Shown here in pieces: positions 1 through 64,000 of a DNA stretch of 64,000 nucleotides. The DNA lies in the IMG/VR virus record IMGVR_UViG_3300025161_000006, positions 1 to 64,000 of that record; one strand, given 5' to 3'. Source of the DNA: a virus. The notes under the pieces are model-generated. The model was not told where the DNA came from, did no database searches, and worked only from the letters and a program-made list of their open reading frames with translations. How positions within the stretch are numbered: position 1 is the stretch's first letter; each line of letters begins with the position of its first letter. Made by a program: the position numbers and the translations under genes.

Positions 1-210
1 AGACATAACCACTTTTTCATACTCTTTTCATGGTAGTAAATTTTTATATCCATAGTCACCACAACTATGGTAAATATCGTCTAAGGCCGTGGTCACCCAA
101 TATCTCTTGGCCATAATCCTTATATCCGGCGCTACTGCCAGGACTATGGCCTATGTACTTCTCCCCAGGGATGGCGTGTAGGCAACTGGTTCAAGCCAAT
201 ACCAACACTT

Positions 211-278
211 TCAGGGGGTGGAGTCTCAACTGAGTTGAGTTGAGTATATCCTGCCTAGCAGGATACTCCACCCCCTGA
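211..278. repeat. Perfect 14-bp inverted repeat enclosing two triloop hairpins (three-way junction)
   Basis: TCAGGGGGTGGAGT (211-224) pairs with ACTCCACCCCCTGA (265-278); inner CTCAAC-TGA-GTTGAG and TATCCTGC-CTA-GCAGGATA. Confidence 0.9.
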
Positions 279-290
279 GTGGGGGAAGTT

Positions 291-363
291 AAAAAAAACC
301 CATGCTGCCTGCAATAGGCAGCTTATTTACCTGGCCAAGGGTGTGGCCAGTGAGAGAGGGCTT
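291..363 (-). terminator. Branched terminator-like structure after ORF 362-658
   Basis: - strand reads AAGCCC..[CTGGCCA-6nt-TGGCCAG]..[GCTGCCT-5nt-AGGCAGC]..GGG followed by T8. Confidence 0.55.
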
Positions 364-658
364 ACTTCCAGTAAGCCCTCAATTTATCCCTTATGATTCT
401 TAATTCATCATAAGGGATAAATGTCACTTCACGACCATCTTTGGTCGTGAAGCTGGCTATCTTGGGCACATAGCCCAAGATAGCCAAGCTCATCTCAGCC
501 ACCACAAGGTTGGTGGCTGAGAGAGCTGACAAGCTCTCGGGGGTTAACTCTTGCCCCCCTGAAGTAGCCTTCGCAGAGAAGGCTTCTTCAAAGAGGGCGG
601 GGTTGAGCCCCCCCCTAGGTCTTTGATTAGACATGAATGCCAATTTGCCAAAGTACAC
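362..658 (-). CDS. Hypothetical protein; first gene of the leftward (divergent) unit. GTG start at 658 or ATG at 634
   Basis: 98-aa ORF, GC-richer than the rest of the window, followed on the - strand by hairpins and a T8 run. Confidence 0.55.
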   Translation of the reverse strand: MYFGKLAFMSNQRPRGGLNPALFEEAFSAKATSGGQELTPESLSALSATNLVVAEMSLAILGYVPKIASFTTKDGREVTFIPYDELRIIRDKLRAYWK

Positions 659-742
659 GGGGGGTTTGAGAGAGGTGGTCCACCCTCACAAACTAGTCTA
701 TTCTCCCAAAGAAAGTTATTAGGCAGTAGTGAGTAGGGGTTT

Positions 743-859
743 GGAAAAATTTTAAAAAAATTTTTAAGGTAGGTATGGGAGGGGGTAGGGAGAAATTTTG
801 GTATGAGGTATAATACAGGGAGGGGGTATAAGGAAAAATTTTATAAAAAATTTTTAAGG
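743..859 (+). repeat. Direct repeats of A/T-tract and G-run motifs
   Basis: GGAAAAATTTTA(T)AAAAAATTTTTAAGG at 743-769 and 832-859; GGGAGGGGGTA at 777-787 and 818-828. Confidence 0.85.
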
Positions 860-1180
860 CAGGGGTTTTCAGTGTGGTACAAACAGCAAACTTCTCATTA
901 TCAGCAAGTTATTCTACAATACAGCAGTATCAGGCATTTCCAGAAAATCACTGATTTGGTATGGTAAAGGAACATATGCCAAATTTTGCATTTTAGTGGC
1001 TCAAATTTTAATTTTCTATCGAAGTGGATAGATAACTCAACTTTGAAAATAGCCTCTTAATTTGACCCCTCAGATTGCTTCTAATGCAATTTTGGCATTT
1101 AGGGTTTTAAGAAAGATTCTTTCCTTCTCCCCCACACCCCCTTATCCTATCTTCAAAGAAGTACAGGTTTTACTTACTAC

Positions 1181-1221
1181 ATTATTATATATTATATTAT
1201 TATATTATTATAATTATAATT
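1181..1221. repeat. Pure-AT low-complexity tract, (ATTAT)n-like
   Basis: 41 consecutive A/T bases. Confidence 0.85.
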
Positions 1222-1370
1222 CCAAGAATTGTGCCAGGCTTCTCAAGTTACACACAATCAGATACATAACTTCAGGCATACTGATATACAGATAGTTACA
1301 GGGTAGTATAACTACATACAATATTAATTTTTGTAAATAATTTTTGGTGTGAGAAAATAAAATTATTTTG

Positions 1371-1378
1371 TACATTTG
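1371..1378 (+). promoter_or_regulatory. Bacteroidota-type -7 promoter element (TAnnTTTG) at the head of the late block
   Basis: TACATTTG about 50 nt upstream of ATG 1428; TTTG at 1343-1346. Confidence 0.6.
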
Positions 1379-1427
1379 CTCGTCATTTTGATGGTATTAG
1401 TCAGTACTAATAAACACATCTCAATTT

Positions 1428-1805
1428 ATGGTTAGAGAAAGCTTAGATTTCAAGCTGTACTACTTGAAAAGGCTACTTGCTCTATACGTTCTTTTTACAA
1501 GAAAGTGGAACAAGGTTTCAGTAGAACAAACTGTTGGTGAATTCAAGGGTAAGAAAGTACCCACCATCACCATTAAGTATTATGACCCTACAGACCGCTG
1601 GTACTTACACTCAGATGATGAGAGGGCTTCTGAGTTTGAGATGAAAGAGTTTCCTCTAAGCCACCTTAGTAAGATAATTGTACGTTACAAGAAGAAGGTA
1701 GCAAATGAGTTTAAGAACAGGCATTCCAATACAGCCTTGAAGAAGAAATATCAGGCTGCTCGAGATACCAAAACTAATGTAACTATTGATACAAAAAATG
1801 GATGA
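1428..1805 (+). CDS. Hypothetical basic protein
   Basis: 125-aa ORF with genome-typical codon use, first of an overlapping operon. Confidence 0.7.
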   Translation: MVRESLDFKLYYLKRLLALYVLFTRKWNKVSVEQTVGEFKGKKVPTITIKYYDPTDRWYLHSDDERASEFEMKEFPLSHLSKIIVRYKKKVANEFKNRHSNTALKKKYQAARDTKTNVTIDTKNG

Positions 1806-1983
1806 TAAACAAGGCATTCCTCTTTCTACAGAGGATATAGTAATGTTAGTACGTGGTGAAAGACCTCCTCATATAGAATATGAGATGTATAGAAAACTAC
1901 GTACTGACTTACAGAAACAAACAAAGCATTACCTGAAAGGTAAGTTAGTTAAAATTCCTCAAAAGTCACGTTATGGCAAGTAA
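1798..1983 (+). CDS. Hypothetical protein (likely start MDDKQ at 1798)
   Basis: Short ORF overlapping both neighbours. Confidence 0.6.
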   Translation: MDDKQGIPLSTEDIVMLVRGERPPHIEYEMYRKLRTDLQKQTKHYLKGKLVKIPQKSRYGK

Positions 1984-2353
1984 AGTAATCCAGGTAACTG
2001 TTGACTCGGAGTTTAAGAAATATATGCTCGTATTCAGAATATTAGGTTCTTTGGGGGTAAAGGGATTCAGCGATTCATCAGAGAGAGAACTCCAGCTCTA
2101 TGCTACTCTTCTTATCAAAAGGAATAAGCTCATAGCTGATGGAGTAAAGGATAATTCCCACATAGAAACTTTACTGTTTACACCACAATCTCGTAAGGAG
2201 ATATGTGAGATGCTTGGTATAAAGATTGGAGTATTCAACACATATTTAAGTAGAATAAGACAATCTGGACTTATTACAAATTATACGTTAAACTATCCAA
2301 TTGGAACATTAGATGAGCTCACTATTAAATTTCAACGTAAAGATAACCTCTAA
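1973..2353 (+). CDS. Winged-HTH DNA-binding protein
   Basis: RKEICEMLGIKIGVFNTYLSRIRQSGLI fits an HTH pattern. Confidence 0.6.
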   Translation: MASKVIQVTVDSEFKKYMLVFRILGSLGVKGFSDSSERELQLYATLLIKRNKLIADGVKDNSHIETLLFTPQSRKEICEMLGIKIGVFNTYLSRIRQSGLITNYTLNYPIGTLDELTIKFQRKDNL

Positions 2354-2534
2354 GATTTACTTGCAGAATGGAGAAAACCCTGCTGAAGTTATGCAACATC
2401 TCTATACAGCACTGGCATCTTCGGGGAAGCCTTTTACATTGAAGTTAGTGAGCCATCCATTAACTATTATTGTTGAAGAATATAAAAACTCTAATTTCAT
2501 ATGGTTGGAAGAAAAATCACTCAGTATGAATTAA
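2313..2534 (+). CDS. Hypothetical protein
   Basis: 73-aa ORF filling the gap between coupled genes. Confidence 0.5.
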   Translation: MSSLLNFNVKITSKIYLQNGENPAEVMQHLYTALASSGKPFTLKLVSHPLTIIVEEYKNSNFIWLEEKSLSMN

Positions 2535-3439
2535 ACGGAACACCCGTATATACATATAATTCAATAAACGATGCGGCACAGACTATGGGTGTTAATGAAT
2601 CTACCATAAGAGCTGCAGTTAAGTATGGTAGACAATCCTGTGGATATCTCTGGAGAGCAGAGGAAGAAGCTAAGCCTAAAATCCTGTTCATTGATATAGA
2701 GACTGCACCAAATAAAGCTTATGTATGGAAGCTATGGAAAGAAAACATATGCACAGAGCAACTTATTGATGCATGGTTTATGCTGGCATTCTGTGCTAAA
2801 TGGAATGATGCTTCAAACTTTATTACTGCAGTACTATCTACAGAAGAAGTATTAAGAGAAGATGATTCAAGGATTATACAAAGATTACAGGCACTACTTG
2901 ACAAAGCTGATGTTGTTGTATCCTACAATGGAGATAAATTTGACTTACGACATATCAACACACGAATAGTCAAGTATGGTATAAGTAAACCAGCTCAGTA
3001 TAAGTCAGTTGATTTGATTAAGACAGCCAGACGTAAATTTGCCTTCCCGGGCAATAGTTTAAACGCTCTGGCTAATTATTTTAATATAGATGGCAAAATA
3101 CATGTAGACTTCTCTCTGTGGAAAAGATGTATGGAAGGAGATGCTTCTGCACTATCTGAGCTGGCTATATACAATAAGCGCGATGTACTCATTCTTGAAA
3201 AGCTGTATTATATACTAAGACCTTATGTGGTTGGGCATCACAATACAGGACTTTATGAAAACTATGATACTGAGTATGTATGTCCCTATTGTGGGAGTAC
3301 TCAGGTAACTTCCATTACAGATAAGCAATATACTACAGCAGCATATGCTTATGCTATGTTTAGATGCCAGAGTTGTGGTGCTATAAGCAGGTCAAGAAAT
3401 AATAGCTCAGGAAGGAAAGTAAAACTCTTACCACTATGA
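2501..3439 (+). CDS. DnaQ/RNase_H_2-like 3'-5' exonuclease with N-terminal NUMOD1-like HTH and C-terminal Zn ribbon
   Basis: Exo motifs FIDIET, YNGDKFD, YNKRDV; N-terminal QYELNG..YNSINDAAQTMG..GYLWR; CPYC/CQSC. Confidence 0.8.
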   Translation: MVGRKITQYELNGTPVYTYNSINDAAQTMGVNESTIRAAVKYGRQSCGYLWRAEEEAKPKILFIDIETAPNKAYVWKLWKENICTEQLIDAWFMLAFCAKWNDASNFITAVLSTEEVLREDDSRIIQRLQALLDKADVVVSYNGDKFDLRHINTRIVKYGISKPAQYKSVDLIKTARRKFAFPGNSLNALANYFNIDGKIHVDFSLWKRCMEGDASALSELAIYNKRDVLILEKLYYILRPYVVGHHNTGLYENYDTEYVCPYCGSTQVTSITDKQYTTAAYAYAMFRCQSCGAISRSRNNSSGRKVKLLPL

Positions 3440-3747
3440 ATACAATAAATACCAAGCAGATAATTACAGAGCTTGCTGAGAAGTATGGTATAAGTAAGGA
3501 CCAGGTAAGGGATGTGATAGTAGGTACATTCCGTGCTGTGAGGTATTATATGGGCAGTGCTCCTGATAGGGATAACCTTTATTTCCCTACTATCAGGGTA
3601 AAGGGATTAGGCTCTTTTGCCTGTCCTGATGATATGAAGTATGTGCTTGATAAGATAGTGAATAAGAGAAGAAAAGAAAAAGAAAGGAGGCTTCATGAAG
3701 CTCAAACTATTCGACTTGAAGGAGAAGCAGGTAATTATAGCTCCTGA
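3436..3747 (+). CDS. HU/IHF-like DNA-binding protein
   Basis: IITELAEKYGISKDQV...IRVKGLGSF; typical crAss position upstream of terminase. Confidence 0.7.
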   Translation: MNTINTKQIITELAEKYGISKDQVRDVIVGTFRAVRYYMGSAPDRDNLYFPTIRVKGLGSFACPDDMKYVLDKIVNKRRKEKERRLHEAQTIRLEGEAGNYSS

Positions 3748-4273
3748 AGCTCTGCTGATAAAGGAGTTTAAGGCTCTGTGGGATAGAGATAAGACCAGGT
3801 CTAAAGAGAAGGCTATTGAAGACCTGGCTTATGTATTCTACATAGCAGATATTAGCTCTCCTTATCGAAACTATGATGAAGAAGTACGTAGTGAGAAGGT
3901 AAAGGAAAGTGTAATATCTCAACCTGACTGGAAGGAAGATGATGCTATTAAAAAGGCCATTAGCAAGTATAAGGAGATTCATAAAACTTACTCTATGGGT
4001 CTTCTTGAAGATGTAGAGTATGGACTGTTTAAGATAAGGCAATACTTCAGAAATGCAGCAGAGGGACTTGCTGATGATACAGCAGGCAAGGTTACTGAAC
4101 AATACCTGTCCAATGTAGAGAAGGTTCAGAAGATGCTTACTGCAATAAAGAACCTTAAGGACATTGTGGATAAGGAAATGGTTGAGAATGCACGTATCAG
4201 AGGAGGAGGTACAATTAATCCAAGAGAAGTGCCAAAGAGTAAAAGAGATAAATATACTAAACGTAGCGTATAA
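3695..4273 (+). CDS. Conserved crAss protein, probable terminase small subunit
   Basis: Helical 192-aa protein upstream of TerL; KALWDRDKT..A.EDLAYVFY..D..SPY and C-terminal RGG. Confidence 0.55.
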   Translation: MKLKLFDLKEKQVIIAPEALLIKEFKALWDRDKTRSKEKAIEDLAYVFYIADISSPYRNYDEEVRSEKVKESVISQPDWKEDDAIKKAISKYKEIHKTYSMGLLEDVEYGLFKIRQYFRNAAEGLADDTAGKVTEQYLSNVEKVQKMLTAIKNLKDIVDKEMVENARIRGGGTINPREVPKSKRDKYTKRSV

Positions 4274-4683
4274 TGACAAAAGTGTTTTATCATCATCTGG
4301 ATTTGTACAAGTTTTTATTTATTGTAGGTATTACATCTGAAGATTTCTTCGATAGTATATTTCATAAGTTGCATGTAGAACCTATTGATACATCTGATAT
4401 TGCAAGTGCTGTTACTGTGCGTGTGAGTATACCGGAAGGAGAGTATAATAGAAAGGCTATAGTGTGTGCCTTTTGCATATCAGACGTAATGAAGAATCCA
4501 CTTACTCCTGGTATTGTAGCACACGAAGCTTTTCATGCTGCTGCAGCTATATTTGATGATGTAGGTGAGCTTACTGTAAAGAAAGACTTTCAGGAACCTT
4601 GGGCTTATCTAATAGGCTATCTTGTTGAACTCATATATAAAGATATTGGTAAATATGTCAAAACTTGTAAAGATATCAGATGA
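4273..4683 (+). CDS. Small zincin-like metallopeptidase
   Basis: IVAHEAFH plus downstream QEPWAY. Confidence 0.7.
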   Translation: MTKVFYHHLDLYKFLFIVGITSEDFFDSIFHKLHVEPIDTSDIASAVTVRVSIPEGEYNRKAIVCAFCISDVMKNPLTPGIVAHEAFHAAAAIFDDVGELTVKKDFQEPWAYLIGYLVELIYKDIGKYVKTCKDIR

Positions 4684-6838
4684 TATCATTGTAGCAAAAC
4701 CCTGGTCTGAGTTTGGTGTTACAGACAATCCTGTAAGAAATACAGACCAGCAATATCTTAAGTTCATTAACCCTTATGTGTTTAATGAAGAGGCAAGGCA
4801 TTTCCTCAGGTATGGATATTATATAGATGCACCAAAAGGCACAAGAGATTATGATGAATACTGGGATGAACAGGAGAAGAGAATACTTGAAGGATATTCT
4901 GTTGGTGGAGTAAGAATACCAGGCAGATTATACTATTACCTTAACTTTGGTATGATTAAAGCACGCCCTGTTGACCCACTCACACATAAAGAGAGCAGTA
5001 CAAGGAAGATACTTACCTTTCCTAAATTCCTTGACCATATTTACTATCTTTCTAATGAAGTAGAAAAGTCCTTTGCAGAGGGTCCTTATATAGACATACC
5101 AAAGCAGGGTATGATAATAGCTAAATCCAGACGTAAGGGTATAACCTTCTTCACTGCTAATGGTATATTCAGTTATAACTTTAACTTCCTTCCCGCATCT
5201 AATAATATTCTTGCTGCTTATGAGAAGCAGCATTACAAGGCTACTCTTGATGCTATACACTTTACACTCAATCATGTAAATAAGCATACAGCTTTTGCCA
5301 AGAGAAGGGATAAGCTAGACAAGAGAGACCACTTCAGGGCAAGCTTTATCTATGTCAATGAAGAAGGTATTGAGATAGAAGAAGGATATATGAGTGAGAT
5401 ACAGGCCGTATCTTATAAGGATAATCCCTTCAAGAACATCGGTGAGTCTGTTGATGTGATAGGGGTTGAAGAAGCTGGTAGGTTCAGAGAATTACTTGAA
5501 GCCTATGCTATCTTTGAGCCTACTATACGTGATGGGGATATAATGACAGGAGTACCCTTTATCTATGGTACAGGTGGTGATATGGAAGATGGCACTCAGG
5601 ACTTTGCTGAGATGTTTTATAATCCTGCGCCTTATGGACTTAGAGCATATCAGAATATATATGATGAGAATGCTGTAGGAGATTGTGGTTGGTTCATAGA
5701 TGATATGTGGTATTATCCAGGTACTTATGTTAAGAAAGTAACTATCTCACTACCTGATGGAACAAAGCAAGAGAAGGAAGAGTTATATGAGGCTGTAGAT
5801 TTAGAAGGTAATAGTATAAGAGATATTGCAGAGAAGTTACTTGATGAAAAGGCAGAGTTAAGGAAGAAAACAAGCAGACAGGCATACCTTAAGTTCTTAA
5901 CTCAGCAGCCTAAGACTCCTGCACAGGCATTCTTGCGTATATCTGGTAATGTATTTGATGCGGCAAGATGTAATGCCAGGCTGGGAGAGATAATGGCTAA
6001 TCCTAATAAGTATCTGTCAAGTATCTATAGAGCTGCTCTTGAAATAGATGTATCTACGGGTGGAGTAAAGTTTACACATGATACTGTCAATCAACCTATT
6101 TATGACTTTCCTATCAGAGATAATAAGAACAAGCCAGGATGTATTGAGATATATGAACATCCTGTACTGGGACAAGATGGTAAGCCCATCTCTGGTAGAT
6201 ACATAGCAGGTATAGATAGCTATGATAAGGATGTATCCTCAACAGTATCACTTGGTTCATTGCTTGTCCTTGACACTTATACAGATAGGATTGTATGTCA
6301 CTACAAGGGCAGACCTCCTTCTAATGTATTCTATGAGAACTGCAGGAGAATACTTAAATATTATGGTGCTGTAGCTAACTATGAACGCTCTAACCTTGGT
6401 ATTTATACGTACTTCTACAATCATAACTCCCTGCACTTGTTAGCAGATGAACCTGAAATATTAAGTGAGAAAGGACTATCTACAGGCAATCTCATAGGTA
6501 ATAACAAGAAGGGTACTGCACCGAGTGAGAAGGTGAATGCTTTGGGAATAGAACTTGCTATGCACTGGCTATCCAGGCCAGCATATGGCTATGACCAGGA
6601 GAGTGAAGTAACAAACTATGATATACTTCGCTCTGTACCTTTACTTAAGGAGTTAGCTGCATGGAATGACAAAGGTAACTTCGATGACGTATCAGCACTT
6701 GGCATGTTGATGATATACAGAGAAGATAAGGTAAAGACCATAACCAAGCTTGTTAAGAATGTCAAGACTATAAGAGATGACCCCTTCTGGTCAAGGCATG
6801 TAGGTAAGGTTGTATATAGTCAATATGTTATAGATTAA
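4655..6838 (+). CDS. terL: Terminase large subunit (likely start MSKL at 4655)
   Basis: Walker A KSRRKGIT, Walker B IGVEEAG, coupling motif YGTGG, RNase H-like IAGIDSYD and NFDDVSA. Confidence 0.95.
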   Translation: MSKLVKISDDIIVAKPWSEFGVTDNPVRNTDQQYLKFINPYVFNEEARHFLRYGYYIDAPKGTRDYDEYWDEQEKRILEGYSVGGVRIPGRLYYYLNFGMIKARPVDPLTHKESSTRKILTFPKFLDHIYYLSNEVEKSFAEGPYIDIPKQGMIIAKSRRKGITFFTANGIFSYNFNFLPASNNILAAYEKQHYKATLDAIHFTLNHVNKHTAFAKRRDKLDKRDHFRASFIYVNEEGIEIEEGYMSEIQAVSYKDNPFKNIGESVDVIGVEEAGRFRELLEAYAIFEPTIRDGDIMTGVPFIYGTGGDMEDGTQDFAEMFYNPAPYGLRAYQNIYDENAVGDCGWFIDDMWYYPGTYVKKVTISLPDGTKQEKEELYEAVDLEGNSIRDIAEKLLDEKAELRKKTSRQAYLKFLTQQPKTPAQAFLRISGNVFDAARCNARLGEIMANPNKYLSSIYRAALEIDVSTGGVKFTHDTVNQPIYDFPIRDNKNKPGCIEIYEHPVLGQDGKPISGRYIAGIDSYDKDVSSTVSLGSLLVLDTYTDRIVCHYKGRPPSNVFYENCRRILKYYGAVANYERSNLGIYTYFYNHNSLHLLADEPEILSEKGLSTGNLIGNNKKGTAPSEKVNALGIELAMHWLSRPAYGYDQESEVTNYDILRSVPLLKELAAWNDKGNFDDVSALGMLMIYREDKVKTITKLVKNVKTIRDDPFWSRHVGKVVYSQYVID

Positions 6839-6865
6839 TTAGATACTATATGAAAAGTTTATACC

Positions 6866-6899
6866 CTTGTTATGTATGTTTAAAATTTTAGTATCTTTG
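6866..6899 (+). promoter_or_regulatory. Bacteroidota-type promoter upstream of portal
   Basis: TATCTTTG at 6892-6899; CTTG at 6866-6869. Confidence 0.65.
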
Positions 6900-6927
6900 T
6901 CACACATATTATTATTTGTTGAGTATT

Positions 6928-9450
6928 ATGGCTAAAACACCTGCAATAATTAGTCCAAACAATACTAGTCTTACATACTTTCCTTCACAGAAGAGAAAGG
7001 ATGCAGAAAAGACTACAGACTTCTTCAAGCAATGCATTGATGCTGGAGCATCTCTTGTAACCTATGGTGGACTATATAATAGTTCAGGGGTGAGAAGCAC
7101 AAAGAGAGAAAAGCTTATTAACTATAACCTTATTAATGGTATCATTGAAAAAGCTGAGATTGAGAGAATAACTAACCCACTGAGATTACAGGATGTATAC
7201 TTTCCTACTGTATATAGAAACTACCCTATCCTGAGTGATAACATTCAGCTACTTTGTGGAGAAGAAAGAAACAGGTTGATAGTACCTCATGTCACTGTGA
7301 TTAATAGTGATATAGTTAATCAGAAGCTTGAGAGAGTAAATCAAGAGTTCATGCAATATCTCTTTCAGACTTTACAGAAAGAAGCTTATGATGAAGAAAA
7401 AGTTAAGAAAGACATTCAGGATATAGTGCAATGGAGTAAATCCAGATATCTTGACAGAAGAGAAAAGATGGCTCAGGATACTCTGGACTATTTATTCAAA
7501 ACTCAGATGTTACGGGAAGAGTTTAGTCGTGGATTTAAAGACTTGCTCATAGTAGCAGAAGAGATTTATATTATTGATGTTATTGGTGGTGAGCCTATCC
7601 TCAGAAAGGCTAATCCCAATAGTATATTTACACTACGTAGTGGAGATTCCTGGAAGATTGAAGATTCAGATATTATTGTTGAAGAAAGTTACCTACCCAT
7701 AGGTGAAGTTATTGATAGATACTATGAGTATCTAACTCCTCAGCAGATTAAGCAGATAGAAGAGGGACAGAAGCTCACTGCGGGACTTGTAGCTAGCCTG
7801 AGCATGGGTAAGTCCACAGATGTTAATCTTGATGCTTATGTACAACAGATGGGACTTGGTAATCTTGTTACAGCTACAGCAAGCAATACAGGAGTATTCA
7901 GTGGTAATTATGATGCACAGGGTAATATTCGAGTTATACGTACTGTATGGAAAGGCATGAGACAGATAGGTGTGCTTGAGTATTTTGATGAGGCAGGAGA
8001 TAGACTTAAAAAGCTTGTTCCTGAAGGATATCCTGTCAGAGAAGAACTTGGTGAAGTAGTCACATGGTATTGGGTTAGTGAATGGTATGAAGGTACAAAG
8101 ATTGGCAATGACATATACATTAAGATGCAGCCCTGTGATATTCAGATGAGACATATGGATAATATATCCAGGTCTTCTCCAGGTATTGTGGGTACTATCA
8201 TGAATACTAATGCATCTAAGGCACGTTCATTAGTTGATATGGGCAAAGACTATCAATATCTATTCAATGCCTTTATGCATAAGTTACTTGACTTGTTCAT
8301 TAAGTCTAAGGGAAGAATAGGTAAGCTCCCTCTTCATCTGATGCCTCCAGGATGGAATATGGATAAGATTATGTACTATGCAGAATATCTTGGATGGCTA
8401 CCTATAGATGCTTTTAATGAAGGCAATGTAGGTGCAGCTACAGGTAAGCTTGCTGGTACTATGAATGAGAGTTCTTCTGTCATTGACCTGTCATTTGCTC
8501 AGGAGATAAGTCAGACATTTGTTATTCTTGACTTCATAAAGAGACAACTTGATAATCTGTGTGGTATAACACCACAAAGAAGAGGAGCAATAGATAACAG
8601 AGAAACTGTTGGTGGGGTAGAGAGGTCTATTGTTCAATCTTCTCTCTCTACAGAAGAGTGGTTCTCTGTGCATGAGAATACCATATCAAGAGCTTTGAGA
8701 GCTTTACTTGAAGCTGCTAAGGTAGCATGGAAAGACAAGTCATTCAAACGTCAATATGCTCTTGATGATGGTTCTATGGCAATACTTGACTTTGACTGGG
8801 AGATGTTTGTAGAGAGTGAGTATGGTGTAGATGTATCTGGTTCTTCTTCAGACTCTCTTATGCTCAGGACCATGCAATCTATGGTACCTCAGCTTATTAA
8901 TAAAGGTGCTCCTCTATCACTTATACTTGACCTTTATAGAACCAAGAACCCCGCTGCTCTACAGAAGAAGATTGAAGAATATGAAGCTAGAGTAGAGGCA
9001 GCTCAGCAGCAAGAGATGCAGCTTAGGAAGCAAGAGCTTGATGACGCGATGGCTCGCCAGCAAGCTATATTACAGCAAGAGCTTGATATTAAGAATAGGG
9101 AGCTAGACCTTGAACAATACAAGATTGATATGCAAGCTCAGATAGACCTTGAGATAGCAGCTATGCAAGCAAATAAAGATTATGCTGTATCTGAAGGTAG
9201 AAAAGGTATAAATGATGAGATAAAGAAGCAAGAGATTATTAACAAGGAATTTAGAGATAAGCAGGCGGCTTTACGTGCTGAAAGAGAGCAAGCAATTAAA
9301 CTTCAGATTGAAGCAAGGAAGTTACAGCTTAAAGCTGATGAGATAGCAGCAAAGGAGAGGTTGCAAAGGATGAAGGATGATGCTGCCATGCAAAGGGAAA
9401 GGTTAAAAGCTGAAACTTCTTTAAAGAATAAAGTATCAGGAGAGAAATAA
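6928..9450 (+). CDS. Portal protein (likely start MAKTP at 6928)
   Basis: Follows TerL; crAss portal-like GITPQRRGAI..RETVGGVERS; long C-terminal coiled coil. Confidence 0.9.
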   Translation: MAKTPAIISPNNTSLTYFPSQKRKDAEKTTDFFKQCIDAGASLVTYGGLYNSSGVRSTKREKLINYNLINGIIEKAEIERITNPLRLQDVYFPTVYRNYPILSDNIQLLCGEERNRLIVPHVTVINSDIVNQKLERVNQEFMQYLFQTLQKEAYDEEKVKKDIQDIVQWSKSRYLDRREKMAQDTLDYLFKTQMLREEFSRGFKDLLIVAEEIYIIDVIGGEPILRKANPNSIFTLRSGDSWKIEDSDIIVEESYLPIGEVIDRYYEYLTPQQIKQIEEGQKLTAGLVASLSMGKSTDVNLDAYVQQMGLGNLVTATASNTGVFSGNYDAQGNIRVIRTVWKGMRQIGVLEYFDEAGDRLKKLVPEGYPVREELGEVVTWYWVSEWYEGTKIGNDIYIKMQPCDIQMRHMDNISRSSPGIVGTIMNTNASKARSLVDMGKDYQYLFNAFMHKLLDLFIKSKGRIGKLPLHLMPPGWNMDKIMYYAEYLGWLPIDAFNEGNVGAATGKLAGTMNESSSVIDLSFAQEISQTFVILDFIKRQLDNLCGITPQRRGAIDNRETVGGVERSIVQSSLSTEEWFSVHENTISRALRALLEAAKVAWKDKSFKRQYALDDGSMAILDFDWEMFVESEYGVDVSGSSSDSLMLRTMQSMVPQLINKGAPLSLILDLYRTKNPAALQKKIEEYEARVEAAQQQEMQLRKQELDDAMARQQAILQQELDIKNRELDLEQYKIDMQAQIDLEIAAMQANKDYAVSEGRKGINDEIKKQEIINKEFRDKQAALRAEREQAIKLQIEARKLQLKADEIAAKERLQRMKDDAAMQRERLKAETSLKNKVSGEK

Positions 9451-9453
9451 ACT

Positions 9454-12048
9454 ATGGCAGGTGAGGATGTAAAAATACTTACTACTACAGGCAATAAGGC
9501 CATAAGAGTAGGCAAGGATGCTACACTGCTTCCTATGCCTCTTAGTGTTTTGCATAGTGCAATCTCTAATGCAGTAGGGTCATATATTCCTTTAGTACCT
9601 GGTGCAGTTGCTGGTAATTTTCCTGTGCTGGCAACTGATGGGTCACTTACCAGTAGTTCTTACTCACCATCATCTTTTTCTCTATCTGCACATAATCATG
9701 ATGATAGGTATTATACTAAAACACAATTACAAACTCCAGGGCAAGCACAGGTACATTGGGGTAATCTAACCAATATAGGTATTCAATCTGATATCTTATA
9801 TTGGGACCTGGCTACTTTCAAGTATATGCCATATTCTTCCAAGCAATCTTCCCTGGTACATTTCTATACTGGTACAACCAACCCTGATAATACTACAAGG
9901 CTTAATTTGGATGCTTCTCTATATAGTACATCTCTTACTTCAATAGGAGACATTACAGCAGATAGTATTACCAGTAGAACAATTAGTTACTCTTCTGGAT
10001 TGGTAGGTTCAGGTTATAAGTTATGGAAGGATAGTAATAATTTGTATAACTTAGAACTAGACAAGCTCAGTGTGAGGGGTACAATGAATGTATTTGAGTT
10101 AAGAGTAAACAAGTACCGAGCCACTAATGGAGCTTTGTTAGTTTCAGATACTGTCAAAGCTTATGAAGGATTATTGTGGGATTCTGGAATTTCTAAATAC
10201 TACTTTACCGTAGAAAGTGCTGGAGAGATTACAGTAAGTACTAATGACCTTATCTGGGCACAGGAATTTAATGGCAATGATGTAACGCAGTACAGATACA
10301 AAGTATACTCAACTAACACTTCAACCAAACGTATTTACGTAGTAAATCCCGATGGCTCCACTCCTACCCAGGTTAACATAGCAGGAAAAGACTTTGTGAG
10401 GTTTGGTAATACTACTGATAGTTCAAGAAGGTCATTTGTTTTGCTCAATGCTTCAAGTTCAGACTTTGCCAAGCCTGTTATAGAAGTATGGGATGGAGTT
10501 AACTCTTTTACCTTTAATCAATCTACCCAGCTTAAAGCAAGGATGGGTAATTTACAGGGATTGACTTTTAATGGACAGGCTATTTCAGGATATGGGTTTT
10601 GGAGTAATCTGGCTTATCTGGAAGGAGCAGTTAATGCTACATCAGGTAAGATAGGTAACTGGAATATTAGTGGAGGGTATTTAAGTGCTTCAGACTCTAA
10701 TGGTTCTATTTCAGTAGGACAGGAAATAAATCTGTATGATTCTTCAGGTATTCAAAGGATAAATATTTGGAAGGGTAATATTGGTGGGGTAAGTTATTTT
10801 ACAGGAGGTTCAAGTCTAGCCTGGACTGGGACCAATGCTATTGATTATACCACAAATACTCATGCTCTTACCAGTTTTACTAACTTATCTAATCCACCTT
10901 ACTATATACAATCCCAATCAACTTTAAATGATAATATTATAAAAACTTATACTTCTTTACAGACACCTTCATATCATATAGAGGTTGCAGCTAATAAGAT
11001 ATATTCATTCTCTTATAAGCTGAGAATTTACATTTCTTATACCCTGGATGCTGATGACACTAATAACACAGATGGTCTAACCTACGTTAATTATATTAAC
11101 GGTTGGTACCAAATAACTGCCACCGTTTATGTCTATAATAGTAGTAATACACTGCTTGGTTCAAGTTCAGTAACCTCACCTCAATTTGCTCCACAAAATG
11201 GTAGTGGCTATCCTAACTATGTTGATGTAGCTGTTAATCTTAATCTGGGTACTATCACTACATCACAGGTGTATTTTAAGATTGTTTATTCCATTACTAA
11301 TAGTGTGAATGAAAGAAGGGAGAATACTGTTTGGAAGTATCTGGGAGGAAATGACTGGGTAGAAGATTATGAGTACACTTCCTATCATAACCTGACTATC
11401 ACTTACAATGTATGTGCTTATGAAGTTTACTTAAGAGGAGTATCAGGAGGATTTGTTCAAATAGGGAAGTCAGGATTCCAAAATATTAAGGATGACACTC
11501 ATTATTGGAGAACTGACCAAACTGATGCTTCTTATATGATGGATGTATATGGGCTGGTAAGATTTAGAAGTGATAGTGAAAGTTTTCCTATGTACATTAT
11601 AAGAAACTATAACTCTGATAATCCAGTTTTGTTGTTGCACCAATATGCTTTATCTTCTGGCACTTGCAAGGTTATTTCTTTCAAGGCAAGTAGTGCAGGT
11701 AATGATAAGGGATACATACAATGTAATATAGATACAGGAACTCTGTCTTTTGTGAGTTCTTCGGATGAGAGATTAAAGGAAGATATTACTGAGGCTACAC
11801 TGGATGCATTGAGCATTATTAAAGCTGCCCCACTGAAGGAATTTACCTTTAAGGATACAAAGACAAGAAGTATGGGATGGATTGCTCAGGATATGCTTGA
11901 GGTATATCCAGCAGCTGTGGCTAATGTAGAAGGATATAAAGAGAAAGGTGAATATCTTGGCGTAGCTAAGGATTACCTTATAGAAATACTGTGGAGAGCA
12001 GTACAACAATTAATTGATAAAGTTGAACAATTAAACACTAAAATTTAA
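9454..12048 (+). CDS. Tail fibre/spike with C-terminal S74 intramolecular chaperone
   Basis: HNHDDRYY knot, S/T/G/N-rich beta body, SSDERLKEDI...GWIAQD...P.AV followed by a coiled coil. Confidence 0.85.
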   Translation: MAGEDVKILTTTGNKAIRVGKDATLLPMPLSVLHSAISNAVGSYIPLVPGAVAGNFPVLATDGSLTSSSYSPSSFSLSAHNHDDRYYTKTQLQTPGQAQVHWGNLTNIGIQSDILYWDLATFKYMPYSSKQSSLVHFYTGTTNPDNTTRLNLDASLYSTSLTSIGDITADSITSRTISYSSGLVGSGYKLWKDSNNLYNLELDKLSVRGTMNVFELRVNKYRATNGALLVSDTVKAYEGLLWDSGISKYYFTVESAGEITVSTNDLIWAQEFNGNDVTQYRYKVYSTNTSTKRIYVVNPDGSTPTQVNIAGKDFVRFGNTTDSSRRSFVLLNASSSDFAKPVIEVWDGVNSFTFNQSTQLKARMGNLQGLTFNGQAISGYGFWSNLAYLEGAVNATSGKIGNWNISGGYLSASDSNGSISVGQEINLYDSSGIQRINIWKGNIGGVSYFTGGSSLAWTGTNAIDYTTNTHALTSFTNLSNPPYYIQSQSTLNDNIIKTYTSLQTPSYHIEVAANKIYSFSYKLRIYISYTLDADDTNNTDGLTYVNYINGWYQITATVYVYNSSNTLLGSSSVTSPQFAPQNGSGYPNYVDVAVNLNLGTITTSQVYFKIVYSITNSVNERRENTVWKYLGGNDWVEDYEYTSYHNLTITYNVCAYEVYLRGVSGGFVQIGKSGFQNIKDDTHYWRTDQTDASYMMDVYGLVRFRSDSESFPMYIIRNYNSDNPVLLLHQYALSSGTCKVISFKASSAGNDKGYIQCNIDTGTLSFVSSSDERLKEDITEATLDALSIIKAAPLKEFTFKDTKTRSMGWIAQDMLEVYPAAVANVEGYKEKGEYLGVAKDYLIEILWRAVQQLIDKVEQLNTKI

Positions 12049-12053
12049 GAACT

Positions 12054-12374
12054 ATGGACACAATAAACATTAGGAGAGGTAATAAGGTTGTAATACCTAT
12101 AACTTTTAAAGATGCTGATGGTAATGCTATAGACATTACTGGAGGAACTGTAACTTTCACTGTTAAGGCACCAGGTGCTAATGCTAATGCAATACAGAAA
12201 GTTATAACCACATTCTCTGACCCAACACACGGTAAGTGTGATGTAACTCTTGAGACTACAGATACAAGTCAACTCTGGGAAGGAAGGTATTTCTATGACG
12301 TTAAGCTTGTAACTTCATCAATCAATGAGAATACTGATATTGGTATACTTAATGTTACTGTACCACTGAGCTAA
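12054..12374 (+). CDS. BppU-like Ig-fold fibre-associated protein
   Basis: IRRGN...D.DG.AIDITG.TV.FTVK...GRYFYDV pattern. Confidence 0.65.
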   Translation: MDTINIRRGNKVVIPITFKDADGNAIDITGGTVTFTVKAPGANANAIQKVITTFSDPTHGKCDVTLETTDTSQLWEGRYFYDVKLVTSSINENTDIGILNVTVPLS

Positions 12375-12385
12375 ATCTTACAACT

Positions 12386-13633
12386 ATGGGTATCAATGTT
12401 TTAATAAAAGACAATGCTATGGATGCAATTATAGGACAAACAGGAGTAGCTGCCTCTATTGGAGTGCAGCAAATAGGTATGAGTGCAGACAAATGGTGGC
12501 ATCATCCCGAGTGGGTTGATGTCTCGGATGTTGCCAACAATGAAATAAACTTACTTGTTGGAGATTTTAGTGTAGCAGCAGTTGCATTTCAGGTAAATGT
12601 TGCCAGCTCAGGCACTTACTATGTTGATTGGGGAGATGGTACTCAAACCTCTCATTCTTCTAACACAATAGCTCAGCATCAGTATGTTGTGGGTTCAGGC
12701 AAGCCTTGTTCTTTGGGTTATTCGACGTATAAGATAAGGATATGGGCGAGTAATACAATTACTTATTTTGCCGCTAAAGCACCAACTAACTATGTGTCTT
12801 ATTCATCAAATATGGTACTTCCCATCTTAGAGGCTTATTTTGGCACAACTGGGCTTACAGCACTTAATTCTGGTTTTGGTCAAACAATATCACTTGTTGC
12901 ACTTATTTTGCCAGATAGTCTTCTTTCTTGCAGTAATTTTGATTCAATGTGTTATTGTGTATGTAATTTAAAATACGTTAAAATGCCAATTAATACTTAC
13001 TCAAATGCAAGTTTTGGGTATGTATTCTTTAATTGTTATAGTTTGGAAAAGACTACACTAACCAATGTAACTTTACGTACTTCTATATTTGCTTATAATT
13101 ATAATTTAAAAGCGGTAAATTTTTCCAACTGTACACTTGGTAATGATGCATCATATTTATTTCATTCTACTCCGCAACTTAAAGAAGTAACATTACCATA
13201 CGGGCAGAATGTAACAAGTGCAGCAAGTATGTTTAATTTATCTGCCGTTCAGCAAATAAATAATTTAGAAAATCTGGGTAGTAGAACAACCGATGTAGAT
13301 TTTACTAATTTTTCTGCAGGTTCACCAACGCCACAAAACAAAACTTACAATATCTATGCAAGAATTTCGAGAATAGATATTAAAGGAGTTAATTCAAGTA
13401 ATATGAATGGCGCAGAAGTAGTAAGGCTTTACAACGCTGCAAGTTCAGGATTTGGCGGAGCATCACCGCAAGTAGATGTAAGCTACACCAAGATGAGTGC
13501 CACTGCGCTGAATGACCTGTTTGGCGACTTACCTACAATAAGTGGAAAGACTATTAAGATAACTGGGGCACTGGGAGCTGGTTCTTGCAATACAAGTATT
13601 GCAACAAGTAAGGGATGGACAGTGGTTAACTAA
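12386..13633 (+). CDS. Putative receptor-binding protein: PKD-like domain plus BspA/DUF285-like leucine-rich repeats
   Basis: YYVDWGDG..HQY; repeats such as F.NCYSLEK, LFHSTPQLKEV; C-terminal IATSKGWTV. Confidence 0.7.
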   Translation: MGINVLIKDNAMDAIIGQTGVAASIGVQQIGMSADKWWHHPEWVDVSDVANNEINLLVGDFSVAAVAFQVNVASSGTYYVDWGDGTQTSHSSNTIAQHQYVVGSGKPCSLGYSTYKIRIWASNTITYFAAKAPTNYVSYSSNMVLPILEAYFGTTGLTALNSGFGQTISLVALILPDSLLSCSNFDSMCYCVCNLKYVKMPINTYSNASFGYVFFNCYSLEKTTLTNVTLRTSIFAYNYNLKAVNFSNCTLGNDASYLFHSTPQLKEVTLPYGQNVTSAASMFNLSAVQQINNLENLGSRTTDVDFTNFSAGSPTPQNKTYNIYARISRIDIKGVNSSNMNGAEVVRLYNAASSGFGGASPQVDVSYTKMSATALNDLFGDLPTISGKTIKITGALGAGSCNTSIATSKGWTVVN

Positions 13634-13645
13634 AAAATTACAATT

Positions 13646-14200
13646 ATGAAAGCAAAGGTTATAAGGAATCAAGACGGCCAGTATTATGACATATTTACTG
13701 GAAGAAAAGCTGTACTACTCACTGCTGAATATGCTGTATATGGAAACTTAGAAGGGTGGTTAGATTTTAGTAATGAACAAGAGGCATGTAAATTTTTTGG
13801 ACTTGTTAGAGTAAATAACGAATCAGCTACTCTGTTAACTCCAGAAAAAAGTACAGATGTTCCGCAGAATTCATTCATCACATATGTTCTACAAAGTGAA
13901 TGCCCAATAGGTAGTATGGTAAGAACTGCTTATTGGTGTGGCGATATAAGTGCCTCTAACAATTATTTTAGGATTGACTTTCTTGTTAAGCATGAAGGGC
14001 ATCCAGAATTAGATAAGTGGATATATACGTATATTGATAAGCTTACAACCATAATCAACCCTACTACTGGTGAGCCAGTGAATGAGTATGACTTCTTTTA
14101 TACTATGGTCCAGCAAGGAGTACCCTTTTTGGATATTATTGCTTATGGTTTGCAGAAGGCTGATTTGGATGGAACAATTAATAAACGACTTTATTCTTAA
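13646..14200 (+). CDS. Hypothetical fibre-associated protein
   Basis: Directly follows the RBP; N-terminal GWLDFSNEQEA..FFGL resembles small fibre-partner proteins. Confidence 0.6.
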   Translation: MKAKVIRNQDGQYYDIFTGRKAVLLTAEYAVYGNLEGWLDFSNEQEACKFFGLVRVNNESATLLTPEKSTDVPQNSFITYVLQSECPIGSMVRTAYWCGDISASNNYFRIDFLVKHEGHPELDKWIYTYIDKLTTIINPTTGEPVNEYDFFYTMVQQGVPFLDIIAYGLQKADLDGTINKRLYS

Positions 14201-14215
14201 TACATGAAAAGTTTG

Positions 14216-14223
14216 TATATTTG
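14216..14223 (+). promoter_or_regulatory. Bacteroidota -7 element
   Basis: TATATTTG, intergenic, upstream of ATG 14260. Confidence 0.5.
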
Positions 14224-14259
14224 GTGCCTATTATATGTCTAATTAATAATCATACACTT

Positions 14260-14580
14260 ATGACAGTAAATTTAAATCTAAAAGACAGGCTTACTATGAT
14301 AGAACTCCTTCCTAAGCAGGGGGATATCATTACCATGATGCTTGTAAAGAACCTGTTAAGTAGGTTAGACTTTAGCTCAGAAGAGATTAAAGAGTTTGAG
14401 CTAAGGGTTGAGGAAGATTCTATTCGGTGGAATCCTGAGAAAGGAGATGCTGAAAAAGCAGTAGAGATTAGTGATGCAGAACTTAAGGTTGTAATGGATG
14501 GAATTGATGCTCTTGATAAAGAGAAGAAGATACCTATCAGTATGATAGACTTAATTTCAAAACTCAAAGCACTTAAGTAA
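14260..14580 (+). CDS. Hypothetical protein (likely start MTVNL at 14260)
   Basis: ORF with an A-rich start context downstream of a promoter motif. Confidence 0.7.
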   Translation: MTVNLNLKDRLTMIELLPKQGDIITMMLVKNLLSRLDFSSEEIKEFELRVEEDSIRWNPEKGDAEKAVEISDAELKVVMDGIDALDKEKKIPISMIDLISKLKALK

Positions 14581-14582
14581 CA

Positions 14583-14614
14583 TTTGGTTTATTTGATATA
14601 TTGTAGTAAATTTG
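14583..14614 (+). promoter_or_regulatory. Consensus Bacteroidota promoter for scaffold/MCP
   Basis: TTTG (14583-14586), 20-nt spacer, TAAATTTG (14607-14614). Confidence 0.8.
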
Positions 14615-14635
14615 TCACAAAATAAACGTATAGTT

Positions 14636-15874
14636 ATGGCAGATACCAAAGACAAAAATGCCGATACTTTAGGTATTGACTTCTCAGCCCTCATGGCTGA
14701 TGATAGTGTAACAGTTGATAGTAGTAAGACTGTTGATGATGACCACGCTCAGGTAGCTAAAGCAGCTAAAGATGCTAATAAAGATGCTCCTGAAGATATT
14801 GATGTAAACAAGGTTCTTGCTAACATGCTTGGTGATAAGGAAGAAGAACCTACTAAGCCTGAGGACAAAAAAGCTGCTGCACCTAAAGTAGATGATACTT
14901 TAGATGATAAAGCAGATAAATCTAAAGATACTAAGAAAGTAGATACAGGTGATGAGCCTTTTGCTCTTACCTTCGCTAAGTATCAATATGAACAGGGAGT
15001 TATCTCTGAGGTTGATGAAGAAACTATTAAAAAGATTGCTGAAGAAGAAGGTGAGGCTGCTGCTGTATCTTATGTTATAGCACATGAGCTTGATATTAAC
15101 AGAGCTCAGCTTCTTGAACATTACAATGAGCAATTCAATAAATTTGTTGAGCTTACAGAAGGAGGAGTTCCCCATGAAGAAGCTGCTGATATTGTTAAGC
15201 TTACTTCTCAGATAACCAGTATAACTCCTGAAGACCTTAAAGGTGATGATAAGGAAGACTTGCGAAGAAGCATCCTTACTGCTTACTATAAAAATACTAT
15301 GGTAGGAGCTTCTGATGCTAAAATCAAGAAGATTGTTGACAATCATATTGCTCTATCTGAAGATGTTGAGGAAGCTACTAATGCTCTTGAAGAACTTAAG
15401 GCTATTGCTAAGAAAAAAGAAGAAGAGGCTATCATTGCTGCAAAGCAAAGAGAAGAAGCTTATAAACAGTCTATACAGCAATATGTTGAGTCTGTTAAGA
15501 AAACTGTTGGTGAAATAGATGAGATTATTCCAGGACAGAGAATTAATAAGCAGACCAGGCAAAAGATGGAAGAGCTTATTCTTAAACCTCATACTACAGA
15601 TGCTCAAGGTAGAGCTTTGAATGGCATATGGGCTAAGCGCGCTGAGAATCCCCAGAAGTTTGATGCTATTCTTGCCTATATGGTTGCTACAGGAGCATTC
15701 GATGGTAAATGGAATAAAGTAGCTGATGTAAAGAAATCAAAGGTGGTAGATGAACTTGAAGAACACCTTAAAAGAAAATCATATACTTCATCCCTTGGTA
15801 GTAGTGCTACAAAGAGGGGTGAGGATATTGATGGAAGAGACTATCTTGAAAGTATGAAGAAAGTCTTTTCATAA
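14636..15874 (+). CDS. Probable capsid scaffolding protein (likely start MADTK at 14636)
   Basis: Acidic disordered N-terminus, coiled coil, immediately upstream of MCP. Confidence 0.7.
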   Translation: MADTKDKNADTLGIDFSALMADDSVTVDSSKTVDDDHAQVAKAAKDANKDAPEDIDVNKVLANMLGDKEEEPTKPEDKKAAAPKVDDTLDDKADKSKDTKKVDTGDEPFALTFAKYQYEQGVISEVDEETIKKIAEEEGEAAAVSYVIAHELDINRAQLLEHYNEQFNKFVELTEGGVPHEEAADIVKLTSQITSITPEDLKGDDKEDLRRSILTAYYKNTMVGASDAKIKKIVDNHIALSEDVEEATNALEELKAIAKKKEEEAIIAAKQREEAYKQSIQQYVESVKKTVGEIDEIIPGQRINKQTRQKMEELILKPHTTDAQGRALNGIWAKRAENPQKFDAILAYMVATGAFDGKWNKVADVKKSKVVDELEEHLKRKSYTSSLGSSATKRGEDIDGRDYLESMKKVFS

Positions 15875-15909
15875 CTCTATTGGTTTAACCTTTTTAATAC
15901 GTAACTAAA

Positions 15910-17400
15910 ATGAATGTTAGTAAATTACAAATTGTAGAACCCAAATATTGGAGTGGGCTTACTAGGGAAGCTCACCTTGGCTGGTTGGGTATGCGTGAAC
16001 CTCAGTTCATTAACAATGTGATTGAACGCTTGTATGAAGTTAACTATGGTGCTGATAACTTTGTCAGCCTGATAGAAAAGCTTCCTGTGTTCTATATCAA
16101 TGAAGATGCTCCTTTCAGGTGGAGGATTCAAGGCACTGAAGAAAGAAATATTCCCCTTGTCAAAGCTGCTCTTACCCCCACTGGTAACCAGGTTGCTTCA
16201 ACTGACCGTGCTGGATTGAACCGCTCAAGGTTCTATATGTGGTTTGGAGAAAAGTATTTTGATGTAACCTCAGTAATTGTTGGTGAGCGTCCTGATGCTT
16301 TCTCTCTGCGTGTTGTTGATGAACCTGTGCTTGATGGTAGCCTGTATAGGTATACTGTTGAGCTTGTGACAGGTGATGACACGCTGTTTGTTCCTTATTC
16401 TGACCTTGCTGTTGGAACCAGATGGAGTGAAGAATATGGTCTTGTCGAGCAGGAGCTCTCTGTTCGTGGTAACTCAGTGCACCATGCAGCTCCTTACATC
16501 CTGGAAAATACTGTGTCTGCTATCCGCAAGAACTATGATGTTCCGGGTAATATGATTACTGCCGGTAAGAATGCACCCCTTGCATTTGCCTTTGTTGATG
16601 ACACTGGTAAAGTACAAACCCGCTGGATTGATAAGCTTGGCTGGGACTTTATGGTGCAGTTCAGGCGTGATAAAGCTCGTCTGCTCCTGTATGGAAAATC
16701 TAACAAGCTCATGGACAACAGTGGCTATGGTAATAAGGGAGAAACAGGAAATACCATTCGTGCTGGCTTTGGACTGTATGAACAGATGGATGGCTCTAAT
16801 GTTCTCTATTACAATGACTTTAGCCTTGATGGCCTGACTGACTTTGCAATGGATATTACCACTGGTAAGTTCCGTGAAGATAGTCGTAGATTTGTCCTTT
16901 CAACTGGTGAACGTGGTGCTTACCTGTTCCATAAGAAAGCTGCTGATAAAGCATCTGGTCTTACCTGGTTGAAGAGCGACCATAACATTATTGTAGCTAA
17001 TGGGCGTGTAACCCTGGATGAAGGTCAGTTCCTTGAATATGTGTCTGTCAATGGCATCAGGTTTGAAGTTATGATTGACCCAACCAAGGATGACCCTGTA
17101 CGTAACAAGATTATGCATCCTCTTGGAGGGCTTGCTTCTTCCTATATCTTTGATATCTTTGACTTTGGAACTACCGATGGTAAACCCAACGCTCAGAGAG
17201 TGCTTGTCAAAGATAATGAAGAGTTCTTTGGTTATATTCCTGGCTTGAGAGACCCCTTCTCACCGTATAACAATCTGACTGAACCCAGGATGATGGCTTC
17301 ACCTAAAGATGGGTATTCAGTGTACAAGATGTTTATTGGTGGAATTATGCTTCGTAATCCTCTGAAGACAGGACGTATGATTCCTGCAATTCTCAGGTAA
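15910..17400 (+). CDS. Major capsid protein (crAss-type HK97 fold)
   Basis: WSGLTREAHLG N-terminus, GNKGETG..IRAGFGL.EQ, FVLSTGERG..FH, YIPGLRDPF; codon bias of a highly expressed gene. Confidence 0.9.
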   Translation: MNVSKLQIVEPKYWSGLTREAHLGWLGMREPQFINNVIERLYEVNYGADNFVSLIEKLPVFYINEDAPFRWRIQGTEERNIPLVKAALTPTGNQVASTDRAGLNRSRFYMWFGEKYFDVTSVIVGERPDAFSLRVVDEPVLDGSLYRYTVELVTGDDTLFVPYSDLAVGTRWSEEYGLVEQELSVRGNSVHHAAPYILENTVSAIRKNYDVPGNMITAGKNAPLAFAFVDDTGKVQTRWIDKLGWDFMVQFRRDKARLLLYGKSNKLMDNSGYGNKGETGNTIRAGFGLYEQMDGSNVLYYNDFSLDGLTDFAMDITTGKFREDSRRFVLSTGERGAYLFHKKAADKASGLTWLKSDHNIIVANGRVTLDEGQFLEYVSVNGIRFEVMIDPTKDDPVRNKIMHPLGGLASSYIFDIFDFGTTDGKPNAQRVLVKDNEEFFGYIPGLRDPFSPYNNLTEPRMMASPKDGYSVYKMFIGGIMLRNPLKTGRMIPAILR

Positions 17401-17406
17401 TCTTTA

Positions 17407-17453
17407 TTGGGGATGTCTATGAGACTTAAGGTAGGTCGCACCTACCTCCCCAA
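17407..17453 (+). other. Three-way-junction RNA element after MCP
   Basis: TTGGGG..[GTCT-ATG-AGAC]..[AGGTAGGT-CGC-ACCTACCT]CCCCAA; no U-tract follows. Confidence 0.65.
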
Positions 17454-17464
17454 ACTAAACTGAT

Positions 17465-18418
17465 ATGTGTAACACTAAAAATACATTTATGACAAAAGAA
17501 GAAGCTATCAAGAAAGGGTATCTTGAAGATAAGATTGTATATCTTAAGCCCTTACCTCGACCTGGCAAGATGGTACGTGACAAAAACCACGTGGGATATT
17601 TCATGTGGGATGGTGCAGTGAAGCACTTTTGCCTACCTATAGATGTCAATACGGGTGTTCTGAAAAATCCCTTTTCCTCAGATGAAGAAAGAAAGTTCTT
17701 TGAAGAAGCTATGAATGCTGACTTGAATGTCTTCAGTTCAAATAGTAAGTTCTGGAAAGACTTTAAAGTTAGCATTGTTAAAGATGCAGGTTTTATGGAG
17801 AATGGTGTGAAGTTTGATTTAAGTGTTCCTATTGATAACTTGAAATATAAAGTACTCAAGCTATGGGCAGGAGAGGAGGTTGCTCTAAGTGAAGAAGATG
17901 CTGAGGCTAATCCTTTTGTCAGGTTTATTCTTGTAGAAGAAGGTTATAAGAGTAAAAGGCAGGTTTCTGAAGCTGATGCTCTTGTAGAGATATATACCTT
18001 CTATGGTTCTATTAAGGACAGTCAGAGGAAATGTGCTGACTTCCTGAGTGCTTACTTGCTCAATAAACACAGTGCACGTATGGTACCTGAAGATGCCACT
18101 CTGGAATGGCTCAATGCTCAGATTAAAGATGCTATTGATAATGATAGAGCAGGTATTCTTGATACTATTCGTGACACTAATTATGATATGAAGCTCTTTA
18201 TTGCCAGGGCTGTAAGGATTGGTGCTATTCAGAAGTATGGTGTTAACTCATACTCTATTCCAGGTATGGGTGTTAAGTATACTCTTGCTGAGTTTGTTCC
18301 TTATATGAAGCAGCTGGAAGATACGACAGATGATATATATCTGAAGATTAAAGCACAGGTAGATATGGCTTTAGGCAATAAGAAGGCACATACTACAACT
18401 ACTAAAAAGAATGAATAA
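17465..18418 (+). CDS. Conserved crAss structural protein downstream of MCP
   Basis: Synteny; FW..F.V....G..FDLS.PID..KYK motif. Confidence 0.7.
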   Translation: MCNTKNTFMTKEEAIKKGYLEDKIVYLKPLPRPGKMVRDKNHVGYFMWDGAVKHFCLPIDVNTGVLKNPFSSDEERKFFEEAMNADLNVFSSNSKFWKDFKVSIVKDAGFMENGVKFDLSVPIDNLKYKVLKLWAGEEVALSEEDAEANPFVRFILVEEGYKSKRQVSEADALVEIYTFYGSIKDSQRKCADFLSAYLLNKHSARMVPEDATLEWLNAQIKDAIDNDRAGILDTIRDTNYDMKLFIARAVRIGAIQKYGVNSYSIPGMGVKYTLAEFVPYMKQLEDTTDDIYLKIKAQVDMALGNKKAHTTTTKKNE

Positions 18419-19239
18419 TGGCAGGAATGACTGCATCCCAGATGATGTATGAAGCTAAGGTTATCTATGAAGCCTTAGCTTCAGCTGATGCTCGTGGATA
18501 TACCAACAGAGAGTGGTCTACTTTGCTAACTCAGGCACAGGAAGATGTGGTACTTGAGATATGCACAGAAGGCATAGATAGAGATGAAGATAACAGAAGG
18601 AGTATAGCTAACTTGCTGCATAGCTTGAAAGTATCTAATGCAGGATATTCCACTGATGGAACTGCTACAACATCAGCAGTTACACGTATAGCCACTTTTG
18701 GTGAATATCCTAATGCTTATCAGGTATCTATCATTGCAGCGTTAAATACTCCCCTAATAACAAATCATCTTATCACACTTAATGAAAGAGCAGAAGCTAC
18801 ATCATCTGGCATTACTTATGTTAACATACAGGTAGAACCTATTCAGTATGATTTCTACATGGCTAATAAGGATAATCCATTCAGAAAGCCAAGTAAAGAG
18901 TTATTCTGGAGATTAGAATATCCTGGCGGAGAGAACTTGACTGTACCAGGATATCCAATGAAAAGGATTATAATCACTAATGGATTTACTCTGTCTGCTT
19001 ATTATATGGATTATCTGAGCAAGCCTGACCCAATCATTGTAGCTTCTTCTGACTATACATCATCTATGTATATAGACGGTAAGCAATTATCTTTATATAC
19101 AACCACATCGTTGGATTGTAAGCTGGACCCTATAGTACATAGAAGGATTGTTAAGAAAGCTGCTAAGTTAGCTTATGCTTATATGCAAGAACAACTTGGT
19201 TATCAGATACAAAATATTGAAGAACAAGATACTCAGTAG
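18418..19239 (+). CDS. Tail ring/adaptor protein
   Basis: S.LLTQAQ, NPFRKP, Y.MDYL.KP.PII, C.L...H..IV..A typical of crAss ring proteins. Confidence 0.7.
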   Translation: MAGMTASQMMYEAKVIYEALASADARGYTNREWSTLLTQAQEDVVLEICTEGIDRDEDNRRSIANLLHSLKVSNAGYSTDGTATTSAVTRIATFGEYPNAYQVSIIAALNTPLITNHLITLNERAEATSSGITYVNIQVEPIQYDFYMANKDNPFRKPSKELFWRLEYPGGENLTVPGYPMKRIIITNGFTLSAYYMDYLSKPDPIIVASSDYTSSMYIDGKQLSLYTTTSLDCKLDPIVHRRIVKKAAKLAYAYMQEQLGYQIQNIEEQDTQ

Positions 19240-19253
19240 TAAAGCAAAGGTGC

Positions 19254-19284
19254 ATTGTTTTACTACTTAACTTTAGTATATTTG
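19254..19284 (+). promoter_or_regulatory. Bacteroidota promoter
   Basis: ATTG (19254-19257), 19-nt spacer, TATATTTG (19277-19284). Confidence 0.7.
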
Positions 19285-19325
19285 CACTATAATTAAACCT
19301 ATGTTTAACTCAAATAATTACAACA

Positions 19326-20897
19326 ATGGCAATTAACGAAAAAAATGCTACTTATGTGTTTGTAGCTAACTCTGATTTTACAGGAACTACGCTTGATGAC
19401 CTTAAGGGTGTCAATAATAGTGGGAAAGTAGCTATTGTAGATGAGTCAGGAAGTGTTAAAACATCCAGTATAATTAGCGCTGATACTCTGGTAAGAGTTG
19501 CAGCTAATGTAAATGGTGTCCTGCATTTCTCTCCCTTCTTCAAACCTTCTCAAGCCACTATTACATACCAGGCAGGGCAGGCTGCTCTACCACAGGTAAC
19601 TCTTATAGGGCACAACGGTGGTTCTCTCAATGTGGGTATTGGCTCGATTGTTACAGGAAATTATGTCCTGCGCATCTGGCTGAATAGCACACGTGGGGTG
19701 TATGGTACAATGCCTGTCATTAAGGATATTCTGTACTATGCAAACTCTTCTGTTGACACTCAGGCAACAGTGGTTAAGAACATTGTAGATTCAGGTAATA
19801 GCATTTTGAAGAAAGGAGTGCTCTATCCTCAAATTGCTCTGGGTCGTACAGTTGATGGTGCTGGTGGTGCCAATACTATTAGTGCTATCTCCGGTATTAA
19901 GCTTGTCAAGCTCACCAAAGGTTCTACTACTGTGGGTGTATTCAATGTTAATTCATCTGGTGCTGTAGCTGCTACTGCCAGTGTGAGTGATGCAGCTATA
20001 TTGACCATTCCTTCATATAATGGAAGGTCATTTACCTTCACTGCAAATGCTCTGGGTTCAGGTGCTGGACGTCATCTTATTTTCATTAATGATGAAACCA
20101 TTAATGTGGCAGATGCTGGAGATGCCACGCAGAATGCTACAGCTATTGCTGCTGCTATTAATGCAGGTAGTAAGTATGCATCTGCAAGTTCTTCAACAAG
20201 TACTGTGACTATCACCCTGAAACCTAATGTATTTGCTGTAGTTCCTTCAGTTATTTACACTGCAGATGATTCTACTTTCACAGCAATTGCAGTAAGTATT
20301 GCTTCAGGTGAGTCTAAAGCTACCAAAGCCATCATTAATGGTACTACTTCTTCAGCTGCAACCTTTGAACTTGACTTGCCCTGGGAAGGAGAGACCTGCT
20401 ATGTAACTGTTGGTACAACTGAATCTTACTGTGCTGGCACTGTGAGTGTGAATGGTTCAGCCAACTGGGGTATTAAAGTATCAGGTTTGCCCAAGCCTAT
20501 CTTTAATCCTGTCACTGATGAGCCTGATGTAGTTAATTTTGTAGCTACCCTGAATGGCCCTGGTATTTATGCTGCTTCATACAATGCTCAGAAGGGATTT
20601 GCTGGTATTGGAACATATCATCAGGTTGCTCAGGCTGAAGTATATTCTTCCTTCATGGATGGATATATTGTCAACAGCTCAATGCCACCCACCAAATATC
20701 CCAACCTGGCTACAATCAATGCTACTAATGGACTTTACAATACCTTTGCTTTTGATGTGACTACTCCAGGCTTTGTAGCACAGGGTGCTGGAATTAACGT
20801 AAAGAGCGGGTTTAGAGTGATGATAGCAGTTGATAGTGGACTGTTTGATTCGGGTGAATCTGGTGCTGACATTAAGACTGTCTTTGGAATTTCCTAA
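19326..20897 (+). CDS. Probable auxiliary capsid/decoration protein
   Basis: Own promoter and terminator, A/S/T/G-rich, position matches the crAss auxiliary capsid gene. Confidence 0.6.
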   Translation: MAINEKNATYVFVANSDFTGTTLDDLKGVNNSGKVAIVDESGSVKTSSIISADTLVRVAANVNGVLHFSPFFKPSQATITYQAGQAALPQVTLIGHNGGSLNVGIGSIVTGNYVLRIWLNSTRGVYGTMPVIKDILYYANSSVDTQATVVKNIVDSGNSILKKGVLYPQIALGRTVDGAGGANTISAISGIKLVKLTKGSTTVGVFNVNSSGAVAATASVSDAAILTIPSYNGRSFTFTANALGSGAGRHLIFINDETINVADAGDATQNATAIAAAINAGSKYASASSSTSTVTITLKPNVFAVVPSVIYTADDSTFTAIAVSIASGESKATKAIINGTTSSAATFELDLPWEGETCYVTVGTTESYCAGTVSVNGSANWGIKVSGLPKPIFNPVTDEPDVVNFVATLNGPGIYAASYNAQKGFAGIGTYHQVAQAEVYSSFMDGYIVNSSMPPTKYPNLATINATNGLYNTFAFDVTTPGFVAQGAGINVKSGFRVMIAVDSGLFDSGESGADIKTVFGIS

Positions 20898-20905
20898 TCT
20901 AAGTT

Positions 20906-20941
20906 AATAGGGGAAGCCCTCATGGGCTTCTCCTATTTTTA
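20906..20941 (+). terminator. Intrinsic terminator
   Basis: AATAGGGGAAGCCC-TCAT-GGGCTTCTCCTATT followed by a T run. Confidence 0.9.
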
Positions 20942-20967
20942 TCTATAACTAATTAAACATTACTATC

Positions 20968-21489
20968 ATGAATATAGACAATATTCAGTTTGGTGATGGC
21001 ATAGCAGTAAGGGGTAAAGCATGGCTTAGTAGGGCCATCAGGTACTTTATGAAGCAATACAAACCAGGAGTTAAGGATTACAGTCATAATGCTGTAATCA
21101 TCAATATGTGGGGAGAGAAGTGGGTTGCTGAGGCTCTTGCCTGGGGAGTAAGATTAAGACCCTTTGCTTATACTGAATATGCCCATAGTACAAACTGGGT
21201 TATCTTAAGAGATAAGAGGGGGTTTACTGAAGAGCAGATTAAGCGTATGAGCTGGAAGTGTGCCAGTCTGGCAGGTGTAAGGTATCAATATGAAAATTTG
21301 CCTACATGGATAATCAGGATTTGGCTTAAACTGAACCTTTTCAAAAGGAGAAATGAGAAGTCAATATATTGTTCTGAGCTTCTTGCAATTGCAATAAATG
21401 AAGCACATCCTGGTACATTTAAAGCACCTAATGCTATGTCACCAGCTGACCATATTGATAGTGAAGTGTATGATATAATAGAACAGTAA
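20968..21489 (+). CDS. Permuted papain-like (NlpC/P60, YiiX/YaeF-type) peptidase/amidase
   Basis: QFGD start, YSHNAV His motif precedes YCSELLA Cys motif, C-terminal MSPAD. Confidence 0.85.
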   Translation: MNIDNIQFGDGIAVRGKAWLSRAIRYFMKQYKPGVKDYSHNAVIINMWGEKWVAEALAWGVRLRPFAYTEYAHSTNWVILRDKRGFTEEQIKRMSWKCASLAGVRYQYENLPTWIIRIWLKLNLFKRRNEKSIYCSELLAIAINEAHPGTFKAPNAMSPADHIDSEVYDIIEQ

Positions 21490-21492
21490 GTT

Positions 21493-21858
21493 ATGGAACA
21501 GTCGTTTTTAGAAGCACTAAGATTGGGAGCAATAGATATATTGCACTCTGTAAATACAAAATTTCTTGTATTGTTCATTGTTATTATGTTTTTATTTAAT
21601 GAAGCTATCAATCATCCTGAACTATGTCAATGGTTAAATTGGCTTCAGAAAGTGCCTACAAGTATTAGAGTATTTGTGTCTGGTATTTTACTTGCTATTA
21701 TATTTGCATTATTAGAAGGCTATAGAGATGCTGACAATATAAGAAAGTTGTTCTATGCTATAGTTGTTGGCATGGTGATATGGAAGTTAGGAGTTAGTTA
21801 TTTGTTTGATGCAATTAAGCAATGGTGGAACAAACTATGGAGTAGGGTGATACAATGA
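21493..21858 (+). CDS. Membrane protein, holin candidate
   Basis: About three hydrophobic helices. Confidence 0.6.
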   Translation: MEQSFLEALRLGAIDILHSVNTKFLVLFIVIMFLFNEAINHPELCQWLNWLQKVPTSIRVFVSGILLAIIFALLEGYRDADNIRKLFYAIVVGMVIWKLGVSYLFDAIKQWWNKLWSRVIQ

Positions 21859-22289
21859 AAGATGTTGTTAAGATTATCATTGATTGGCTTAAGACAAGAA
21901 GTAAGAATACTCTGGTAACATTGACATTGATAACACCACTTGTGGTGTATATTTCAGTGCCATTGTTATTTAGAGTAAGATACAACACAAAGGATATTGA
22001 AGAGTTGAAGTCTAAGGTAGAGATAATAAGTAAGCAACTTGATAATCTATATACTAGTGTAACACTTTACAAAGTATCACATTTAACCTCTGTAGTGAAC
22101 TATGTAGATAATGCAATTACAATAGCACAAACTGAAGTTCTACTTGAGGTTAAGACTGAACTTGAACGTATTGCTGATAAGTCAAATACTAATAATTGTA
22201 ATGTGCAATCTGAGCTTGATAGGTGGGAGAGGGCAATAATCAGGAAGAACAGGATTGATAGCACTAAGGTAAATATGAAAATGAAATAA
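21855..22289 (+). CDS. Single-TM coiled-coil protein (lysis cassette)
   Basis: N-terminal TM then coiled coil; ATGA overlap with the upstream gene. Confidence 0.6.
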   Translation: MKDVVKIIIDWLKTRSKNTLVTLTLITPLVVYISVPLLFRVRYNTKDIEELKSKVEIISKQLDNLYTSVTLYKVSHLTSVVNYVDNAITIAQTEVLLEVKTELERIADKSNTNNCNVQSELDRWERAIIRKNRIDSTKVNMKMK

Positions 22290-22307
22290 AGTTAGGAGGA
22301 GTGTGTT

Positions 22308-22673
22308 ATGAAACATAGAGTTATTATTAAATGGGCTATATTCTTGGTTGGATTTATCATTGCTGCTGTAAATTATGTTAATGCAGGAGTATTTGAGCTA
22401 ATCATAAAATCCGATGGTTATCAGCAACTTGCTGGTATTGGAGTAATGCCTGTAACAAGTAATGCTGGTACTATTGAAGATGGTATTTTAGCCTTAGGAT
22501 TTATGCTCATCTATTCAGCATTGGGTGGCATAATTTCTGTGATGTCTGCTCAGATTTATTTGTATATTTGTGAGGTCATAGGTATTAAACCTAACCTCTA
22601 CAAATTCTTAATGGGAGAATCTGAAGATGAGCAGACTAACAATAAAAAGAGTAAAGATAAGAAGGCTAACTAA
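22308..22673 (+). CDS. Membrane protein
   Basis: Two hydrophobic segments and a charged C-tail; AGGAGG upstream. Confidence 0.6.
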   Translation: MKHRVIIKWAIFLVGFIIAAVNYVNAGVFELIIKSDGYQQLAGIGVMPVTSNAGTIEDGILALGFMLIYSALGGIISVMSAQIYLYICEVIGIKPNLYKFLMGESEDEQTNNKKSKDKKAN

Positions 22674-22833
22674 GATTTTTATATTAGCTTTTGTACTTGG
22701 TAGCGCAGCGCAGATGTTCAAACCCTTACATATGGGGTGGTTATGTCAGATACTTAACTGGGTTGCTTTGATAGGAATCACAGTATCTGTTATAAGTGAG
22801 GTTGTAATTATAACCAGAAATAAAAAAGAGTAA
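22627..22833 (+). CDS. Small 2-TM membrane protein
   Basis: Basic N-terminus, two TM helices. Confidence 0.5.
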   Translation: MSRLTIKRVKIRRLTKIFILAFVLGSAAQMFKPLHMGWLCQILNWVALIGITVSVISEVVIITRNKKE

Positions 22834-22834
22834 A

Positions 22835-23320
22835 ATGTTATGGCTGTATTTAATATTCCTGGCAAGTGTAATACTTAAAGCTTCAGGAGATGCACTTAAA
22901 GACGGTGCTAAGTTTGCAATTAGTACAGATACAAGATATAAGCTGTCTGCTACAGGACATTTACTTATAGCTATCTGCATAGGATTACTTGTATTTGCTA
23001 CTCTAATGCCATCACTTGGGATAGATGCTCTAAAGTATCATAATCTCATCTGGTGGCTTCTATTTTATGTGCTAATACATTTCTCTCTCTTTAATCCTGT
23101 ATATAACATAACAAGGATGCTTATGCCGGGAAGTACTATAACATCTATCTATTACTCTGGAAATACATCAGCATTTGACAAGTTTGAGAATAGTCTGACA
23201 GAGAGGCTTAGAATACATCCAATGTACATATTCTGGATAAGAGTAGTAGGGAATTTCTCTCACGTTATGCTTGTTGTACAGATGTTTAACTCACAAACTA
23301 TACTATTATGCCAGTACTAA
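22835..23320 (+). CDS. Multi-pass membrane protein
   Basis: Three to four hydrophobic segments; FNPVYN and Y.G.TS.FD motifs. Confidence 0.6.
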   Translation: MLWLYLIFLASVILKASGDALKDGAKFAISTDTRYKLSATGHLLIAICIGLLVFATLMPSLGIDALKYHNLIWWLLFYVLIHFSLFNPVYNITRMLMPGSTITSIYYSGNTSAFDKFENSLTERLRIHPMYIFWIRVVGNFSHVMLVVQMFNSQTILLCQY

Positions 23321-23769
23321 GTTCTGCATCAAAGCAAAAGCTTGCTCAATGTCACGAGGACTTGCAGGCACTATTTAACACAGTAATACAGTATTATGAC
23401 TTTACCATAGTGTATGGTCATAGACCTGTAGAAGAACAATTTCAACTATTCAAGTATGGGAGAAAGCTTGTTAATGGTGTGTGGGTAGTAGATGATAAGA
23501 GTAAGATTGTAACATATTGTGATGGCAAGACAAAGCTCAGCAATCATAACTACTATCCTTCCAGAGCTATTGATGTGGCTCCTTACCCTATTGACTGGAC
23601 TGATGACCTATCATTTGCATACTTTGCAGGTAAGGTAATGGAGCTATATAGAGTATTAAAGAAAGAAGGAGTTATCAAGTCTAACATCAGGTGGGGAGGT
23701 GATTGGAATATTAATAGTAAGACAAAGGATGAGAGACTTGTTGATTTACCACATTTTGAAATTTATTAA
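23308..23769 (+). CDS. Endolysin, M15 L-Ala-D-Glu peptidase
   Basis: GHRPVEEQ, SNHNY..SRAIDV, RWGGDW, DLPHFE. Confidence 0.92.
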   Translation: MPVLSSASKQKLAQCHEDLQALFNTVIQYYDFTIVYGHRPVEEQFQLFKYGRKLVNGVWVVDDKSKIVTYCDGKTKLSNHNYYPSRAIDVAPYPIDWTDDLSFAYFAGKVMELYRVLKKEGVIKSNIRWGGDWNINSKTKDERLVDLPHFEIY

Positions 23770-23780
23770 ATTCAATCATT

Positions 23781-24356
23781 ATGGCAGTATTACAATTTTC
23801 AGCTCAGGAAAACACAGGATTAACCGCAATATCTTTTACAGATTTGAGTGCTTGGGGTACTTCACCACTACCTGCAAGAAATAACCTTAGTGGCGCTGTA
23901 TCTATAGTTATTGACGTATATTTACTTGATGGTACGCATGTAACAAGCCCTACAATAGATGTGACTACCCAGGTAGCAAATAATACACTTACAAACTATC
24001 AGATTTTAGCATCAGCTATTAACTCTACATGGACTACTCTTTCACAAGGTGTATATTACATAAAGTTCTCTTATTCTACTTATATGACTGGTGGGATGGT
24101 GTATGTTATTCCAACAATAGCCAATAAGATTAACTCCCTTGCTACTGAGTTACCTACACTTTATGATAAAGTAATTCATAAGGTAAGTCCTTATGATATA
24201 AATGAAGCTGCTGAGAAAATGGTTATTTACTATTTGTGGAAGGCCATGCTTTACTCGCAACAAGCACTTGCTTATACCGGAGCATTGCCTAATCCTGTAG
24301 AGCAACAGAATGTATTAAGGTATATCAATACATACTTAGAATCTAAAAATTATTAA
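23781..24356 (+). CDS. Virion structural protein (tail hub-like)
   Basis: Ig-like T/S-rich N-domain with GVYYIKF and helical C-terminus; position before ring protein. Confidence 0.55.
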   Translation: MAVLQFSAQENTGLTAISFTDLSAWGTSPLPARNNLSGAVSIVIDVYLLDGTHVTSPTIDVTTQVANNTLTNYQILASAINSTWTTLSQGVYYIKFSYSTYMTGGMVYVIPTIANKINSLATELPTLYDKVIHKVSPYDINEAAEKMVIYYLWKAMLYSQQALAYTGALPNPVEQQNVLRYINTYLESKNY

Positions 24357-24358
24357 TT

Positions 24359-24652
24359 ATGGATTTACTAAGTTACTTTCCTAATATTGACAGAGATAAA
24401 GTTACAACTACAGTAGCAGCAGATAGTACTATGTATACTATGATAGCTACTGAAGTACCTACCTTTGCGAGTAAGACAGCTACTATGTTGTCATTTGCGT
24501 CATATCTGCACGACGTTACAGCTACAAAGTTAAACTTTGTATGTACTATGCAGATGATTGATGCTCTAATAGACTATTACACAAGTAGTAGTATATCAGA
24601 GGACAGTGCTAGAGAACTTAAAGATAAACTACAACTAATACTTGAACTATGA
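24359..24652 (+). CDS. Hypothetical (possibly second tail hub protein)
   Basis: 97-aa helical ORF, coupled to neighbours. Confidence 0.5.
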   Translation: MDLLSYFPNIDRDKVTTTVAADSTMYTMIATEVPTFASKTATMLSFASYLHDVTATKLNFVCTMQMIDALIDYYTSSSISEDSARELKDKLQLILEL

Positions 24653-24975
24653 TAAAAACTTATGACATAGTATCCTTCCTGCTAATACTGGCATTAGTAG
24701 CTTTGCTTGGTGATAGTATGCATGAAACTTGTCTTGAGAAAAAAGCTCATGCTGTCACCAAGCAAAAACTTGAAAGAGCCCTGGACACTATCACACTCTA
24801 TGATGGGCAGATGTTGCTCATGTACAAGAAGTTACAAAGTAAAACTATCGAGTTAGTCAGTTTAAAGAGAGAATTAACCACATTAAAAAAGCATCAATAT
24901 GTACAGGATACTATTAATCTTAGCCTTGATGATAGTACCGCTTTCAGGCAAATCACAGAGAGATACAATCATTAA
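24649..24975 (+). CDS. i-spanin-like protein
   Basis: N-terminal TM followed by coiled coil. Confidence 0.55.
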   Translation: MIKTYDIVSFLLILALVALLGDSMHETCLEKKAHAVTKQKLERALDTITLYDGQMLLMYKKLQSKTIELVSLKRELTTLKKHQYVQDTINLSLDDSTAFRQITERYNH

Positions 24976-25309
24976 GGTAAATAACCATGTATGGTATTGC
25001 TTTGACGGGCAGACTATTGTGCAGATAAATGCAGATTTACATCGTAAGGATTATTGCCTGCAGAGAGAAGTATTACTAAATCAGCAGGTTATACTATATG
25101 ATAGTCTGCTTAATGATTGCACAAGGTTACAGGCTCTTACTGCTGCAAAGAATATAGAACTATCAAATCAAGTTGACACCCTGAATGTCGCAATTAATAC
25201 ATTAATAAGAGACAGCCTTATGCAAGTAAAGCAATATAAGTCTAAGGCTACAATATATAAGCTCACTTCAGCAGGATTATTTGTGTTACTTGTAATATCA
25301 ATACTATGA
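24899..25309 (+). CDS. Spanin partner-like protein (signal peptide, coiled coil, C-terminal TM)
   Basis: Overlaps the i-spanin-like gene by 77 nt; MYRILLILALMIVPLSGKS-Q; C-terminal AGLFVLLVISIL. Confidence 0.55.
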   Translation: MYRILLILALMIVPLSGKSQRDTIIKVNNHVWYCFDGQTIVQINADLHRKDYCLQREVLLNQQVILYDSLLNDCTRLQALTAAKNIELSNQVDTLNVAINTLIRDSLMQVKQYKSKATIYKLTSAGLFVLLVISIL

Positions 25310-26043
25310 AGACTAACATTTCACTCAATGAAATAGCATATGGATTCAGGGAGTTATATAGAGCCAAGTTTAAAGATACAGACTCTCCGGACATAAGACT
25401 TGTTAAATACTGGGTGCAGGAAGTAAGAGCTAAGCTTATCAAACAAAAAGTTGATAAGCTTGGTATGTTTCAGATAGATGAGGTATTTGTACAGTCAATA
25501 CCATCTACTCTGGAAAGAGTAAATAGTAGTCAGGTGAGCTTTGCTGGGCTTACTCTTGGTACTATAGACCCTGATATTTATCTCTACAGGACAGTGCGCA
25601 ATATACCACAGGTTATAGAGAAGCAAGGTACTGCTGGTGTATTTACAAGGATAGGGCCAGAAAGAGGCTCACTTGGATATCTTATATTACCTTATGGACA
25701 GTGGCTTACTACAGGTTATGGAGCTTTCAACAGGCAATTTGTGTATGCTACCTACTTAGATAGAAGAGTATATCTAAAGTCAGGTAATCCTTCTAACCTT
25801 GGCTCAATCACAGCAATAGAGGTACGTGGAGTATTTCAGAATCCTGTAGAAGCTGCTCTGATTGCTGACCCTACTTACACAGATGATGATGATTATCCCA
25901 TCAGTCAAGCTATGGTAGATGACATTTATACTATACTCATGTCTAAAGAGTTCAAAGCTACCTATGCTCAATTTGAAGATAAGACAGCTAACGCATCCAA
26001 TGACCTTAGTGATGCTGGTACAAGAACTATTAAACAACAGTAG
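25306..26043 (+). CDS. Tail ring protein
   Basis: SLNEIAY..., WV...RA.LIKQ, GVFQNP, DDDYPI pattern; synteny. Confidence 0.7.
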   Translation: MKTNISLNEIAYGFRELYRAKFKDTDSPDIRLVKYWVQEVRAKLIKQKVDKLGMFQIDEVFVQSIPSTLERVNSSQVSFAGLTLGTIDPDIYLYRTVRNIPQVIEKQGTAGVFTRIGPERGSLGYLILPYGQWLTTGYGAFNRQFVYATYLDRRVYLKSGNPSNLGSITAIEVRGVFQNPVEAALIADPTYTDDDDYPISQAMVDDIYTILMSKEFKATYAQFEDKTANASNDLSDAGTRTIKQQ

Positions 26044-26045
26044 TT

Positions 26046-26576
26046 ATGCCTAAGTTTAACTATGCTCCCGAGATAAAGATTAAAGACCTGTATAAGTATT
26101 ACAAGGAGGTAACTAACAATCCTGTATCAGCGTCCTTGTATGGTAAAATACTATTTGATTTCTTTGCAAAGAAGATGGATTATATACTTCATGAAGGGGG
26201 CATATTTCACATACCAGCAGGTATGGGTATGATATGCGTAACTAAGAATAAGTTTAATATTAAACTTGATGACCAGGGCAATGTGATGAAGGAGAGGCTA
26301 CTGGTAGATTGGAAGAAAACCTGGGAATTATGGGGTAAGCAATATCCTGGCAAAAGTTTGGAAGAGATTAAGAAGATAAAACACAAAAAAGTTGTATATT
26401 TGCTTAATGAACATACTGACAGTTATGTATGTGCTATAAGATGGGTAAAGGGTCATGCTTTTCTTAGAAATAAACTAGCATACTCATTCTTACCTATGAG
26501 AAGGCACAAAAGGAATTTAGCTAAAATAATAAAGTCTAAACCATCTGTAATGCTTAAATATTATGAAATCAGGTAA
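26046..26576 (+). CDS. crAss IHF-like protein of the tail module
   Basis: F.IP.GMG.I.V.K, VDWKKT..LW, N.HTD.Y, YSF.P.R..KR.LA..I. Confidence 0.75.
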   Translation: MPKFNYAPEIKIKDLYKYYKEVTNNPVSASLYGKILFDFFAKKMDYILHEGGIFHIPAGMGMICVTKNKFNIKLDDQGNVMKERLLVDWKKTWELWGKQYPGKSLEEIKKIKHKKVVYLLNEHTDSYVCAIRWVKGHAFLRNKLAYSFLPMRRHKRNLAKIIKSKPSVMLKYYEIR

Positions 26577-26862
26577 AGTAAAACAAGTGTCAAGTGAAGA
26601 TACTAGAGTGTCATACTCAGTAAGAAAAGGAGATAAGTCTGCTGATATAACCATTGAAAATATAGAGAATGGTTATCTTGTTACTGTCTCAGAGTGGGAT
26701 GATAAGAAGATGCGTAGCAATACCAAGAAGTTTTTCTCAAAGGAAGACCCGTCAAGTAAGATTGATGGGCTTAAATCTATTGAAGAGATAAATATAGATA
26801 GTATGAAATCTGTATTTAATAGTCCTATTGTTAATGCTCTGGAGAAGAGTACTAAAAAATAA
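26563..26862 (+). CDS. Hypothetical protein
   Basis: 99 aa; ITIENIENGYLVTV motif. Confidence 0.65.
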   Translation: MKSGKVKQVSSEDTRVSYSVRKGDKSADITIENIENGYLVTVSEWDDKKMRSNTKKFFSKEDPSSKIDGLKSIEEINIDSMKSVFNSPIVNALEKSTKK

Positions 26863-26867
26863 AGAGT

Positions 26868-27659
26868 ATGTTAAATGGTAAGTATGTAGAAGTAAGTAGA
26901 ATACTTGAGAATGTATCAAGAGACTTTGGGTTTCAACCACAAATACAGGATGTAGTTGAGTGGGTATGGACTATTGTCGGGTTGATTGGACTACCTGACA
27001 GTTTATATGATGATGCTGCTATTGTTGAGATAGAAAACTACAGGGGAGTATTGCCTGCTAACTTTTATGAACTTGCAGGAGAGGGAGCAGTCAGGGATTA
27101 CTATTCTAAAGAGCCTCTTGTATATATGACCAATACAGCTAACTTACTTGATGCTAATGAGTCTGCTGGAACTGTTGTATATTCAGAACGTCTTGGTATA
27201 CACAAAGATGAGAATGGTGTTGAGGATGATGTAGTACTTGTTAACCTTGTAAATGCATCATCCAACGAAACTAACTCTTACAAGATAACTGGAGATTATA
27301 TATACACAGGATTTAAAGAAGGCAAGATAGAGATGCAATATAAGGCATTTCCTGCCGATGCAAATGGGCTGCCTCTTGTACCTGAAGACCCCCAGTATAT
27401 ACGTGCTGTTACAGACTATATAGGTGAGAGGATGGCATTCAGGGCTATGCTAAGAGATGAAATTTCAGAGAGGAAATATATGCTAATTAAACAGCAATAT
27501 GCTTTCTCTATAGGTGCTGCAAGGACTAAGGGACTTATGCCTTCTATTGATAAGATGGAAGCTCTGAAGAACAGGTCTTACAGACTAATTAATACTAATA
27601 CAGAACATAGAGGTTCATTTAAGTATATGGGTGACCCGCAGTTATTAAGACGTATCTAA
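26868..27659 (+). CDS. Tail ring/tubular protein (P22 gp4-like)
   Basis: YKI.GDYIYTGFKEG.I...YKAFP.D.NG.PLVP; directly upstream of muzzle. Confidence 0.8.
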   Translation: MLNGKYVEVSRILENVSRDFGFQPQIQDVVEWVWTIVGLIGLPDSLYDDAAIVEIENYRGVLPANFYELAGEGAVRDYYSKEPLVYMTNTANLLDANESAGTVVYSERLGIHKDENGVEDDVVLVNLVNASSNETNSYKITGDYIYTGFKEGKIEMQYKAFPADANGLPLVPEDPQYIRAVTDYIGERMAFRAMLRDEISERKYMLIKQQYAFSIGAARTKGLMPSIDKMEALKNRSYRLINTNTEHRGSFKYMGDPQLLRRI

Positions 27660-27660
27660 T

Positions 27661-30600
27661 ATGAGTACTCCTGTTGTTAATACTTTCAGTGGCGGAATGA
27701 CTAAAGACTTGTCATTTAACAAGTTTCCAAATGATAAGTATTTTGATGCTTTAAATCTTCGTGTGTTAACTGATAAAGAAGGAGGTACAATATCACTTGT
27801 TTCTGCTAAAGGTAATCAGATTGTCACATCCTTCTATGGTCAGCTATTTGGCTATTGTTCTATACGTGATAACCTGTACTTATTTTATGAAAGTGATGAT
27901 ATTGGATATATAGTCAAAGTAGATATGTCCAATTATCATTTCACTACTATATATTCTAGTTCTGACCTATTGGGAGGTAGTGGATATGTTAGTGCTGTTG
28001 GAGTGTATGAATCTGAGAATATACAGAAGATATATTGGTCTGATGGGAGTAATCCGTTGAGGATGATTAATGTAGTAGCGGATAACTCAGGAAAAGTGCC
28101 TGATGATTTTAATATCTTACCTGCTGCTCCTATGAAACCCCCTTATATAACAGGCATAACTACAGGTAATCTTAAGACCTGTATGATACAGTATGCATAT
28201 AGATTGTATGTAGAACATGGCCAGCAAACTGCATTTTCTCCCGTAGGAAATATTGTACATATCACAGCAAGTCCTGATACTAATACAGAGAGCTACTATA
28301 CAGGCTCAGATGTAGATACATACACAGCCAAAGGCACAGTAGTCAAAGTGTATCTATATAGTATGCAATTCAACAGGATTGAACTTGTAGCTATCCAATA
28401 TGAAAGGCAAGAAGAGACCCCTACTATTCGTATAGTTGAAGATAGAGCTATATCACCTAATAGTTATTTGACACTTACATTTAGAGATATAGGGCAGAGC
28501 TTCGGTACATATAGTACTGAAGAATTTATGATATTAGCAGACTCTTCATTTACTTGTGGTACTTTGAAAGTAAAAGATAACATTCTTTTTGCTGCTAACA
28601 TAACTAATGAATCTGAACCATCGTTTAATTTTGATGCAAGAGCGTATAGTTTTGACCATCTTCAATATCTGTACTTATGGAGTTCTGATGGAAATGAATT
28701 AATTACAGGACATGTAGGTGGTTCTTATTATCACTATAAAAACTCTACAGGCACTCCATTTGATAGAAGCCATACAAATTATACCCTATATGCTACCTAC
28801 ACATCTCTATCACAAATACCTGCAAACTTTGATTGTGTAAACACATTTAACAATATTACCAGAGATAGTATAGATGCTACATGGTCTCAGTTTCAAATGG
28901 ATGGCACTACCTTTGGAGCTGAAGGGCCTAACATTAAAATTAGTATAGATGTTAACTCCAAACCCATAGGTAATTACGATAGCACATCTAAGGTGATATC
29001 TCCTGTAGATTCAGATACATCATTTAGGCAAAGCTATGCTAATCCACTCTGGCAGTCTTACAGGTCATTTCAACCAGGAGAGATATACAGGCTTGGACTG
29101 GTAATATACAGCAATAATAGACCATCTCCTGTCAAGTGGATTTGTGATATAAGAATACCCGAAGAATCACAAATAGGTCCACTATTTACAGTAAGTAATG
29201 GTATTATCTATGCTAAGGTAGTATCTATGGGTGTATTTCTCAGAAACTTACCACTAGGAGGTTCTGCAGCACAGGTTGTTATGGTAAAGAGAGATATACA
29301 GAATTCTACTATACTTGCTATGGGTGCTATGTATCCTACACTGATAAGAAATGATATACCAGGTGCAGCTAATAAAGTGCAGTATGCACCTATGATTACA
29401 ATGCCTACCAATGTAAGTACATCTATTGTTAAGTTTGTTGCTCCAGAGATAGTGTATGGAACATTCACTCCAGCTAATGGAGACTTCTTCAGATTTAAAT
29501 CATATTTTAGTGGACATCAGTACTATACAATCACTTATGATTCTACACTACGTGGTTACTTAATACGAAATGGTGCTACAAGTATACTTAATCAATCTTA
29601 TCGTATTGATATAACTCCTACTGCACTTACCTTTATGACTCAACCTGAGTCTGGTGATTATACATCATATAATGTAGGTAGTGGTATTACTAATCTTGGT
29701 GTAATGGATACAGGTTCTGCGAGAACTCTTGCAGGCAGTGGTATAGCTGCTGCTTTATCATCAGCTGATGATAGTGCTCTTAGAACATTATGTAATGCTA
29801 TTAATGACTATACAAATGTTTTATTTTGCTCTTACAGAAGGCCACTGACTAATCAATATGGTGGTAACTCTTATACAGCACGTCAGTTTAATATATATAC
29901 TCCTGTACCTTTCACAGGCATTGCTATAAACCTTGCTTTCTGGGGTATATCAGACCCAGCTCCGCAGTATAACACTACAAGTGCTTATACACAGTCTGGA
30001 TTTATAACTATATATGGAGATACTTTTGCTGGTATGTTTGACTATCTGAATGGTTCATATGATACTAGTCTATCTGTAAGCAATAGAATCATGTATGTTC
30101 ATCTATTTCCTACATATAGCAGAATAAATCTGGCTCTTACCTCAGGAGATATATTTACAAGGTCAACAGACCCACTTGCTTATGCAGTGAAAGAAAAAGC
30201 AGGAGCTCAGGATGCTGGTGGTGATTTAATCTACACACAGAATAGAGATTACTATGTATATAATACAGTATTCTCTCAGATGCCTTCTTACCCTTATTTC
30301 TTCCCACAGCGAGATATTAGTAAGAGCTATAGATATGATTCAAGGATTAAGTTCTCACTTAAGAAGGTTGCAGGAGAACTAAAGGATTCATGGTGTAACT
30401 TTAGACCAGGTAATTACAAGGACCTTGATTCTATGTATGGTGCTATTAATGCTATGCTAATATTCAAGGGAAGATTAATAATCTTTCAGACTAGTGCTGT
30501 AGCTACAGGTGCTGTTGATGATAGGCAAATGGTATCTCAAGATTCAACATTTGGGTCTGTAACAATAGGTGTTGCACAGCCATTACAATGGATAAACTAT

Positions 30601-31419
30601 ATAACTACAGAGTATGGATGCAAGCATCCTTATCAGGCAATAGCTACAGATAATGCTATATACTGGATAGATAAAAGAACAAAAGAGTTATTAACACTTG
30701 CTGGAGATACAGGAGTATTATCACTGTCTAAATCTCTGGGTATGCAGAGCTGGTTTGAAAGTATAAATCCAGATTATACTATGTTAGCATATGACAAGAA
30801 GCTTAAGGAAGTGTATATATTCGATAATAATGTAATTACTCCAACTACTGCAAAATCTTTAGTATTCTCTGAGTATATAAAGGCTTTCTCAGGATTCTTA
30901 ACTATGTACACAAGTACCTTGTTTATACAACATCAGGAAAGATTGCTCTCTACAATTCAGTATAATATGTGTAATGGGCGTTCTGGTGCTCCTGATGAGC
31001 AGATTGGGTTGATATCCTGGAATACAGGCAGCTATCATAGTTTCTATGATTATATCAGACCTGCAACACTTGACATAATACTATGTCCTGCTAATACTAA
31101 CTCATTTAGGATGGATGTCACAGAGTTCTCTACTGAAGTACTTAATGACAGCTCTGTTCCCTATCATAATATGACATGGACTACTATGAATGTGACTAAC
31201 TCCTATCAGAATACAGGTACAATAACATTTGTGCCTGAGAACAACATTATCAAGAGATTTAAACTATGGAGATTTAATATGTTCAGAGATGCAACTACAG
31301 ACTCTCCAAGCATTAAAGATAGCTATGGCAGGATGCATCTTGAATTTACCCCTCCAGATGTTGGATGGTCTATTAAGTGTAATGATATACAATCATTAGT
31401 AACATTAAGAAGACAATAA
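27661..31419 (+). CDS. Tail muzzle/stabilisation protein (P22 gp10-like)
   Basis: NTFSGGMTKDL, YFDALNLR, KIYWSDG.NPLR.IN, GEIYRLG, QYGGNSY..R, YGGAIN-like YGAIN. Confidence 0.85.
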   Translation: MSTPVVNTFSGGMTKDLSFNKFPNDKYFDALNLRVLTDKEGGTISLVSAKGNQIVTSFYGQLFGYCSIRDNLYLFYESDDIGYIVKVDMSNYHFTTIYSSSDLLGGSGYVSAVGVYESENIQKIYWSDGSNPLRMINVVADNSGKVPDDFNILPAAPMKPPYITGITTGNLKTCMIQYAYRLYVEHGQQTAFSPVGNIVHITASPDTNTESYYTGSDVDTYTAKGTVVKVYLYSMQFNRIELVAIQYERQEETPTIRIVEDRAISPNSYLTLTFRDIGQSFGTYSTEEFMILADSSFTCGTLKVKDNILFAANITNESEPSFNFDARAYSFDHLQYLYLWSSDGNELITGHVGGSYYHYKNSTGTPFDRSHTNYTLYATYTSLSQIPANFDCVNTFNNITRDSIDATWSQFQMDGTTFGAEGPNIKISIDVNSKPIGNYDSTSKVISPVDSDTSFRQSYANPLWQSYRSFQPGEIYRLGLVIYSNNRPSPVKWICDIRIPEESQIGPLFTVSNGIIYAKVVSMGVFLRNLPLGGSAAQVVMVKRDIQNSTILAMGAMYPTLIRNDIPGAANKVQYAPMITMPTNVSTSIVKFVAPEIVYGTFTPANGDFFRFKSYFSGHQYYTITYDSTLRGYLIRNGATSILNQSYRIDITPTALTFMTQPESGDYTSYNVGSGITNLGVMDTGSARTLAGSGIAAALSSADDSALRTLCNAINDYTNVLFCSYRRPLTNQYGGNSYTARQFNIYTPVPFTGIAINLAFWGISDPAPQYNTTSAYTQSGFITIYGDTFAGMFDYLNGSYDTSLSVSNRIMYVHLFPTYSRINLALTSGDIFTRSTDPLAYAVKEKAGAQDAGGDLIYTQNRDYYVYNTVFSQMPSYPYFFPQRDISKSYRYDSRIKFSLKKVAGELKDSWCNFRPGNYKDLDSMYGAINAMLIFKGRLIIFQTSAVATGAVDDRQMVSQDSTFGSVTIGVAQPLQWINYITTEYGCKHPYQAIATDNAIYWIDKRTKELLTLAGDTGVLSLSKSLGMQSWFESINPDYTMLAYDKKLKEVYIFDNNVITPTTAKSLVFSEYIKAFSGFLTMYTSTLFIQHQERLLSTIQYNMCNGRSGAPDEQIGLISWNTGSYHSFYDYIRPATLDIILCPANTNSFRMDVTEFSTEVLNDSSVPYHNMTWTTMNVTNSYQNTGTITFVPENNIIKRFKLWRFNMFRDATTDSPSIKDSYGRMHLEFTPPDVGWSIKCNDIQSLVTLRRQ

Positions 31420-31432
31420 GGAAAAATTTTAT

Positions 31433-31440
31433 TAATTTTG
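31433..31440 (+). promoter_or_regulatory. Bacteroidota -7 element upstream of cargo genes
   Basis: TAATTTTG, intergenic. Confidence 0.5.
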
Positions 31441-31456
31441 ACAAAACTTTCATATT

Positions 31457-33868
31457 ATGGCTACTCCAAAACTTATTCAATATAAAGGTCAGACACATGA
31501 TGGTCCTGATGGAGGAATACCTGTTGATTCATATGGTAATCCCGCCGCTGTAACAAATAATTCCGTGGCTGCACAGGTTGAACAACCTGAAGTAGGGTAT
31601 AAGAAACCTGATGGCTCTACCTATGTATTCTCTGATAAGCTCAAAATGCCCGGTACTAGTAAGAGCTTTGCAGATATTGCTAATAACATAAAGAGTAAAT
31701 ATAAGCTCAGACTTGGTAAGAACCAGGAAAGATTTAATGCTATTGACTCTGCAGCTATGCAGAAACAACTTGATGAGCTTGCCCTGATACAAGAAACAGT
31801 TAAAGGTAATACTACCCTTGTTAATGATTATCAAGGTAATACAGCTAATCAGGCCATGCAGCAGCCTTCTCAAGAAGATATAGCAGCTACTCAAATGCAG
31901 GGTGCTATGCCTGAACAATATGACCTGGGTGGGTGGTTTAAGGACCATAAAGCAGGCATACTTGGTGGATTAGCCACTCTTGGTGGTGTAGCTGCAATGT
32001 TTGTACCTGGAGGGCAGCTTATTGCTCCTACCCTTATTAGTGGTGGACTTGGTGGTATAACTGCAGATGTACAGGGTTCTACAAATAGAGCAATTACTGA
32101 AGAACAAGCTAAGAATCAAGAAATTCAAAATAGAATGTCTATGATTGACAAGAGAATACAAACACAGGCAGCTCCTGTGTATAATCCTATTATGGCTCTT
32201 GGTGGAGACCTGGCTGAGTTTGATACAGAAGAAGATGCTATCAAGCATGGATATATACCCTGGGGTAAAACTGGTATTTATATTAAGCCTTCACGTAGAG
32301 GTACATTCACTGCTGCAGCAAAAAGAGCTGGCATGGGTGTGCAGGCTTTTGCAAGGCATGTACTTGCTAATAAGGATAGATATTCTTCAGCTATGGTGAA
32401 GAAGGCTAACTTTGCACGTAATGCAGCTAAGTGGAAACATGAGTTAGGAGGTCCAATACAGGCTAGTGGTATTATGCAACATCTTGCTGACGGTGGTAAG
32501 ATAGCTACAGTAGGTGGAAAGGAGGAGCCTGGTAAACTTCCTAAATATACAGACTTAGTTAAGCTATATGGTCCTAACCTTGAGAGAATGCCTGAGAATG
32601 AAAAAGAAGAATATGTCAGGATGTTAGGTAGTATAGTTGGTACTCAAGATAGTGACACACACATGTCTCTTCCAATACGTGAAGGTACTACTAATGTGCT
32701 GTTTACTGAACAACGAGCTACCCAACCATATACACAAGCTCCTACTGCTGGGTTAGACCTGATAGGTATTGACCCAAATACAGGCAAAGCTATTACAACT
32801 GCAAGGCAAGCTCCTGTTGCAACACAAGAATATGCTAATGCTCTGTACGAAATGGTAACAGCAGGTATACTTCCTATAGAGTATATTGCTTCTCCAGAGA
32901 AGCGCTATGCTGTTGATAAATATCTTGCTCGTAATAATATGAATGTTGATGAAGCTGGTAATGTTACTTATGGTCCTGATGATAAGGGTACTTACACAAA
33001 TACATTAAGATATGTAATGTCATTTCCACAGAACCTTGCTACTTTAAGAAAATATGTAGAAGCTACAGGTGAAGGATATGACTTGCTGAGAGACCTGGAA
33101 AGTAGAACACGTGCTGCTGATGAGGCCAATAAGGCAAGGAATTATATTGAAACTGACAGGATATTGAATAATTATCCTATACCATTTTATAGTAAAGGAG
33201 GTAAAATACCCAAGCTTGAGCCTGAAGATGCATCTACAAGTTCTACAATTCCTACTGATATAGCTCATGCATGGACTAATCCCTGGCCTACTATAGCAGC
33301 TTCAGCATTAAACTTTGGATTAGCACTTGCCTCTCCCTCTGTGAGAGGGGCTGGTAGGATACCTTATAGAAGGTATGCTCCTGCTGAAGTAAACCTTGGC
33401 AATCTCAAGAGAGATATTATTAGCTCAGGTAATGATGCAGCAAGAGCAGCACAGCTCTCTTATGCAGGACTTGACCCGGCTCTTCAGACAGCTGCAACTA
33501 TAGCAGCTAATGAAGCTGCACGTAGAGCTACTATTAGTGGATTAACACAAGCAGCTACTCAGGAAGGAATATTTAATGCCCAGGCAAGAAATGCTGCAGC
33601 TCAGTTCAATACACAGCTTGCTGCACAGACAGACTTGTATAATGAGATGTTGAAAAAGCAAGCACTTGAGCAGAAGTATGGCTTATATAGTAAAGCTGCT
33701 CAACCATGGATGCAGAGAGCTCAAGATTTGGCTCTTATGGAGAATGATATTATTGCCGCTAACATGAGGGCACCAGACTATTATATGGCTGAGCAAGATG
33801 CTGGCAATGGACCTTTGTATAGAATGTTCCATAGACCTGTGTACTATAGAAAGTATAAAGGCAATTAA
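31457..33868 (+). CDS. Virion cargo/ejection protein 1
   Basis: GQTHDGPDGGIPV, YVFSDKL, Gly-rich TM segment, IYIKPSRRGTFT domain, Ala/Gln-rich C-terminus; follows muzzle. Confidence 0.75.
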   Translation: MATPKLIQYKGQTHDGPDGGIPVDSYGNPAAVTNNSVAAQVEQPEVGYKKPDGSTYVFSDKLKMPGTSKSFADIANNIKSKYKLRLGKNQERFNAIDSAAMQKQLDELALIQETVKGNTTLVNDYQGNTANQAMQQPSQEDIAATQMQGAMPEQYDLGGWFKDHKAGILGGLATLGGVAAMFVPGGQLIAPTLISGGLGGITADVQGSTNRAITEEQAKNQEIQNRMSMIDKRIQTQAAPVYNPIMALGGDLAEFDTEEDAIKHGYIPWGKTGIYIKPSRRGTFTAAAKRAGMGVQAFARHVLANKDRYSSAMVKKANFARNAAKWKHELGGPIQASGIMQHLADGGKIATVGGKEEPGKLPKYTDLVKLYGPNLERMPENEKEEYVRMLGSIVGTQDSDTHMSLPIREGTTNVLFTEQRATQPYTQAPTAGLDLIGIDPNTGKAITTARQAPVATQEYANALYEMVTAGILPIEYIASPEKRYAVDKYLARNNMNVDEAGNVTYGPDDKGTYTNTLRYVMSFPQNLATLRKYVEATGEGYDLLRDLESRTRAADEANKARNYIETDRILNNYPIPFYSKGGKIPKLEPEDASTSSTIPTDIAHAWTNPWPTIAASALNFGLALASPSVRGAGRIPYRRYAPAEVNLGNLKRDIISSGNDAARAAQLSYAGLDPALQTAATIAANEAARRATISGLTQAATQEGIFNAQARNAAAQFNTQLAAQTDLYNEMLKKQALEQKYGLYSKAAQPWMQRAQDLALMENDIIAANMRAPDYYMAEQDAGNGPLYRMFHRPVYYRKYKGN

Positions 33869-33881
33869 TATACTATAACAT

Positions 33882-35816
33882 ATGAGAGGATATAATCCAT
33901 ACTTACTTAACCGGGGGTATTCAAATCAAGCTTCTGCAGATGTAGGTGTAGAAGTGCCTGCGCTCTATAACCCTGCTTTTGGTGATAAGATTACTGAGGC
34001 TATAGCTTACAATCAGGAGCGTGCTGATAAAATAAATCAGGCTATTGCTGAGATGAAAGCTAAACAAGCTCAGGAAGTAGCAGTGTCACAATTAGATGAA
34101 GCAGTAAGGCAAAAAGCTATTGATGATATTAATCAGCAATACAATGCCCTCATGGAGAAGCATGCTAATGACCCTTCAGCTGCTTATACTGACCTTGTTA
34201 AGTTAGTGGGTAATGCATGGAACAGTCCTTTCTGGATGGCTAACAGATATAAAGCTAAGCAACTTGAGACAGAGCAATCTCTGGCACAGCAAGGATATTT
34301 GGTCTTTAAGTCTATTAAAGATATACCTATTGCTGACCCAACCACAGGCAGGATAAAATCATTTGAAGAGTTAACTCCTCATATTGAAAAAGCTAATGAC
34401 TGGGCTGCCAGGCAAACTCAGATTGTGGATGATGTGCTAAAGACTGAAAGTTTTGATGGTCCTCTACCAACTCCTGAGGAGATACAAAAACAAATTAAGG
34501 CTGGAGTACCGTGGGTAAGTATACTCAAGACATCTGGTATATTCACTTCACAGGTAGCTAAGAAGTTGGAAGGTATGATAAAAGAATATAAGGCAACAGC
34601 TCCTGAACACTATGACCAGCAAAAGCGTTGGTACATGAAAGAGTATAAGGAGTTACATCCTGATGCTTCAGATAATGAAGCTGCAGATGCTGCAGATGAT
34701 AGGATATCTAAAGAAGTTGCTGTTAAAGCAATGAATAGGGTATGGACAGCTACAGATAGGCAGGTACTTACTATACCAAGTGGATTTGGTTCTACTAATA
34801 ATGAGCCATATAAGCCACCTCTTGTACCAGGGCCAACAGTAGTTCTGAACTACCCACTCTCTTCATTATCCAAGGCGACTGCTTTGAAAGATGCAGTTAA
34901 AGTAGCAAAAGGTGATGATATAGAAACTAAAGAAGCTGCACGTCATGTCATTGGACTTACTCTTGCAGACCTTAAAGACGATGCTGATGTTAAACCATTC
35001 ATTGCCTATGATAGTAAAGGTAATATAGATACTGATAAAACACTGTATAACTTATATGGCTCGGCAGCATCTCAATTTGAACCTAACACTAAGAGTCAGG
35101 AAGGTGAAATAAAATTAACAGAGGCAACTACTGGCCCAGCTGCTGTGGAAGGACTACCCTCACAAGAAACAAAGAAGGCAATAAAGAAAATAGATGATGC
35201 ACTTACACAAAAAGCACAGTTTTTCAAGCGTCCTATGAATTTCCAGGTATATATGTTACATCCTGCCATATCAGATAATGCAAATAACATTATTAACACT
35301 TATGTCAGAAACTCAATAGATACTCATAAGGTAGAAATAGTTGGTACTGCTGATAAAGATTCAGAAAAGCTTATGAATCCCAAGAATAGAGAAAAGCTGC
35401 TCGTACTGGGTACTAAAGATAAGCCAACTGCTGAAGATTTAGGTAATGCACGTATAGTAGGATTTACTGGAGACTACTCAACAGGTATAATCTATTATGC
35501 TAAGACAGATAATAATACTTACTTGTTAAGAACCCCAGATGCAGCTATTAATGGTGTATCAGCTAATATGCTTGGAGATGAAGCTAGTACAATATATCTT
35601 GCAAACCGTGCATATGAGCAGTTGAAAACAAATGCAAAAGACCCACAAGCTAAATATTTAAGCGTAGATGCTCTCTTTGGTGATGAACATTCAAAGAATG
35701 CTCTTAACATATTACTTGCACAGACAGGTGTTAAGCTCGATGCTAATGATAATGCAGAGACTTTATTCGGAAAGATTAAAGGTGTTGAAGTAGTAAATGC
35801 ATTTAATACAAAATAA
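33882..35816 (+). CDS. Virion cargo protein 2
   Basis: Helical 644-aa protein between cargo 1 and the RNAP gene. Confidence 0.65.
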   Translation: MRGYNPYLLNRGYSNQASADVGVEVPALYNPAFGDKITEAIAYNQERADKINQAIAEMKAKQAQEVAVSQLDEAVRQKAIDDINQQYNALMEKHANDPSAAYTDLVKLVGNAWNSPFWMANRYKAKQLETEQSLAQQGYLVFKSIKDIPIADPTTGRIKSFEELTPHIEKANDWAARQTQIVDDVLKTESFDGPLPTPEEIQKQIKAGVPWVSILKTSGIFTSQVAKKLEGMIKEYKATAPEHYDQQKRWYMKEYKELHPDASDNEAADAADDRISKEVAVKAMNRVWTATDRQVLTIPSGFGSTNNEPYKPPLVPGPTVVLNYPLSSLSKATALKDAVKVAKGDDIETKEAARHVIGLTLADLKDDADVKPFIAYDSKGNIDTDKTLYNLYGSAASQFEPNTKSQEGEIKLTEATTGPAAVEGLPSQETKKAIKKIDDALTQKAQFFKRPMNFQVYMLHPAISDNANNIINTYVRNSIDTHKVEIVGTADKDSEKLMNPKNREKLLVLGTKDKPTAEDLGNARIVGFTGDYSTGIIYYAKTDNNTYLLRTPDAAINGVSANMLGDEASTIYLANRAYEQLKTNAKDPQAKYLSVDALFGDEHSKNALNILLAQTGVKLDANDNAETLFGKIKGVEVVNAFNTK

Positions 35817-35823
35817 TTCTACT

Positions 35824-38800
35824 ATGAGAAAATTTTCTATTGACAAGAATGTTTTAACTGAAAATTATGCTAACCCCACTTCTATTACACCCGAAGAAGC
35901 TGCTAAACAACCTATACTAAGTACACCTGGCCAAATAGGTTATACTTATGAGCAACTAAAAAGGTATATACCAGGACTTGTATCTCCCTATGATTTTCAA
36001 GAACAGCTTGGTGTTTATCAGCCAGCATCAAGTAAAGTACTCAATGGTCTTGGTAAGATGGGTATTACAGCTGCAGCTACCTTCAGTGATGCTTTTATTG
36101 GCACTGCAGTAGGACTTGTCAATATGATTGGTGGTGGTAGCTTTACAGATAATCCTTATAGTAGAGCTGTTAATGACCTTCTCGCTAAATCAGAAGAGTG
36201 GCTTCCTAACTATAGAACACATGCAGAAGAGAATATGAACTTATTACAGAAGTTAGGTACTGCTAACTTCTGGGCTGATTCTATCATTAAGAACACAGGC
36301 TTTGCACTTGGTATGCTTGGTGCTGCTATGGTAGGTAATGAACTTGCCTTCTCCAAGATATTTGGTGCATCCAAGTTAGAAGGTCAGATAATGAGAGCTC
36401 TTGGTGCTTATGGCGATGATGCTGTCAAAGGCATTAAGGCTCTTGATGGTACTATACTTCAATCATCAGATGACGTACTGAAAGCACTGTATACAAATAA
36501 TCTTGACCTTGCTAATCTGTCCAATGAGGTTATCCAGAATGCTAAAATGCTCAAGATAAAGAGTGGACTTCAGGCAGTTACATCGGCAGCCTGGGGTGCT
36601 CAAGGTGAAGCAAGGTTTGAAAGTATTAATACACGAGATGAAACATATCAAAATTTAATAAGAGATGAGCTAATAAAGACGCAGCAGCAAAATCCTTATA
36701 GGCTTATCACTGAAAATGATATTCCTGAAGAGAGAAAGCAGGAGTTTAAAAAGCAAGCTGCTGCTGCAGGTAATATTGACTTCGCCTTAAACATGCCACT
36801 GCTTACTGCTGGTGAGCTTATACAGTTTAGTAAGGTTCTTGGCAGAGGATATAAGTTCGAGAAGAGAGCTTTTAACCTGCTGCAAGATAAAGTAGCTCTT
36901 GATGAGACAGGTAAGATGGTTATCCAGGCACCTAAGGGATTCTGGCAAAAGGCTGCACGTGCTGCACTTGTTACAGGTAAGGTGCTTGAAAGGCCCTATC
37001 TTGAAGGTCAGGAAGAGCAGCTTCAGTTTGCTATACAGGAAGGTTCAGAAGATTATGTAGCAAGAAGGAATGACCCTAACAGTCAAGGGTGGTTAACAGA
37101 TGGATTTAAAGCTACAGTTGAAGGGTTATCTAAAGCCTATGGTACTCAGGAGGGGTGGGAGAACTTCCTCGCCGGATTTATCACCTCTATGATACCTATG
37201 CCTACCTTTGGAGCTAAAGGAGCTCCTAAGTTTATGTCTCCTATGGTAGAAAGCATCAAGGAGTTAAAGGAAGGTAGAGCTGCTGTACAGTCTGCTGTTA
37301 ATTCCTTTAATAAGATGTACAACACTTATGAACCTCTTATTAAAGGTATTACAGCAATACGTAGTTATGAACAAGATAAGTCCAAAGCTTTAGAGAATGA
37401 TGATGTATTCTCATATGAATCAGCTAACTCAATGCAGCTTACAGAGCTTGTAATGGCACTGCATGAGCTTGGTAGGCTTGACATATTAAAAGAGAAGATT
37501 GCACAAGCACGTGAGCTAAGTGGTGATGATATTATTAAGATGCTCACTATAACCAAGGATGCGCAAGGCAATCCTCTTCCTCAGGAAAAGTGGATTAATC
37601 CTTATGAAAATACAGACCCTGATGAAGTTAAGCAGATATACAATCAAAGACTTGATAAGCTACAAGCTCAGATAGATGCTATTGCTAAGATTAAGGAAGG
37701 AGTAGAAACACAATTTGGTAAATATACCAGCGCTGAAGGTAGGGTGGCGCTCATTCATGACCTTGCCTATGCTGAGAACCTTGACAGTAGAATAAAGAGT
37801 ATGTCTGCTGACCTTCAGAGGCTTGGTGTTGTAGATAGTGAAAAGCTTGCTGCACTACTTGAAGAAAGAGCTAAGCTTGGCCTGGATATTGCAGGTGCTA
37901 CTACACGTGCTGACATATCTAAACTGGATGAGCTTAACAAGAAGATAATTGATGGTATTGTAGCCTTTGAAGGTGAGAATGCAAGACCAGAGCTTGAGGC
38001 TATGGCTAAAGCAAATCCTCAAGCTCTCATTGAAAGAGCAAGAGCTTCTATTCAGGAAGAACCTACACGTAGAGCTGGTCTTAGATTGATACATACCTCT
38101 ATACTTGAGAAAACAAATACCAAGAGAGAAGAAATAGTAAAAGAAAAAGCAGCTCTTAATGAGAATAAAGAAATAGCTGAAGAAGAAAAGACTGCTAAGA
38201 ATGCAGAGCTTGACAAGCAACTTGAGATATATGATAAGGTACTTAAGACTAGTCAGGATAGACTTAGTGAACTTCTTGGTAATAACTATGATTGGATAGC
38301 AGATGAACTTAAAGCTCTTGAAGAAGAAAATGCCAGATACACTAAAGCTAAGGAAGAACTTGATGCACTTGTAAAGCAACAGAATGCTCTTGTAGAGAAG
38401 ATTGCAGAAGTACAGACAAATAAACTTGCTACTCTTGGTCCTGTATATGGACTATCTAAAGAAGAGTATATCAACAGATTAGTTGCTCTGCATGATGCTC
38501 AGGAGCAGCTTAATGCCAATGTAGCTGCCAGGATGAAAGAAGCTCCTCATCTTTCTGAGGATATATTCAAGCTTGTTACTGATATAAGTAGAGCCCAGAA
38601 TGCTAAGCTCAGGGCACTTAACAATTATATGAACAATGTTAAAGCTATACATGATAACCCTGAAGCTTTTCAGAAGAGATTAGATAAGTTATTTGACCAT
38701 CTTAACAACAGAGCTGTAGAGTCAAGAATTGCCACTCTTAAGGAAGCTACAGACCTTGCGAATGGTAGAATGGCTTTTGTTGATAATGCTAGTAAAGAAG

Positions 38801-41800
38801 TTCTTGTTGCAGAGAAGACGGGGGATAAAGCCTACACTTTATATGGACGTAATGCAGCGAGTGGTGAGTTTAGTATTAACAAAGGTACTTATGATATAGA
38901 TAAGGATTTTATTGAGAGATATACACCACTGTATGAGCTGCAGGTTAAGAAAGTTACTGATGATAACAGGTTAAATCCTGAAGATGTCAATGGTACAAGT
39001 GATGCGGGTAGTCTATCTGACATGGCTCCTATAACAAGTACAAGAAAGTACAATAGGGTATCTTTTAGAATACCTTACTTTAGGCCTGGAGTACTATTCG
39101 TAACTACAGATGCTTATTATCTAAGAGAACAGACTGATAAAGGTGATGGCATTCCTGCAACTGCTGCAGATGTAAAGAAAGCTATTGATAGTGCTTCTAC
39201 ACCCCAGCAGAAGGCTAATATCAGGTATGACCGTTTTAACTCACGTAATAATGTCCTTAGTGGAAGATTCAAAGTTAAGGTAAGAGAGCTAACTGCTGAA
39301 CAAGTAGGAGCACCTGGTACATTTGAAGGTGTAGGTAAGTTTGCTTTTATTGTAGATATAGATGGTGACTATGTAGATATGGATGGTAAGAAAATACCTG
39401 AGTCTGAAGCTCTTGAAAATGGTATTTACACATCCATAAGATTACCTCAACATGCTATAGAGACTGTGTCAATGGAGCATCCTGAAGACTCCAGCAAGAC
39501 TGTTGATATGTATGTTATTGTGGATAAGAATAACAGGCAACTCACACTACCTATAGCTGATAAGAAAGCTCTTCAGGAAGAAATAAATAACTATGAGAGA
39601 TTCTACAATAAGATAAAGGATGGAGATATACTTCCCATAACTGCAAAGTTTCAGGGCAAGGAAGTAGGTGGTGAGAATAGACCTACCGGTGAGGTATTAT
39701 CCAACATGTCTGAGGCTACACATAAGGTTACAGTAGTTACTAAGGGGTTTGTTGAAGCTGGTAATACACGTTATACTGCACCTAATGGATTTGTATTTGT
39801 AGTGGATGAAAATAATAATGTAATACAGCTTCAGCCAAGGACACTCACTGAAGATGAAGTAAATTCTATACTTGAAATTGCTGAATACATTGCTGAAGAA
39901 GGTATTGATGATGCAGGTAATCTTATAGCTTCTAAGTTGGAGGGTGACTCTGAAGCAGAGGGTACAACTACAACACAGAAGAGCCCTGAAGAAGCTGAAC
40001 TTGAAGCTGCTATGAGTGAGGCTGTTAAGAAAATCTCTCAGGGTGCTAAAGCAAAAGTTCCTCTGTTTGAAGCTATAGCAAGTCTTGTATATACACCTAC
40101 AAGAAGTAATCTCAGTGATGCTGCTTATAATAAGATGCGCTCTGAGATGAGCGATATGATAAGCTCTTATTCAGATAAGTATAATAATGCTAAGACAGAT
40201 GAAGAGAAGCAAGCTGTAGTATTAGAGGTACGTAATAAACTTACTGAAATCATAGATAAGTTTGTACCCAGGACAAATAATGAAGATAGAATTTACTTTG
40301 TAGGAGCTTTATCTGATGAATCATTACCTCTTGGGCTATCCAATCTGGTAAACATAGGTGGTAACTTCTATGAGCTTCGTGATGCTGATGGTAAGTTAAA
40401 TGAAGATACAAGAAAAGCTCTTAAGGAAGCTCTGGCTAACAGGATGATGCAGATAAGTACTACACTTGTTAACTCACACAAACCTATCAATGTCCTGCAG
40501 TCAGCTAAACGTGATATGGCTAATCATACCATCACGTTGAAGACTAAAGAAGAAAAGGATAGATTTGAGTTTGTAAAGAAGAATACTACTACTGATGCTG
40601 TTGTAGGAAGTACAGAAATACCAACAAGATTAGGACAGAGCTTACGTATAGGTGATAGTAGTGCTTATGAGCAGAAGAGACCTTCTTCAGATGAAGAAGA
40701 CCTGGGTGAAGGTACACCACTTGATTCTATTCTTGGTGGTAAGAAAGCACAGGAGCAAGCCACACCAAAAGGCAAAGCTTCTGCCAGGGGTAAGAAAGTA
40801 AATTATACCAAAGGACCCAGAGGCAAGAGATACTACTTTGAACCTATCAAGAAGGGTAATAAGGTAATAGGATATAAACGTCGTGTAGCTTCTACTAAGG
40901 AAGAGATAGCTCTGGCTAACAAACAGGCTAAGCAAAACTTTGTTCGGGTAGAAGATAGTAAAGGTAGAATACGTAAAGTAAATGGTAGTATATTATTCCA
41001 GCTTGATACTGGTGCTACTAAAAGTACTCAGCATGGCACTACTACTAAGAGTACAGAGGGGAAGAGTAACCTGGAGGCTTTACGTGAAGCTATGGGTATT
41101 AAAAAAGATGTTAAGATTAAACCTCAGAAGCCAACTGGACGAGCTAAAGAATTACTTGAAGCATTTGAAAAAGTCGAATTAGTAGATGATGGTACTATCG
41201 AAGGTGGTGTTAAAGGTACTGAAGAAGCATTAAAGAAATTAGCTGAGGCACAAAAACAGCAATCTCAAGGCACACCTGAGCAGAAACCCACTGAGAGTAA
41301 AGAAACTCCTAAGACTCCTCCTCGGGTTGATACTAACAAACTGCCTGAAGAAGAGGCACCCTACAGATTGGCTAGTGAGCTACCTGAATATGAGAAAGAA
41401 GATATTGAGAAAGCAAGAGCGTGGGTACAAAGTAAATTTGGTAACTCTATAACATTTGAAGTGGTAGACCGTCTTATCAATGGTAAGGCGTGGGGTATGT
41501 TCTATGATGCTTGTATCTTCTTGTATAAGCATGCAGAAGTGGGTACAGCCTATCATGAAGCATTCCATGCTGTAAAGAGGATGTATCTCTCTGATAGAGA
41601 ATGGAGAGATATTGCTAATGAGTTTAGGGCAAGACCAGAAAATAAAGGTAAGACATTCACAGATAGTCAAATTGAAGAAGCTCTTGCTGAAGAGTTTAGA
41701 AACTATGTACTTTCTGATGGTAAACTTGAGATACGCTCACCAAAGAAGCATAGCTTCTTCTCCAGACTGCTTGACCTTATCAAAAGGCTCTTTGGTATGG

Positions 41801-44800
41801 ATAAGTCTTCTATCAAAGAACTGTATGATAAAGTACTCAGCGGGTACTACAAAGATATGAGGCCTATTAGAAGTGGTGTGGCTGAGCTTAAATCTCAGAA
41901 TGCAACACCTGGTGATATATATGCAAATAAGCCTGCTTACAGAGAGATACAGAGTACTAAATACTCTGCATCTATGGAAGGTGCTCTACTGGAAGGCATG
42001 GCATATCATTTCTCTGCAGCCTTATTTACTTCAAGTAAAGAAGCAGATGTGATTCAAAAGCTCTTCTCTAAGGTAGGTGTATCTGGGGAAGTGGTTGAAG
42101 ATGCTATGAATTATTGCAAGGACGCTCTTACAAAAACAAGAGATAATCTTATACGCATTGCACAACAGACAACAGATGCCACAGAGAGAGAAGGATTTCT
42201 TGAGAGAGCAAAGGTACTTGATGAATACCTTAATAACTGGAATTATACTATAGAAAGGTTCTCTCTGTATCTCAAGCGTTTTGGTATTAGCCTTAACATT
42301 AGAGAGCGTACTGCTGCAGAAGCTGCTATTGATACAGAGATGAATGAAGATGCTGCTAGTGAAAATGAAACTAATGTTGAGAATGTTGATAGAGAGCTTG
42401 AAGATAGTGGCAAGTCCACAGATTATATCTATAAGTCTCTCACTGTATCTTCAAAGAAGACAGCCAGTCGTGTTGTTAAGATGCTCATAGCTACTCTTGC
42501 TGAAGTAAGTGAGAAGGGTGCTATCATACGTAATGAACTTGGACTACCAAAGCTTGTTGGTTATGGACGGGCTTTTAATGTTATGTCAAATGTCCTGGCT
42601 AACACGACAAATGTCAGGTCATTCCTTGACAAACTAAATACCCTATCTAATAGACCCGGATTTACATGGGTTAAGTACTTTATCAACAGAATTAAAGCAC
42701 AGCACATTGTAGAAGCAGGTAATCAAGATATATCAATAAGGCAACTATCTACGTTCTTTGCTGCTGCGCAAACATTCTGTAAATATAAACATACAGGTAA
42801 TATCATACTTGTTGATGAAGCTGGTAAGGACACTATTGTAAATGCTAACAGGTTATCCAGTGAAAGAAGAGTACTTATTGAATGGATGGCCCGGGCAAGC
42901 AAAGATGCTGCTTCTAAAGATAATAAGTTCCTTGTCATTGATAATGGGGTTATTAAGTACAATGCCAAAGCATTACTCTCCAAGTATAGTCATGGTAAGT
43001 TTAATGCTGATGATGCCTTAAGTTTTCTCAATGATATAGGTGTATACCTTAGTGATATGCCTGAAGACAGAGAGATGCGTGAAGCTATCATTAAGAAGGC
43101 TCAGTCTATTTATGAGGCTGTTGTAAAGCACATGGATGATAAGGGATTATCTGCAGAAGCTCATATCTATGCAGATGTTAACAAGGGAGATAATTCTATT
43201 CAGAGCATCATCAGAGCAGAGATGTCACTTCTTGGTGGTATAGATGATATTGAGAATAGCTATAGAGATGTTAATGGTAGAAACATATATGCTATCAACC
43301 TATATGGATATACTACCTTCATGCTGGAGGACATAAAATCTATTATTGCAGAAGCACGCAAGGAAAATAAAAGTGTTGAAGAGATAAGAGGGCTATTGAT
43401 ACAGAAATACCCTCAGCTGGGTGAGGAGTATGCAAAGCATTCTTTATTACTTGATAAGCTCATCAATGGAGAAAATGTAGAGATGCATCTCATCAGTGGT
43501 CTTAATCCTGGTGAATATGCTGATACAGTGCCTGCTACCAAGATGAAAGGACCTGATAGAGTACGCCTTGAATTTAACAATCATAAGAAGGGTGTTTACT
43601 CTATGAGTCAGCCTGCAGATAACTCTGTGAAGAGAGTATTTACCTTTGGGCAGTTCTTTACCAAAGAAGAGGTACGTACTAACAAGCACATTAATGCCTT
43701 TGTGTGGTATCTAAGAGATGAAATAGCTCTTAGAGCTGCACATAGCAAGGCTGGGGAAAATTACACAAAGGTAAAAAACAACCTTTACAGGGGTGTAATG
43801 ATTGACTTTGTAAGGAAGTACCTGGCTACAGATGAGCAGAGAGCTCAATTTGATAAAGAGCTTAAGGAAGCTATTGATAATGGTAGCAAAGAAGCTATCA
43901 ACTCAATGCTGGCAGGTATGATTGATAGTATCACTCAATCTATAGCTGCAGGTATTAAGGCAGAGAGTGATTCTATGACAAAGTTACTGCTTTATAATAA
44001 TCTTGTACAATCTGATGATAGTACAGGTACTACACTTTACTCTTCATCTGCACTTGACTTTGACTCAACTAAAGCACTCACCAAAGATGAGCTTGATGCT
44101 GAAGTGATGCATTATACTGTTAACCAGATGGTGTCCAAGATGGAGCAGATGAAGCTCTTCCTTGGAGATATGCTGTATAGCAAAGATTTGCTTGAGAAGT
44201 ATAAACGTAATAATGCTGCTATCTCTCCTAAGAAGATATGCTTTGCTGAGACTAAGGATTCTCCTGTTGAAAGAGTAACACAGACAGTAGTACAGGGTGC
44301 TGATAATGGGCATTTACTCTATGATGAAAGAACTGGTCGTAAGATACTAAGGACTCTTGTTGTAGAAGACCCTGTTGTCAAGTCAGACCTGTATGATGCT
44401 TATGCTGAGGTTATAGATGACCCTAAACCTTATAAGGAAATTACTGAAACAGATGGATTCTGCTTTATCACTATGGATGAGTGGAGAAGGATGTTACTTC
44501 GTGTAGGCGAATGGACTGAAGCTCATGAGCTGCTCTATCATTATGAGATGCAGCAGTATCTGGGCAACCTGGTTAAGCAAGGTAAATTTGCTAAAGATGA
44601 TTTCTATAGATTATTTGGACATAATGAATATGGTAAAGTATATTATGTAGGCAAAGAAGTAAAAGCAAAAGATATTAAGCTGAAGGTTAACTCACTTAAG
44701 GCACAGTACTATGGACCTATAGTTGGTGGTGGTAGTGCTATGACAATGTATAAAGCCTCATTCTTCCCTATGCTCCCTTCAGCCTTCATGGATAAAAATG

Positions 44801-47800
44801 GCAAGATTACAAAGACTTCCATGGCTAAAGTGTACTACGCTGCAATGCTCAATGGTATAGGAATAGTAGGATTTCAATCAGCTAATAAGGGATTAACATC
44901 TATAGCTAATCCTAATAATAAGCTATACACTGGTGACAGGCAGTTAAACATTGCATTTGACAAGCCTGAAGAGCTGGCAGATAATATGTCATTTCAGGAT
45001 ACTTACTATGAACATTGGGGTATACAGCAAGATACGGGCTTTGACAGGCATAATGAGAATGTACTTGGTACTCAGATGATGAAGATTATACGCTCTTATA
45101 TCTATTCTGAAGGTAAGCCTGTTAATGAGAAACAAGCAAGAAGATTAAGAGGGCTTGATGAGCTTAATGCCAGAAGATTACAGTATGGTGTAAAGAATCT
45201 TATTAATACACTTGGGCTTACCTATGATAGCCAGCGTGATGTTTATATTATTGATGCAGAATCTCTTGATAGTATTAAAACAAGACTTATAAATGTTGCT
45301 GCTGCAAGGGATGTACCTGAGAATATCATAGAGGCTATTAATAACTTGAGCCCTTCTTATGGAGCAGAGTTGATTGTTGATAGAAAGACTATGGAAAAGC
45401 TCCTTACTTCTATTGCTAAGAATATGACTATCAGCAGGAAAGTAAGAGGCTCAGCTCCTTATCAAGTACCATCAACACTCTTTGAACCTGATGAGTTTGT
45501 AAAGACTAAGACTAAGGAAGGTAACAAGGAATACTTAACATCCAACTTCCTTAAGACTTATAGGAATGAGAATGGTGCCATCACTAAGATGCAGGTTTAT
45601 CTTCCTTCTTATCTTGAAGGAGTGATTAATCCCAAGAATGTGGATGCATCCCTGCTTCAACTTATAGGATACAGAATCCCAACACAAGCACTTGCTTCTA
45701 TTGAAGCTATTGAAGTTGCAGGATTCTTGCCTGCACATTATGGAGATGTGATTGTACTGCCTACTGAAGTAGTTGCTAAGACTAACAGTGACTATGATAT
45801 TGATAAGATGAACCTTATCATACCAAGGTACTATACAGTTAACAAACAACTTGCTGATGGAAGAATAGTAACAGAGCATCATGTTATTAAGGGTACAAAG
45901 ATTGCTTATGATAGTTATGTAGCTGATGTAGAAGCTCATAATATTGTAAGTGAGAATAGACAGGCTATAATGAGTTTTGATGAGTGGATGGAGCAGTCTA
46001 TTGAGAATGATATGATAAATACTATATCTTCTATACTCACTGACCCATCTAACTTCAAACATCTTATAGAACCTGTAGGTCCTGGTAATTTAAGTAAGTT
46101 ACGCAGTGACCTTGACCTGCTCACACAAGGTATCTTTAGAGAGAACTTTGCTACTGATGAGGAATATGAAGCTGCAAGAAAGCAGGCTTTACAGAGAGAA
46201 AGTTCCTATGGGTTTGACTCATTCATAAGTCCTACTTTTAATGTTAGATTTGAAGAAGAAGCTATAGAAGGTAAGGAATCTATTGGTATAGTAGCTCTTG
46301 CATTAACATTTAAGATTATTTCAGCGGAGCATGAAGTGTCAGTAGCTCCACAAATAGAAGTTTCAAATCCCTATACCAGAGAGACCAGGACAGTAGCTAC
46401 TTACATAAGGCTTCTTCACAATACAAATGAGAAGGGGGAGATATCTTTATCTAAGCAGACAGATGTAGAAGGTAAGTCTATTAACAATACACTAAGTAAG
46501 TATGCATCTCTAACTGTAGATAATATCAAGACTATGGACTTGAAGAGACTTGATGTTACTACAGCAACCTTACCTGTAATAGAATATCTTGTTATGGCTG
46601 GTGTACCTGTAGAGACTATCCATCTGTTCCTAAAACAACCTGCTATACAGAGGTTCTTACAGTTACAAGAATATTATGAGTCAGCTACAGCTGTATCTCA
46701 GGATGATGATGCTAATGTAAGTATGATACATAGCATGGTTGAGGAAGAGTTTGCTGTTGAGAATATGAGTGCTTATGATATACCTTCTACAGTTGATGCA
46801 AAAACTCTTGAAGATGCTATCAAGAAGTTTATACTTAACAAAGGTAGTCTCTCTGCTGAAGCAAAAGCTTTTCAGATTGCTATGCTAAGAGATTACAGAC
46901 ATTATATGAGTGTAGCAAAAGGACTTTCAAGCGCAGTACAGGCTGTTCAGTATGATACTCAATCTGTAGGTAGCTCTATTGGTAGAATCATTTATATGCT
47001 TACTCTCAAAGAAAGAGCACTTGAACAGGGTATTATCCAGGGATTTGATAAGATACTTGGATATGCTGGGGAGCATTCTTTTGTGAAACCTTACAGAGAA
47101 ACTCTTGAAGAAGTACTGAAGATATATCATCCTTACTTTATACAGCTTTACAATGAGCCCTTCTATGAATCTCTAACCGACTTAGCTCGCAAGCTTACAT
47201 CAAGTGGAACATACTATAGTAAGGATGAAGTAATAAGAATACTTGATAACTATGCATCAGAGTTTATTACTTATCTGATGATGACACGTGAAGTATCCAT
47301 TAATGGAACGAAGATAAATAAGCCTGTTAGTGAGATGACTGATGCCTTATTTACAGGTGAAGATGCTGTAGGTGCAAGAATAGCAAGAATAAAGGACATT
47401 ATCAGGCGTGGAGATATGGGTGAACAATTTGATAATGCAGAAGAGTATGCTCTGTATAATAACTACAGTGATAATGCTTTCATACGTAGTATCAGTGCTA
47501 TCTATGATAGTGAGACTAATATGTGGGGTGTAGTCTCATTTAATAATAAACTTGAAGCTATAGAATCTGATGATGTTACTAAGGGCTGGCAAGAACTCTT
47601 TGATGCAGGAGACCCTCTTGCTACAGAGCTGGTCTTACTTGCTATACATCAGACAGGCATAAAGGATGTACCAGGCTCATTAATTAAGTTCATGCCTGCC
47701 AATATATATGCAGATATGATTAGTTCAGTACTAAGGACAGCTGATGTAACAATAGACCACAGTGAGATACAATCTTTCCAGAATCAGTTTATACTGAATA

Positions 47801-48813
47801 ATGCACGTAGTAGAGTACTCATGCCTACTATAGTTCCTGGAAAGAGAAGACCTGCTGGGTTTGTTAATACATACATGCATCCTTATGCTAAGGAGAAGGT
47901 GCTGAAAAAAGAGTTTCTTGCTAAACATGGTAAGTTAAGTGCTAAAGCTTTAAGTACTAAGATTAGAGAAGCTCTTGCTCGTGGAGAAAAGCCTTACTCA
48001 GCTAAATTTAATATCTATGATACTACTACAGGGCAGAGAGTAGAAGGATTTAGAGGATTCTTTAATCCCAGTACCAGGATGTCTGTTGTTGACTATAGGA
48101 GAGGGGTATTTGAATATTCTCAAAAACCAACTGAAAATATGGTTAAGAAAGAATCTCCTGTAGACAAGATATTAACAGAAGATGCACAATCTGATGTAGC
48201 AACAGATAATCGTGCTTTTGTAATATATACAGTTCCTTCTACACAGTATAAGGATAGAACAAGAGTTAATGCAGCTAAGACAGACATTACTCTGAGATTT
48301 GCTGTAGACTTTACAACTGCTGATGAAAAAGCTACTCTTAATGCTATTAGAGAGTTCAGGAAAAAGTATGCTGATATAAATCTACTAGATAACAAACTTA
48401 CTGTTACTAAAGAAGATATATCAAGAGTAGCTAATGAAATACGCAGGTTAGGCAAGCCTGAAGTAACAATTAATATTGCTGGTAATGCTCATGATACATT
48501 AAGTGCTAAGGATATATCACAAGCTGCAATAGATAAGTATATGGAAGAATTTATTTACAGATTAAGAAATGAACTTGGCACTGAAGTAGCTATTCAGGCT
48601 ATATATAGTGGTGGACAAACTGGTGCAGATGAAGCTGGTACAAAGGCAGCCTTGAAAGCTCAGATTCCTGCACGTATATATGCTACAGAAGATTTAAGGA
48701 CTAAAAAAGGTTCTGGTATAACAGCCTTTACAGATAGATTCAAGGATGTTAAGATTGATGACGAGGATGAATCTAATGATAGTCAAGTACCTTTCTGCAT
48801 CATAGGATTGTAA
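35824..48813 (+). CDS. Virion-packaged two-barrel RNA polymerase polyprotein (N-terminal membrane/coiled-coil region, zincin, RNAP, C-terminal SLOG-like domain); likely start MRKF at 35824
   Basis: Catalytic loop SDYDIDK (DYDIDK at 45790-45807), GYRIPTQ, ETDG, zincin HEAFH (41554-41568) with EEALAEEFR, SGGQTGAD (48607-48630). Confidence 0.92.
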   Translation: MRKFSIDKNVLTENYANPTSITPEEAAKQPILSTPGQIGYTYEQLKRYIPGLVSPYDFQEQLGVYQPASSKVLNGLGKMGITAAATFSDAFIGTAVGLVNMIGGGSFTDNPYSRAVNDLLAKSEEWLPNYRTHAEENMNLLQKLGTANFWADSIIKNTGFALGMLGAAMVGNELAFSKIFGASKLEGQIMRALGAYGDDAVKGIKALDGTILQSSDDVLKALYTNNLDLANLSNEVIQNAKMLKIKSGLQAVTSAAWGAQGEARFESINTRDETYQNLIRDELIKTQQQNPYRLITENDIPEERKQEFKKQAAAAGNIDFALNMPLLTAGELIQFSKVLGRGYKFEKRAFNLLQDKVALDETGKMVIQAPKGFWQKAARAALVTGKVLERPYLEGQEEQLQFAIQEGSEDYVARRNDPNSQGWLTDGFKATVEGLSKAYGTQEGWENFLAGFITSMIPMPTFGAKGAPKFMSPMVESIKELKEGRAAVQSAVNSFNKMYNTYEPLIKGITAIRSYEQDKSKALENDDVFSYESANSMQLTELVMALHELGRLDILKEKIAQARELSGDDIIKMLTITKDAQGNPLPQEKWINPYENTDPDEVKQIYNQRLDKLQAQIDAIAKIKEGVETQFGKYTSAEGRVALIHDLAYAENLDSRIKSMSADLQRLGVVDSEKLAALLEERAKLGLDIAGATTRADISKLDELNKKIIDGIVAFEGENARPELEAMAKANPQALIERARASIQEEPTRRAGLRLIHTSILEKTNTKREEIVKEKAALNENKEIAEEEKTAKNAELDKQLEIYDKVLKTSQDRLSELLGNNYDWIADELKALEEENARYTKAKEELDALVKQQNALVEKIAEVQTNKLATLGPVYGLSKEEYINRLVALHDAQEQLNANVAARMKEAPHLSEDIFKLVTDISRAQNAKLRALNNYMNNVKAIHDNPEAFQKRLDKLFDHLNNRAVESRIATLKEATDLANGRMAFVDNASKEVLVAEKTGDKAYTLYGRNAASGEFSINKGTYDIDKDFIERYTPLYELQVKKVTDDNRLNPEDVNGTSDAGSLSDMAPITSTRKYNRVSFRIPYFRPGVLFVTTDAYYLREQTDKGDGIPATAADVKKAIDSASTPQQKANIRYDRFNSRNNVLSGRFKVKVRELTAEQVGAPGTFEGVGKFAFIVDIDGDYVDMDGKKIPESEALENGIYTSIRLPQHAIETVSMEHPEDSSKTVDMYVIVDKNNRQLTLPIADKKALQEEINNYERFYNKIKDGDILPITAKFQGKEVGGENRPTGEVLSNMSEATHKVTVVTKGFVEAGNTRYTAPNGFVFVVDENNNVIQLQPRTLTEDEVNSILEIAEYIAEEGIDDAGNLIASKLEGDSEAEGTTTTQKSPEEAELEAAMSEAVKKISQGAKAKVPLFEAIASLVYTPTRSNLSDAAYNKMRSEMSDMISSYSDKYNNAKTDEEKQAVVLEVRNKLTEIIDKFVPRTNNEDRIYFVGALSDESLPLGLSNLVNIGGNFYELRDADGKLNEDTRKALKEALANRMMQISTTLVNSHKPINVLQSAKRDMANHTITLKTKEEKDRFEFVKKNTTTDAVVGSTEIPTRLGQSLRIGDSSAYEQKRPSSDEEDLGEGTPLDSILGGKKAQEQATPKGKASARGKKVNYTKGPRGKRYYFEPIKKGNKVIGYKRRVASTKEEIALANKQAKQNFVRVEDSKGRIRKVNGSILFQLDTGATKSTQHGTTTKSTEGKSNLEALREAMGIKKDVKIKPQKPTGRAKELLEAFEKVELVDDGTIEGGVKGTEEALKKLAEAQKQQSQGTPEQKPTESKETPKTPPRVDTNKLPEEEAPYRLASELPEYEKEDIEKARAWVQSKFGNSITFEVVDRLINGKAWGMFYDACIFLYKHAEVGTAYHEAFHAVKRMYLSDREWRDIANEFRARPENKGKTFTDSQIEEALAEEFRNYVLSDGKLEIRSPKKHSFFSRLLDLIKRLFGMDKSSIKELYDKVLSGYYKDMRPIRSGVAELKSQNATPGDIYANKPAYREIQSTKYSASMEGALLEGMAYHFSAALFTSSKEADVIQKLFSKVGVSGEVVEDAMNYCKDALTKTRDNLIRIAQQTTDATEREGFLERAKVLDEYLNNWNYTIERFSLYLKRFGISLNIRERTAAEAAIDTEMNEDAASENETNVENVDRELEDSGKSTDYIYKSLTVSSKKTASRVVKMLIATLAEVSEKGAIIRNELGLPKLVGYGRAFNVMSNVLANTTNVRSFLDKLNTLSNRPGFTWVKYFINRIKAQHIVEAGNQDISIRQLSTFFAAAQTFCKYKHTGNIILVDEAGKDTIVNANRLSSERRVLIEWMARASKDAASKDNKFLVIDNGVIKYNAKALLSKYSHGKFNADDALSFLNDIGVYLSDMPEDREMREAIIKKAQSIYEAVVKHMDDKGLSAEAHIYADVNKGDNSIQSIIRAEMSLLGGIDDIENSYRDVNGRNIYAINLYGYTTFMLEDIKSIIAEARKENKSVEEIRGLLIQKYPQLGEEYAKHSLLLDKLINGENVEMHLISGLNPGEYADTVPATKMKGPDRVRLEFNNHKKGVYSMSQPADNSVKRVFTFGQFFTKEEVRTNKHINAFVWYLRDEIALRAAHSKAGENYTKVKNNLYRGVMIDFVRKYLATDEQRAQFDKELKEAIDNGSKEAINSMLAGMIDSITQSIAAGIKAESDSMTKLLLYNNLVQSDDSTGTTLYSSSALDFDSTKALTKDELDAEVMHYTVNQMVSKMEQMKLFLGDMLYSKDLLEKYKRNNAAISPKKICFAETKDSPVERVTQTVVQGADNGHLLYDERTGRKILRTLVVEDPVVKSDLYDAYAEVIDDPKPYKEITETDGFCFITMDEWRRMLLRVGEWTEAHELLYHYEMQQYLGNLVKQGKFAKDDFYRLFGHNEYGKVYYVGKEVKAKDIKLKVNSLKAQYYGPIVGGGSAMTMYKASFFPMLPSAFMDKNGKITKTSMAKVYYAAMLNGIGIVGFQSANKGLTSIANPNNKLYTGDRQLNIAFDKPEELADNMSFQDTYYEHWGIQQDTGFDRHNENVLGTQMMKIIRSYIYSEGKPVNEKQARRLRGLDELNARRLQYGVKNLINTLGLTYDSQRDVYIIDAESLDSIKTRLINVAAARDVPENIIEAINNLSPSYGAELIVDRKTMEKLLTSIAKNMTISRKVRGSAPYQVPSTLFEPDEFVKTKTKEGNKEYLTSNFLKTYRNENGAITKMQVYLPSYLEGVINPKNVDASLLQLIGYRIPTQALASIEAIEVAGFLPAHYGDVIVLPTEVVAKTNSDYDIDKMNLIIPRYYTVNKQLADGRIVTEHHVIKGTKIAYDSYVADVEAHNIVSENRQAIMSFDEWMEQSIENDMINTISSILTDPSNFKHLIEPVGPGNLSKLRSDLDLLTQGIFRENFATDEEYEAARKQALQRESSYGFDSFISPTFNVRFEEEAIEGKESIGIVALALTFKIISAEHEVSVAPQIEVSNPYTRETRTVATYIRLLHNTNEKGEISLSKQTDVEGKSINNTLSKYASLTVDNIKTMDLKRLDVTTATLPVIEYLVMAGVPVETIHLFLKQPAIQRFLQLQEYYESATAVSQDDDANVSMIHSMVEEEFAVENMSAYDIPSTVDAKTLEDAIKKFILNKGSLSAEAKAFQIAMLRDYRHYMSVAKGLSSAVQAVQYDTQSVGSSIGRIIYMLTLKERALEQGIIQGFDKILGYAGEHSFVKPYRETLEEVLKIYHPYFIQLYNEPFYESLTDLARKLTSSGTYYSKDEVIRILDNYASEFITYLMMTREVSINGTKINKPVSEMTDALFTGEDAVGARIARIKDIIRRGDMGEQFDNAEEYALYNNYSDNAFIRSISAIYDSETNMWGVVSFNNKLEAIESDDVTKGWQELFDAGDPLATELVLLAIHQTGIKDVPGSLIKFMPANIYADMISSVLRTADVTIDHSEIQSFQNQFILNNARSRVLMPTIVPGKRRPAGFVNTYMHPYAKEKVLKKEFLAKHGKLSAKALSTKIREALARGEKPYSAKFNIYDTTTGQRVEGFRGFFNPSTRMSVVDYRRGVFEYSQKPTENMVKKESPVDKILTEDAQSDVATDNRAFVIYTVPSTQYKDRTRVNAAKTDITLRFAVDFTTADEKATLNAIREFRKKYADINLLDNKLTVTKEDISRVANEIRRLGKPEVTINIAGNAHDTLSAKDISQAAIDKYMEEFIYRLRNELGTEVAIQAIYSGGQTGADEAGTKAALKAQIPARIYATEDLRTKKGSGITAFTDRFKDVKIDDEDESNDSQVPFCIIGL

Positions 48814-48838
48814 TATATGGTGGTAACATATAAAGTTT

Positions 48839-48846
48839 TATCTTTG
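48839..48846 (+). promoter_or_regulatory. Bacteroidota -7 element
   Basis: TATCTTTG, intergenic, upstream of ATG 48865. Confidence 0.6.
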
Positions 48847-48864
48847 TAATATAAACTCATTCAT

Positions 48865-51800
48865 ATGGCAACAAGCTGTCAATTTAGAGGTAGTGAAGCA
48901 TCAACTAAAGCATGGTTCAGGACAAGAGGCTTGATAGATAAGTATTTAAACATTCTTGACCTTCCGGGGTTTAGAAGAGAAAATACTAAGTGGAGTAACT
49001 ATGCTAAGACTAAGTTTAATATAGAAGGCAGACTTTTCTATGAGGAGAACAATGGCACCAAGGCTGTACCTAATAAGGAAATGTTTGAGAAGATAGATAA
49101 AGCTAAGAAAGATAATGGTACATATTACAGTATACAAAGTACAGCACAGGAGCCTGTAGTTATTGCCAAGTCCTCAGATATAGAAAAGCAGATGGCAGAC
49201 TTACTCAAAGCTCTTGGTATATCTACTGAAGTTGTTGACAACATCACTGATGCAGCTGGTAATAAGATACATGCACTTGCTAAGATTGATATTTTCAAAC
49301 AAGTGCTTCAGGTTGTTCATGGAGAAATAAGCCCTCAGGTTATCTCTGAAGAAGCTGCTCATGTGTTCTTTAAGTTATTGCCAGAGAATCATCCTCTGCG
49401 TAAAAGTGCTATGGAGAGAGTTACTCAAACTCAGATGTATGCACAGATTAAGCAGCAATATGCTGAGGCATATAATCATGATGAGCAAAAGATAAGGGAA
49501 GAAGCTGTAGGGCATCTTATTGCTCAGGAAGTAGTTAAGCTGTATAACAAGACAGTTGAAACTGCATCTACAAAATCCTGGATACAGAAGTTATTTGAAG
49601 CTATAACTTCATTTCTTAAAAATAGGTTTGCTCACTTGCCATCATCATCCTTTGATGATATTATGGCTCCATACAGAGAAATAGCTCGTAAGATGGTTAA
49701 TAAGGATATAGATGAGCTAAGAACCATTGATGAAGTAAAAGGGCAGTATAGTCATCCTGATGAGTTCTACTTCTATAATCTAAGTCCAGAGGTAAAAAAA
49801 CACCGGGAGGCTTTAATTACAGCTATTAAGAATCCACCTGTTACTATACGTTCAAGGCGTGATGAAAATGGTAAGGTCATTGAAGAGTATGTTAAGGCTG
49901 ATGGTACAGTAGTTAAGCATAGGGTTACTGACTATGTTAAGGCAATGTACAGGCGTGTGTTTGGTGATGAGCCTGCTACACTTGAAACAAGAATACAAGC
50001 TGCCAGAGGTACGTATATTCATGCTATCAAGCAGATAACTATGCAGATGCTCATAGAGGGCAGGACAATAGCACCTAACAACAGGACTGTGCTTAATGAA
50101 ATAGCTGAGAAGGCAAGATTACAGGCACTTGAGAAAGGTGATGTAGCTGATATAGCAAGTAAGATTGGTGATACACTATTTGAGCTGGGTAATGATAAGG
50201 CAACACACTATTCATCTCTAGGTGTTCTTGTTGAATCTACCAAGCAAGTATACAGTACAATACAGAGAAACCAAGAGAGGATAAATAAGTTAACAGGAGA
50301 TAAGGAAGGTAAGGCAACTATTATTCCTGAAGCTGTAGTATATGATGAAGCAAAGGACCTTGCAGGTACAATAGACTTGCTTGTAGTATATAGTAATGGT
50401 GTGATAGGAAGATATGAATACAAGACAATAGATTTTACAGGTAAAGGATATATCTCTGACCTTAAGGTAAGAGGTTATGAAATACAGACATCCTGGTATT
50501 CACGTATACTTGTTGAAGCATATGGAGCTACAGACTTTGCAGAATCTGTAGTTATACCTACTGGCGTATGGAATATTCGTGGTACTAATAGAGTACTCAG
50601 AGTAAGTGAGGTTCTTAGTGAGGCAGAGGCTAAGGATAAACCATATCTTGAGCATATACCTATTAAGAGCTTCACTATGGATGAGGATGTGAATGAAAGT
50701 TTGAAGAAGCTATATGCTCAGCAAGATTTACTTCAGGCTAAGTTAAAAGTAGACCCTTATGGCCCACAAGCTGATACTATCAAGGTCAAACTGCGCAGGA
50801 TAGAAGATGCTATCAAGAAGATAGCTCTGTATAATGACTTCAACTATATTGTCACTATGGTCAACGATATATCTAAAGACTATAGTACAAGAAGAAAACT
50901 TGGTAAAGGTTCACCCAGAGCTATTGACGAGGAATACCTTAATGATATACTCACTGAGTTGAATGTATATAAAGATATTCTGTCTAATGTGCTTTACAGG
51001 TCTAAGTCTATCAAGCTCACAGCAGCTGAAGAATCTAAGATGAATGAAGCTATAGGGCAGATAGAAGGACTACTTTATGCTGTTAATGGTAGTATGATTG
51101 ACCTGGTTAATGCTTCTACACGTGAAGGAGGAGATATAAGGAGACCTGGTAGAGCTATTAGTGCTCTTGGTAGAATATTTAAGAGCCTTAGTGAAATAGA
51201 CCATCCTGCTTTTAAAAAGCTTAATGAGATTATGCGTAATGTATCTACACAGGCATTTAATGATACACAGAAGGTAATAGAAGAAATTACAAAGAAGAGA
51301 GAAGCTCTTAAGCAATGGGCTGAAGCTAATGGTATGTCTCTTATGGATGCTTACAGGAAGTTAATAACAATAAGGACACTTCCTGATGGTACCAGGGAAA
51401 AGCAACTTATTACAAAGTATAGTGCTAAGTACTGGCAAGACCTGGCTAAGGCACGTAGAGAAAAGAGACTACAGTGGATGCTTGCTAATACTAAGTTAGA
51501 GACACGTAATGGCAGAATTTATTATAATGAAGCTACAGAGAAAGTATTTAAGGATAAGAGGCAGAAGTATATTGAGATGCTTGAGTCCAGATATCCTGGT
51601 GAATCTGGTGCACAGACAAGAAAGTTATTACTGGATAAGTGGGATGCTAAATATAATGTAACAACACATCCAGATACAGCTGTATTCAATCCTAAGAACT
51701 GGCTTATCAACCCTAAAGAATCTGAAGAGTACTTATCGGATGAGTGGAAGTATATAAGAAACAACCAGCCTCTTATGGATTTCTATAATATGCTTGTTAA

Positions 51801-53691
51801 GTATAACAGGCAGTTCGCTGCAATGACATCAAGAGATATAAGCATCACCTTCATACCTAATGTTGTCAATGATATGATTAGCAGGATTGGGCAGAATGGT
51901 ATTGCATCACTTGGTTCTATGAAGATGAACATACTTGATTCTCTTGCAGTACAGCAGTCAGATACTATTCGGGGTAATATTGACCCAGATACAGGTAAAC
52001 CAATTGCTGCTATACCACTGCTGTACACTACTAACATAGACCCTGATAGTAAGAGTGATGACCTTGCTACTAATCTTATACTCTTTGCTAAGAGTGCATA
52101 CTCTTATAAATATCTTTCTGAGACAGAAAATCTGGTGAAGAGCATAAGAGCTATTATCTCAGGGCCAAGATATGCAACTAATGTGGCGGATAATAAAGGT
52201 AGGCCGTTAAGAAATGAATCTGGTAAGTTACTTGAGATGAGTGGTATGCCTGCTGATGACCTTGCTTTATTTGATAAGTTTGTAAATGCTCTATGGTATG
52301 GACAGAATGTACAGGGAGACTTTACAGCTAATGTACTTGGTAAAGAAATATCTCTTGCTAAGACCATTGGGTTCTTGCAGAAGTTTATAACCTTTAAAGC
52401 ACTTGGTCTGAACCTATTTAACTCTCTGGGTAATGACCTTGGTGAAGTAGGCAATGCCTGGATGGTAGCTTCTGAAGGAAGGTACTTCAATAAAGGTGAT
52501 ATTAAGTCTGCTATTAAAGACATAACTGAAGGTAATGCTGACTTTGTTGAAGCAGCTGAGAGGATATTCAATCCCCATACTCATAATGTAATTGGTGAGC
52601 AGGTTAATAAGATAGCTGCTACATCTATTGAGAGAGCTTTAACAATGGATAATGCTCTTATACTTATGAAAGAGCCTGGTAAGATGCTTAATAGAGTTGT
52701 GATGATGGCAATGCTTAACCATTATGGAGTAGATGCTGATGGTAATATTGACAGGCTTGATAAGATAAGGAAGACTAATCCTAATGCACAGTCATTAAGG
52801 GCTATGTTAATACGTGATGCCGATGGAAATATAACTCTTAAGGGTGTTAGTGAAGCAGAGATTATGAGGTTTAGACATAGAATACAGAAAGTAATCAATT
52901 ATACACGTGGTGAAACTGCTGAACATGACATTAGAGCTATCAATACAACCATAGCTGGTAGGTTACTTATGCACTTTAAGAATTGGATTCCTGGACTTTA
53001 TATGTCCCGATTTGGAGATTTAAGATTTGACGAAACACTTAATGATTTTGATGCAGGTAGGATGAATATAACCTATCATCAGATAATAGATGGCGGATTA
53101 AAGAATGCTGTAGCAGAGGTAAAAAATTTATTGGGGGAGGTAATTACGGGAGGATACCTTTTTGGAGGTATTAACAAGATGAATATGGCAATTGCCGAAG
53201 CAAATTACAGGAAGTACATGGCTGAGCATCCAGAGTTAAGTAGGGAATCATTTACTCTTGAAGATTATAAGGAACTTGTAAGGTCTAAACTTAAGGGTGC
53301 TGTCACAGAGCTAAGGATGATACTGGCATTTATTGCTCTTGTGCTTGGTGCTAAAGCTGCTATACCTGACGATGAAGAAGATGAACTGTTAAGTAGCCTA
53401 TCAAGAAGCAGCTATTTACTTGCCAACAGAACATCTCTTGAGTTCTTATTCTTCTATTCACCTAAGGCTATGAGTCAGCTTATAACCAGCCCCTTTACTA
53501 TGTATGGTCTTGTTACAGATGTTGGTAATATGGCTTCTAACTTTGTATCAGAGACATATAAAGCTCTTACAGGTACAGAAGACCCTTCAGATAGGTCACC
53601 CTTTGGGTACTATTTTGTAACAAGGTTTATACCTGGTGGTAGCTCTGTAACCAAAGCTCTTGACATCTATAACTCATTCAGAACTAAATAA
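48865..53691 (+). CDS. Large virion cargo protein with degenerate zincin and PD-(D/E)xK nuclease-like domain
   Basis: EEAAH..REEAVG; RGTYIH..E..AGTIDLL..EYKT..YEIQTSWY; C-terminal GRLLMHFKNWIP. Confidence 0.8.
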   Translation: MATSCQFRGSEASTKAWFRTRGLIDKYLNILDLPGFRRENTKWSNYAKTKFNIEGRLFYEENNGTKAVPNKEMFEKIDKAKKDNGTYYSIQSTAQEPVVIAKSSDIEKQMADLLKALGISTEVVDNITDAAGNKIHALAKIDIFKQVLQVVHGEISPQVISEEAAHVFFKLLPENHPLRKSAMERVTQTQMYAQIKQQYAEAYNHDEQKIREEAVGHLIAQEVVKLYNKTVETASTKSWIQKLFEAITSFLKNRFAHLPSSSFDDIMAPYREIARKMVNKDIDELRTIDEVKGQYSHPDEFYFYNLSPEVKKHREALITAIKNPPVTIRSRRDENGKVIEEYVKADGTVVKHRVTDYVKAMYRRVFGDEPATLETRIQAARGTYIHAIKQITMQMLIEGRTIAPNNRTVLNEIAEKARLQALEKGDVADIASKIGDTLFELGNDKATHYSSLGVLVESTKQVYSTIQRNQERINKLTGDKEGKATIIPEAVVYDEAKDLAGTIDLLVVYSNGVIGRYEYKTIDFTGKGYISDLKVRGYEIQTSWYSRILVEAYGATDFAESVVIPTGVWNIRGTNRVLRVSEVLSEAEAKDKPYLEHIPIKSFTMDEDVNESLKKLYAQQDLLQAKLKVDPYGPQADTIKVKLRRIEDAIKKIALYNDFNYIVTMVNDISKDYSTRRKLGKGSPRAIDEEYLNDILTELNVYKDILSNVLYRSKSIKLTAAEESKMNEAIGQIEGLLYAVNGSMIDLVNASTREGGDIRRPGRAISALGRIFKSLSEIDHPAFKKLNEIMRNVSTQAFNDTQKVIEEITKKREALKQWAEANGMSLMDAYRKLITIRTLPDGTREKQLITKYSAKYWQDLAKARREKRLQWMLANTKLETRNGRIYYNEATEKVFKDKRQKYIEMLESRYPGESGAQTRKLLLDKWDAKYNVTTHPDTAVFNPKNWLINPKESEEYLSDEWKYIRNNQPLMDFYNMLVKYNRQFAAMTSRDISITFIPNVVNDMISRIGQNGIASLGSMKMNILDSLAVQQSDTIRGNIDPDTGKPIAAIPLLYTTNIDPDSKSDDLATNLILFAKSAYSYKYLSETENLVKSIRAIISGPRYATNVADNKGRPLRNESGKLLEMSGMPADDLALFDKFVNALWYGQNVQGDFTANVLGKEISLAKTIGFLQKFITFKALGLNLFNSLGNDLGEVGNAWMVASEGRYFNKGDIKSAIKDITEGNADFVEAAERIFNPHTHNVIGEQVNKIAATSIERALTMDNALILMKEPGKMLNRVVMMAMLNHYGVDADGNIDRLDKIRKTNPNAQSLRAMLIRDADGNITLKGVSEAEIMRFRHRIQKVINYTRGETAEHDIRAINTTIAGRLLMHFKNWIPGLYMSRFGDLRFDETLNDFDAGRMNITYHQIIDGGLKNAVAEVKNLLGEVITGGYLFGGINKMNMAIAEANYRKYMAEHPELSRESFTLEDYKELVRSKLKGAVTELRMILAFIALVLGAKAAIPDDEEDELLSSLSRSSYLLANRTSLEFLFFYSPKAMSQLITSPFTMYGLVTDVGNMASNFVSETYKALTGTEDPSDRSPFGYYFVTRFIPGGSSVTKALDIYNSFRTK

Positions 53692-53728
53692 GTGGAAGGG
53701 TGTAATTACAATGTAATTACACCCCCAC
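53692..53728. terminator. Palindrome at the convergence of late and early/middle blocks (bidirectional terminator-like)
   Basis: GGGTGTAATTACA-A-TGTAATTACACCC with outer GTGG/CCAC; no clear U-tracts. Confidence 0.6.
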
Positions 53729-53732
53729 GTTA

Positions 53733-53981
53733 TTATACAAGTTCTATGTGTGGATATCTACTCTTAATATAACGTGCTATTGTTTTAGCAGCTCTCTTCT
53801 TATTACTACAATAAAATACAGTGTTCAAAGGGTCACCAACAACTTTGTAGGGTTTCTTACGTGCATCTCTCTTCTTAACAATAGCAAGCCATTTCATAGC
53901 AATTTCTCTGGCTACTCTATCTTCTTTAAATAGCAGAGCATAAGTTGTTAAAGGTTTGGGTTCATTACTTGCGTACATCAT
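53733..53981 (-). CDS. Hypothetical basic protein
   Basis: 82-aa ORF, last gene of the - strand block. Confidence 0.65.
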   Translation of the reverse strand: MMYASNEPKPLTTYALLFKEDRVAREIAMKWLAIVKKRDARKKPYKVVGDPLNTVFYCSNKKRAAKTIARYIKSRYPHIELV

Positions 53982-54255
53982 AAGCAGTTAAATTTTTAAC
54001 ATGTTCAACTTCTTCTTTTGTATATACACCATAGGTTAGATAAATCCACGAGACAAGCATTTCTGCTTCTTTATCAGTTAATCCTTTCTCTTTAGCATAT
54101 TTCAAGCATTCATTAAACACCTGTTCTCTCTTCTCCTTAGTTGTAAGAAATATCTTCTTAAACTTTGGCACATTGTAATAAATAATAGGAAAGTGATTAA
54201 TCTCTCCCTGCTTACTAACGAACATTCTTGTTAGTTCTTTTTCTATCTCTGTCAT
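53965..54255 (-). CDS. Hypothetical protein
   Basis: 96-aa ORF with A-rich start context. Confidence 0.7.
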   Translation of the reverse strand: MTEIEKELTRMFVSKQGEINHFPIIYYNVPKFKKIFLTTKEKREQVFNECLKYAKEKGLTDKEAEMLVSWIYLTYGVYTKEEVEHVKNLTAYDVRK

Positions 54256-54273
54256 AGCTTTCTGTTTTAGCTG

Positions 54274-54963
54274 TTACCACCTTATTTCTTTCTTATTACA
54301 AGCAGATAAATACTTATTACATGCTCTGAAATGTCCGCACCCTTTGAATGGAGTACTTGTCTTATCATATCCAAGGGGTGATGGATGAGATGCTTTCAGG
54401 CATATATGACCTGGATTTATAATCATAGGAGCCATACTCTGTGCATAGTTACCCCATAACATCCAAACAAGTATAGGTTTAGTATTGAGTGCTTTTGTAA
54501 CTATTCTAGTAAATGGCTCCCATAGTTTAGTATGTGTACCGGGTTTGTTGCGTACAACTGTATGAGCTACATTTAATAGTAGTACACCCTGTTGTACCCA
54601 TGAAGTAAGGGATATATCTTTACAAGCATCTTCACCATATTCAGCTCTAACCTCAGCGATAATATTCACAAGGCTTGGACTAATAGTTTTAGTTGTAGGG
54701 TTATTACCAAAAGCATGTCCCATGAATACTTCAGGCTGTGGATAAGGGTCTTGACCTATAATAACCACGTTGGTTTTATAGAATGACAAATCTCTGAATA
54801 TTTTGAGTATCAGTGAAGACCCTAATGGTGGTTCTACAGGTAAGTACGCTCTTTCTGAAAGTACCTTTCTGCTAATAGAAGCAAGTATTAACCACACATT
54901 AGGGTCTGCTGATTCTAATGCCTCACACCAATCTTCAGAGAAATACTTTTTAAGTTCATTCAT
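54274..54963 (-). CDS. ung: Uracil-DNA glycosylase, family 1
   Basis: IIGQDPYP, SPSLVNI, W..QGVLLLN, H...WE.FT, MLWG..A, SHPSPL. Confidence 0.95.
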   Translation of the reverse strand: MNELKKYFSEDWCEALESADPNVWLILASISRKVLSERAYLPVEPPLGSSLILKIFRDLSFYKTNVVIIGQDPYPQPEVFMGHAFGNNPTTKTISPSLVNIIAEVRAEYGEDACKDISLTSWVQQGVLLLNVAHTVVRNKPGTHTKLWEPFTRIVTKALNTKPILVWMLWGNYAQSMAPMIINPGHICLKASHPSPLGYDKTSTPFKGCGHFRACNKYLSACNKKEIRW

Positions 54964-55739
54964 ACTTCTGAGTCTATAAGTTCATTCTCAATCACGGGCT
55001 TACTATCAAGTTCCATATCAGGACTAAGGTCAACTCCAAGAAATTTACTAAGTTCTTTACGTAGTTCTTCGCTCTTATGAAGTACACTATTTACTTTTTT
55101 CTTGAGTTCCTTGTCTGTATAATATAGACCAGCCATGTACTTAAGTTGGTCAGATACTTTAGAGTACTGGCCATTAAGTACCGCATCAACGTCACTAAGA
55201 TGCTTATCAGGTATAGCGTAATAATAGCCAGTATGATAGGAATCAAGCTCAACACAACCAATATAGAAAGGATGAGCTTTGAGAAGTCTTTCAGTAAGTA
55301 AGTAAGTTTCATGGCTTGAAAATAAATATTTTAATACTAATAAGTTTTTATACTCGCGATGTATGTATGCATTAATGAGATACCAATGGTACAACATTGC
55401 AGCATCCGTATATTGTGGTGCATATAAAAGAGGTGTAAGATACTGAGTTACTTTATTTCTTTCTGATACAATAAGAATGTAAGAATGTTCTTCTTTCTTA
55501 ACTATAGAGCTTATTCTATAAGGTATTATGTAAGGTATAGCATGTCTTGTATCAAATACTACTTCTATAACACCACCCCTTGTTATGAGAGGATTATTAC
55601 CAATGTACAATTTTTCAATAGCATCTTCTTTGTCTCTTCCTTCTGTAATTAGTGGCGAGGATATAATTACTCTTGTTGCATTAAGTACTACAGCATTTAC
55701 TCCTTTAACATCTGTCTCACCACTACTTGTTACTCTCAT
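54960..55739 (-). CDS. Hypothetical protein
   Basis: 259-aa ORF; G.YSK.S...K and L..SEELRKEL...LG motifs. Confidence 0.75.
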   Translation of the reverse strand: MRVTSSGETDVKGVNAVVLNATRVIISSPLITEGRDKEDAIEKLYIGNNPLITRGGVIEVVFDTRHAIPYIIPYRISSIVKKEEHSYILIVSERNKVTQYLTPLLYAPQYTDAAMLYHWYLINAYIHREYKNLLVLKYLFSSHETYLLTERLLKAHPFYIGCVELDSYHTGYYYAIPDKHLSDVDAVLNGQYSKVSDQLKYMAGLYYTDKELKKKVNSVLHKSEELRKELSKFLGVDLSPDMELDSKPVIENELIDSEV

Positions 55740-55775
55740 AATCTCCTTGCTTTAGTGGTTAATACTAAGCTTCTT

Positions 55776-55946
55776 TTACAATACTTCACGTTGTAAATCT
55801 CTCATTAAATCATCAAGTTTTCCTATTAGCTCATTCTTTATACTTTCAGCTTTTGTGTATTTTCCATTGGCATATAAATTTTGCATATATTCTATATCTT
55901 CGATAAACTTAGCTAAATTTATCGAAACTTCGACAGCTACTTTCAT
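55776..55946 (-). CDS. Small hypothetical protein absent from the ORF track (MKVAVEVSINLAKF...REVL, 56 aa)
   Basis: Translated by hand; fills the intergenic gap on the coding strand. Confidence 0.55.
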   Translation of the reverse strand: MKVAVEVSINLAKFIEDIEYMQNLYANGKYTKAESIKNELIGKLDDLMRDLQREVL

Positions 55947-55976
55947 GTACTTCTATATTTAAAATATTTATACTTA

Positions 55977-56228
55977 CTATTGGTCAAACTTCATTTGTTT
56001 GTAACATATTGTACATATGATTTTACCATCAACCACATCTATCTCTCGTGGTATAAAGCACTGGCAATATTCTTCTTTTGGCATGCTCTCCAAAACTTTA
56101 TACACCATCTGCTTTAACTTCTCTTTGAGAAGCTCAAAGTCACTATAACCCATTTTCCCTTCTGCTGATTGTACCATAAACTCTTGAGCAGTCTGCTCAA
56201 CTAATTTATTTATATCTTTTTCTTCCAT
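55977..56228 (-). CDS. Hypothetical protein with C-terminal Zn finger
   Basis: CQC...CTIC; N-terminus weakly similar to 58333 and 58640 products. Confidence 0.7.
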   Translation of the reverse strand: MEEKDINKLVEQTAQEFMVQSAEGKMGYSDFELLKEKLKQMVYKVLESMPKEEYCQCFIPREIDVVDGKIICTICYKQMKFDQ

Positions 56229-56252
56229 AGTTTTAATAGTTTAATGTTATAC

Positions 56253-56690
56253 TTAATCACACTTTTTATATTTATAAATAACTTGTTCGAATAACTTCAG
56301 TTTAGCAATATCATTCTCAAGTTCTTTAATTTTAGATAGTACTGATTCAAGTGTGTCCTTTCTTCTTTTCAATAGTTTTCTATATGCTGGAGTCTTTGAT
56401 GCCTCAAGAGTTGTGTAAAATTCCTTATCACTATGCCAGAAATATTGCGGGTAATCCGGGTTATCATTAAGCATTGCAACATATCTAAACATTTCTTTAT
56501 TATCTGCCTGGGTCACAAGTAATCTACATGGCTCATGGTCTCTACAATTTCGGCATTCTATATCATATAATATACAACCCTTATCATCTATAACATTACG
56601 AACAACATATCGAAATGTACCACCCTTCAGTAGGTCATATCCATACAATGTGTCACCGACTTTTAGCTTTATTCTTTTTTCTTTATTCAT
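56253..56690 (-). CDS. Hypothetical protein, paralog of 56687-57163
   Basis: IKLKVGDTLYGY...ILYDIE...C-terminal coiled coil. Confidence 0.8.
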   Translation of the reverse strand: MNKEKRIKLKVGDTLYGYDLLKGGTFRYVVRNVIDDKGCILYDIECRNCRDHEPCRLLVTQADNKEMFRYVAMLNDNPDYPQYFWHSDKEFYTTLEASKTPAYRKLLKRRKDTLESVLSKIKELENDIAKLKLFEQVIYKYKKCD

Positions 56691-57163
56691 AAGCTACCAG
56701 ATTTAGTGGGTTCTTGACAATCTTTTATGAGCATATTTAACTTATTTATATCTTCCTCAAGCTCTTCAGCTTGCTTTTTCAACAACTCAAGTTTTTCTCC
56801 CTTGTGTCTTAGCATATGATTATATGCTGCAATTTTTGCATCTATAATAGTTAAGTAATATTTCTCATCTTCATGCCAGATATACTTACGTCCATCCTCA
56901 TCCTCATCCTCATCCTCATCCTCATCGTCTAAGTCTATGTTAATTATTGTAGCATATTGAAATTTTTTCTCGTCATCAATTTGAGATATAAGTATCCTGC
57001 AATATTCTTCAGGGTCAGAATTTGTATATTCTATTTCATAGAGAATAGCATTTCCATAGTCTCTAATACCACAAACAGTATAAGTAGATATGTCATTCTT
57101 TATTGGTGAATACCCATACAGTATGTCACCAATTTTAAGTTTTATTATTTTTTCTGTATCCAT
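56687..57163 (-). CDS. Hypothetical protein with (DE)n tract, paralog of 56253-56690
   Basis: IKLKIGDILYGY...ILYEIE; DEDEDEDEDED. Confidence 0.8.
   Translation of the reverse strand: MDTEKIIKLKIGDILYGYSPIKNDISTYTVCGIRDYGNAILYEIEYTNSDPEEYCRILISQIDDEKKFQYATIINIDLDDEDEDEDEDEDGRKYIWHEDEKYYLTIIDAKIAAYNHMLRHKGEKLELLKKQAEELEEDINKLNMLIKDCQEPTKSGSL
56893..56926. repeat. In-frame hexanucleotide microsatellite (CATCCT)5+
   Basis: Five perfect units plus CATC. Confidence 0.9.
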
Positions 57164-57174
57164 AACTTAATTTT

Positions 57175-57426
57175 TTAAAGGTTATCATTTTCTATGACAT
57201 CTAAAGAACCACTTAAATCTTTACCAACTATTTTATAGTCCCCCATTGCAATACTCATATACAACATATTAAGTATATAATTACTGTTAGGAACAATCTG
57301 GTAAATATTCCCATTACTTAAATGAATAAGAATAGTTATCCCTTTAATTTCATTTTTAAAATTTTCAGAATCATTATTACCATCAGACTTCTCACTGGAA
57401 GTAACTTCCTTTTGTGCTTTACTCAT
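57175..57426 (-). CDS. Hypothetical protein (likely start MSKAQ at 57426)
   Basis: ATGA overlap with the stop of the upstream gene. Confidence 0.65.
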   Translation of the reverse strand: MSKAQKEVTSSEKSDGNNDSENFKNEIKGITILIHLSNGNIYQIVPNSNYILNMLYMSIAMGDYKIVGKDLSGSLDVIENDNL

Positions 57427-57842
57427 AATAATTTGATTTTTTTTGGTTTGTATATTCTTAATTTGGGGTAACGTTGTAAAAGATGTTCCCAATTAAGTTT
57501 TTCCAACATTTCTGCATTACAATATTTTATAAGTCTGGGATGATTACTCAGCAGCGTATTCCAGTGATAATTATCCAATTTGTTCCAATCACAATACTTT
57601 GCGTATTGTGACTGATAAGATAATAAAACTGACCATTCATAACCATCTATTTCATCCCAATTACAATGCTTTGCAAATTGTGTATATCCATGCCTAAGTC
57701 TCCACAACCTAAAATTAAGTGGGCATTTTTCAAAAACCTCCTGCAATGTTTTACAGGAATAGTTAAATTTTATACCTTTCTTGCAAGCTCCATTGACTTC
57801 CCACTCTTTATGTAGCTCTTCGAGTGTATTAAAGGTTTTCAT
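57423..57842 (-). CDS. 24-aa Trp-repeat protein, copy A1 (3 repeats)
   Basis: W..[IL]D...W..LL..x.....C units; paralog of 58937-59422. Confidence 0.85.
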   Translation of the reverse strand: MKTFNTLEELHKEWEVNGACKKGIKFNYSCKTLQEVFEKCPLNFRLWRLRHGYTQFAKHCNWDEIDGYEWSVLLSYQSQYAKYCDWNKLDNYHWNTLLSNHPRLIKYCNAEMLEKLNWEHLLQRYPKLRIYKPKKIKLL

Positions 57843-57869
57843 AATTCACTTTTTAATTTAACTTTTTAT

Positions 57870-58295
57870 TTAAAAATCTTTTGGTACATATTTCTCCCAT
57901 TTATCCTTATGCTCGGAACAATACAGTACTAAAAATTTTAAATATCTCCAGTTAAATTTATCAGGGTCAAACCACTTATCAAAATCATTATTAATATGAT
58001 GCTTCTTACCAAATATGATTTTATCAGTCCTCCATTTATTTCCATCAGGGTCTTTAATTACCTTAGCATCTTCTGGTATAGTTACCTCTCTAATCCATGT
58101 ACCATAATCCAAAAATTTTACTAAGTTTTCATAGTCTGTGAAATAAAATCCACCAGGAACGCATGAAGCGGTAGAGTCGTCATTAAATTCTTCTTCAAGA
58201 ATGTTTAACCCATCCTCGTATGGGTAACCATGATGAATTTCATCTTTATTGGTTACCTTGTAGTAGATTTTAGTATAATCAAATTCTTCGTTCAT
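57870..58295 (-). CDS. YKVT/GGFYFTD-domain protein, copy B1 (1 C-terminal 25-aa repeat)
   Basis: Paralog of 59433-60026. Confidence 0.85.
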   Translation of the reverse strand: MNEEFDYTKIYYKVTNKDEIHHGYPYEDGLNILEEEFNDDSTASCVPGGFYFTDYENLVKFLDYGTWIREVTIPEDAKVIKDPDGNKWRTDKIIFGKKHHINNDFDKWFDPDKFNWRYLKFLVLYCSEHKDKWEKYVPKDF

Positions 58296-58332
58296 ATTTT
58301 TTTTATTTTAAATTCGTACATAGTTTTAAGTT

Positions 58333-58626
58333 TTAAATATTATTTTTAAGCCAATTAAACGCCCATTTAATCCCAGCTTTTAAGCCATCGTAATAATCCT
58401 CACTTTCATAGCCATAAGGTATGAGCTCATTTATTTGTTCTTCTACTTCAGCATCAGTTGGTAATTTCTTAATAATGCTTTCTATTACTTCATCAGCCAT
58501 AGCAATTAAGGCATTAACGACGTCTTTCCTATCAAAATCAACTCCAAAGGTAGCTGGTGTATCTTTAGCAGTTATAAATTCAGAACACATTTGTTCTGCA
58601 AGCTGTTCGATTTTTTCCTGTGTCAT
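58333..58626 (-). CDS. Acidic helical protein, paralog of 58640-58924
   Basis: TFG, ALIAM, LP, LIP, ED..G...G shared with its paralog. Confidence 0.8.
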   Translation of the reverse strand: MTQEKIEQLAEQMCSEFITAKDTPATFGVDFDRKDVVNALIAMADEVIESIIKKLPTDAEVEEQINELIPYGYESEDYYDGLKAGIKWAFNWLKNNI

Positions 58627-58639
58627 AGTTTTAAATTTC

Positions 58640-58924
58640 TTAAAGATTATCTGTAATTAAATCAAGCAAAGTTTGCATACCTAATCTAATGCCCTCTCGC
58701 AAATCCTCATTCTCACCCCCACTTAAATCAACCCATGGTATTAAGCGCTCCAACTCATCCTGGTCTGGAAGTGATTGCTTCACTTTTTCCATTGTTTCAT
58801 AATGCATAGCAAGTAAAGCATCAATAATGTCTTCTTTTTCAACACTAATACCAAATGTTACCCTAATACCAATATGCTCATAATATACTTGCATCGCAAG
58901 ATTATCTATTTCTTGTGTTTTCAT
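58640..58924 (-). CDS. Acidic helical protein, paralog of 58333-58626
   Basis: TFG, ALLAM, LP, LIP, EDL.EG..LG. Confidence 0.8.
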   Translation of the reverse strand: MKTQEIDNLAMQVYYEHIGIRVTFGISVEKEDIIDALLAMHYETMEKVKQSLPDQDELERLIPWVDLSGGENEDLREGIRLGMQTLLDLITDNL

Positions 58925-58936
58925 AGTTATGCGAAT

Positions 58937-59422
58937 TTACTTTTTAAGTTTTTTATAGAAGTTCTTCAATGCAGGTTGATGCTTGACCAAAAATTTCCAA
59001 TCTTTTTTACGCAATATAGTGAATTTATAATATTCAACAAATTGCGGTCTTTCAAGCAATAATACAATCCAATCAAATCTATCTAATTTCTCCCAATTAC
59101 AAATATTTGCAAATTGTGGTTGATGGGATACCAGATAAACCCAATTATATCCCTCAAGTTTATCCCATTGACACAGTTCAGCATATTTAGGCTGATGTGA
59201 TAAAAGACTTGCCCAATCTATTCCACTTAATTTATCCCATGGACAATGTTCTTCAAACTGAACATAACCTCTGGAAAGTCTCCATAATCTTAATTTGAGT
59301 GGACACCTTTCAAATACTTCCTGTAAATTCTTACAATAATGATTGAATTCCTTACCTTCTTCACAAGACTCATTTATTTCCCACTCTTTATGGAGTTCTT
59401 CAAGTGTATTAAAGGTTTTCAT
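58937..59422 (-). CDS. 24-aa Trp-repeat protein, copy A2 (4 repeats)
   Basis: MKTFNTLEELHKEWE start identical to A1. Confidence 0.85.
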   Translation of the reverse strand: MKTFNTLEELHKEWEINESCEEGKEFNHYCKNLQEVFERCPLKLRLWRLSRGYVQFEEHCPWDKLSGIDWASLLSHQPKYAELCQWDKLEGYNWVYLVSHQPQFANICNWEKLDRFDWIVLLLERPQFVEYYKFTILRKKDWKFLVKHQPALKNFYKKLKK

Positions 59423-59432
59423 AATTCACTTT

Positions 59433-60026
59433 TTAATTTAACTTTTTATTTAAAATCTTTAAAGCATATTTTCGCCATTTATTTTTATGCTCGGAACAAT
59501 ATTCTTCTAAATATTCTGCATATTCCCAATTAAATTTTTCAGGGTCAAACCATTTGTCAAAATGTTGTGGACAATACACAACTAAATAATATGAATATTC
59601 CCAATTAAACTTTTCAGGGTCAAACCACTTATCAAAATATTTTGAACAATACATAGCTAAATAATGTAAATATTTCCAACTATATTTTTTAGGATTGAAC
59701 CATTTGTCAAAATCATTTTTAATATGATATTTTTTACCCAATATAATTTTATCTGTCCTCCATTTATCACCTTCAGGGTCTTTTACCACTCTTGCATCTT
59801 CTGGTATTGTTATTTCTCTAATCCAAGTACCATAATCGAAAAATTTGGGCAAATTTTCATAATCGGTAAAATAAAAACCACCAGGAACACAAGAAGCAGT
59901 TGAATCATCATTAAATTTTTGTTTAAGAATGTTTAACCCATCCTTGTACCGGTAACCATTATGAATTTCATTCTTTTTAGTTACTTTGTAATAAGTTTTA
60001 CTGTAGTCAAATTTTTCTTGTGCCAT
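59433..60026 (-). CDS. YKVT/GGFYFTD-domain protein, copy B2 (3 C-terminal 25-aa repeats)
   Basis: FDKWF[ND]P.K..W.Y..YL..YC x3; 75-bp DNA periodicity at 59520, 59595, 59670. Confidence 0.85.
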   Translation of the reverse strand: MAQEKFDYSKTYYKVTKKNEIHNGYRYKDGLNILKQKFNDDSTASCVPGGFYFTDYENLPKFFDYGTWIREITIPEDARVVKDPEGDKWRTDKIILGKKYHIKNDFDKWFNPKKYSWKYLHYLAMYCSKYFDKWFDPEKFNWEYSYYLVVYCPQHFDKWFDPEKFNWEYAEYLEEYCSEHKNKWRKYALKILNKKLN

Positions 60027-60063
60027 AATTTAATTTTTTAAAGTTTATCCTTAATGGCATTAC

Positions 60064-60297
60064 TTATTTATCCCAATTTCCAAATTCAATATAATCAGAC
60101 CATGGTTCAGGAATTTCCATTATTTCATTGTTCCTAACAAAAAAGTTTTTGCTTGTAAAATTATTTTCACAATTAATGTAAACTCCTTTTATTTTGGAGC
60201 TTTTCAATCTTGCTAATGAGTATATAACTATTTCTAAATCAGTCCCATACTCTTTTACCCAATTTTCCAAAAACGTTTGAAAAGTAGTTGTTTCCAT
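60064..60297 (-). CDS. Hypothetical protein
   Basis: 77-aa ORF with ACTATG start context. Confidence 0.65.
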   Translation of the reverse strand: METTTFQTFLENWVKEYGTDLEIVIYSLARLKSSKIKGVYINCENNFTSKNFFVRNNEIMEIPEPWSDYIEFGNWDK

Positions 60298-60333
60298 AGT
60301 ATCTTATATTTAATGTTATTGGTACTATTTTAA

Positions 60334-60687
60334 TTATAATTTTTTAACCAATGAATACGAATATTTATACTCCATAAACACTTCAAACCCATTACTAAAA
60401 TATAGATTTACTGCTTTATAATTAGCTTTTTCAACCATTAAGGTAATAATGCTTAATTTTAACTTGTTTTTTACATAATCAAATATTTTATTGAGTAATT
60501 GTTTTCCATAACCTTTTCCTTGAAAGGGTTCAAATACTTCCAGATTACAAACTGATACGTAATTTTCATCAAAAAATTCATCTGGCAATTCAATGCTAAG
60601 TTCAGCTCTTGCAATCCAAGTACCATCTTCAAACAGTTTAAGTGAATGGTTTTTATTTGCAAGCTTATAAGCTTTAAGTGTTTTCAT
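60334..60687 (-). CDS. GNAT-family acetyltransferase
   Basis: LEV..PFQGKGYGKQLL (motif A); L.V...N..A..LY...GF (motif B). Confidence 0.9.
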   Translation of the reverse strand: MKTLKAYKLANKNHSLKLFEDGTWIARAELSIELPDEFFDENYVSVCNLEVFEPFQGKGYGKQLLNKIFDYVKNKLKLSIITLMVEKANYKAVNLYFSNGFEVFMEYKYSYSLVKKL

Positions 60688-60707
60688 ACTATACAGTATA
60701 CATAGTA

Positions 60708-61016
60708 TTAAGGTAATATGTTTAGATAGTGAGTAACAAAGAAGTCATAAGCAGATAGCCCTGACTTCCTTACTTTCTCGTTGAATGTATTTACCATCTC
60801 TACTATGATAGCTTTGTTCTTTCTCATAATAGTAAATATCCTTGGGTCTTCACAGTTGTCAAGATAACATACATAGATAGTTTCGGACTTTGTTATGAAA
60901 GGCCAGGTTAAATTTTCATACTTATCTTTATGAGTAGAAATCTCCTCCTTTAGGATATTATAGATTTCCTCATAAGGTGTTGGGGTAGTTACTTTAGGTA
61001 AATCTTTTGTGTTCAT
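60708..61016 (-). CDS. Hypothetical protein
   Basis: 102-aa ORF in a co-oriented array. Confidence 0.65.
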   Translation of the reverse strand: MNTKDLPKVTTPTPYEEIYNILKEEISTHKDKYENLTWPFITKSETIYVCYLDNCEDPRIFTIMRKNKAIIVEMVNTFNEKVRKSGLSAYDFFVTHYLNILP

Positions 61017-61027
61017 ATTTTAACTTT

Positions 61028-61297
61028 TTAAGGACGTTCATTATATGCATTTATTTGAGCCTTATCAATCTTTTTTGGTAGCTCTTCAGAATAGGCATTG
61101 CCAATATTAATATGTTTTCCTTCATAAAATAAAAGGGTATATACATCCATTATATCAGCAGGAATATGAAAATAATCTCCCCCGAAGCAATAAACAAAGG
61201 TAGCCTCGTTATTTTGTTGCTCAAGGAATGTAACTTTATCTGTGTCAATAATAAAAGTTTTTTTGCTAAACTGCGAATAAATTTCAATTTTCTTCAT
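61028..61297 (-). CDS. Hypothetical protein
   Basis: 89-aa ORF in a co-oriented array. Confidence 0.65.
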   Translation of the reverse strand: MKKIEIYSQFSKKTFIIDTDKVTFLEQQNNEATFVYCFGGDYFHIPADIMDVYTLLFYEGKHINIGNAYSEELPKKIDKAQINAYNERP

Positions 61298-61314
61298 GAT
61301 TGAACTGTTTTAGA

Positions 61315-61617
61315 TTATACATTAAATATGTTAGATGCCTCATAACCAGCTTTGCTTAGTATATCTTTTATTATATTATCAGCATATTCCTTTTTTAATT
61401 GTTTTAAAATTTCACTTCCAATTAAAGAATCTGAAGAAAACGTATTCTTAAGCGAAAAATCAAATTCTTGGCCATTTTCTTTTGTTCCTTTAATGCGTAT
61501 ATGCCGTAAGTGATAAGGTAGAATTTCTATGAATTTCTTTATTAATTCATAAAGCTCTTGCTTAGCTTGGTAGGTAGCAAGCGCATCAATAGCCTCATTT
61601 AATCTGTTGGTTTCCAT
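61315..61617 (-). CDS. Hypothetical protein
   Basis: 100-aa ORF with CAACTATG start context. Confidence 0.65.
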   Translation of the reverse strand: METNRLNEAIDALATYQAKQELYELIKKFIEILPYHLRHIRIKGTKENGQEFDFSLKNTFSSDSLIGSEILKQLKKEYADNIIKDILSKAGYEASNIFNV

Positions 61618-61681
61618 AGTTGTAAATTTTTAAGATTAATAACCTAATTTATCTGGGGTTGTAATTAACCATTTTTATATA

Positions 61682-62005
61682 CTATCTCCAGGATTCTGGG
61701 CAGATAACAATTACAGTAGCCCCTTCACGTTCTAATACATACTTATGTCCAGGTTGTCCTTTTAAATCATTAAAGTAACATTCACTTATATAAGCATGTT
61801 CAATTTCAGGTAATTCATTTTGGCAATCTTCTACTTCTTTCTTATCTACTACCTCAAAATCAGTTGGAAGTACTAATTTACTTCCTAAAGGTGTTATTAC
61901 AGGTAATCCTTCTTGATTCCCCCAATGACAAGATATTAGAAGACTAGACTCTGGATATATAACTATGCCAGAACTTTTATTGGTAACATCATATAGTCTT
62001 TTCAT
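61682..62005 (-). CDS. Hypothetical protein
   Basis: 107-aa ORF in a co-oriented array. Confidence 0.65.
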   Translation of the reverse strand: MKRLYDVTNKSSGIVIYPESSLLISCHWGNQEGLPVITPLGSKLVLPTDFEVVDKKEVEDCQNELPEIEHAYISECYFNDLKGQPGHKYVLEREGATVIVICPESWR

Positions 62006-62016
62006 AAGGTAAAGAT

Positions 62017-62247
62017 TTAAAGAGATTTAAGAATACTCTTTAGCTCATCTTCTATATTTTCAAAAGATAAGGCTAAAATACATGAGGCAAAAGCTAATGT
62101 TTCACCTGAATATCTCTTACATAATTCTCTGTAAGCTTCTGATTTTTTGTCACAGGAGAATACCAACTCTGCACAAAGGTCAATAATCTCATCCTTTGTT
62201 TCTTTAGGAATATCTAAGGCTTCCCAAAGTGTTTTTTCTTTTTCTAT
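62017..62247 (-). CDS. Hidden 76-aa ORF with ATA start (or start-loss pseudogene): xEKEKTLWEALDIPKETKDEIIDLC...LKSL
   Basis: Open frame fills the gap between 62005 and 62273; ATTACT-ATA-GAA mimics the local ACT-ATG-GAA start context. Confidence 0.55.
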   Translation of the reverse strand: MEKEKTLWEALDIPKETKDEIIDLCAELVFSCDKKSEAYRELCKRYSGETLAFASCILALSFENIEDELKSILKSL

Positions 62248-62272
62248 AGTAATATATTTTAGTTATTTTTAT

Positions 62273-63196
62273 TTAAGGTAGCATTGCAACATATCTTAAT
62301 ACAGTCTTGTCAGGTGTAATATCATTATCTCTGTAATGAACCATATATCTGTCAGATGTATTATTAAGTTCAGTACTCCACCTATATCCTGTTACTGGAT
62401 TATAGATGATGTCAAGAATTTTAGCCAGTAATGTCTTTCCGCACAATCCTAATATTACAGCATTACCCACATCCATTTTGATATATATCCACTGTAATAT
62501 CTTCTTACCTATACTATTAGGAAGTACATGTAATTGCCAGGCTGCTATGTGACGTGCATAAGCAGGGAATAACAACTTAGCCCATTTATTGTAGGTTTTT
62601 TTGCCACAGAAAGATTCATCAAGACGGCTTAACATATATAGTTCTTCTCTGTCTAACCTGAATATTACCCTTACTGCATAGTTCCATAGCATAGTAAAGA
62701 ACATCTGGGGTATCATAATAAGATAATAGATGAAGTTCCATATCCTACTTGATAATATTATCCTTGCTGATTTAGAAAATAACTCTTCTGAGTTTTTAAC
62801 TACATCTCTTAGCACAATATTTTCCCATATCCACATATCAATAGTTCTGTTAAATTTATCAGATACTGCCCACTTCCTAAACCTTATAAATAGTCTTGCG
62901 TAAATTTTAAATGCTGGGTCATCTATTTCACGGTATGCTTTACTCATTGCCATCACCCAGTAAATAGTATGGTCTCTTGAAGTATCATAGTGGTCTTGAC
63001 AGGTTGGATGTCTATATAGGCGCATAGTTTTTTCTGCAACATTAAATGTTGCAGTATGCAGAAGTGAATGAGCATATTCAGGTTTACCTGTAGCCATATA
63101 CATTAGAGCTAATGTGCCTATGCTATCTCCCTTACCTTCATCTACAGTATTAGATGAGTCAAGGATAAAACCATAATTGTCAATATATCTTGCCAT
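62273..63196 (-). CDS. Hypothetical, mainly helical protein (likely start MARY at 63196)
   Basis: GKGDSIG, RHP...DTSRDH motifs; the longer upstream extension runs through a terminator hairpin. Confidence 0.75.
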   Translation of the reverse strand: MARYIDNYGFILDSSNTVDEGKGDSIGTLALMYMATGKPEYAHSLLHTATFNVAEKTMRLYRHPTCQDHYDTSRDHTIYWVMAMSKAYREIDDPAFKIYARLFIRFRKWAVSDKFNRTIDMWIWENIVLRDVVKNSEELFSKSARIILSSRIWNFIYYLIMIPQMFFTMLWNYAVRVIFRLDREELYMLSRLDESFCGKKTYNKWAKLLFPAYARHIAAWQLHVLPNSIGKKILQWIYIKMDVGNAVILGLCGKTLLAKILDIIYNPVTGYRWSTELNNTSDRYMVHYRDNDITPDKTVLRYVAMLP

Positions 63197-63215
63197 ATAC
63201 TCTCTTATTTGGGTT

Positions 63216-63252
63216 AAACATAAACAAAGGAGAGAGCACATGGCCCTCTCCT
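63216..63252 (-). terminator. Intrinsic terminator
   Basis: - strand AGGAGAGGGC-CATGT-GCTCTCTCCT-TTGTTT; the G-U pair works only on the - strand. Confidence 0.7.
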
Positions 63253-63422
63253 ATGGTTAATAAAGTGCATACTCCTTACTTTTTAATACTGCATATACAG
63301 TCTCAATGTAATAAGGAGGAAGATTGTATCTTTTCATACACAAATCCATATATTTGCGTGCTGCAGGTAACTGTTCCTTTCTGGTGCAATCGTTAATTAC
63401 ACGCAGGAGCTTAATTACAATA

Positions 63423-63884
63423 TCATTCAATGTCATGGCTGTAATGAGTTATAACTATGGCAAAAGCTTCTGATTTAAGTATTTGCTGTACAGACCATCT
63501 CTTGCCTACCCAGAAGTGGCGTGTAAATGCTGCTTTATCCAGCAAAAAAGCCTGATATAGTTCATATGTATTGGACAGGTCAAGGTCCGGTGGATATACT
63601 GCTCTGGTAATAACTATGTCATCAACAGTCTTATCATTATCTGCCACTAACCTCCAGAAGTCTCTCATACAATCATCCAAGCCTACAAGTGAACTCTTAT
63701 ACAGAGCAATGTATACATCTTGAGCATTCTCAGTCCATTCCTCAGGATTATTTAATCTTATAAAGCTACCCCAATGCGGGTCATCATCTTGTGGTACAGC
63801 TTGTGATGGGGAAAAGCCACGAATTTGAGAAAATACAGTTAAAGAAGTTAATGCAAATAGCATTAAAAGAAATAATCTTTTCAT
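63423..63884 (-). CDS. Secreted/periplasmic protein with Sec signal peptide
   Basis: MKRLFLLMLFALTSLTVFS-Q. Confidence 0.75.
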   Translation of the reverse strand: MKRLFLLMLFALTSLTVFSQIRGFSPSQAVPQDDDPHWGSFIRLNNPEEWTENAQDVYIALYKSSLVGLDDCMRDFWRLVADNDKTVDDIVITRAVYPPDLDLSNTYELYQAFLLDKAAFTRHFWVGKRWSVQQILKSEAFAIVITHYSHDIE

Positions 63885-64000
63885 AATACAAAACTTTAAA
63901 TTGTTAATACTTGGTTATTCAAGGTCTTCTGGACTTATGAACACCTCATCATTTATTGAGTTAGGTGCAGAAGTCCAATCATTTGTTTTAATCCTTCTAA

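What the first reader, a model, noticed from the sequence alone, without database searches (positions are those of the whole stretch)
50..365. Dense cluster of hairpins and three-way junctions forming a candidate ~310-nt structured RNA on the minus strand
Seen directly, reading the - strand: (1) a branched element with two 7-bp hairpins ending in T8 (291-363); (2) a 14-bp perfect stem (211-224/265-278) enclosing two triloop hairpins; (3) a 12-bp stem GGCCATAGTCCT/AGGATTATGGCC (109-120/140-151), whose one non-Watson-Crick pair is G-U on the - strand but A-C on the + strand; (4) a CCATAGT/ACTATGG hairpin (50-70). The region is far more GC-rich than the genome, contains no long ORF and matches no RNA family I recognise. 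Inference: an unannotated ncRNA or structured leader near the start of the leftward unit, or extrudable DNA cruciforms.
Basis: partly seen in the sequence, partly recalled or inferred. Interest (0 to 1): 0.72.

Follow-up and report, generated by a model that had tools for sequence, protein, structure and literature searches.

The report
Hairpin-packed small gene and RNA leader
The hairpins are real and kept by evolution, but they are one end of a longer, roughly 650-base block on the minus strand of a crAss-like phage, most of which is a small protein-coding gene written almost entirely as stem-loops.

Summary
Observation confirmed; interpretation partly supported.

**Extent.** The hairpin-dense, GC-rich block runs from window 50 to about 690, not 50-365. 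It is the most structured part of the 82-kb genome.

**Three parts, read on the minus strand:**
- **362-634:** a 90-aa orphan gene, ORF90. It is under purifying selection (dN/dS 0.10-0.18) and is open in 3 of 3 related sequences. Its mRNA is a chain of stem-loops, with z about -9 against synonymous-codon permutation.
- **291-350:** two hairpins and a U8 run just after the stop codon, resembling a terminator.
- **50-290:** a non-coding structured segment.

**Evidence that the pairing is selected.**
- Stems are kept by compensatory changes: 22 of 135 pairs and 8 of 74 pairs.
- G-U against A-C counts and sense-against-antisense folding mostly point to minus-strand RNA.
- In two relatives, the next leftward genes, which are missing from this broken contig, are also hyper-structured.

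**Novelty and limits.**
- There is no Rfam match, and ORF90 has no protein homologues outside its own cluster.
- The scan's index holds no look-alike DNA.
- The function is inferred, not shown: stable, nuclease- or probe-resistant early transcripts.
- No RNA data exist, and only 3-4 lineages carry the block.

The parts
668..687 (-). 5'-most hairpin, upstream of the ORF90 start, inside a block that is identical in all three sequences
   Evidence: Helix 1 of alignment A4: 7 of 7 pairs never vary. The block about 640-691 is invariant although its surroundings are 60-85% identical.
362..634 (-). ORF90: a 90-aa orphan protein-coding gene (ATG at 634-632, stop at 364-362) whose reading frame is almost entirely base-paired
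   Evidence: Translation. The frame is open in own, L039 and L040, while the other five frames hold 2-11 stops. Variable columns by codon position are 27:12:47 (p = 2e-5). dN/dS is 0.10-0.18. Further orthologues are P0004, P0002 and P0005. There is no Pfam or PHROG match. MFE is -144 to -155 kcal/mol with z -9.2 to -9.8 against synonymous permutation.
539..612 (-). Long imperfect hairpin inside ORF90 (30 pairs)
   Evidence: A4 helix 5: 4 pairs changed on both sides, 94.4% of cells paired.
495..538 (-). Two adjacent hairpins inside ORF90 (521-538 and 495-520)
   Evidence: A4 helices 6 and 7: 2 and 3 pairs changed on both sides. A further compensatory variant of the 495-520 hairpin appears in a contig of run X3 (table 7).
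453..487 (-). Hairpin inside ORF90 with a perfect 14-bp stem
   Evidence: A4 helix 8: 4 pairs changed on both sides.
427..452 (-). Perfect 11-bp hairpin inside ORF90, invariant in the three sequences
   Evidence: A4 helix 9: 11 of 11 pairs never vary.
382..422 (-). Perfect 16-bp hairpin inside ORF90
   Evidence: A4 helix 10 has 2 both-sided changes. One pairs a synonymous Pro change with a synonymous Arg change. The other pairs Asp-to-Glu with Ile-to-Leu.
356..380 (-). Perfect 11-bp hairpin that contains the ORF90 stop codon
   Evidence: A4 helix 11 has 5 of 11 pairs changed on both sides, including stop TAA-to-TAG compensated by a synonymous Ala change.
291..350 (-). 3' untranslated hairpins (331-350 and 304-322) followed by U8 (298-291): a terminator-like or 3'-stabilising end of the ORF90 message
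   Evidence: flags 322-304 plus the T run on the minus strand; the stem and the T run are 5 nt apart. Helix 12 is invariant and helix 13 has 2 both-sided changes. The T run is kept in all three sequences.
212..277 (-). Three-way junction: a long stem enclosing hairpin 246-266 (invariant) and hairpin 225-244
   Evidence: In A3, helix 2 has 1 both-sided and 3 one-sided (G-U) changes. Helix 3 has 9 of 9 pairs invariant. Helix 4 has 3 of 5 pairs changed on both sides.
109..151 (-). 12-bp stem with a small inner hairpin
   Evidence: A3 helix 8: 2 both-sided changes, 100% of cells paired. The odd pair is G-U on the minus strand in 2 sequences and A-U in the third.
50..97 (-). Terminal hairpin 50-70, or alternatively a longer helix pairing 54-65 with 86-97. 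It lies at the edge of a segment that differs between relatives.
   Evidence: Sequence. The outer pair of 50-70 changes C-G to U-A in L039. The alternative helix 10 of A3 is nearly invariant, so neither form is settled.
156..291 (-). Weak long-range closing helix (281-291 with 156-166) and a weak helix at 174-208, seen only when the minus strand is folded
   Evidence: A3 helices 1, 6 and 7: 87.9%, 94.4% and 83.3% of cells paired, with 2 both-sided changes in all. Support is low.

Best explanation
The finding is one end of a zone of unusually folded minus-strand (leftward) RNA at the head of the phage's leftward gene unit.

**Shown**
- Window 362-634 is a real 90-aa protein-coding gene (ORF90).
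- Nearly every base of its message sits in one of seven back-to-back stem-loops.
- The stems are kept by paired substitutions, mostly between third codon positions.
- Positions 291-350 form the gene's 3' hairpins and U-run.
- Positions 50-290 are a non-coding segment with a three-way junction and a 12-bp stem, also kept by paired substitutions.
- In relatives, the next leftward genes (a phiEco32-type COOH-NH2 ligase and a glutamine amidotransferase) are also far more folded than synonymous-codon controls.

**Inferred**
- The selected object is the RNA, not the DNA.
- The folding makes these first leftward transcripts long-lived and hard to reach. Single-strand-specific nucleases, Rho, or base-pairing guides would all have less access.
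- The hairpin plus U-run at 291-322 ends or attenuates the ORF90 message.
- Positions 50-290 act as the folded spacer or leader carried by read-through transcripts into the next gene.
For: **ORF90 is coding**
- The frame is open in 3 of 3 sequences that are only 75-80% identical in nucleotides.
- Variable columns by codon position are 27:12:47. dN/dS is 0.10-0.18 with dS 0.7-1.45. The other five frames hold 2-11 stops.
- The only indel is one whole codon.
- A fourth-lineage orthologue exists, P0004.

**The structure goes beyond what the protein dictates**
- z is -9.2 to -9.8 against synonymous permutation in all three orthologues.
- Among 84 genes of this genome, ORF90 scores -8.3 while the other 83 range from +1.2 to -4.1.

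**Covariation**
- For 285-700: 96.8% of cells paired, 22 of 135 pairs changed on both sides, 0 of 500 shuffles as high, and slid controls give 0-4.
- For 40-300: 94.6% paired, 8 of 74 pairs changed on both sides, 3 of 500 shuffles as high, and slid controls give 0-2.
- 16 pairs inside the coding sequence changed on both sides.

**Strand**
- On helices predicted for both strands in 285-700, G-U on the minus strand outnumbers G-U on the plus strand 13 to 3.
- Non-coding 40-290 folds better on the minus strand in 3 of 3 sequences, with difference z of -1.6 to -2.1.
- The ligase gene folds better in sense than antisense: summed MFE -616 against -535, and -597 against -457.

**Extent of the zone in relatives**
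- Ligase z_syn is -2.4 to -6.3. Amidotransferase is -3.6 to -7.0. The 141-aa gene is -2.4 to -4.0.
- Rightward control genes score -1.9 to +0.3.

**Positional precedent**
- In the crAss-like phage phi14:2, long intergenic regions near the start of the early genes give abundant RNAs that persist through infection. This is from passages of bioRxiv 10.1101/2020.03.07.982082.
Against: **Transcription is not shown**
- There is no evidence that any of this is transcribed; no RNA data were available.
- No promoter was identified. There are no sigma-70-like hits on the minus strand between 640 and 900. A recalled Bacteroidota -7 box is absent on both strands in 630-1010.

**DNA-level pairing is not ruled out for ORF90**
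- ORF90 folds equally well in sense and antisense (difference z +0.1, +0.5, -0.4).
- Its stems in this genome are perfect palindromes, so DNA-level pairing remains possible there.
- In 40-300, the G-U against A-C count on shared helices is 4 to 6, giving no strand call.

**Limits of the comparison set**
- Only three full sequences and two or three fragments exist, and they are related. Shuffle controls therefore overstate significance.
- The 13:3 asymmetry could partly reflect strand-biased mutation.

**Weak or inconsistent features**
- The start codon is not consistently unpaired: unpaired probability is 0.38, 0.57 and 0.26, against 0.21-0.23 for the rest of the coding sequence.
- The U-run is 5 nt from its hairpin, which is not a textbook terminator.

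**Not general**
- phi14:2 intergenic regions and early genes are not hyper-structured.
- Relatives at about 60% TerL identity show no such array within 8 kb upstream of TerL.

**The protective role is pure inference.**
Confidence: 0.5

Rival explanations
1. The non-coding part 50-290 is a discrete small RNA or cis-regulatory leader with a specific job, such as a switch that controls read-through into the next leftward gene. On this reading it is not merely part of a generally folded zone.
For: - It is non-coding: there is no conserved frame, variable columns by position are 28:22:22, and indels are not multiples of three.
- It folds strongly, with z -7.2 to -8.9 on the minus strand.
- It holds a 21-nt hairpin (246-266) that is invariant while its surroundings are about 80% identical.
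- The 50-70 hairpin competes with an alternative helix pairing 54-65 with 86-97.
- It sits between a U-run and the start of the next ORF in L039.
Against: - What follows it differs in each relative: a 70-aa ORF in L039, 360 nt of other sequence in L040, and unknown in this contig.
- No promoter or clear terminator bounds it.
- The two alternative helices never vary, so neither is supported by covariation.
- There is no Rfam match.
Confidence: 0.2
2. The palindromes act as DNA. They could be cruciforms or single-strand hairpins serving a replication origin or packaging site. They could also be entry points for the virion RNA polymerase, which in a related phage prefers single-stranded templates.
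For: - The five stems at 356-522 are perfect 11-16-bp palindromes with 3-9-nt loops. They fold equally on both strands.
- The block lies at the divergent junction of the two gene units. It is next to conserved A/T-tract palindromes and a strongly G-skewed stretch at 700-900.
- The phi14:2 virion polymerase transcribes single-stranded DNA well and double-stranded DNA poorly, and its early promoters share no motif (passages).
Against: - In relatives the same stems hold G-U pairs on the minus strand 13 times against 3 on the plus strand.
- The neighbouring hyper-structured genes fold clearly better in sense, as does 40-290.
- The hairpins share no sequence motif, and no second copy exists in the genome.
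- An origin would not explain folding spread over about 3.5 kb of coding sequence in relatives.
Confidence: 0.15
3. The hairpins have no function. They would be a by-product of templated (quasi-palindrome) mutation that keeps inverted repeats perfect, or a legacy of the foreign origin of this GC-rich, fast-diverging module.
For: - The block belongs to a segment that is 60-85% identical between relatives, while everything to the right of about 900 is 95-100% identical. This fits a module with its own history.
- Its GC content is 50% against 36.6% genome-wide.
- Intrastrand template switching can create paired changes in one step without selection. This is general knowledge and was not tested here.
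Against: - Folding excess of z about -9 is retained in three lineages whose synonymous sites are near saturation (pS 0.47-0.64).
- Stems contain G-U pairs with a strand bias, which template copying would not produce.
- The same ligase gene in an unrelated phage (77% aa identity) is only weakly structured, with z -0.5 to -3.1. The folding therefore does not travel with the gene.
Confidence: 0.1
4. ORF90 is a toxic small protein of a type I toxin-antitoxin-like or lysis-timing module. Its heavily folded message, closed by 5'-3' pairing, would keep translation off until the RNA is processed.
For: - The consensus fold closes the whole message with a 6-bp helix between 662-667 and 296-301.
- The predicted protein has a long central helix at residues 32-53. 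By my own hand estimate it is moderately hydrophobic.
Against: - The closing helix never varies, so it has no covariation support.
- At 90 aa, with charged residues in the helix, ORF90 is unlike known type I toxins. This comparison is recalled, not tested.
- No antisense RNA gene or promoter was found.
- The structure model is of modest confidence (pLDDT 69.8) and has no fold match at E below 0.001.
Confidence: 0.05

Closest known systems
Genome-scale ordered RNA structure in RNA viruses, and the pervasively base-paired coding RNA of single-stranded RNA phages such as MS2 (recalled knowledge, not a tool result)
   Same: - Coding sequence carries far more stable base pairing than synonymous or order-randomised controls.
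- The pairing is kept by paired substitutions at wobble positions.
- The folding is spread over several genes instead of forming one compact motif.
   Different: - This is a double-stranded DNA phage, and only the first roughly 3.5 kb of one transcription unit is affected.
- The extreme case is one 90-aa gene made of seven back-to-back hairpins.
- No role in replication or encapsidation of RNA is possible here.
Abundant, persistent long non-coding RNAs from the g004-g006 intergenic regions of crAss-like phage phi14:2 (bioRxiv 10.1101/2020.03.07.982082; passages read)
   Same: Both are long stretches near the head of an early or leftward gene unit of a crAss-like phage. The authors left the function open.
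   Different: - The phi14:2 regions show no excess folding (z between about +2 and -4) and no hairpin array.
- There is no sequence similarity.
- Most of the block here is protein-coding.
Intrinsic terminators and 3' stabilising hairpins of bacterial and phage messages
   Same: A GC-rich hairpin (304-322) and a U8 run follow directly after a stop codon, and both are conserved in relatives.
   Different: - There is a 5-nt gap between stem and U-run.
- A second invariant hairpin lies upstream.
- The U-run may also pair with the 5' leader.
- These elements explain only about 60 of the roughly 650 bases.
Hairpin promoters of coliphage N4 early genes used by its virion RNA polymerase (recalled knowledge)
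   Same: Both involve hairpin-forming inverted repeats at the head of early genes, in a phage that injects its own RNA polymerase.
   Different: - N4 hairpins are short (recalled as 5-7 bp with a 3-nt loop), few, and share a sequence.
- Here the stems are 11-16 bp, all different, and lie inside a coding sequence.
- The strand asymmetry points to RNA.
In-frame palindromic repeat elements (REP/RPE-type) and attC-like cassette hairpins, as met elsewhere in this scan (e1-1092999, e1-3417035)
   Same: Both are hairpins with compensatory stem changes lying inside open reading frames.
   Different: - Those are repeat families with many copies and a cognate transposase or integrase.
- Here every hairpin is unique and no other copy exists in the genome.
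- The genome has no Y1 transposase or tyrosine integrase.

Membership tests
Any Rfam family | Covariance-model score at or above the family's gathering threshold | tested here: not met
   cmscan of window 1-1500 on both strands with permissive filters. The best of 17 hits scores 22.5 bits against a threshold of 86. None comes near its threshold.
Protein-coding gene (for 362-634, minus strand) | A frame conserved open in diverged relatives, an excess of third-position changes, and dN/dS well below 1 | tested here: met
   The frame is open in 3 of 3 sequences. Variable columns by codon position are 27:12:47 (p = 2e-5). dN/dS is 0.10-0.18. The other frames hold 2-11 stops.
Conserved RNA secondary structure | Base pairs kept through changes on both sides, more often than in shuffled and slid controls | tested here: met
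   22 of 135 pairs (0 of 500 shuffles as high; slid controls 0-4) and 8 of 74 pairs (3 of 500; slid controls 0-2). Caveat: only three related sequences were available, and the structure was predicted on the same alignment.
Conserved RNA secondary structure | Strand-specific signal: G-U tolerated on the transcribed sense only | tested here: inconclusive
   The signal favours the minus strand in 285-700 (13 against 3). It also does so for 40-290 by folding energy (3 of 3 sequences) and for the ligase gene. It is neutral for ORF90 by folding energy and for 40-300 by G-U count (4 against 6).
Intrinsic terminator | A GC-rich stem immediately followed by a U-run | tested here: inconclusive
   The scan flags 322-304 plus the T run on the minus strand, but the region yields 2 such sites against 1.6 expected, and 5 nt separate the stem from U8. 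The stem and U-run are conserved.
REP/MITE-type palindromic repeat family | Many similar copies in the genome, and a cognate HUH/Y1 transposase | tested here: not met
   BLAST of 1-720 against the whole genome returns only self-matches. Y1_Tnp is absent.
Integron-like attC cassette sites | A recurring hairpin family at cassette borders together with a tyrosine recombinase | tested here: not met
   The hairpins are all different and abut each other inside one ORF. The Phage_integrase family is absent from the genome. The contig is incomplete, so this absence is not final.
N4-type hairpin promoters | Short hairpins with a shared sequence, located upstream of early transcripts and acting on the template strand | tested here: not met
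   Stems are 11-16 bp with loops of 3-9 nt and no shared sequence. The asymmetry favours the sense strand. The defining features are recalled, and transcription starts were not testable.
Type I toxin-antitoxin (hok/sok-like) | A small hydrophobic toxin, an antisense RNA, and 5'-3' fold-back of the toxin message | tested here: inconclusive
   A fold-back helix is predicted but is invariant. No antisense promoter was found. The protein is 90 aa with a modest-confidence model. Toxicity is not testable here.
Replication origin | Iterons or initiator sites next to an AT-rich unwinding element, with mapped initiation | not testable with these tools
   Conserved A/T-tract palindromes at 745-765 and 834-855 and a G-skewed stretch lie beside the block. 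No initiator binding or initiation data exist.

The most novel reading that the evidence does not exclude
The head of this phage's leftward unit is deliberately written as double-stranded RNA. ORF90, and to a lesser degree the ligase and amidotransferase genes behind it, would be dual-coded. Their messages would then offer almost no single-stranded surface.

This would act as a counter-defence against host systems that must reach single-stranded phage RNA. Such systems include RNA-guided CRISPR types III and VI, single-strand-specific abortive-infection RNases, and Rho.

ORF90 itself may have arisen de novo from a folded non-coding RNA.
Probability: 0.12. Interest if true: 0.85.

Novelty: new variant of a known kind. 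Interest (0 to 1): 0.6.

Why it matters
- **Dual constraint made visible.** Selection for pervasive RNA folding inside coding sequence is well known in RNA viruses. My four literature searches found no description of it for a DNA phage. A 90-aa gene kept both as protein and as seven back-to-back stem-loops shows plainly how the two constraints are reconciled. Even the stop codon co-varies with its pairing partner. Most paired changes link wobble position to wobble position.
- **A possible new early-gene strategy.** If the folding protects early transcripts, it would be a new kind of early-gene strategy or counter-defence in the very abundant crAss-like phages.
- **A compact test object.** It also gives a 270-nt gene with four natural variants for experiments on how ribosomes and nucleases cope with near-total base pairing.
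- **Why the score is capped.** The element is known from only a narrow environmental lineage, with no host and no RNA data.

Tried and rejected
**Known families and enzymes**
- Rfam search with permissive filters gave nothing near threshold. The tRNA/tmRNA scan found none.
- Megablast of 1-3500 against the phage collection gave no match.
- The genome has no reverse transcriptase, RNase III, tyrosine integrase or Y1 transposase. Retron/DGR, phage RNase III processing, cassette and REP readings were dropped.

**Search for more relatives**
- An exact-pattern scan with the arms of the 211-278 stem gave 0 hits.
- Scans with the invariant hairpin 246-265 gave 0 hits, and with the invariant 5' block only the already known relative.
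- 28 loci related by TerL, mostly about 60% identical, show no hairpin array within 8 kb upstream of TerL. A folded stretch in L023 turned out to be an unrelated small ORF region.
- Loci related by the 312-aa protein are unrelated high-GC phages.
- A ligase relative in another phage (L043) has no ORF90 or hairpin block upstream.

**ORF90 protein**
- There are no Pfam or PHROG hits.
- No homologues were found outside its own cluster among 5.8 billion and 1.8 billion sequences. The two borderline multi-stretch hits are discounted.
- ESM Atlas scores were 0.86 or lower, useful only as leads.
- The AlphaFold model has pLDDT 69.8, and Foldseek against the PDB gave nothing at E of 0.001 or below.

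**Sequencing runs**
- No RNA holder was listed among 17 runs.
- Laying 4 DNA runs gave only contig pieces. X6 resembles L040, X2 is a 285-nt piece close to this genome, X3 is a short variant piece, and X5 gave nothing.

**Other checks that led nowhere**
- Start-codon accessibility is not consistent across orthologues.
- Promoter hunting found no minus-strand sigma-70-like site between 640 and 900. A recalled Bacteroidota -7 box is absent in 630-1010.
- The phi14:2 intergenic regions and early genes are not hyper-structured, so the phenomenon is not general.
- Earlier notes of this scan hold nothing for this genome or for similar sequence.
- Two literature searches on crAss-like hairpins and non-coding RNA gave nothing relevant, nor did one on stem-loops within phage coding regions.
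Full report
**Context.** The window is the first 64 kb of an 82,059-base virus contig.
- Its plus-strand genes run from 1428 to about 53.7 kb and include a large terminase, a portal and a 4,339-codon ORF.
- Its minus-strand genes run from about 54.3 kb to the contig end and include a family-A DNA polymerase and a helicase. This layout is typical of a crAss-like phage.
- The finding therefore lies in the region from which the two units diverge.
- The contig is broken exactly here. In two relatives (L039, an 84.8-kb metagenome contig, and L040) about 2.9-3.6 kb lies between the sequence matching this contig's last bases and the sequence matching its first bases. That stretch carries minus-strand genes for a phiEco32-type COOH-NH2 ligase and a class-II glutamine amidotransferase.

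- Region 40-700 folds with z -13.7 (minus strand) and -18.0 (plus strand) against dinucleotide shuffles.
- It holds 5 perfect hairpins of 9 bp or more and 12 of 7 bp or more. In 500 shuffles the means are 0.016 and 0.42.
- In a GC-adjusted scan of 1639 windows across the genome, the five most extreme all start at 201-451.
- GC is 50% against 36.6%.
- No Rfam family comes near threshold and there is no tRNA.
- The array does not stop at 365. Five perfect hairpins with 11-16-bp stems lie back to back at 356-522, and further hairpins reach about 690.

**Most of the block is a gene.**
- On the minus strand, 634 to 362 is a 90-codon ORF, here called ORF90.
- The same frame is open in L039 and L040, although the three are only 75-80% identical in nucleotides there.
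- Variable columns fall 27:12:47 on codon positions 1, 2 and 3 (p = 2e-5). dN/dS is 0.10-0.18 with dS 0.7-1.45. The other five frames hold 2-11 stops. The only indel is one codon.
- A fourth-lineage orthologue and two fragments are in the protein collection. Nothing is found beyond this cluster among 5.8 billion and 1.8 billion sequences.
- There is no Pfam or PHROG match.
- A modest AlphaFold model (pLDDT 69.8: two helices, a beta-hairpin, a helix) has no significant fold match.
- ORF90 is therefore a real gene restricted to this lineage, and its function is unknown.

**The gene is also a folded RNA.**
- Each of the three orthologous coding sequences has an MFE of -144 to -155 kcal/mol over 270 nt. 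This is z -9.2 to -9.8 against permutation of synonymous codons.
- Across 84 genes of this genome tested the same way, ORF90 scores -8.3 and the other 83 range from +1.2 to -4.1.
- On the three-sequence alignment of 285-700, 96.8% of pair cells are paired and 22 of 135 pairs changed on both sides. None of 500 shuffles reaches this, and slid controls give 0-4.
- Sixteen of these pairs lie in the coding sequence. Most link one third codon position to another.
- Examples include a synonymous Pro change paired with a synonymous Arg change, Asp-to-Glu paired with Ile-to-Leu, and the stop codon TAA-to-TAG paired with a synonymous Ala change.
- A contig from another run carries yet another compensatory version of the 495-520 hairpin.

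- Positions 356-380 are a hairpin holding the ORF90 stop codon.
- Positions 331-350 and 304-322 are 3' hairpins, and 298-291 is U8. Together they look like a terminator or a 3' stabiliser. However, the stem and U-run are 5 nt apart, and the consensus scan is no better than chance for the region.
- Positions 50-290 are non-coding. There is no conserved frame, variable columns fall 28:22:22, and indels are 1, 2, 5 and 7 nt long.
- The 50-290 segment's three-way junction (212-277), 12-bp stem (109-151) and terminal hairpin are kept. Overall 94.6% of cells are paired and 8 of 74 pairs changed on both sides; 3 of 500 shuffles reach this, and slid controls give 0-2.
- The inner hairpin 246-266 is invariant.
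- The hairpin 50-70 competes with an equally invariant helix pairing 54-65 with 86-97, so neither form is settled.
- To the left of about position 40 the relatives differ completely from each other.

**RNA or DNA, and which strand.**
- On helices predicted for both strands in 285-700, cells that are G-U on the minus strand outnumber cells that are G-U on the plus strand 13 to 3. In 40-300 the count is 4 to 6.
- By folding energy, 40-290 is better on the minus strand in 3 of 3 sequences, with difference z of -1.6 to -2.1. The adjacent non-coding stretches of L040 and L039 give -2.9 and -2.8.
- ORF90 itself is symmetric, with difference z near 0. This fits its perfect palindromes and leaves a DNA-level role open for that part.

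**The block heads a larger zone.**
- In L039 and L040, the genes behind it in the leftward direction are also far more folded than synonymous controls: ligase -2.4 to -6.3, amidotransferase -3.6 to -7.0, and a 141-aa gene -2.4 to -4.0. Rightward control genes score between -1.9 and +0.3.
- The ligase folds much better in sense than antisense: summed MFE -616 against -535, and -597 against -457.
- A 77%-identical ligase in an unrelated phage (L043) is only weakly structured and has no ORF90 upstream.
- The whole zone coincides with a segment that is 60-85% identical among the three relatives, whereas everything to the right of about 900 is 95-100% identical.

**Interpretation.**
- What is shown: a conserved, selected, mostly minus-strand RNA structure laid over a real small gene and its downstream spacer.
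- What is inferred: these first leftward transcripts are built to be stable and inaccessible. I rate this at about 0.5.
- A positional precedent comes from passages of the phi14:2 preprint. Long intergenic regions at the head of its early genes give abundant RNAs that persist through infection. Its virion polymerase prefers single-stranded templates and uses no recognisable promoter motif.
- The phi14:2 regions and early genes are not hyper-structured. Relatives at about 60% TerL identity also lack such an array. The feature is therefore lineage-specific.
- The rivals are set out separately with their tests: a discrete regulatory RNA at 50-290, DNA cruciforms serving an origin or polymerase entry, a mutational by-product, and a type I toxin-like message.

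**Limits.**
- There are only three full sequences and a few fragments, and they are related.
- No RNA data exist. No RNA run is listed, and only DNA contigs could be laid.
- No promoter was found.
- The gene that follows 50-290 in this genome is unknown because the contig ends at position 1.
- The supplementary files of the phi14:2 preprint were not read. They may define the non-coding RNAs more exactly.

Noticed in passing
window 728-765 and 817-854 (also 781-799): Two copies, 89 bp apart, of a motif with a G-rich flank, an A5T4/A7T5 palindrome and a further conserved flank, plus a partial third copy. The A/T palindromes are conserved in both relatives. The stretch 701-900 has a plus-strand GC skew of up to +0.6. 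This may be bent DNA, an unwinding element or promoter-associated repeats at the divergent junction.
   Followed up: partly
window 1 and contig end (G000:C1:82059): The contig is broken in the variable leftward module. Relatives L039 and L040 carry 2.9-3.6 kb here, including a COOH-NH2 ligase, a glutamine amidotransferase and small ORFs. The last bases of this contig encode the C-terminal end of a homologue of the L040 141-aa gene.
   Followed up: partly
window about 900: There is a sharp step in divergence among the three relatives: 95-100% identity to the right and 60-85% to the left. Synonymous divergence in ORF90 (pS 0.47-0.64) is far above that of the gene at 1428 (pS 0.07-0.12). This looks like a recombination boundary between modules with different histories.
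   Followed up: partly
L040:1763-3260 and L039:1495-3001 (minus strand): The ligase and amidotransferase genes of the relatives are themselves strongly over-folded against synonymous controls, and mostly in the sense strand.
   Followed up: yes
window 974-991 and 1084-1100: Two similar AT-rich palindromic motifs lie about 107 bp apart in the almost invariant stretch upstream of the first rightward gene. They are candidate operator or promoter elements (D5, I19, I22).
   Followed up: no
window 53698-53724: A perfect 12-bp hairpin with a 3-nt loop lies exactly where the rightward and leftward gene units converge. It is a likely two-way terminator.
   Followed up: no
window 35797-48813: A single 4,339-codon open reading frame on the plus strand. 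It is presumably the giant virion protein typical of crAss-like phages, but it was not analysed.
   Followed up: no
L039:3425-3637 (minus strand), matching just left of window 31: L039 has a 70-aa ORF starting directly after the structured spacer. L040 has unrelated non-coding sequence there. This genome has a different ORF start at about 20-18 that runs off the contig.
   Followed up: partly
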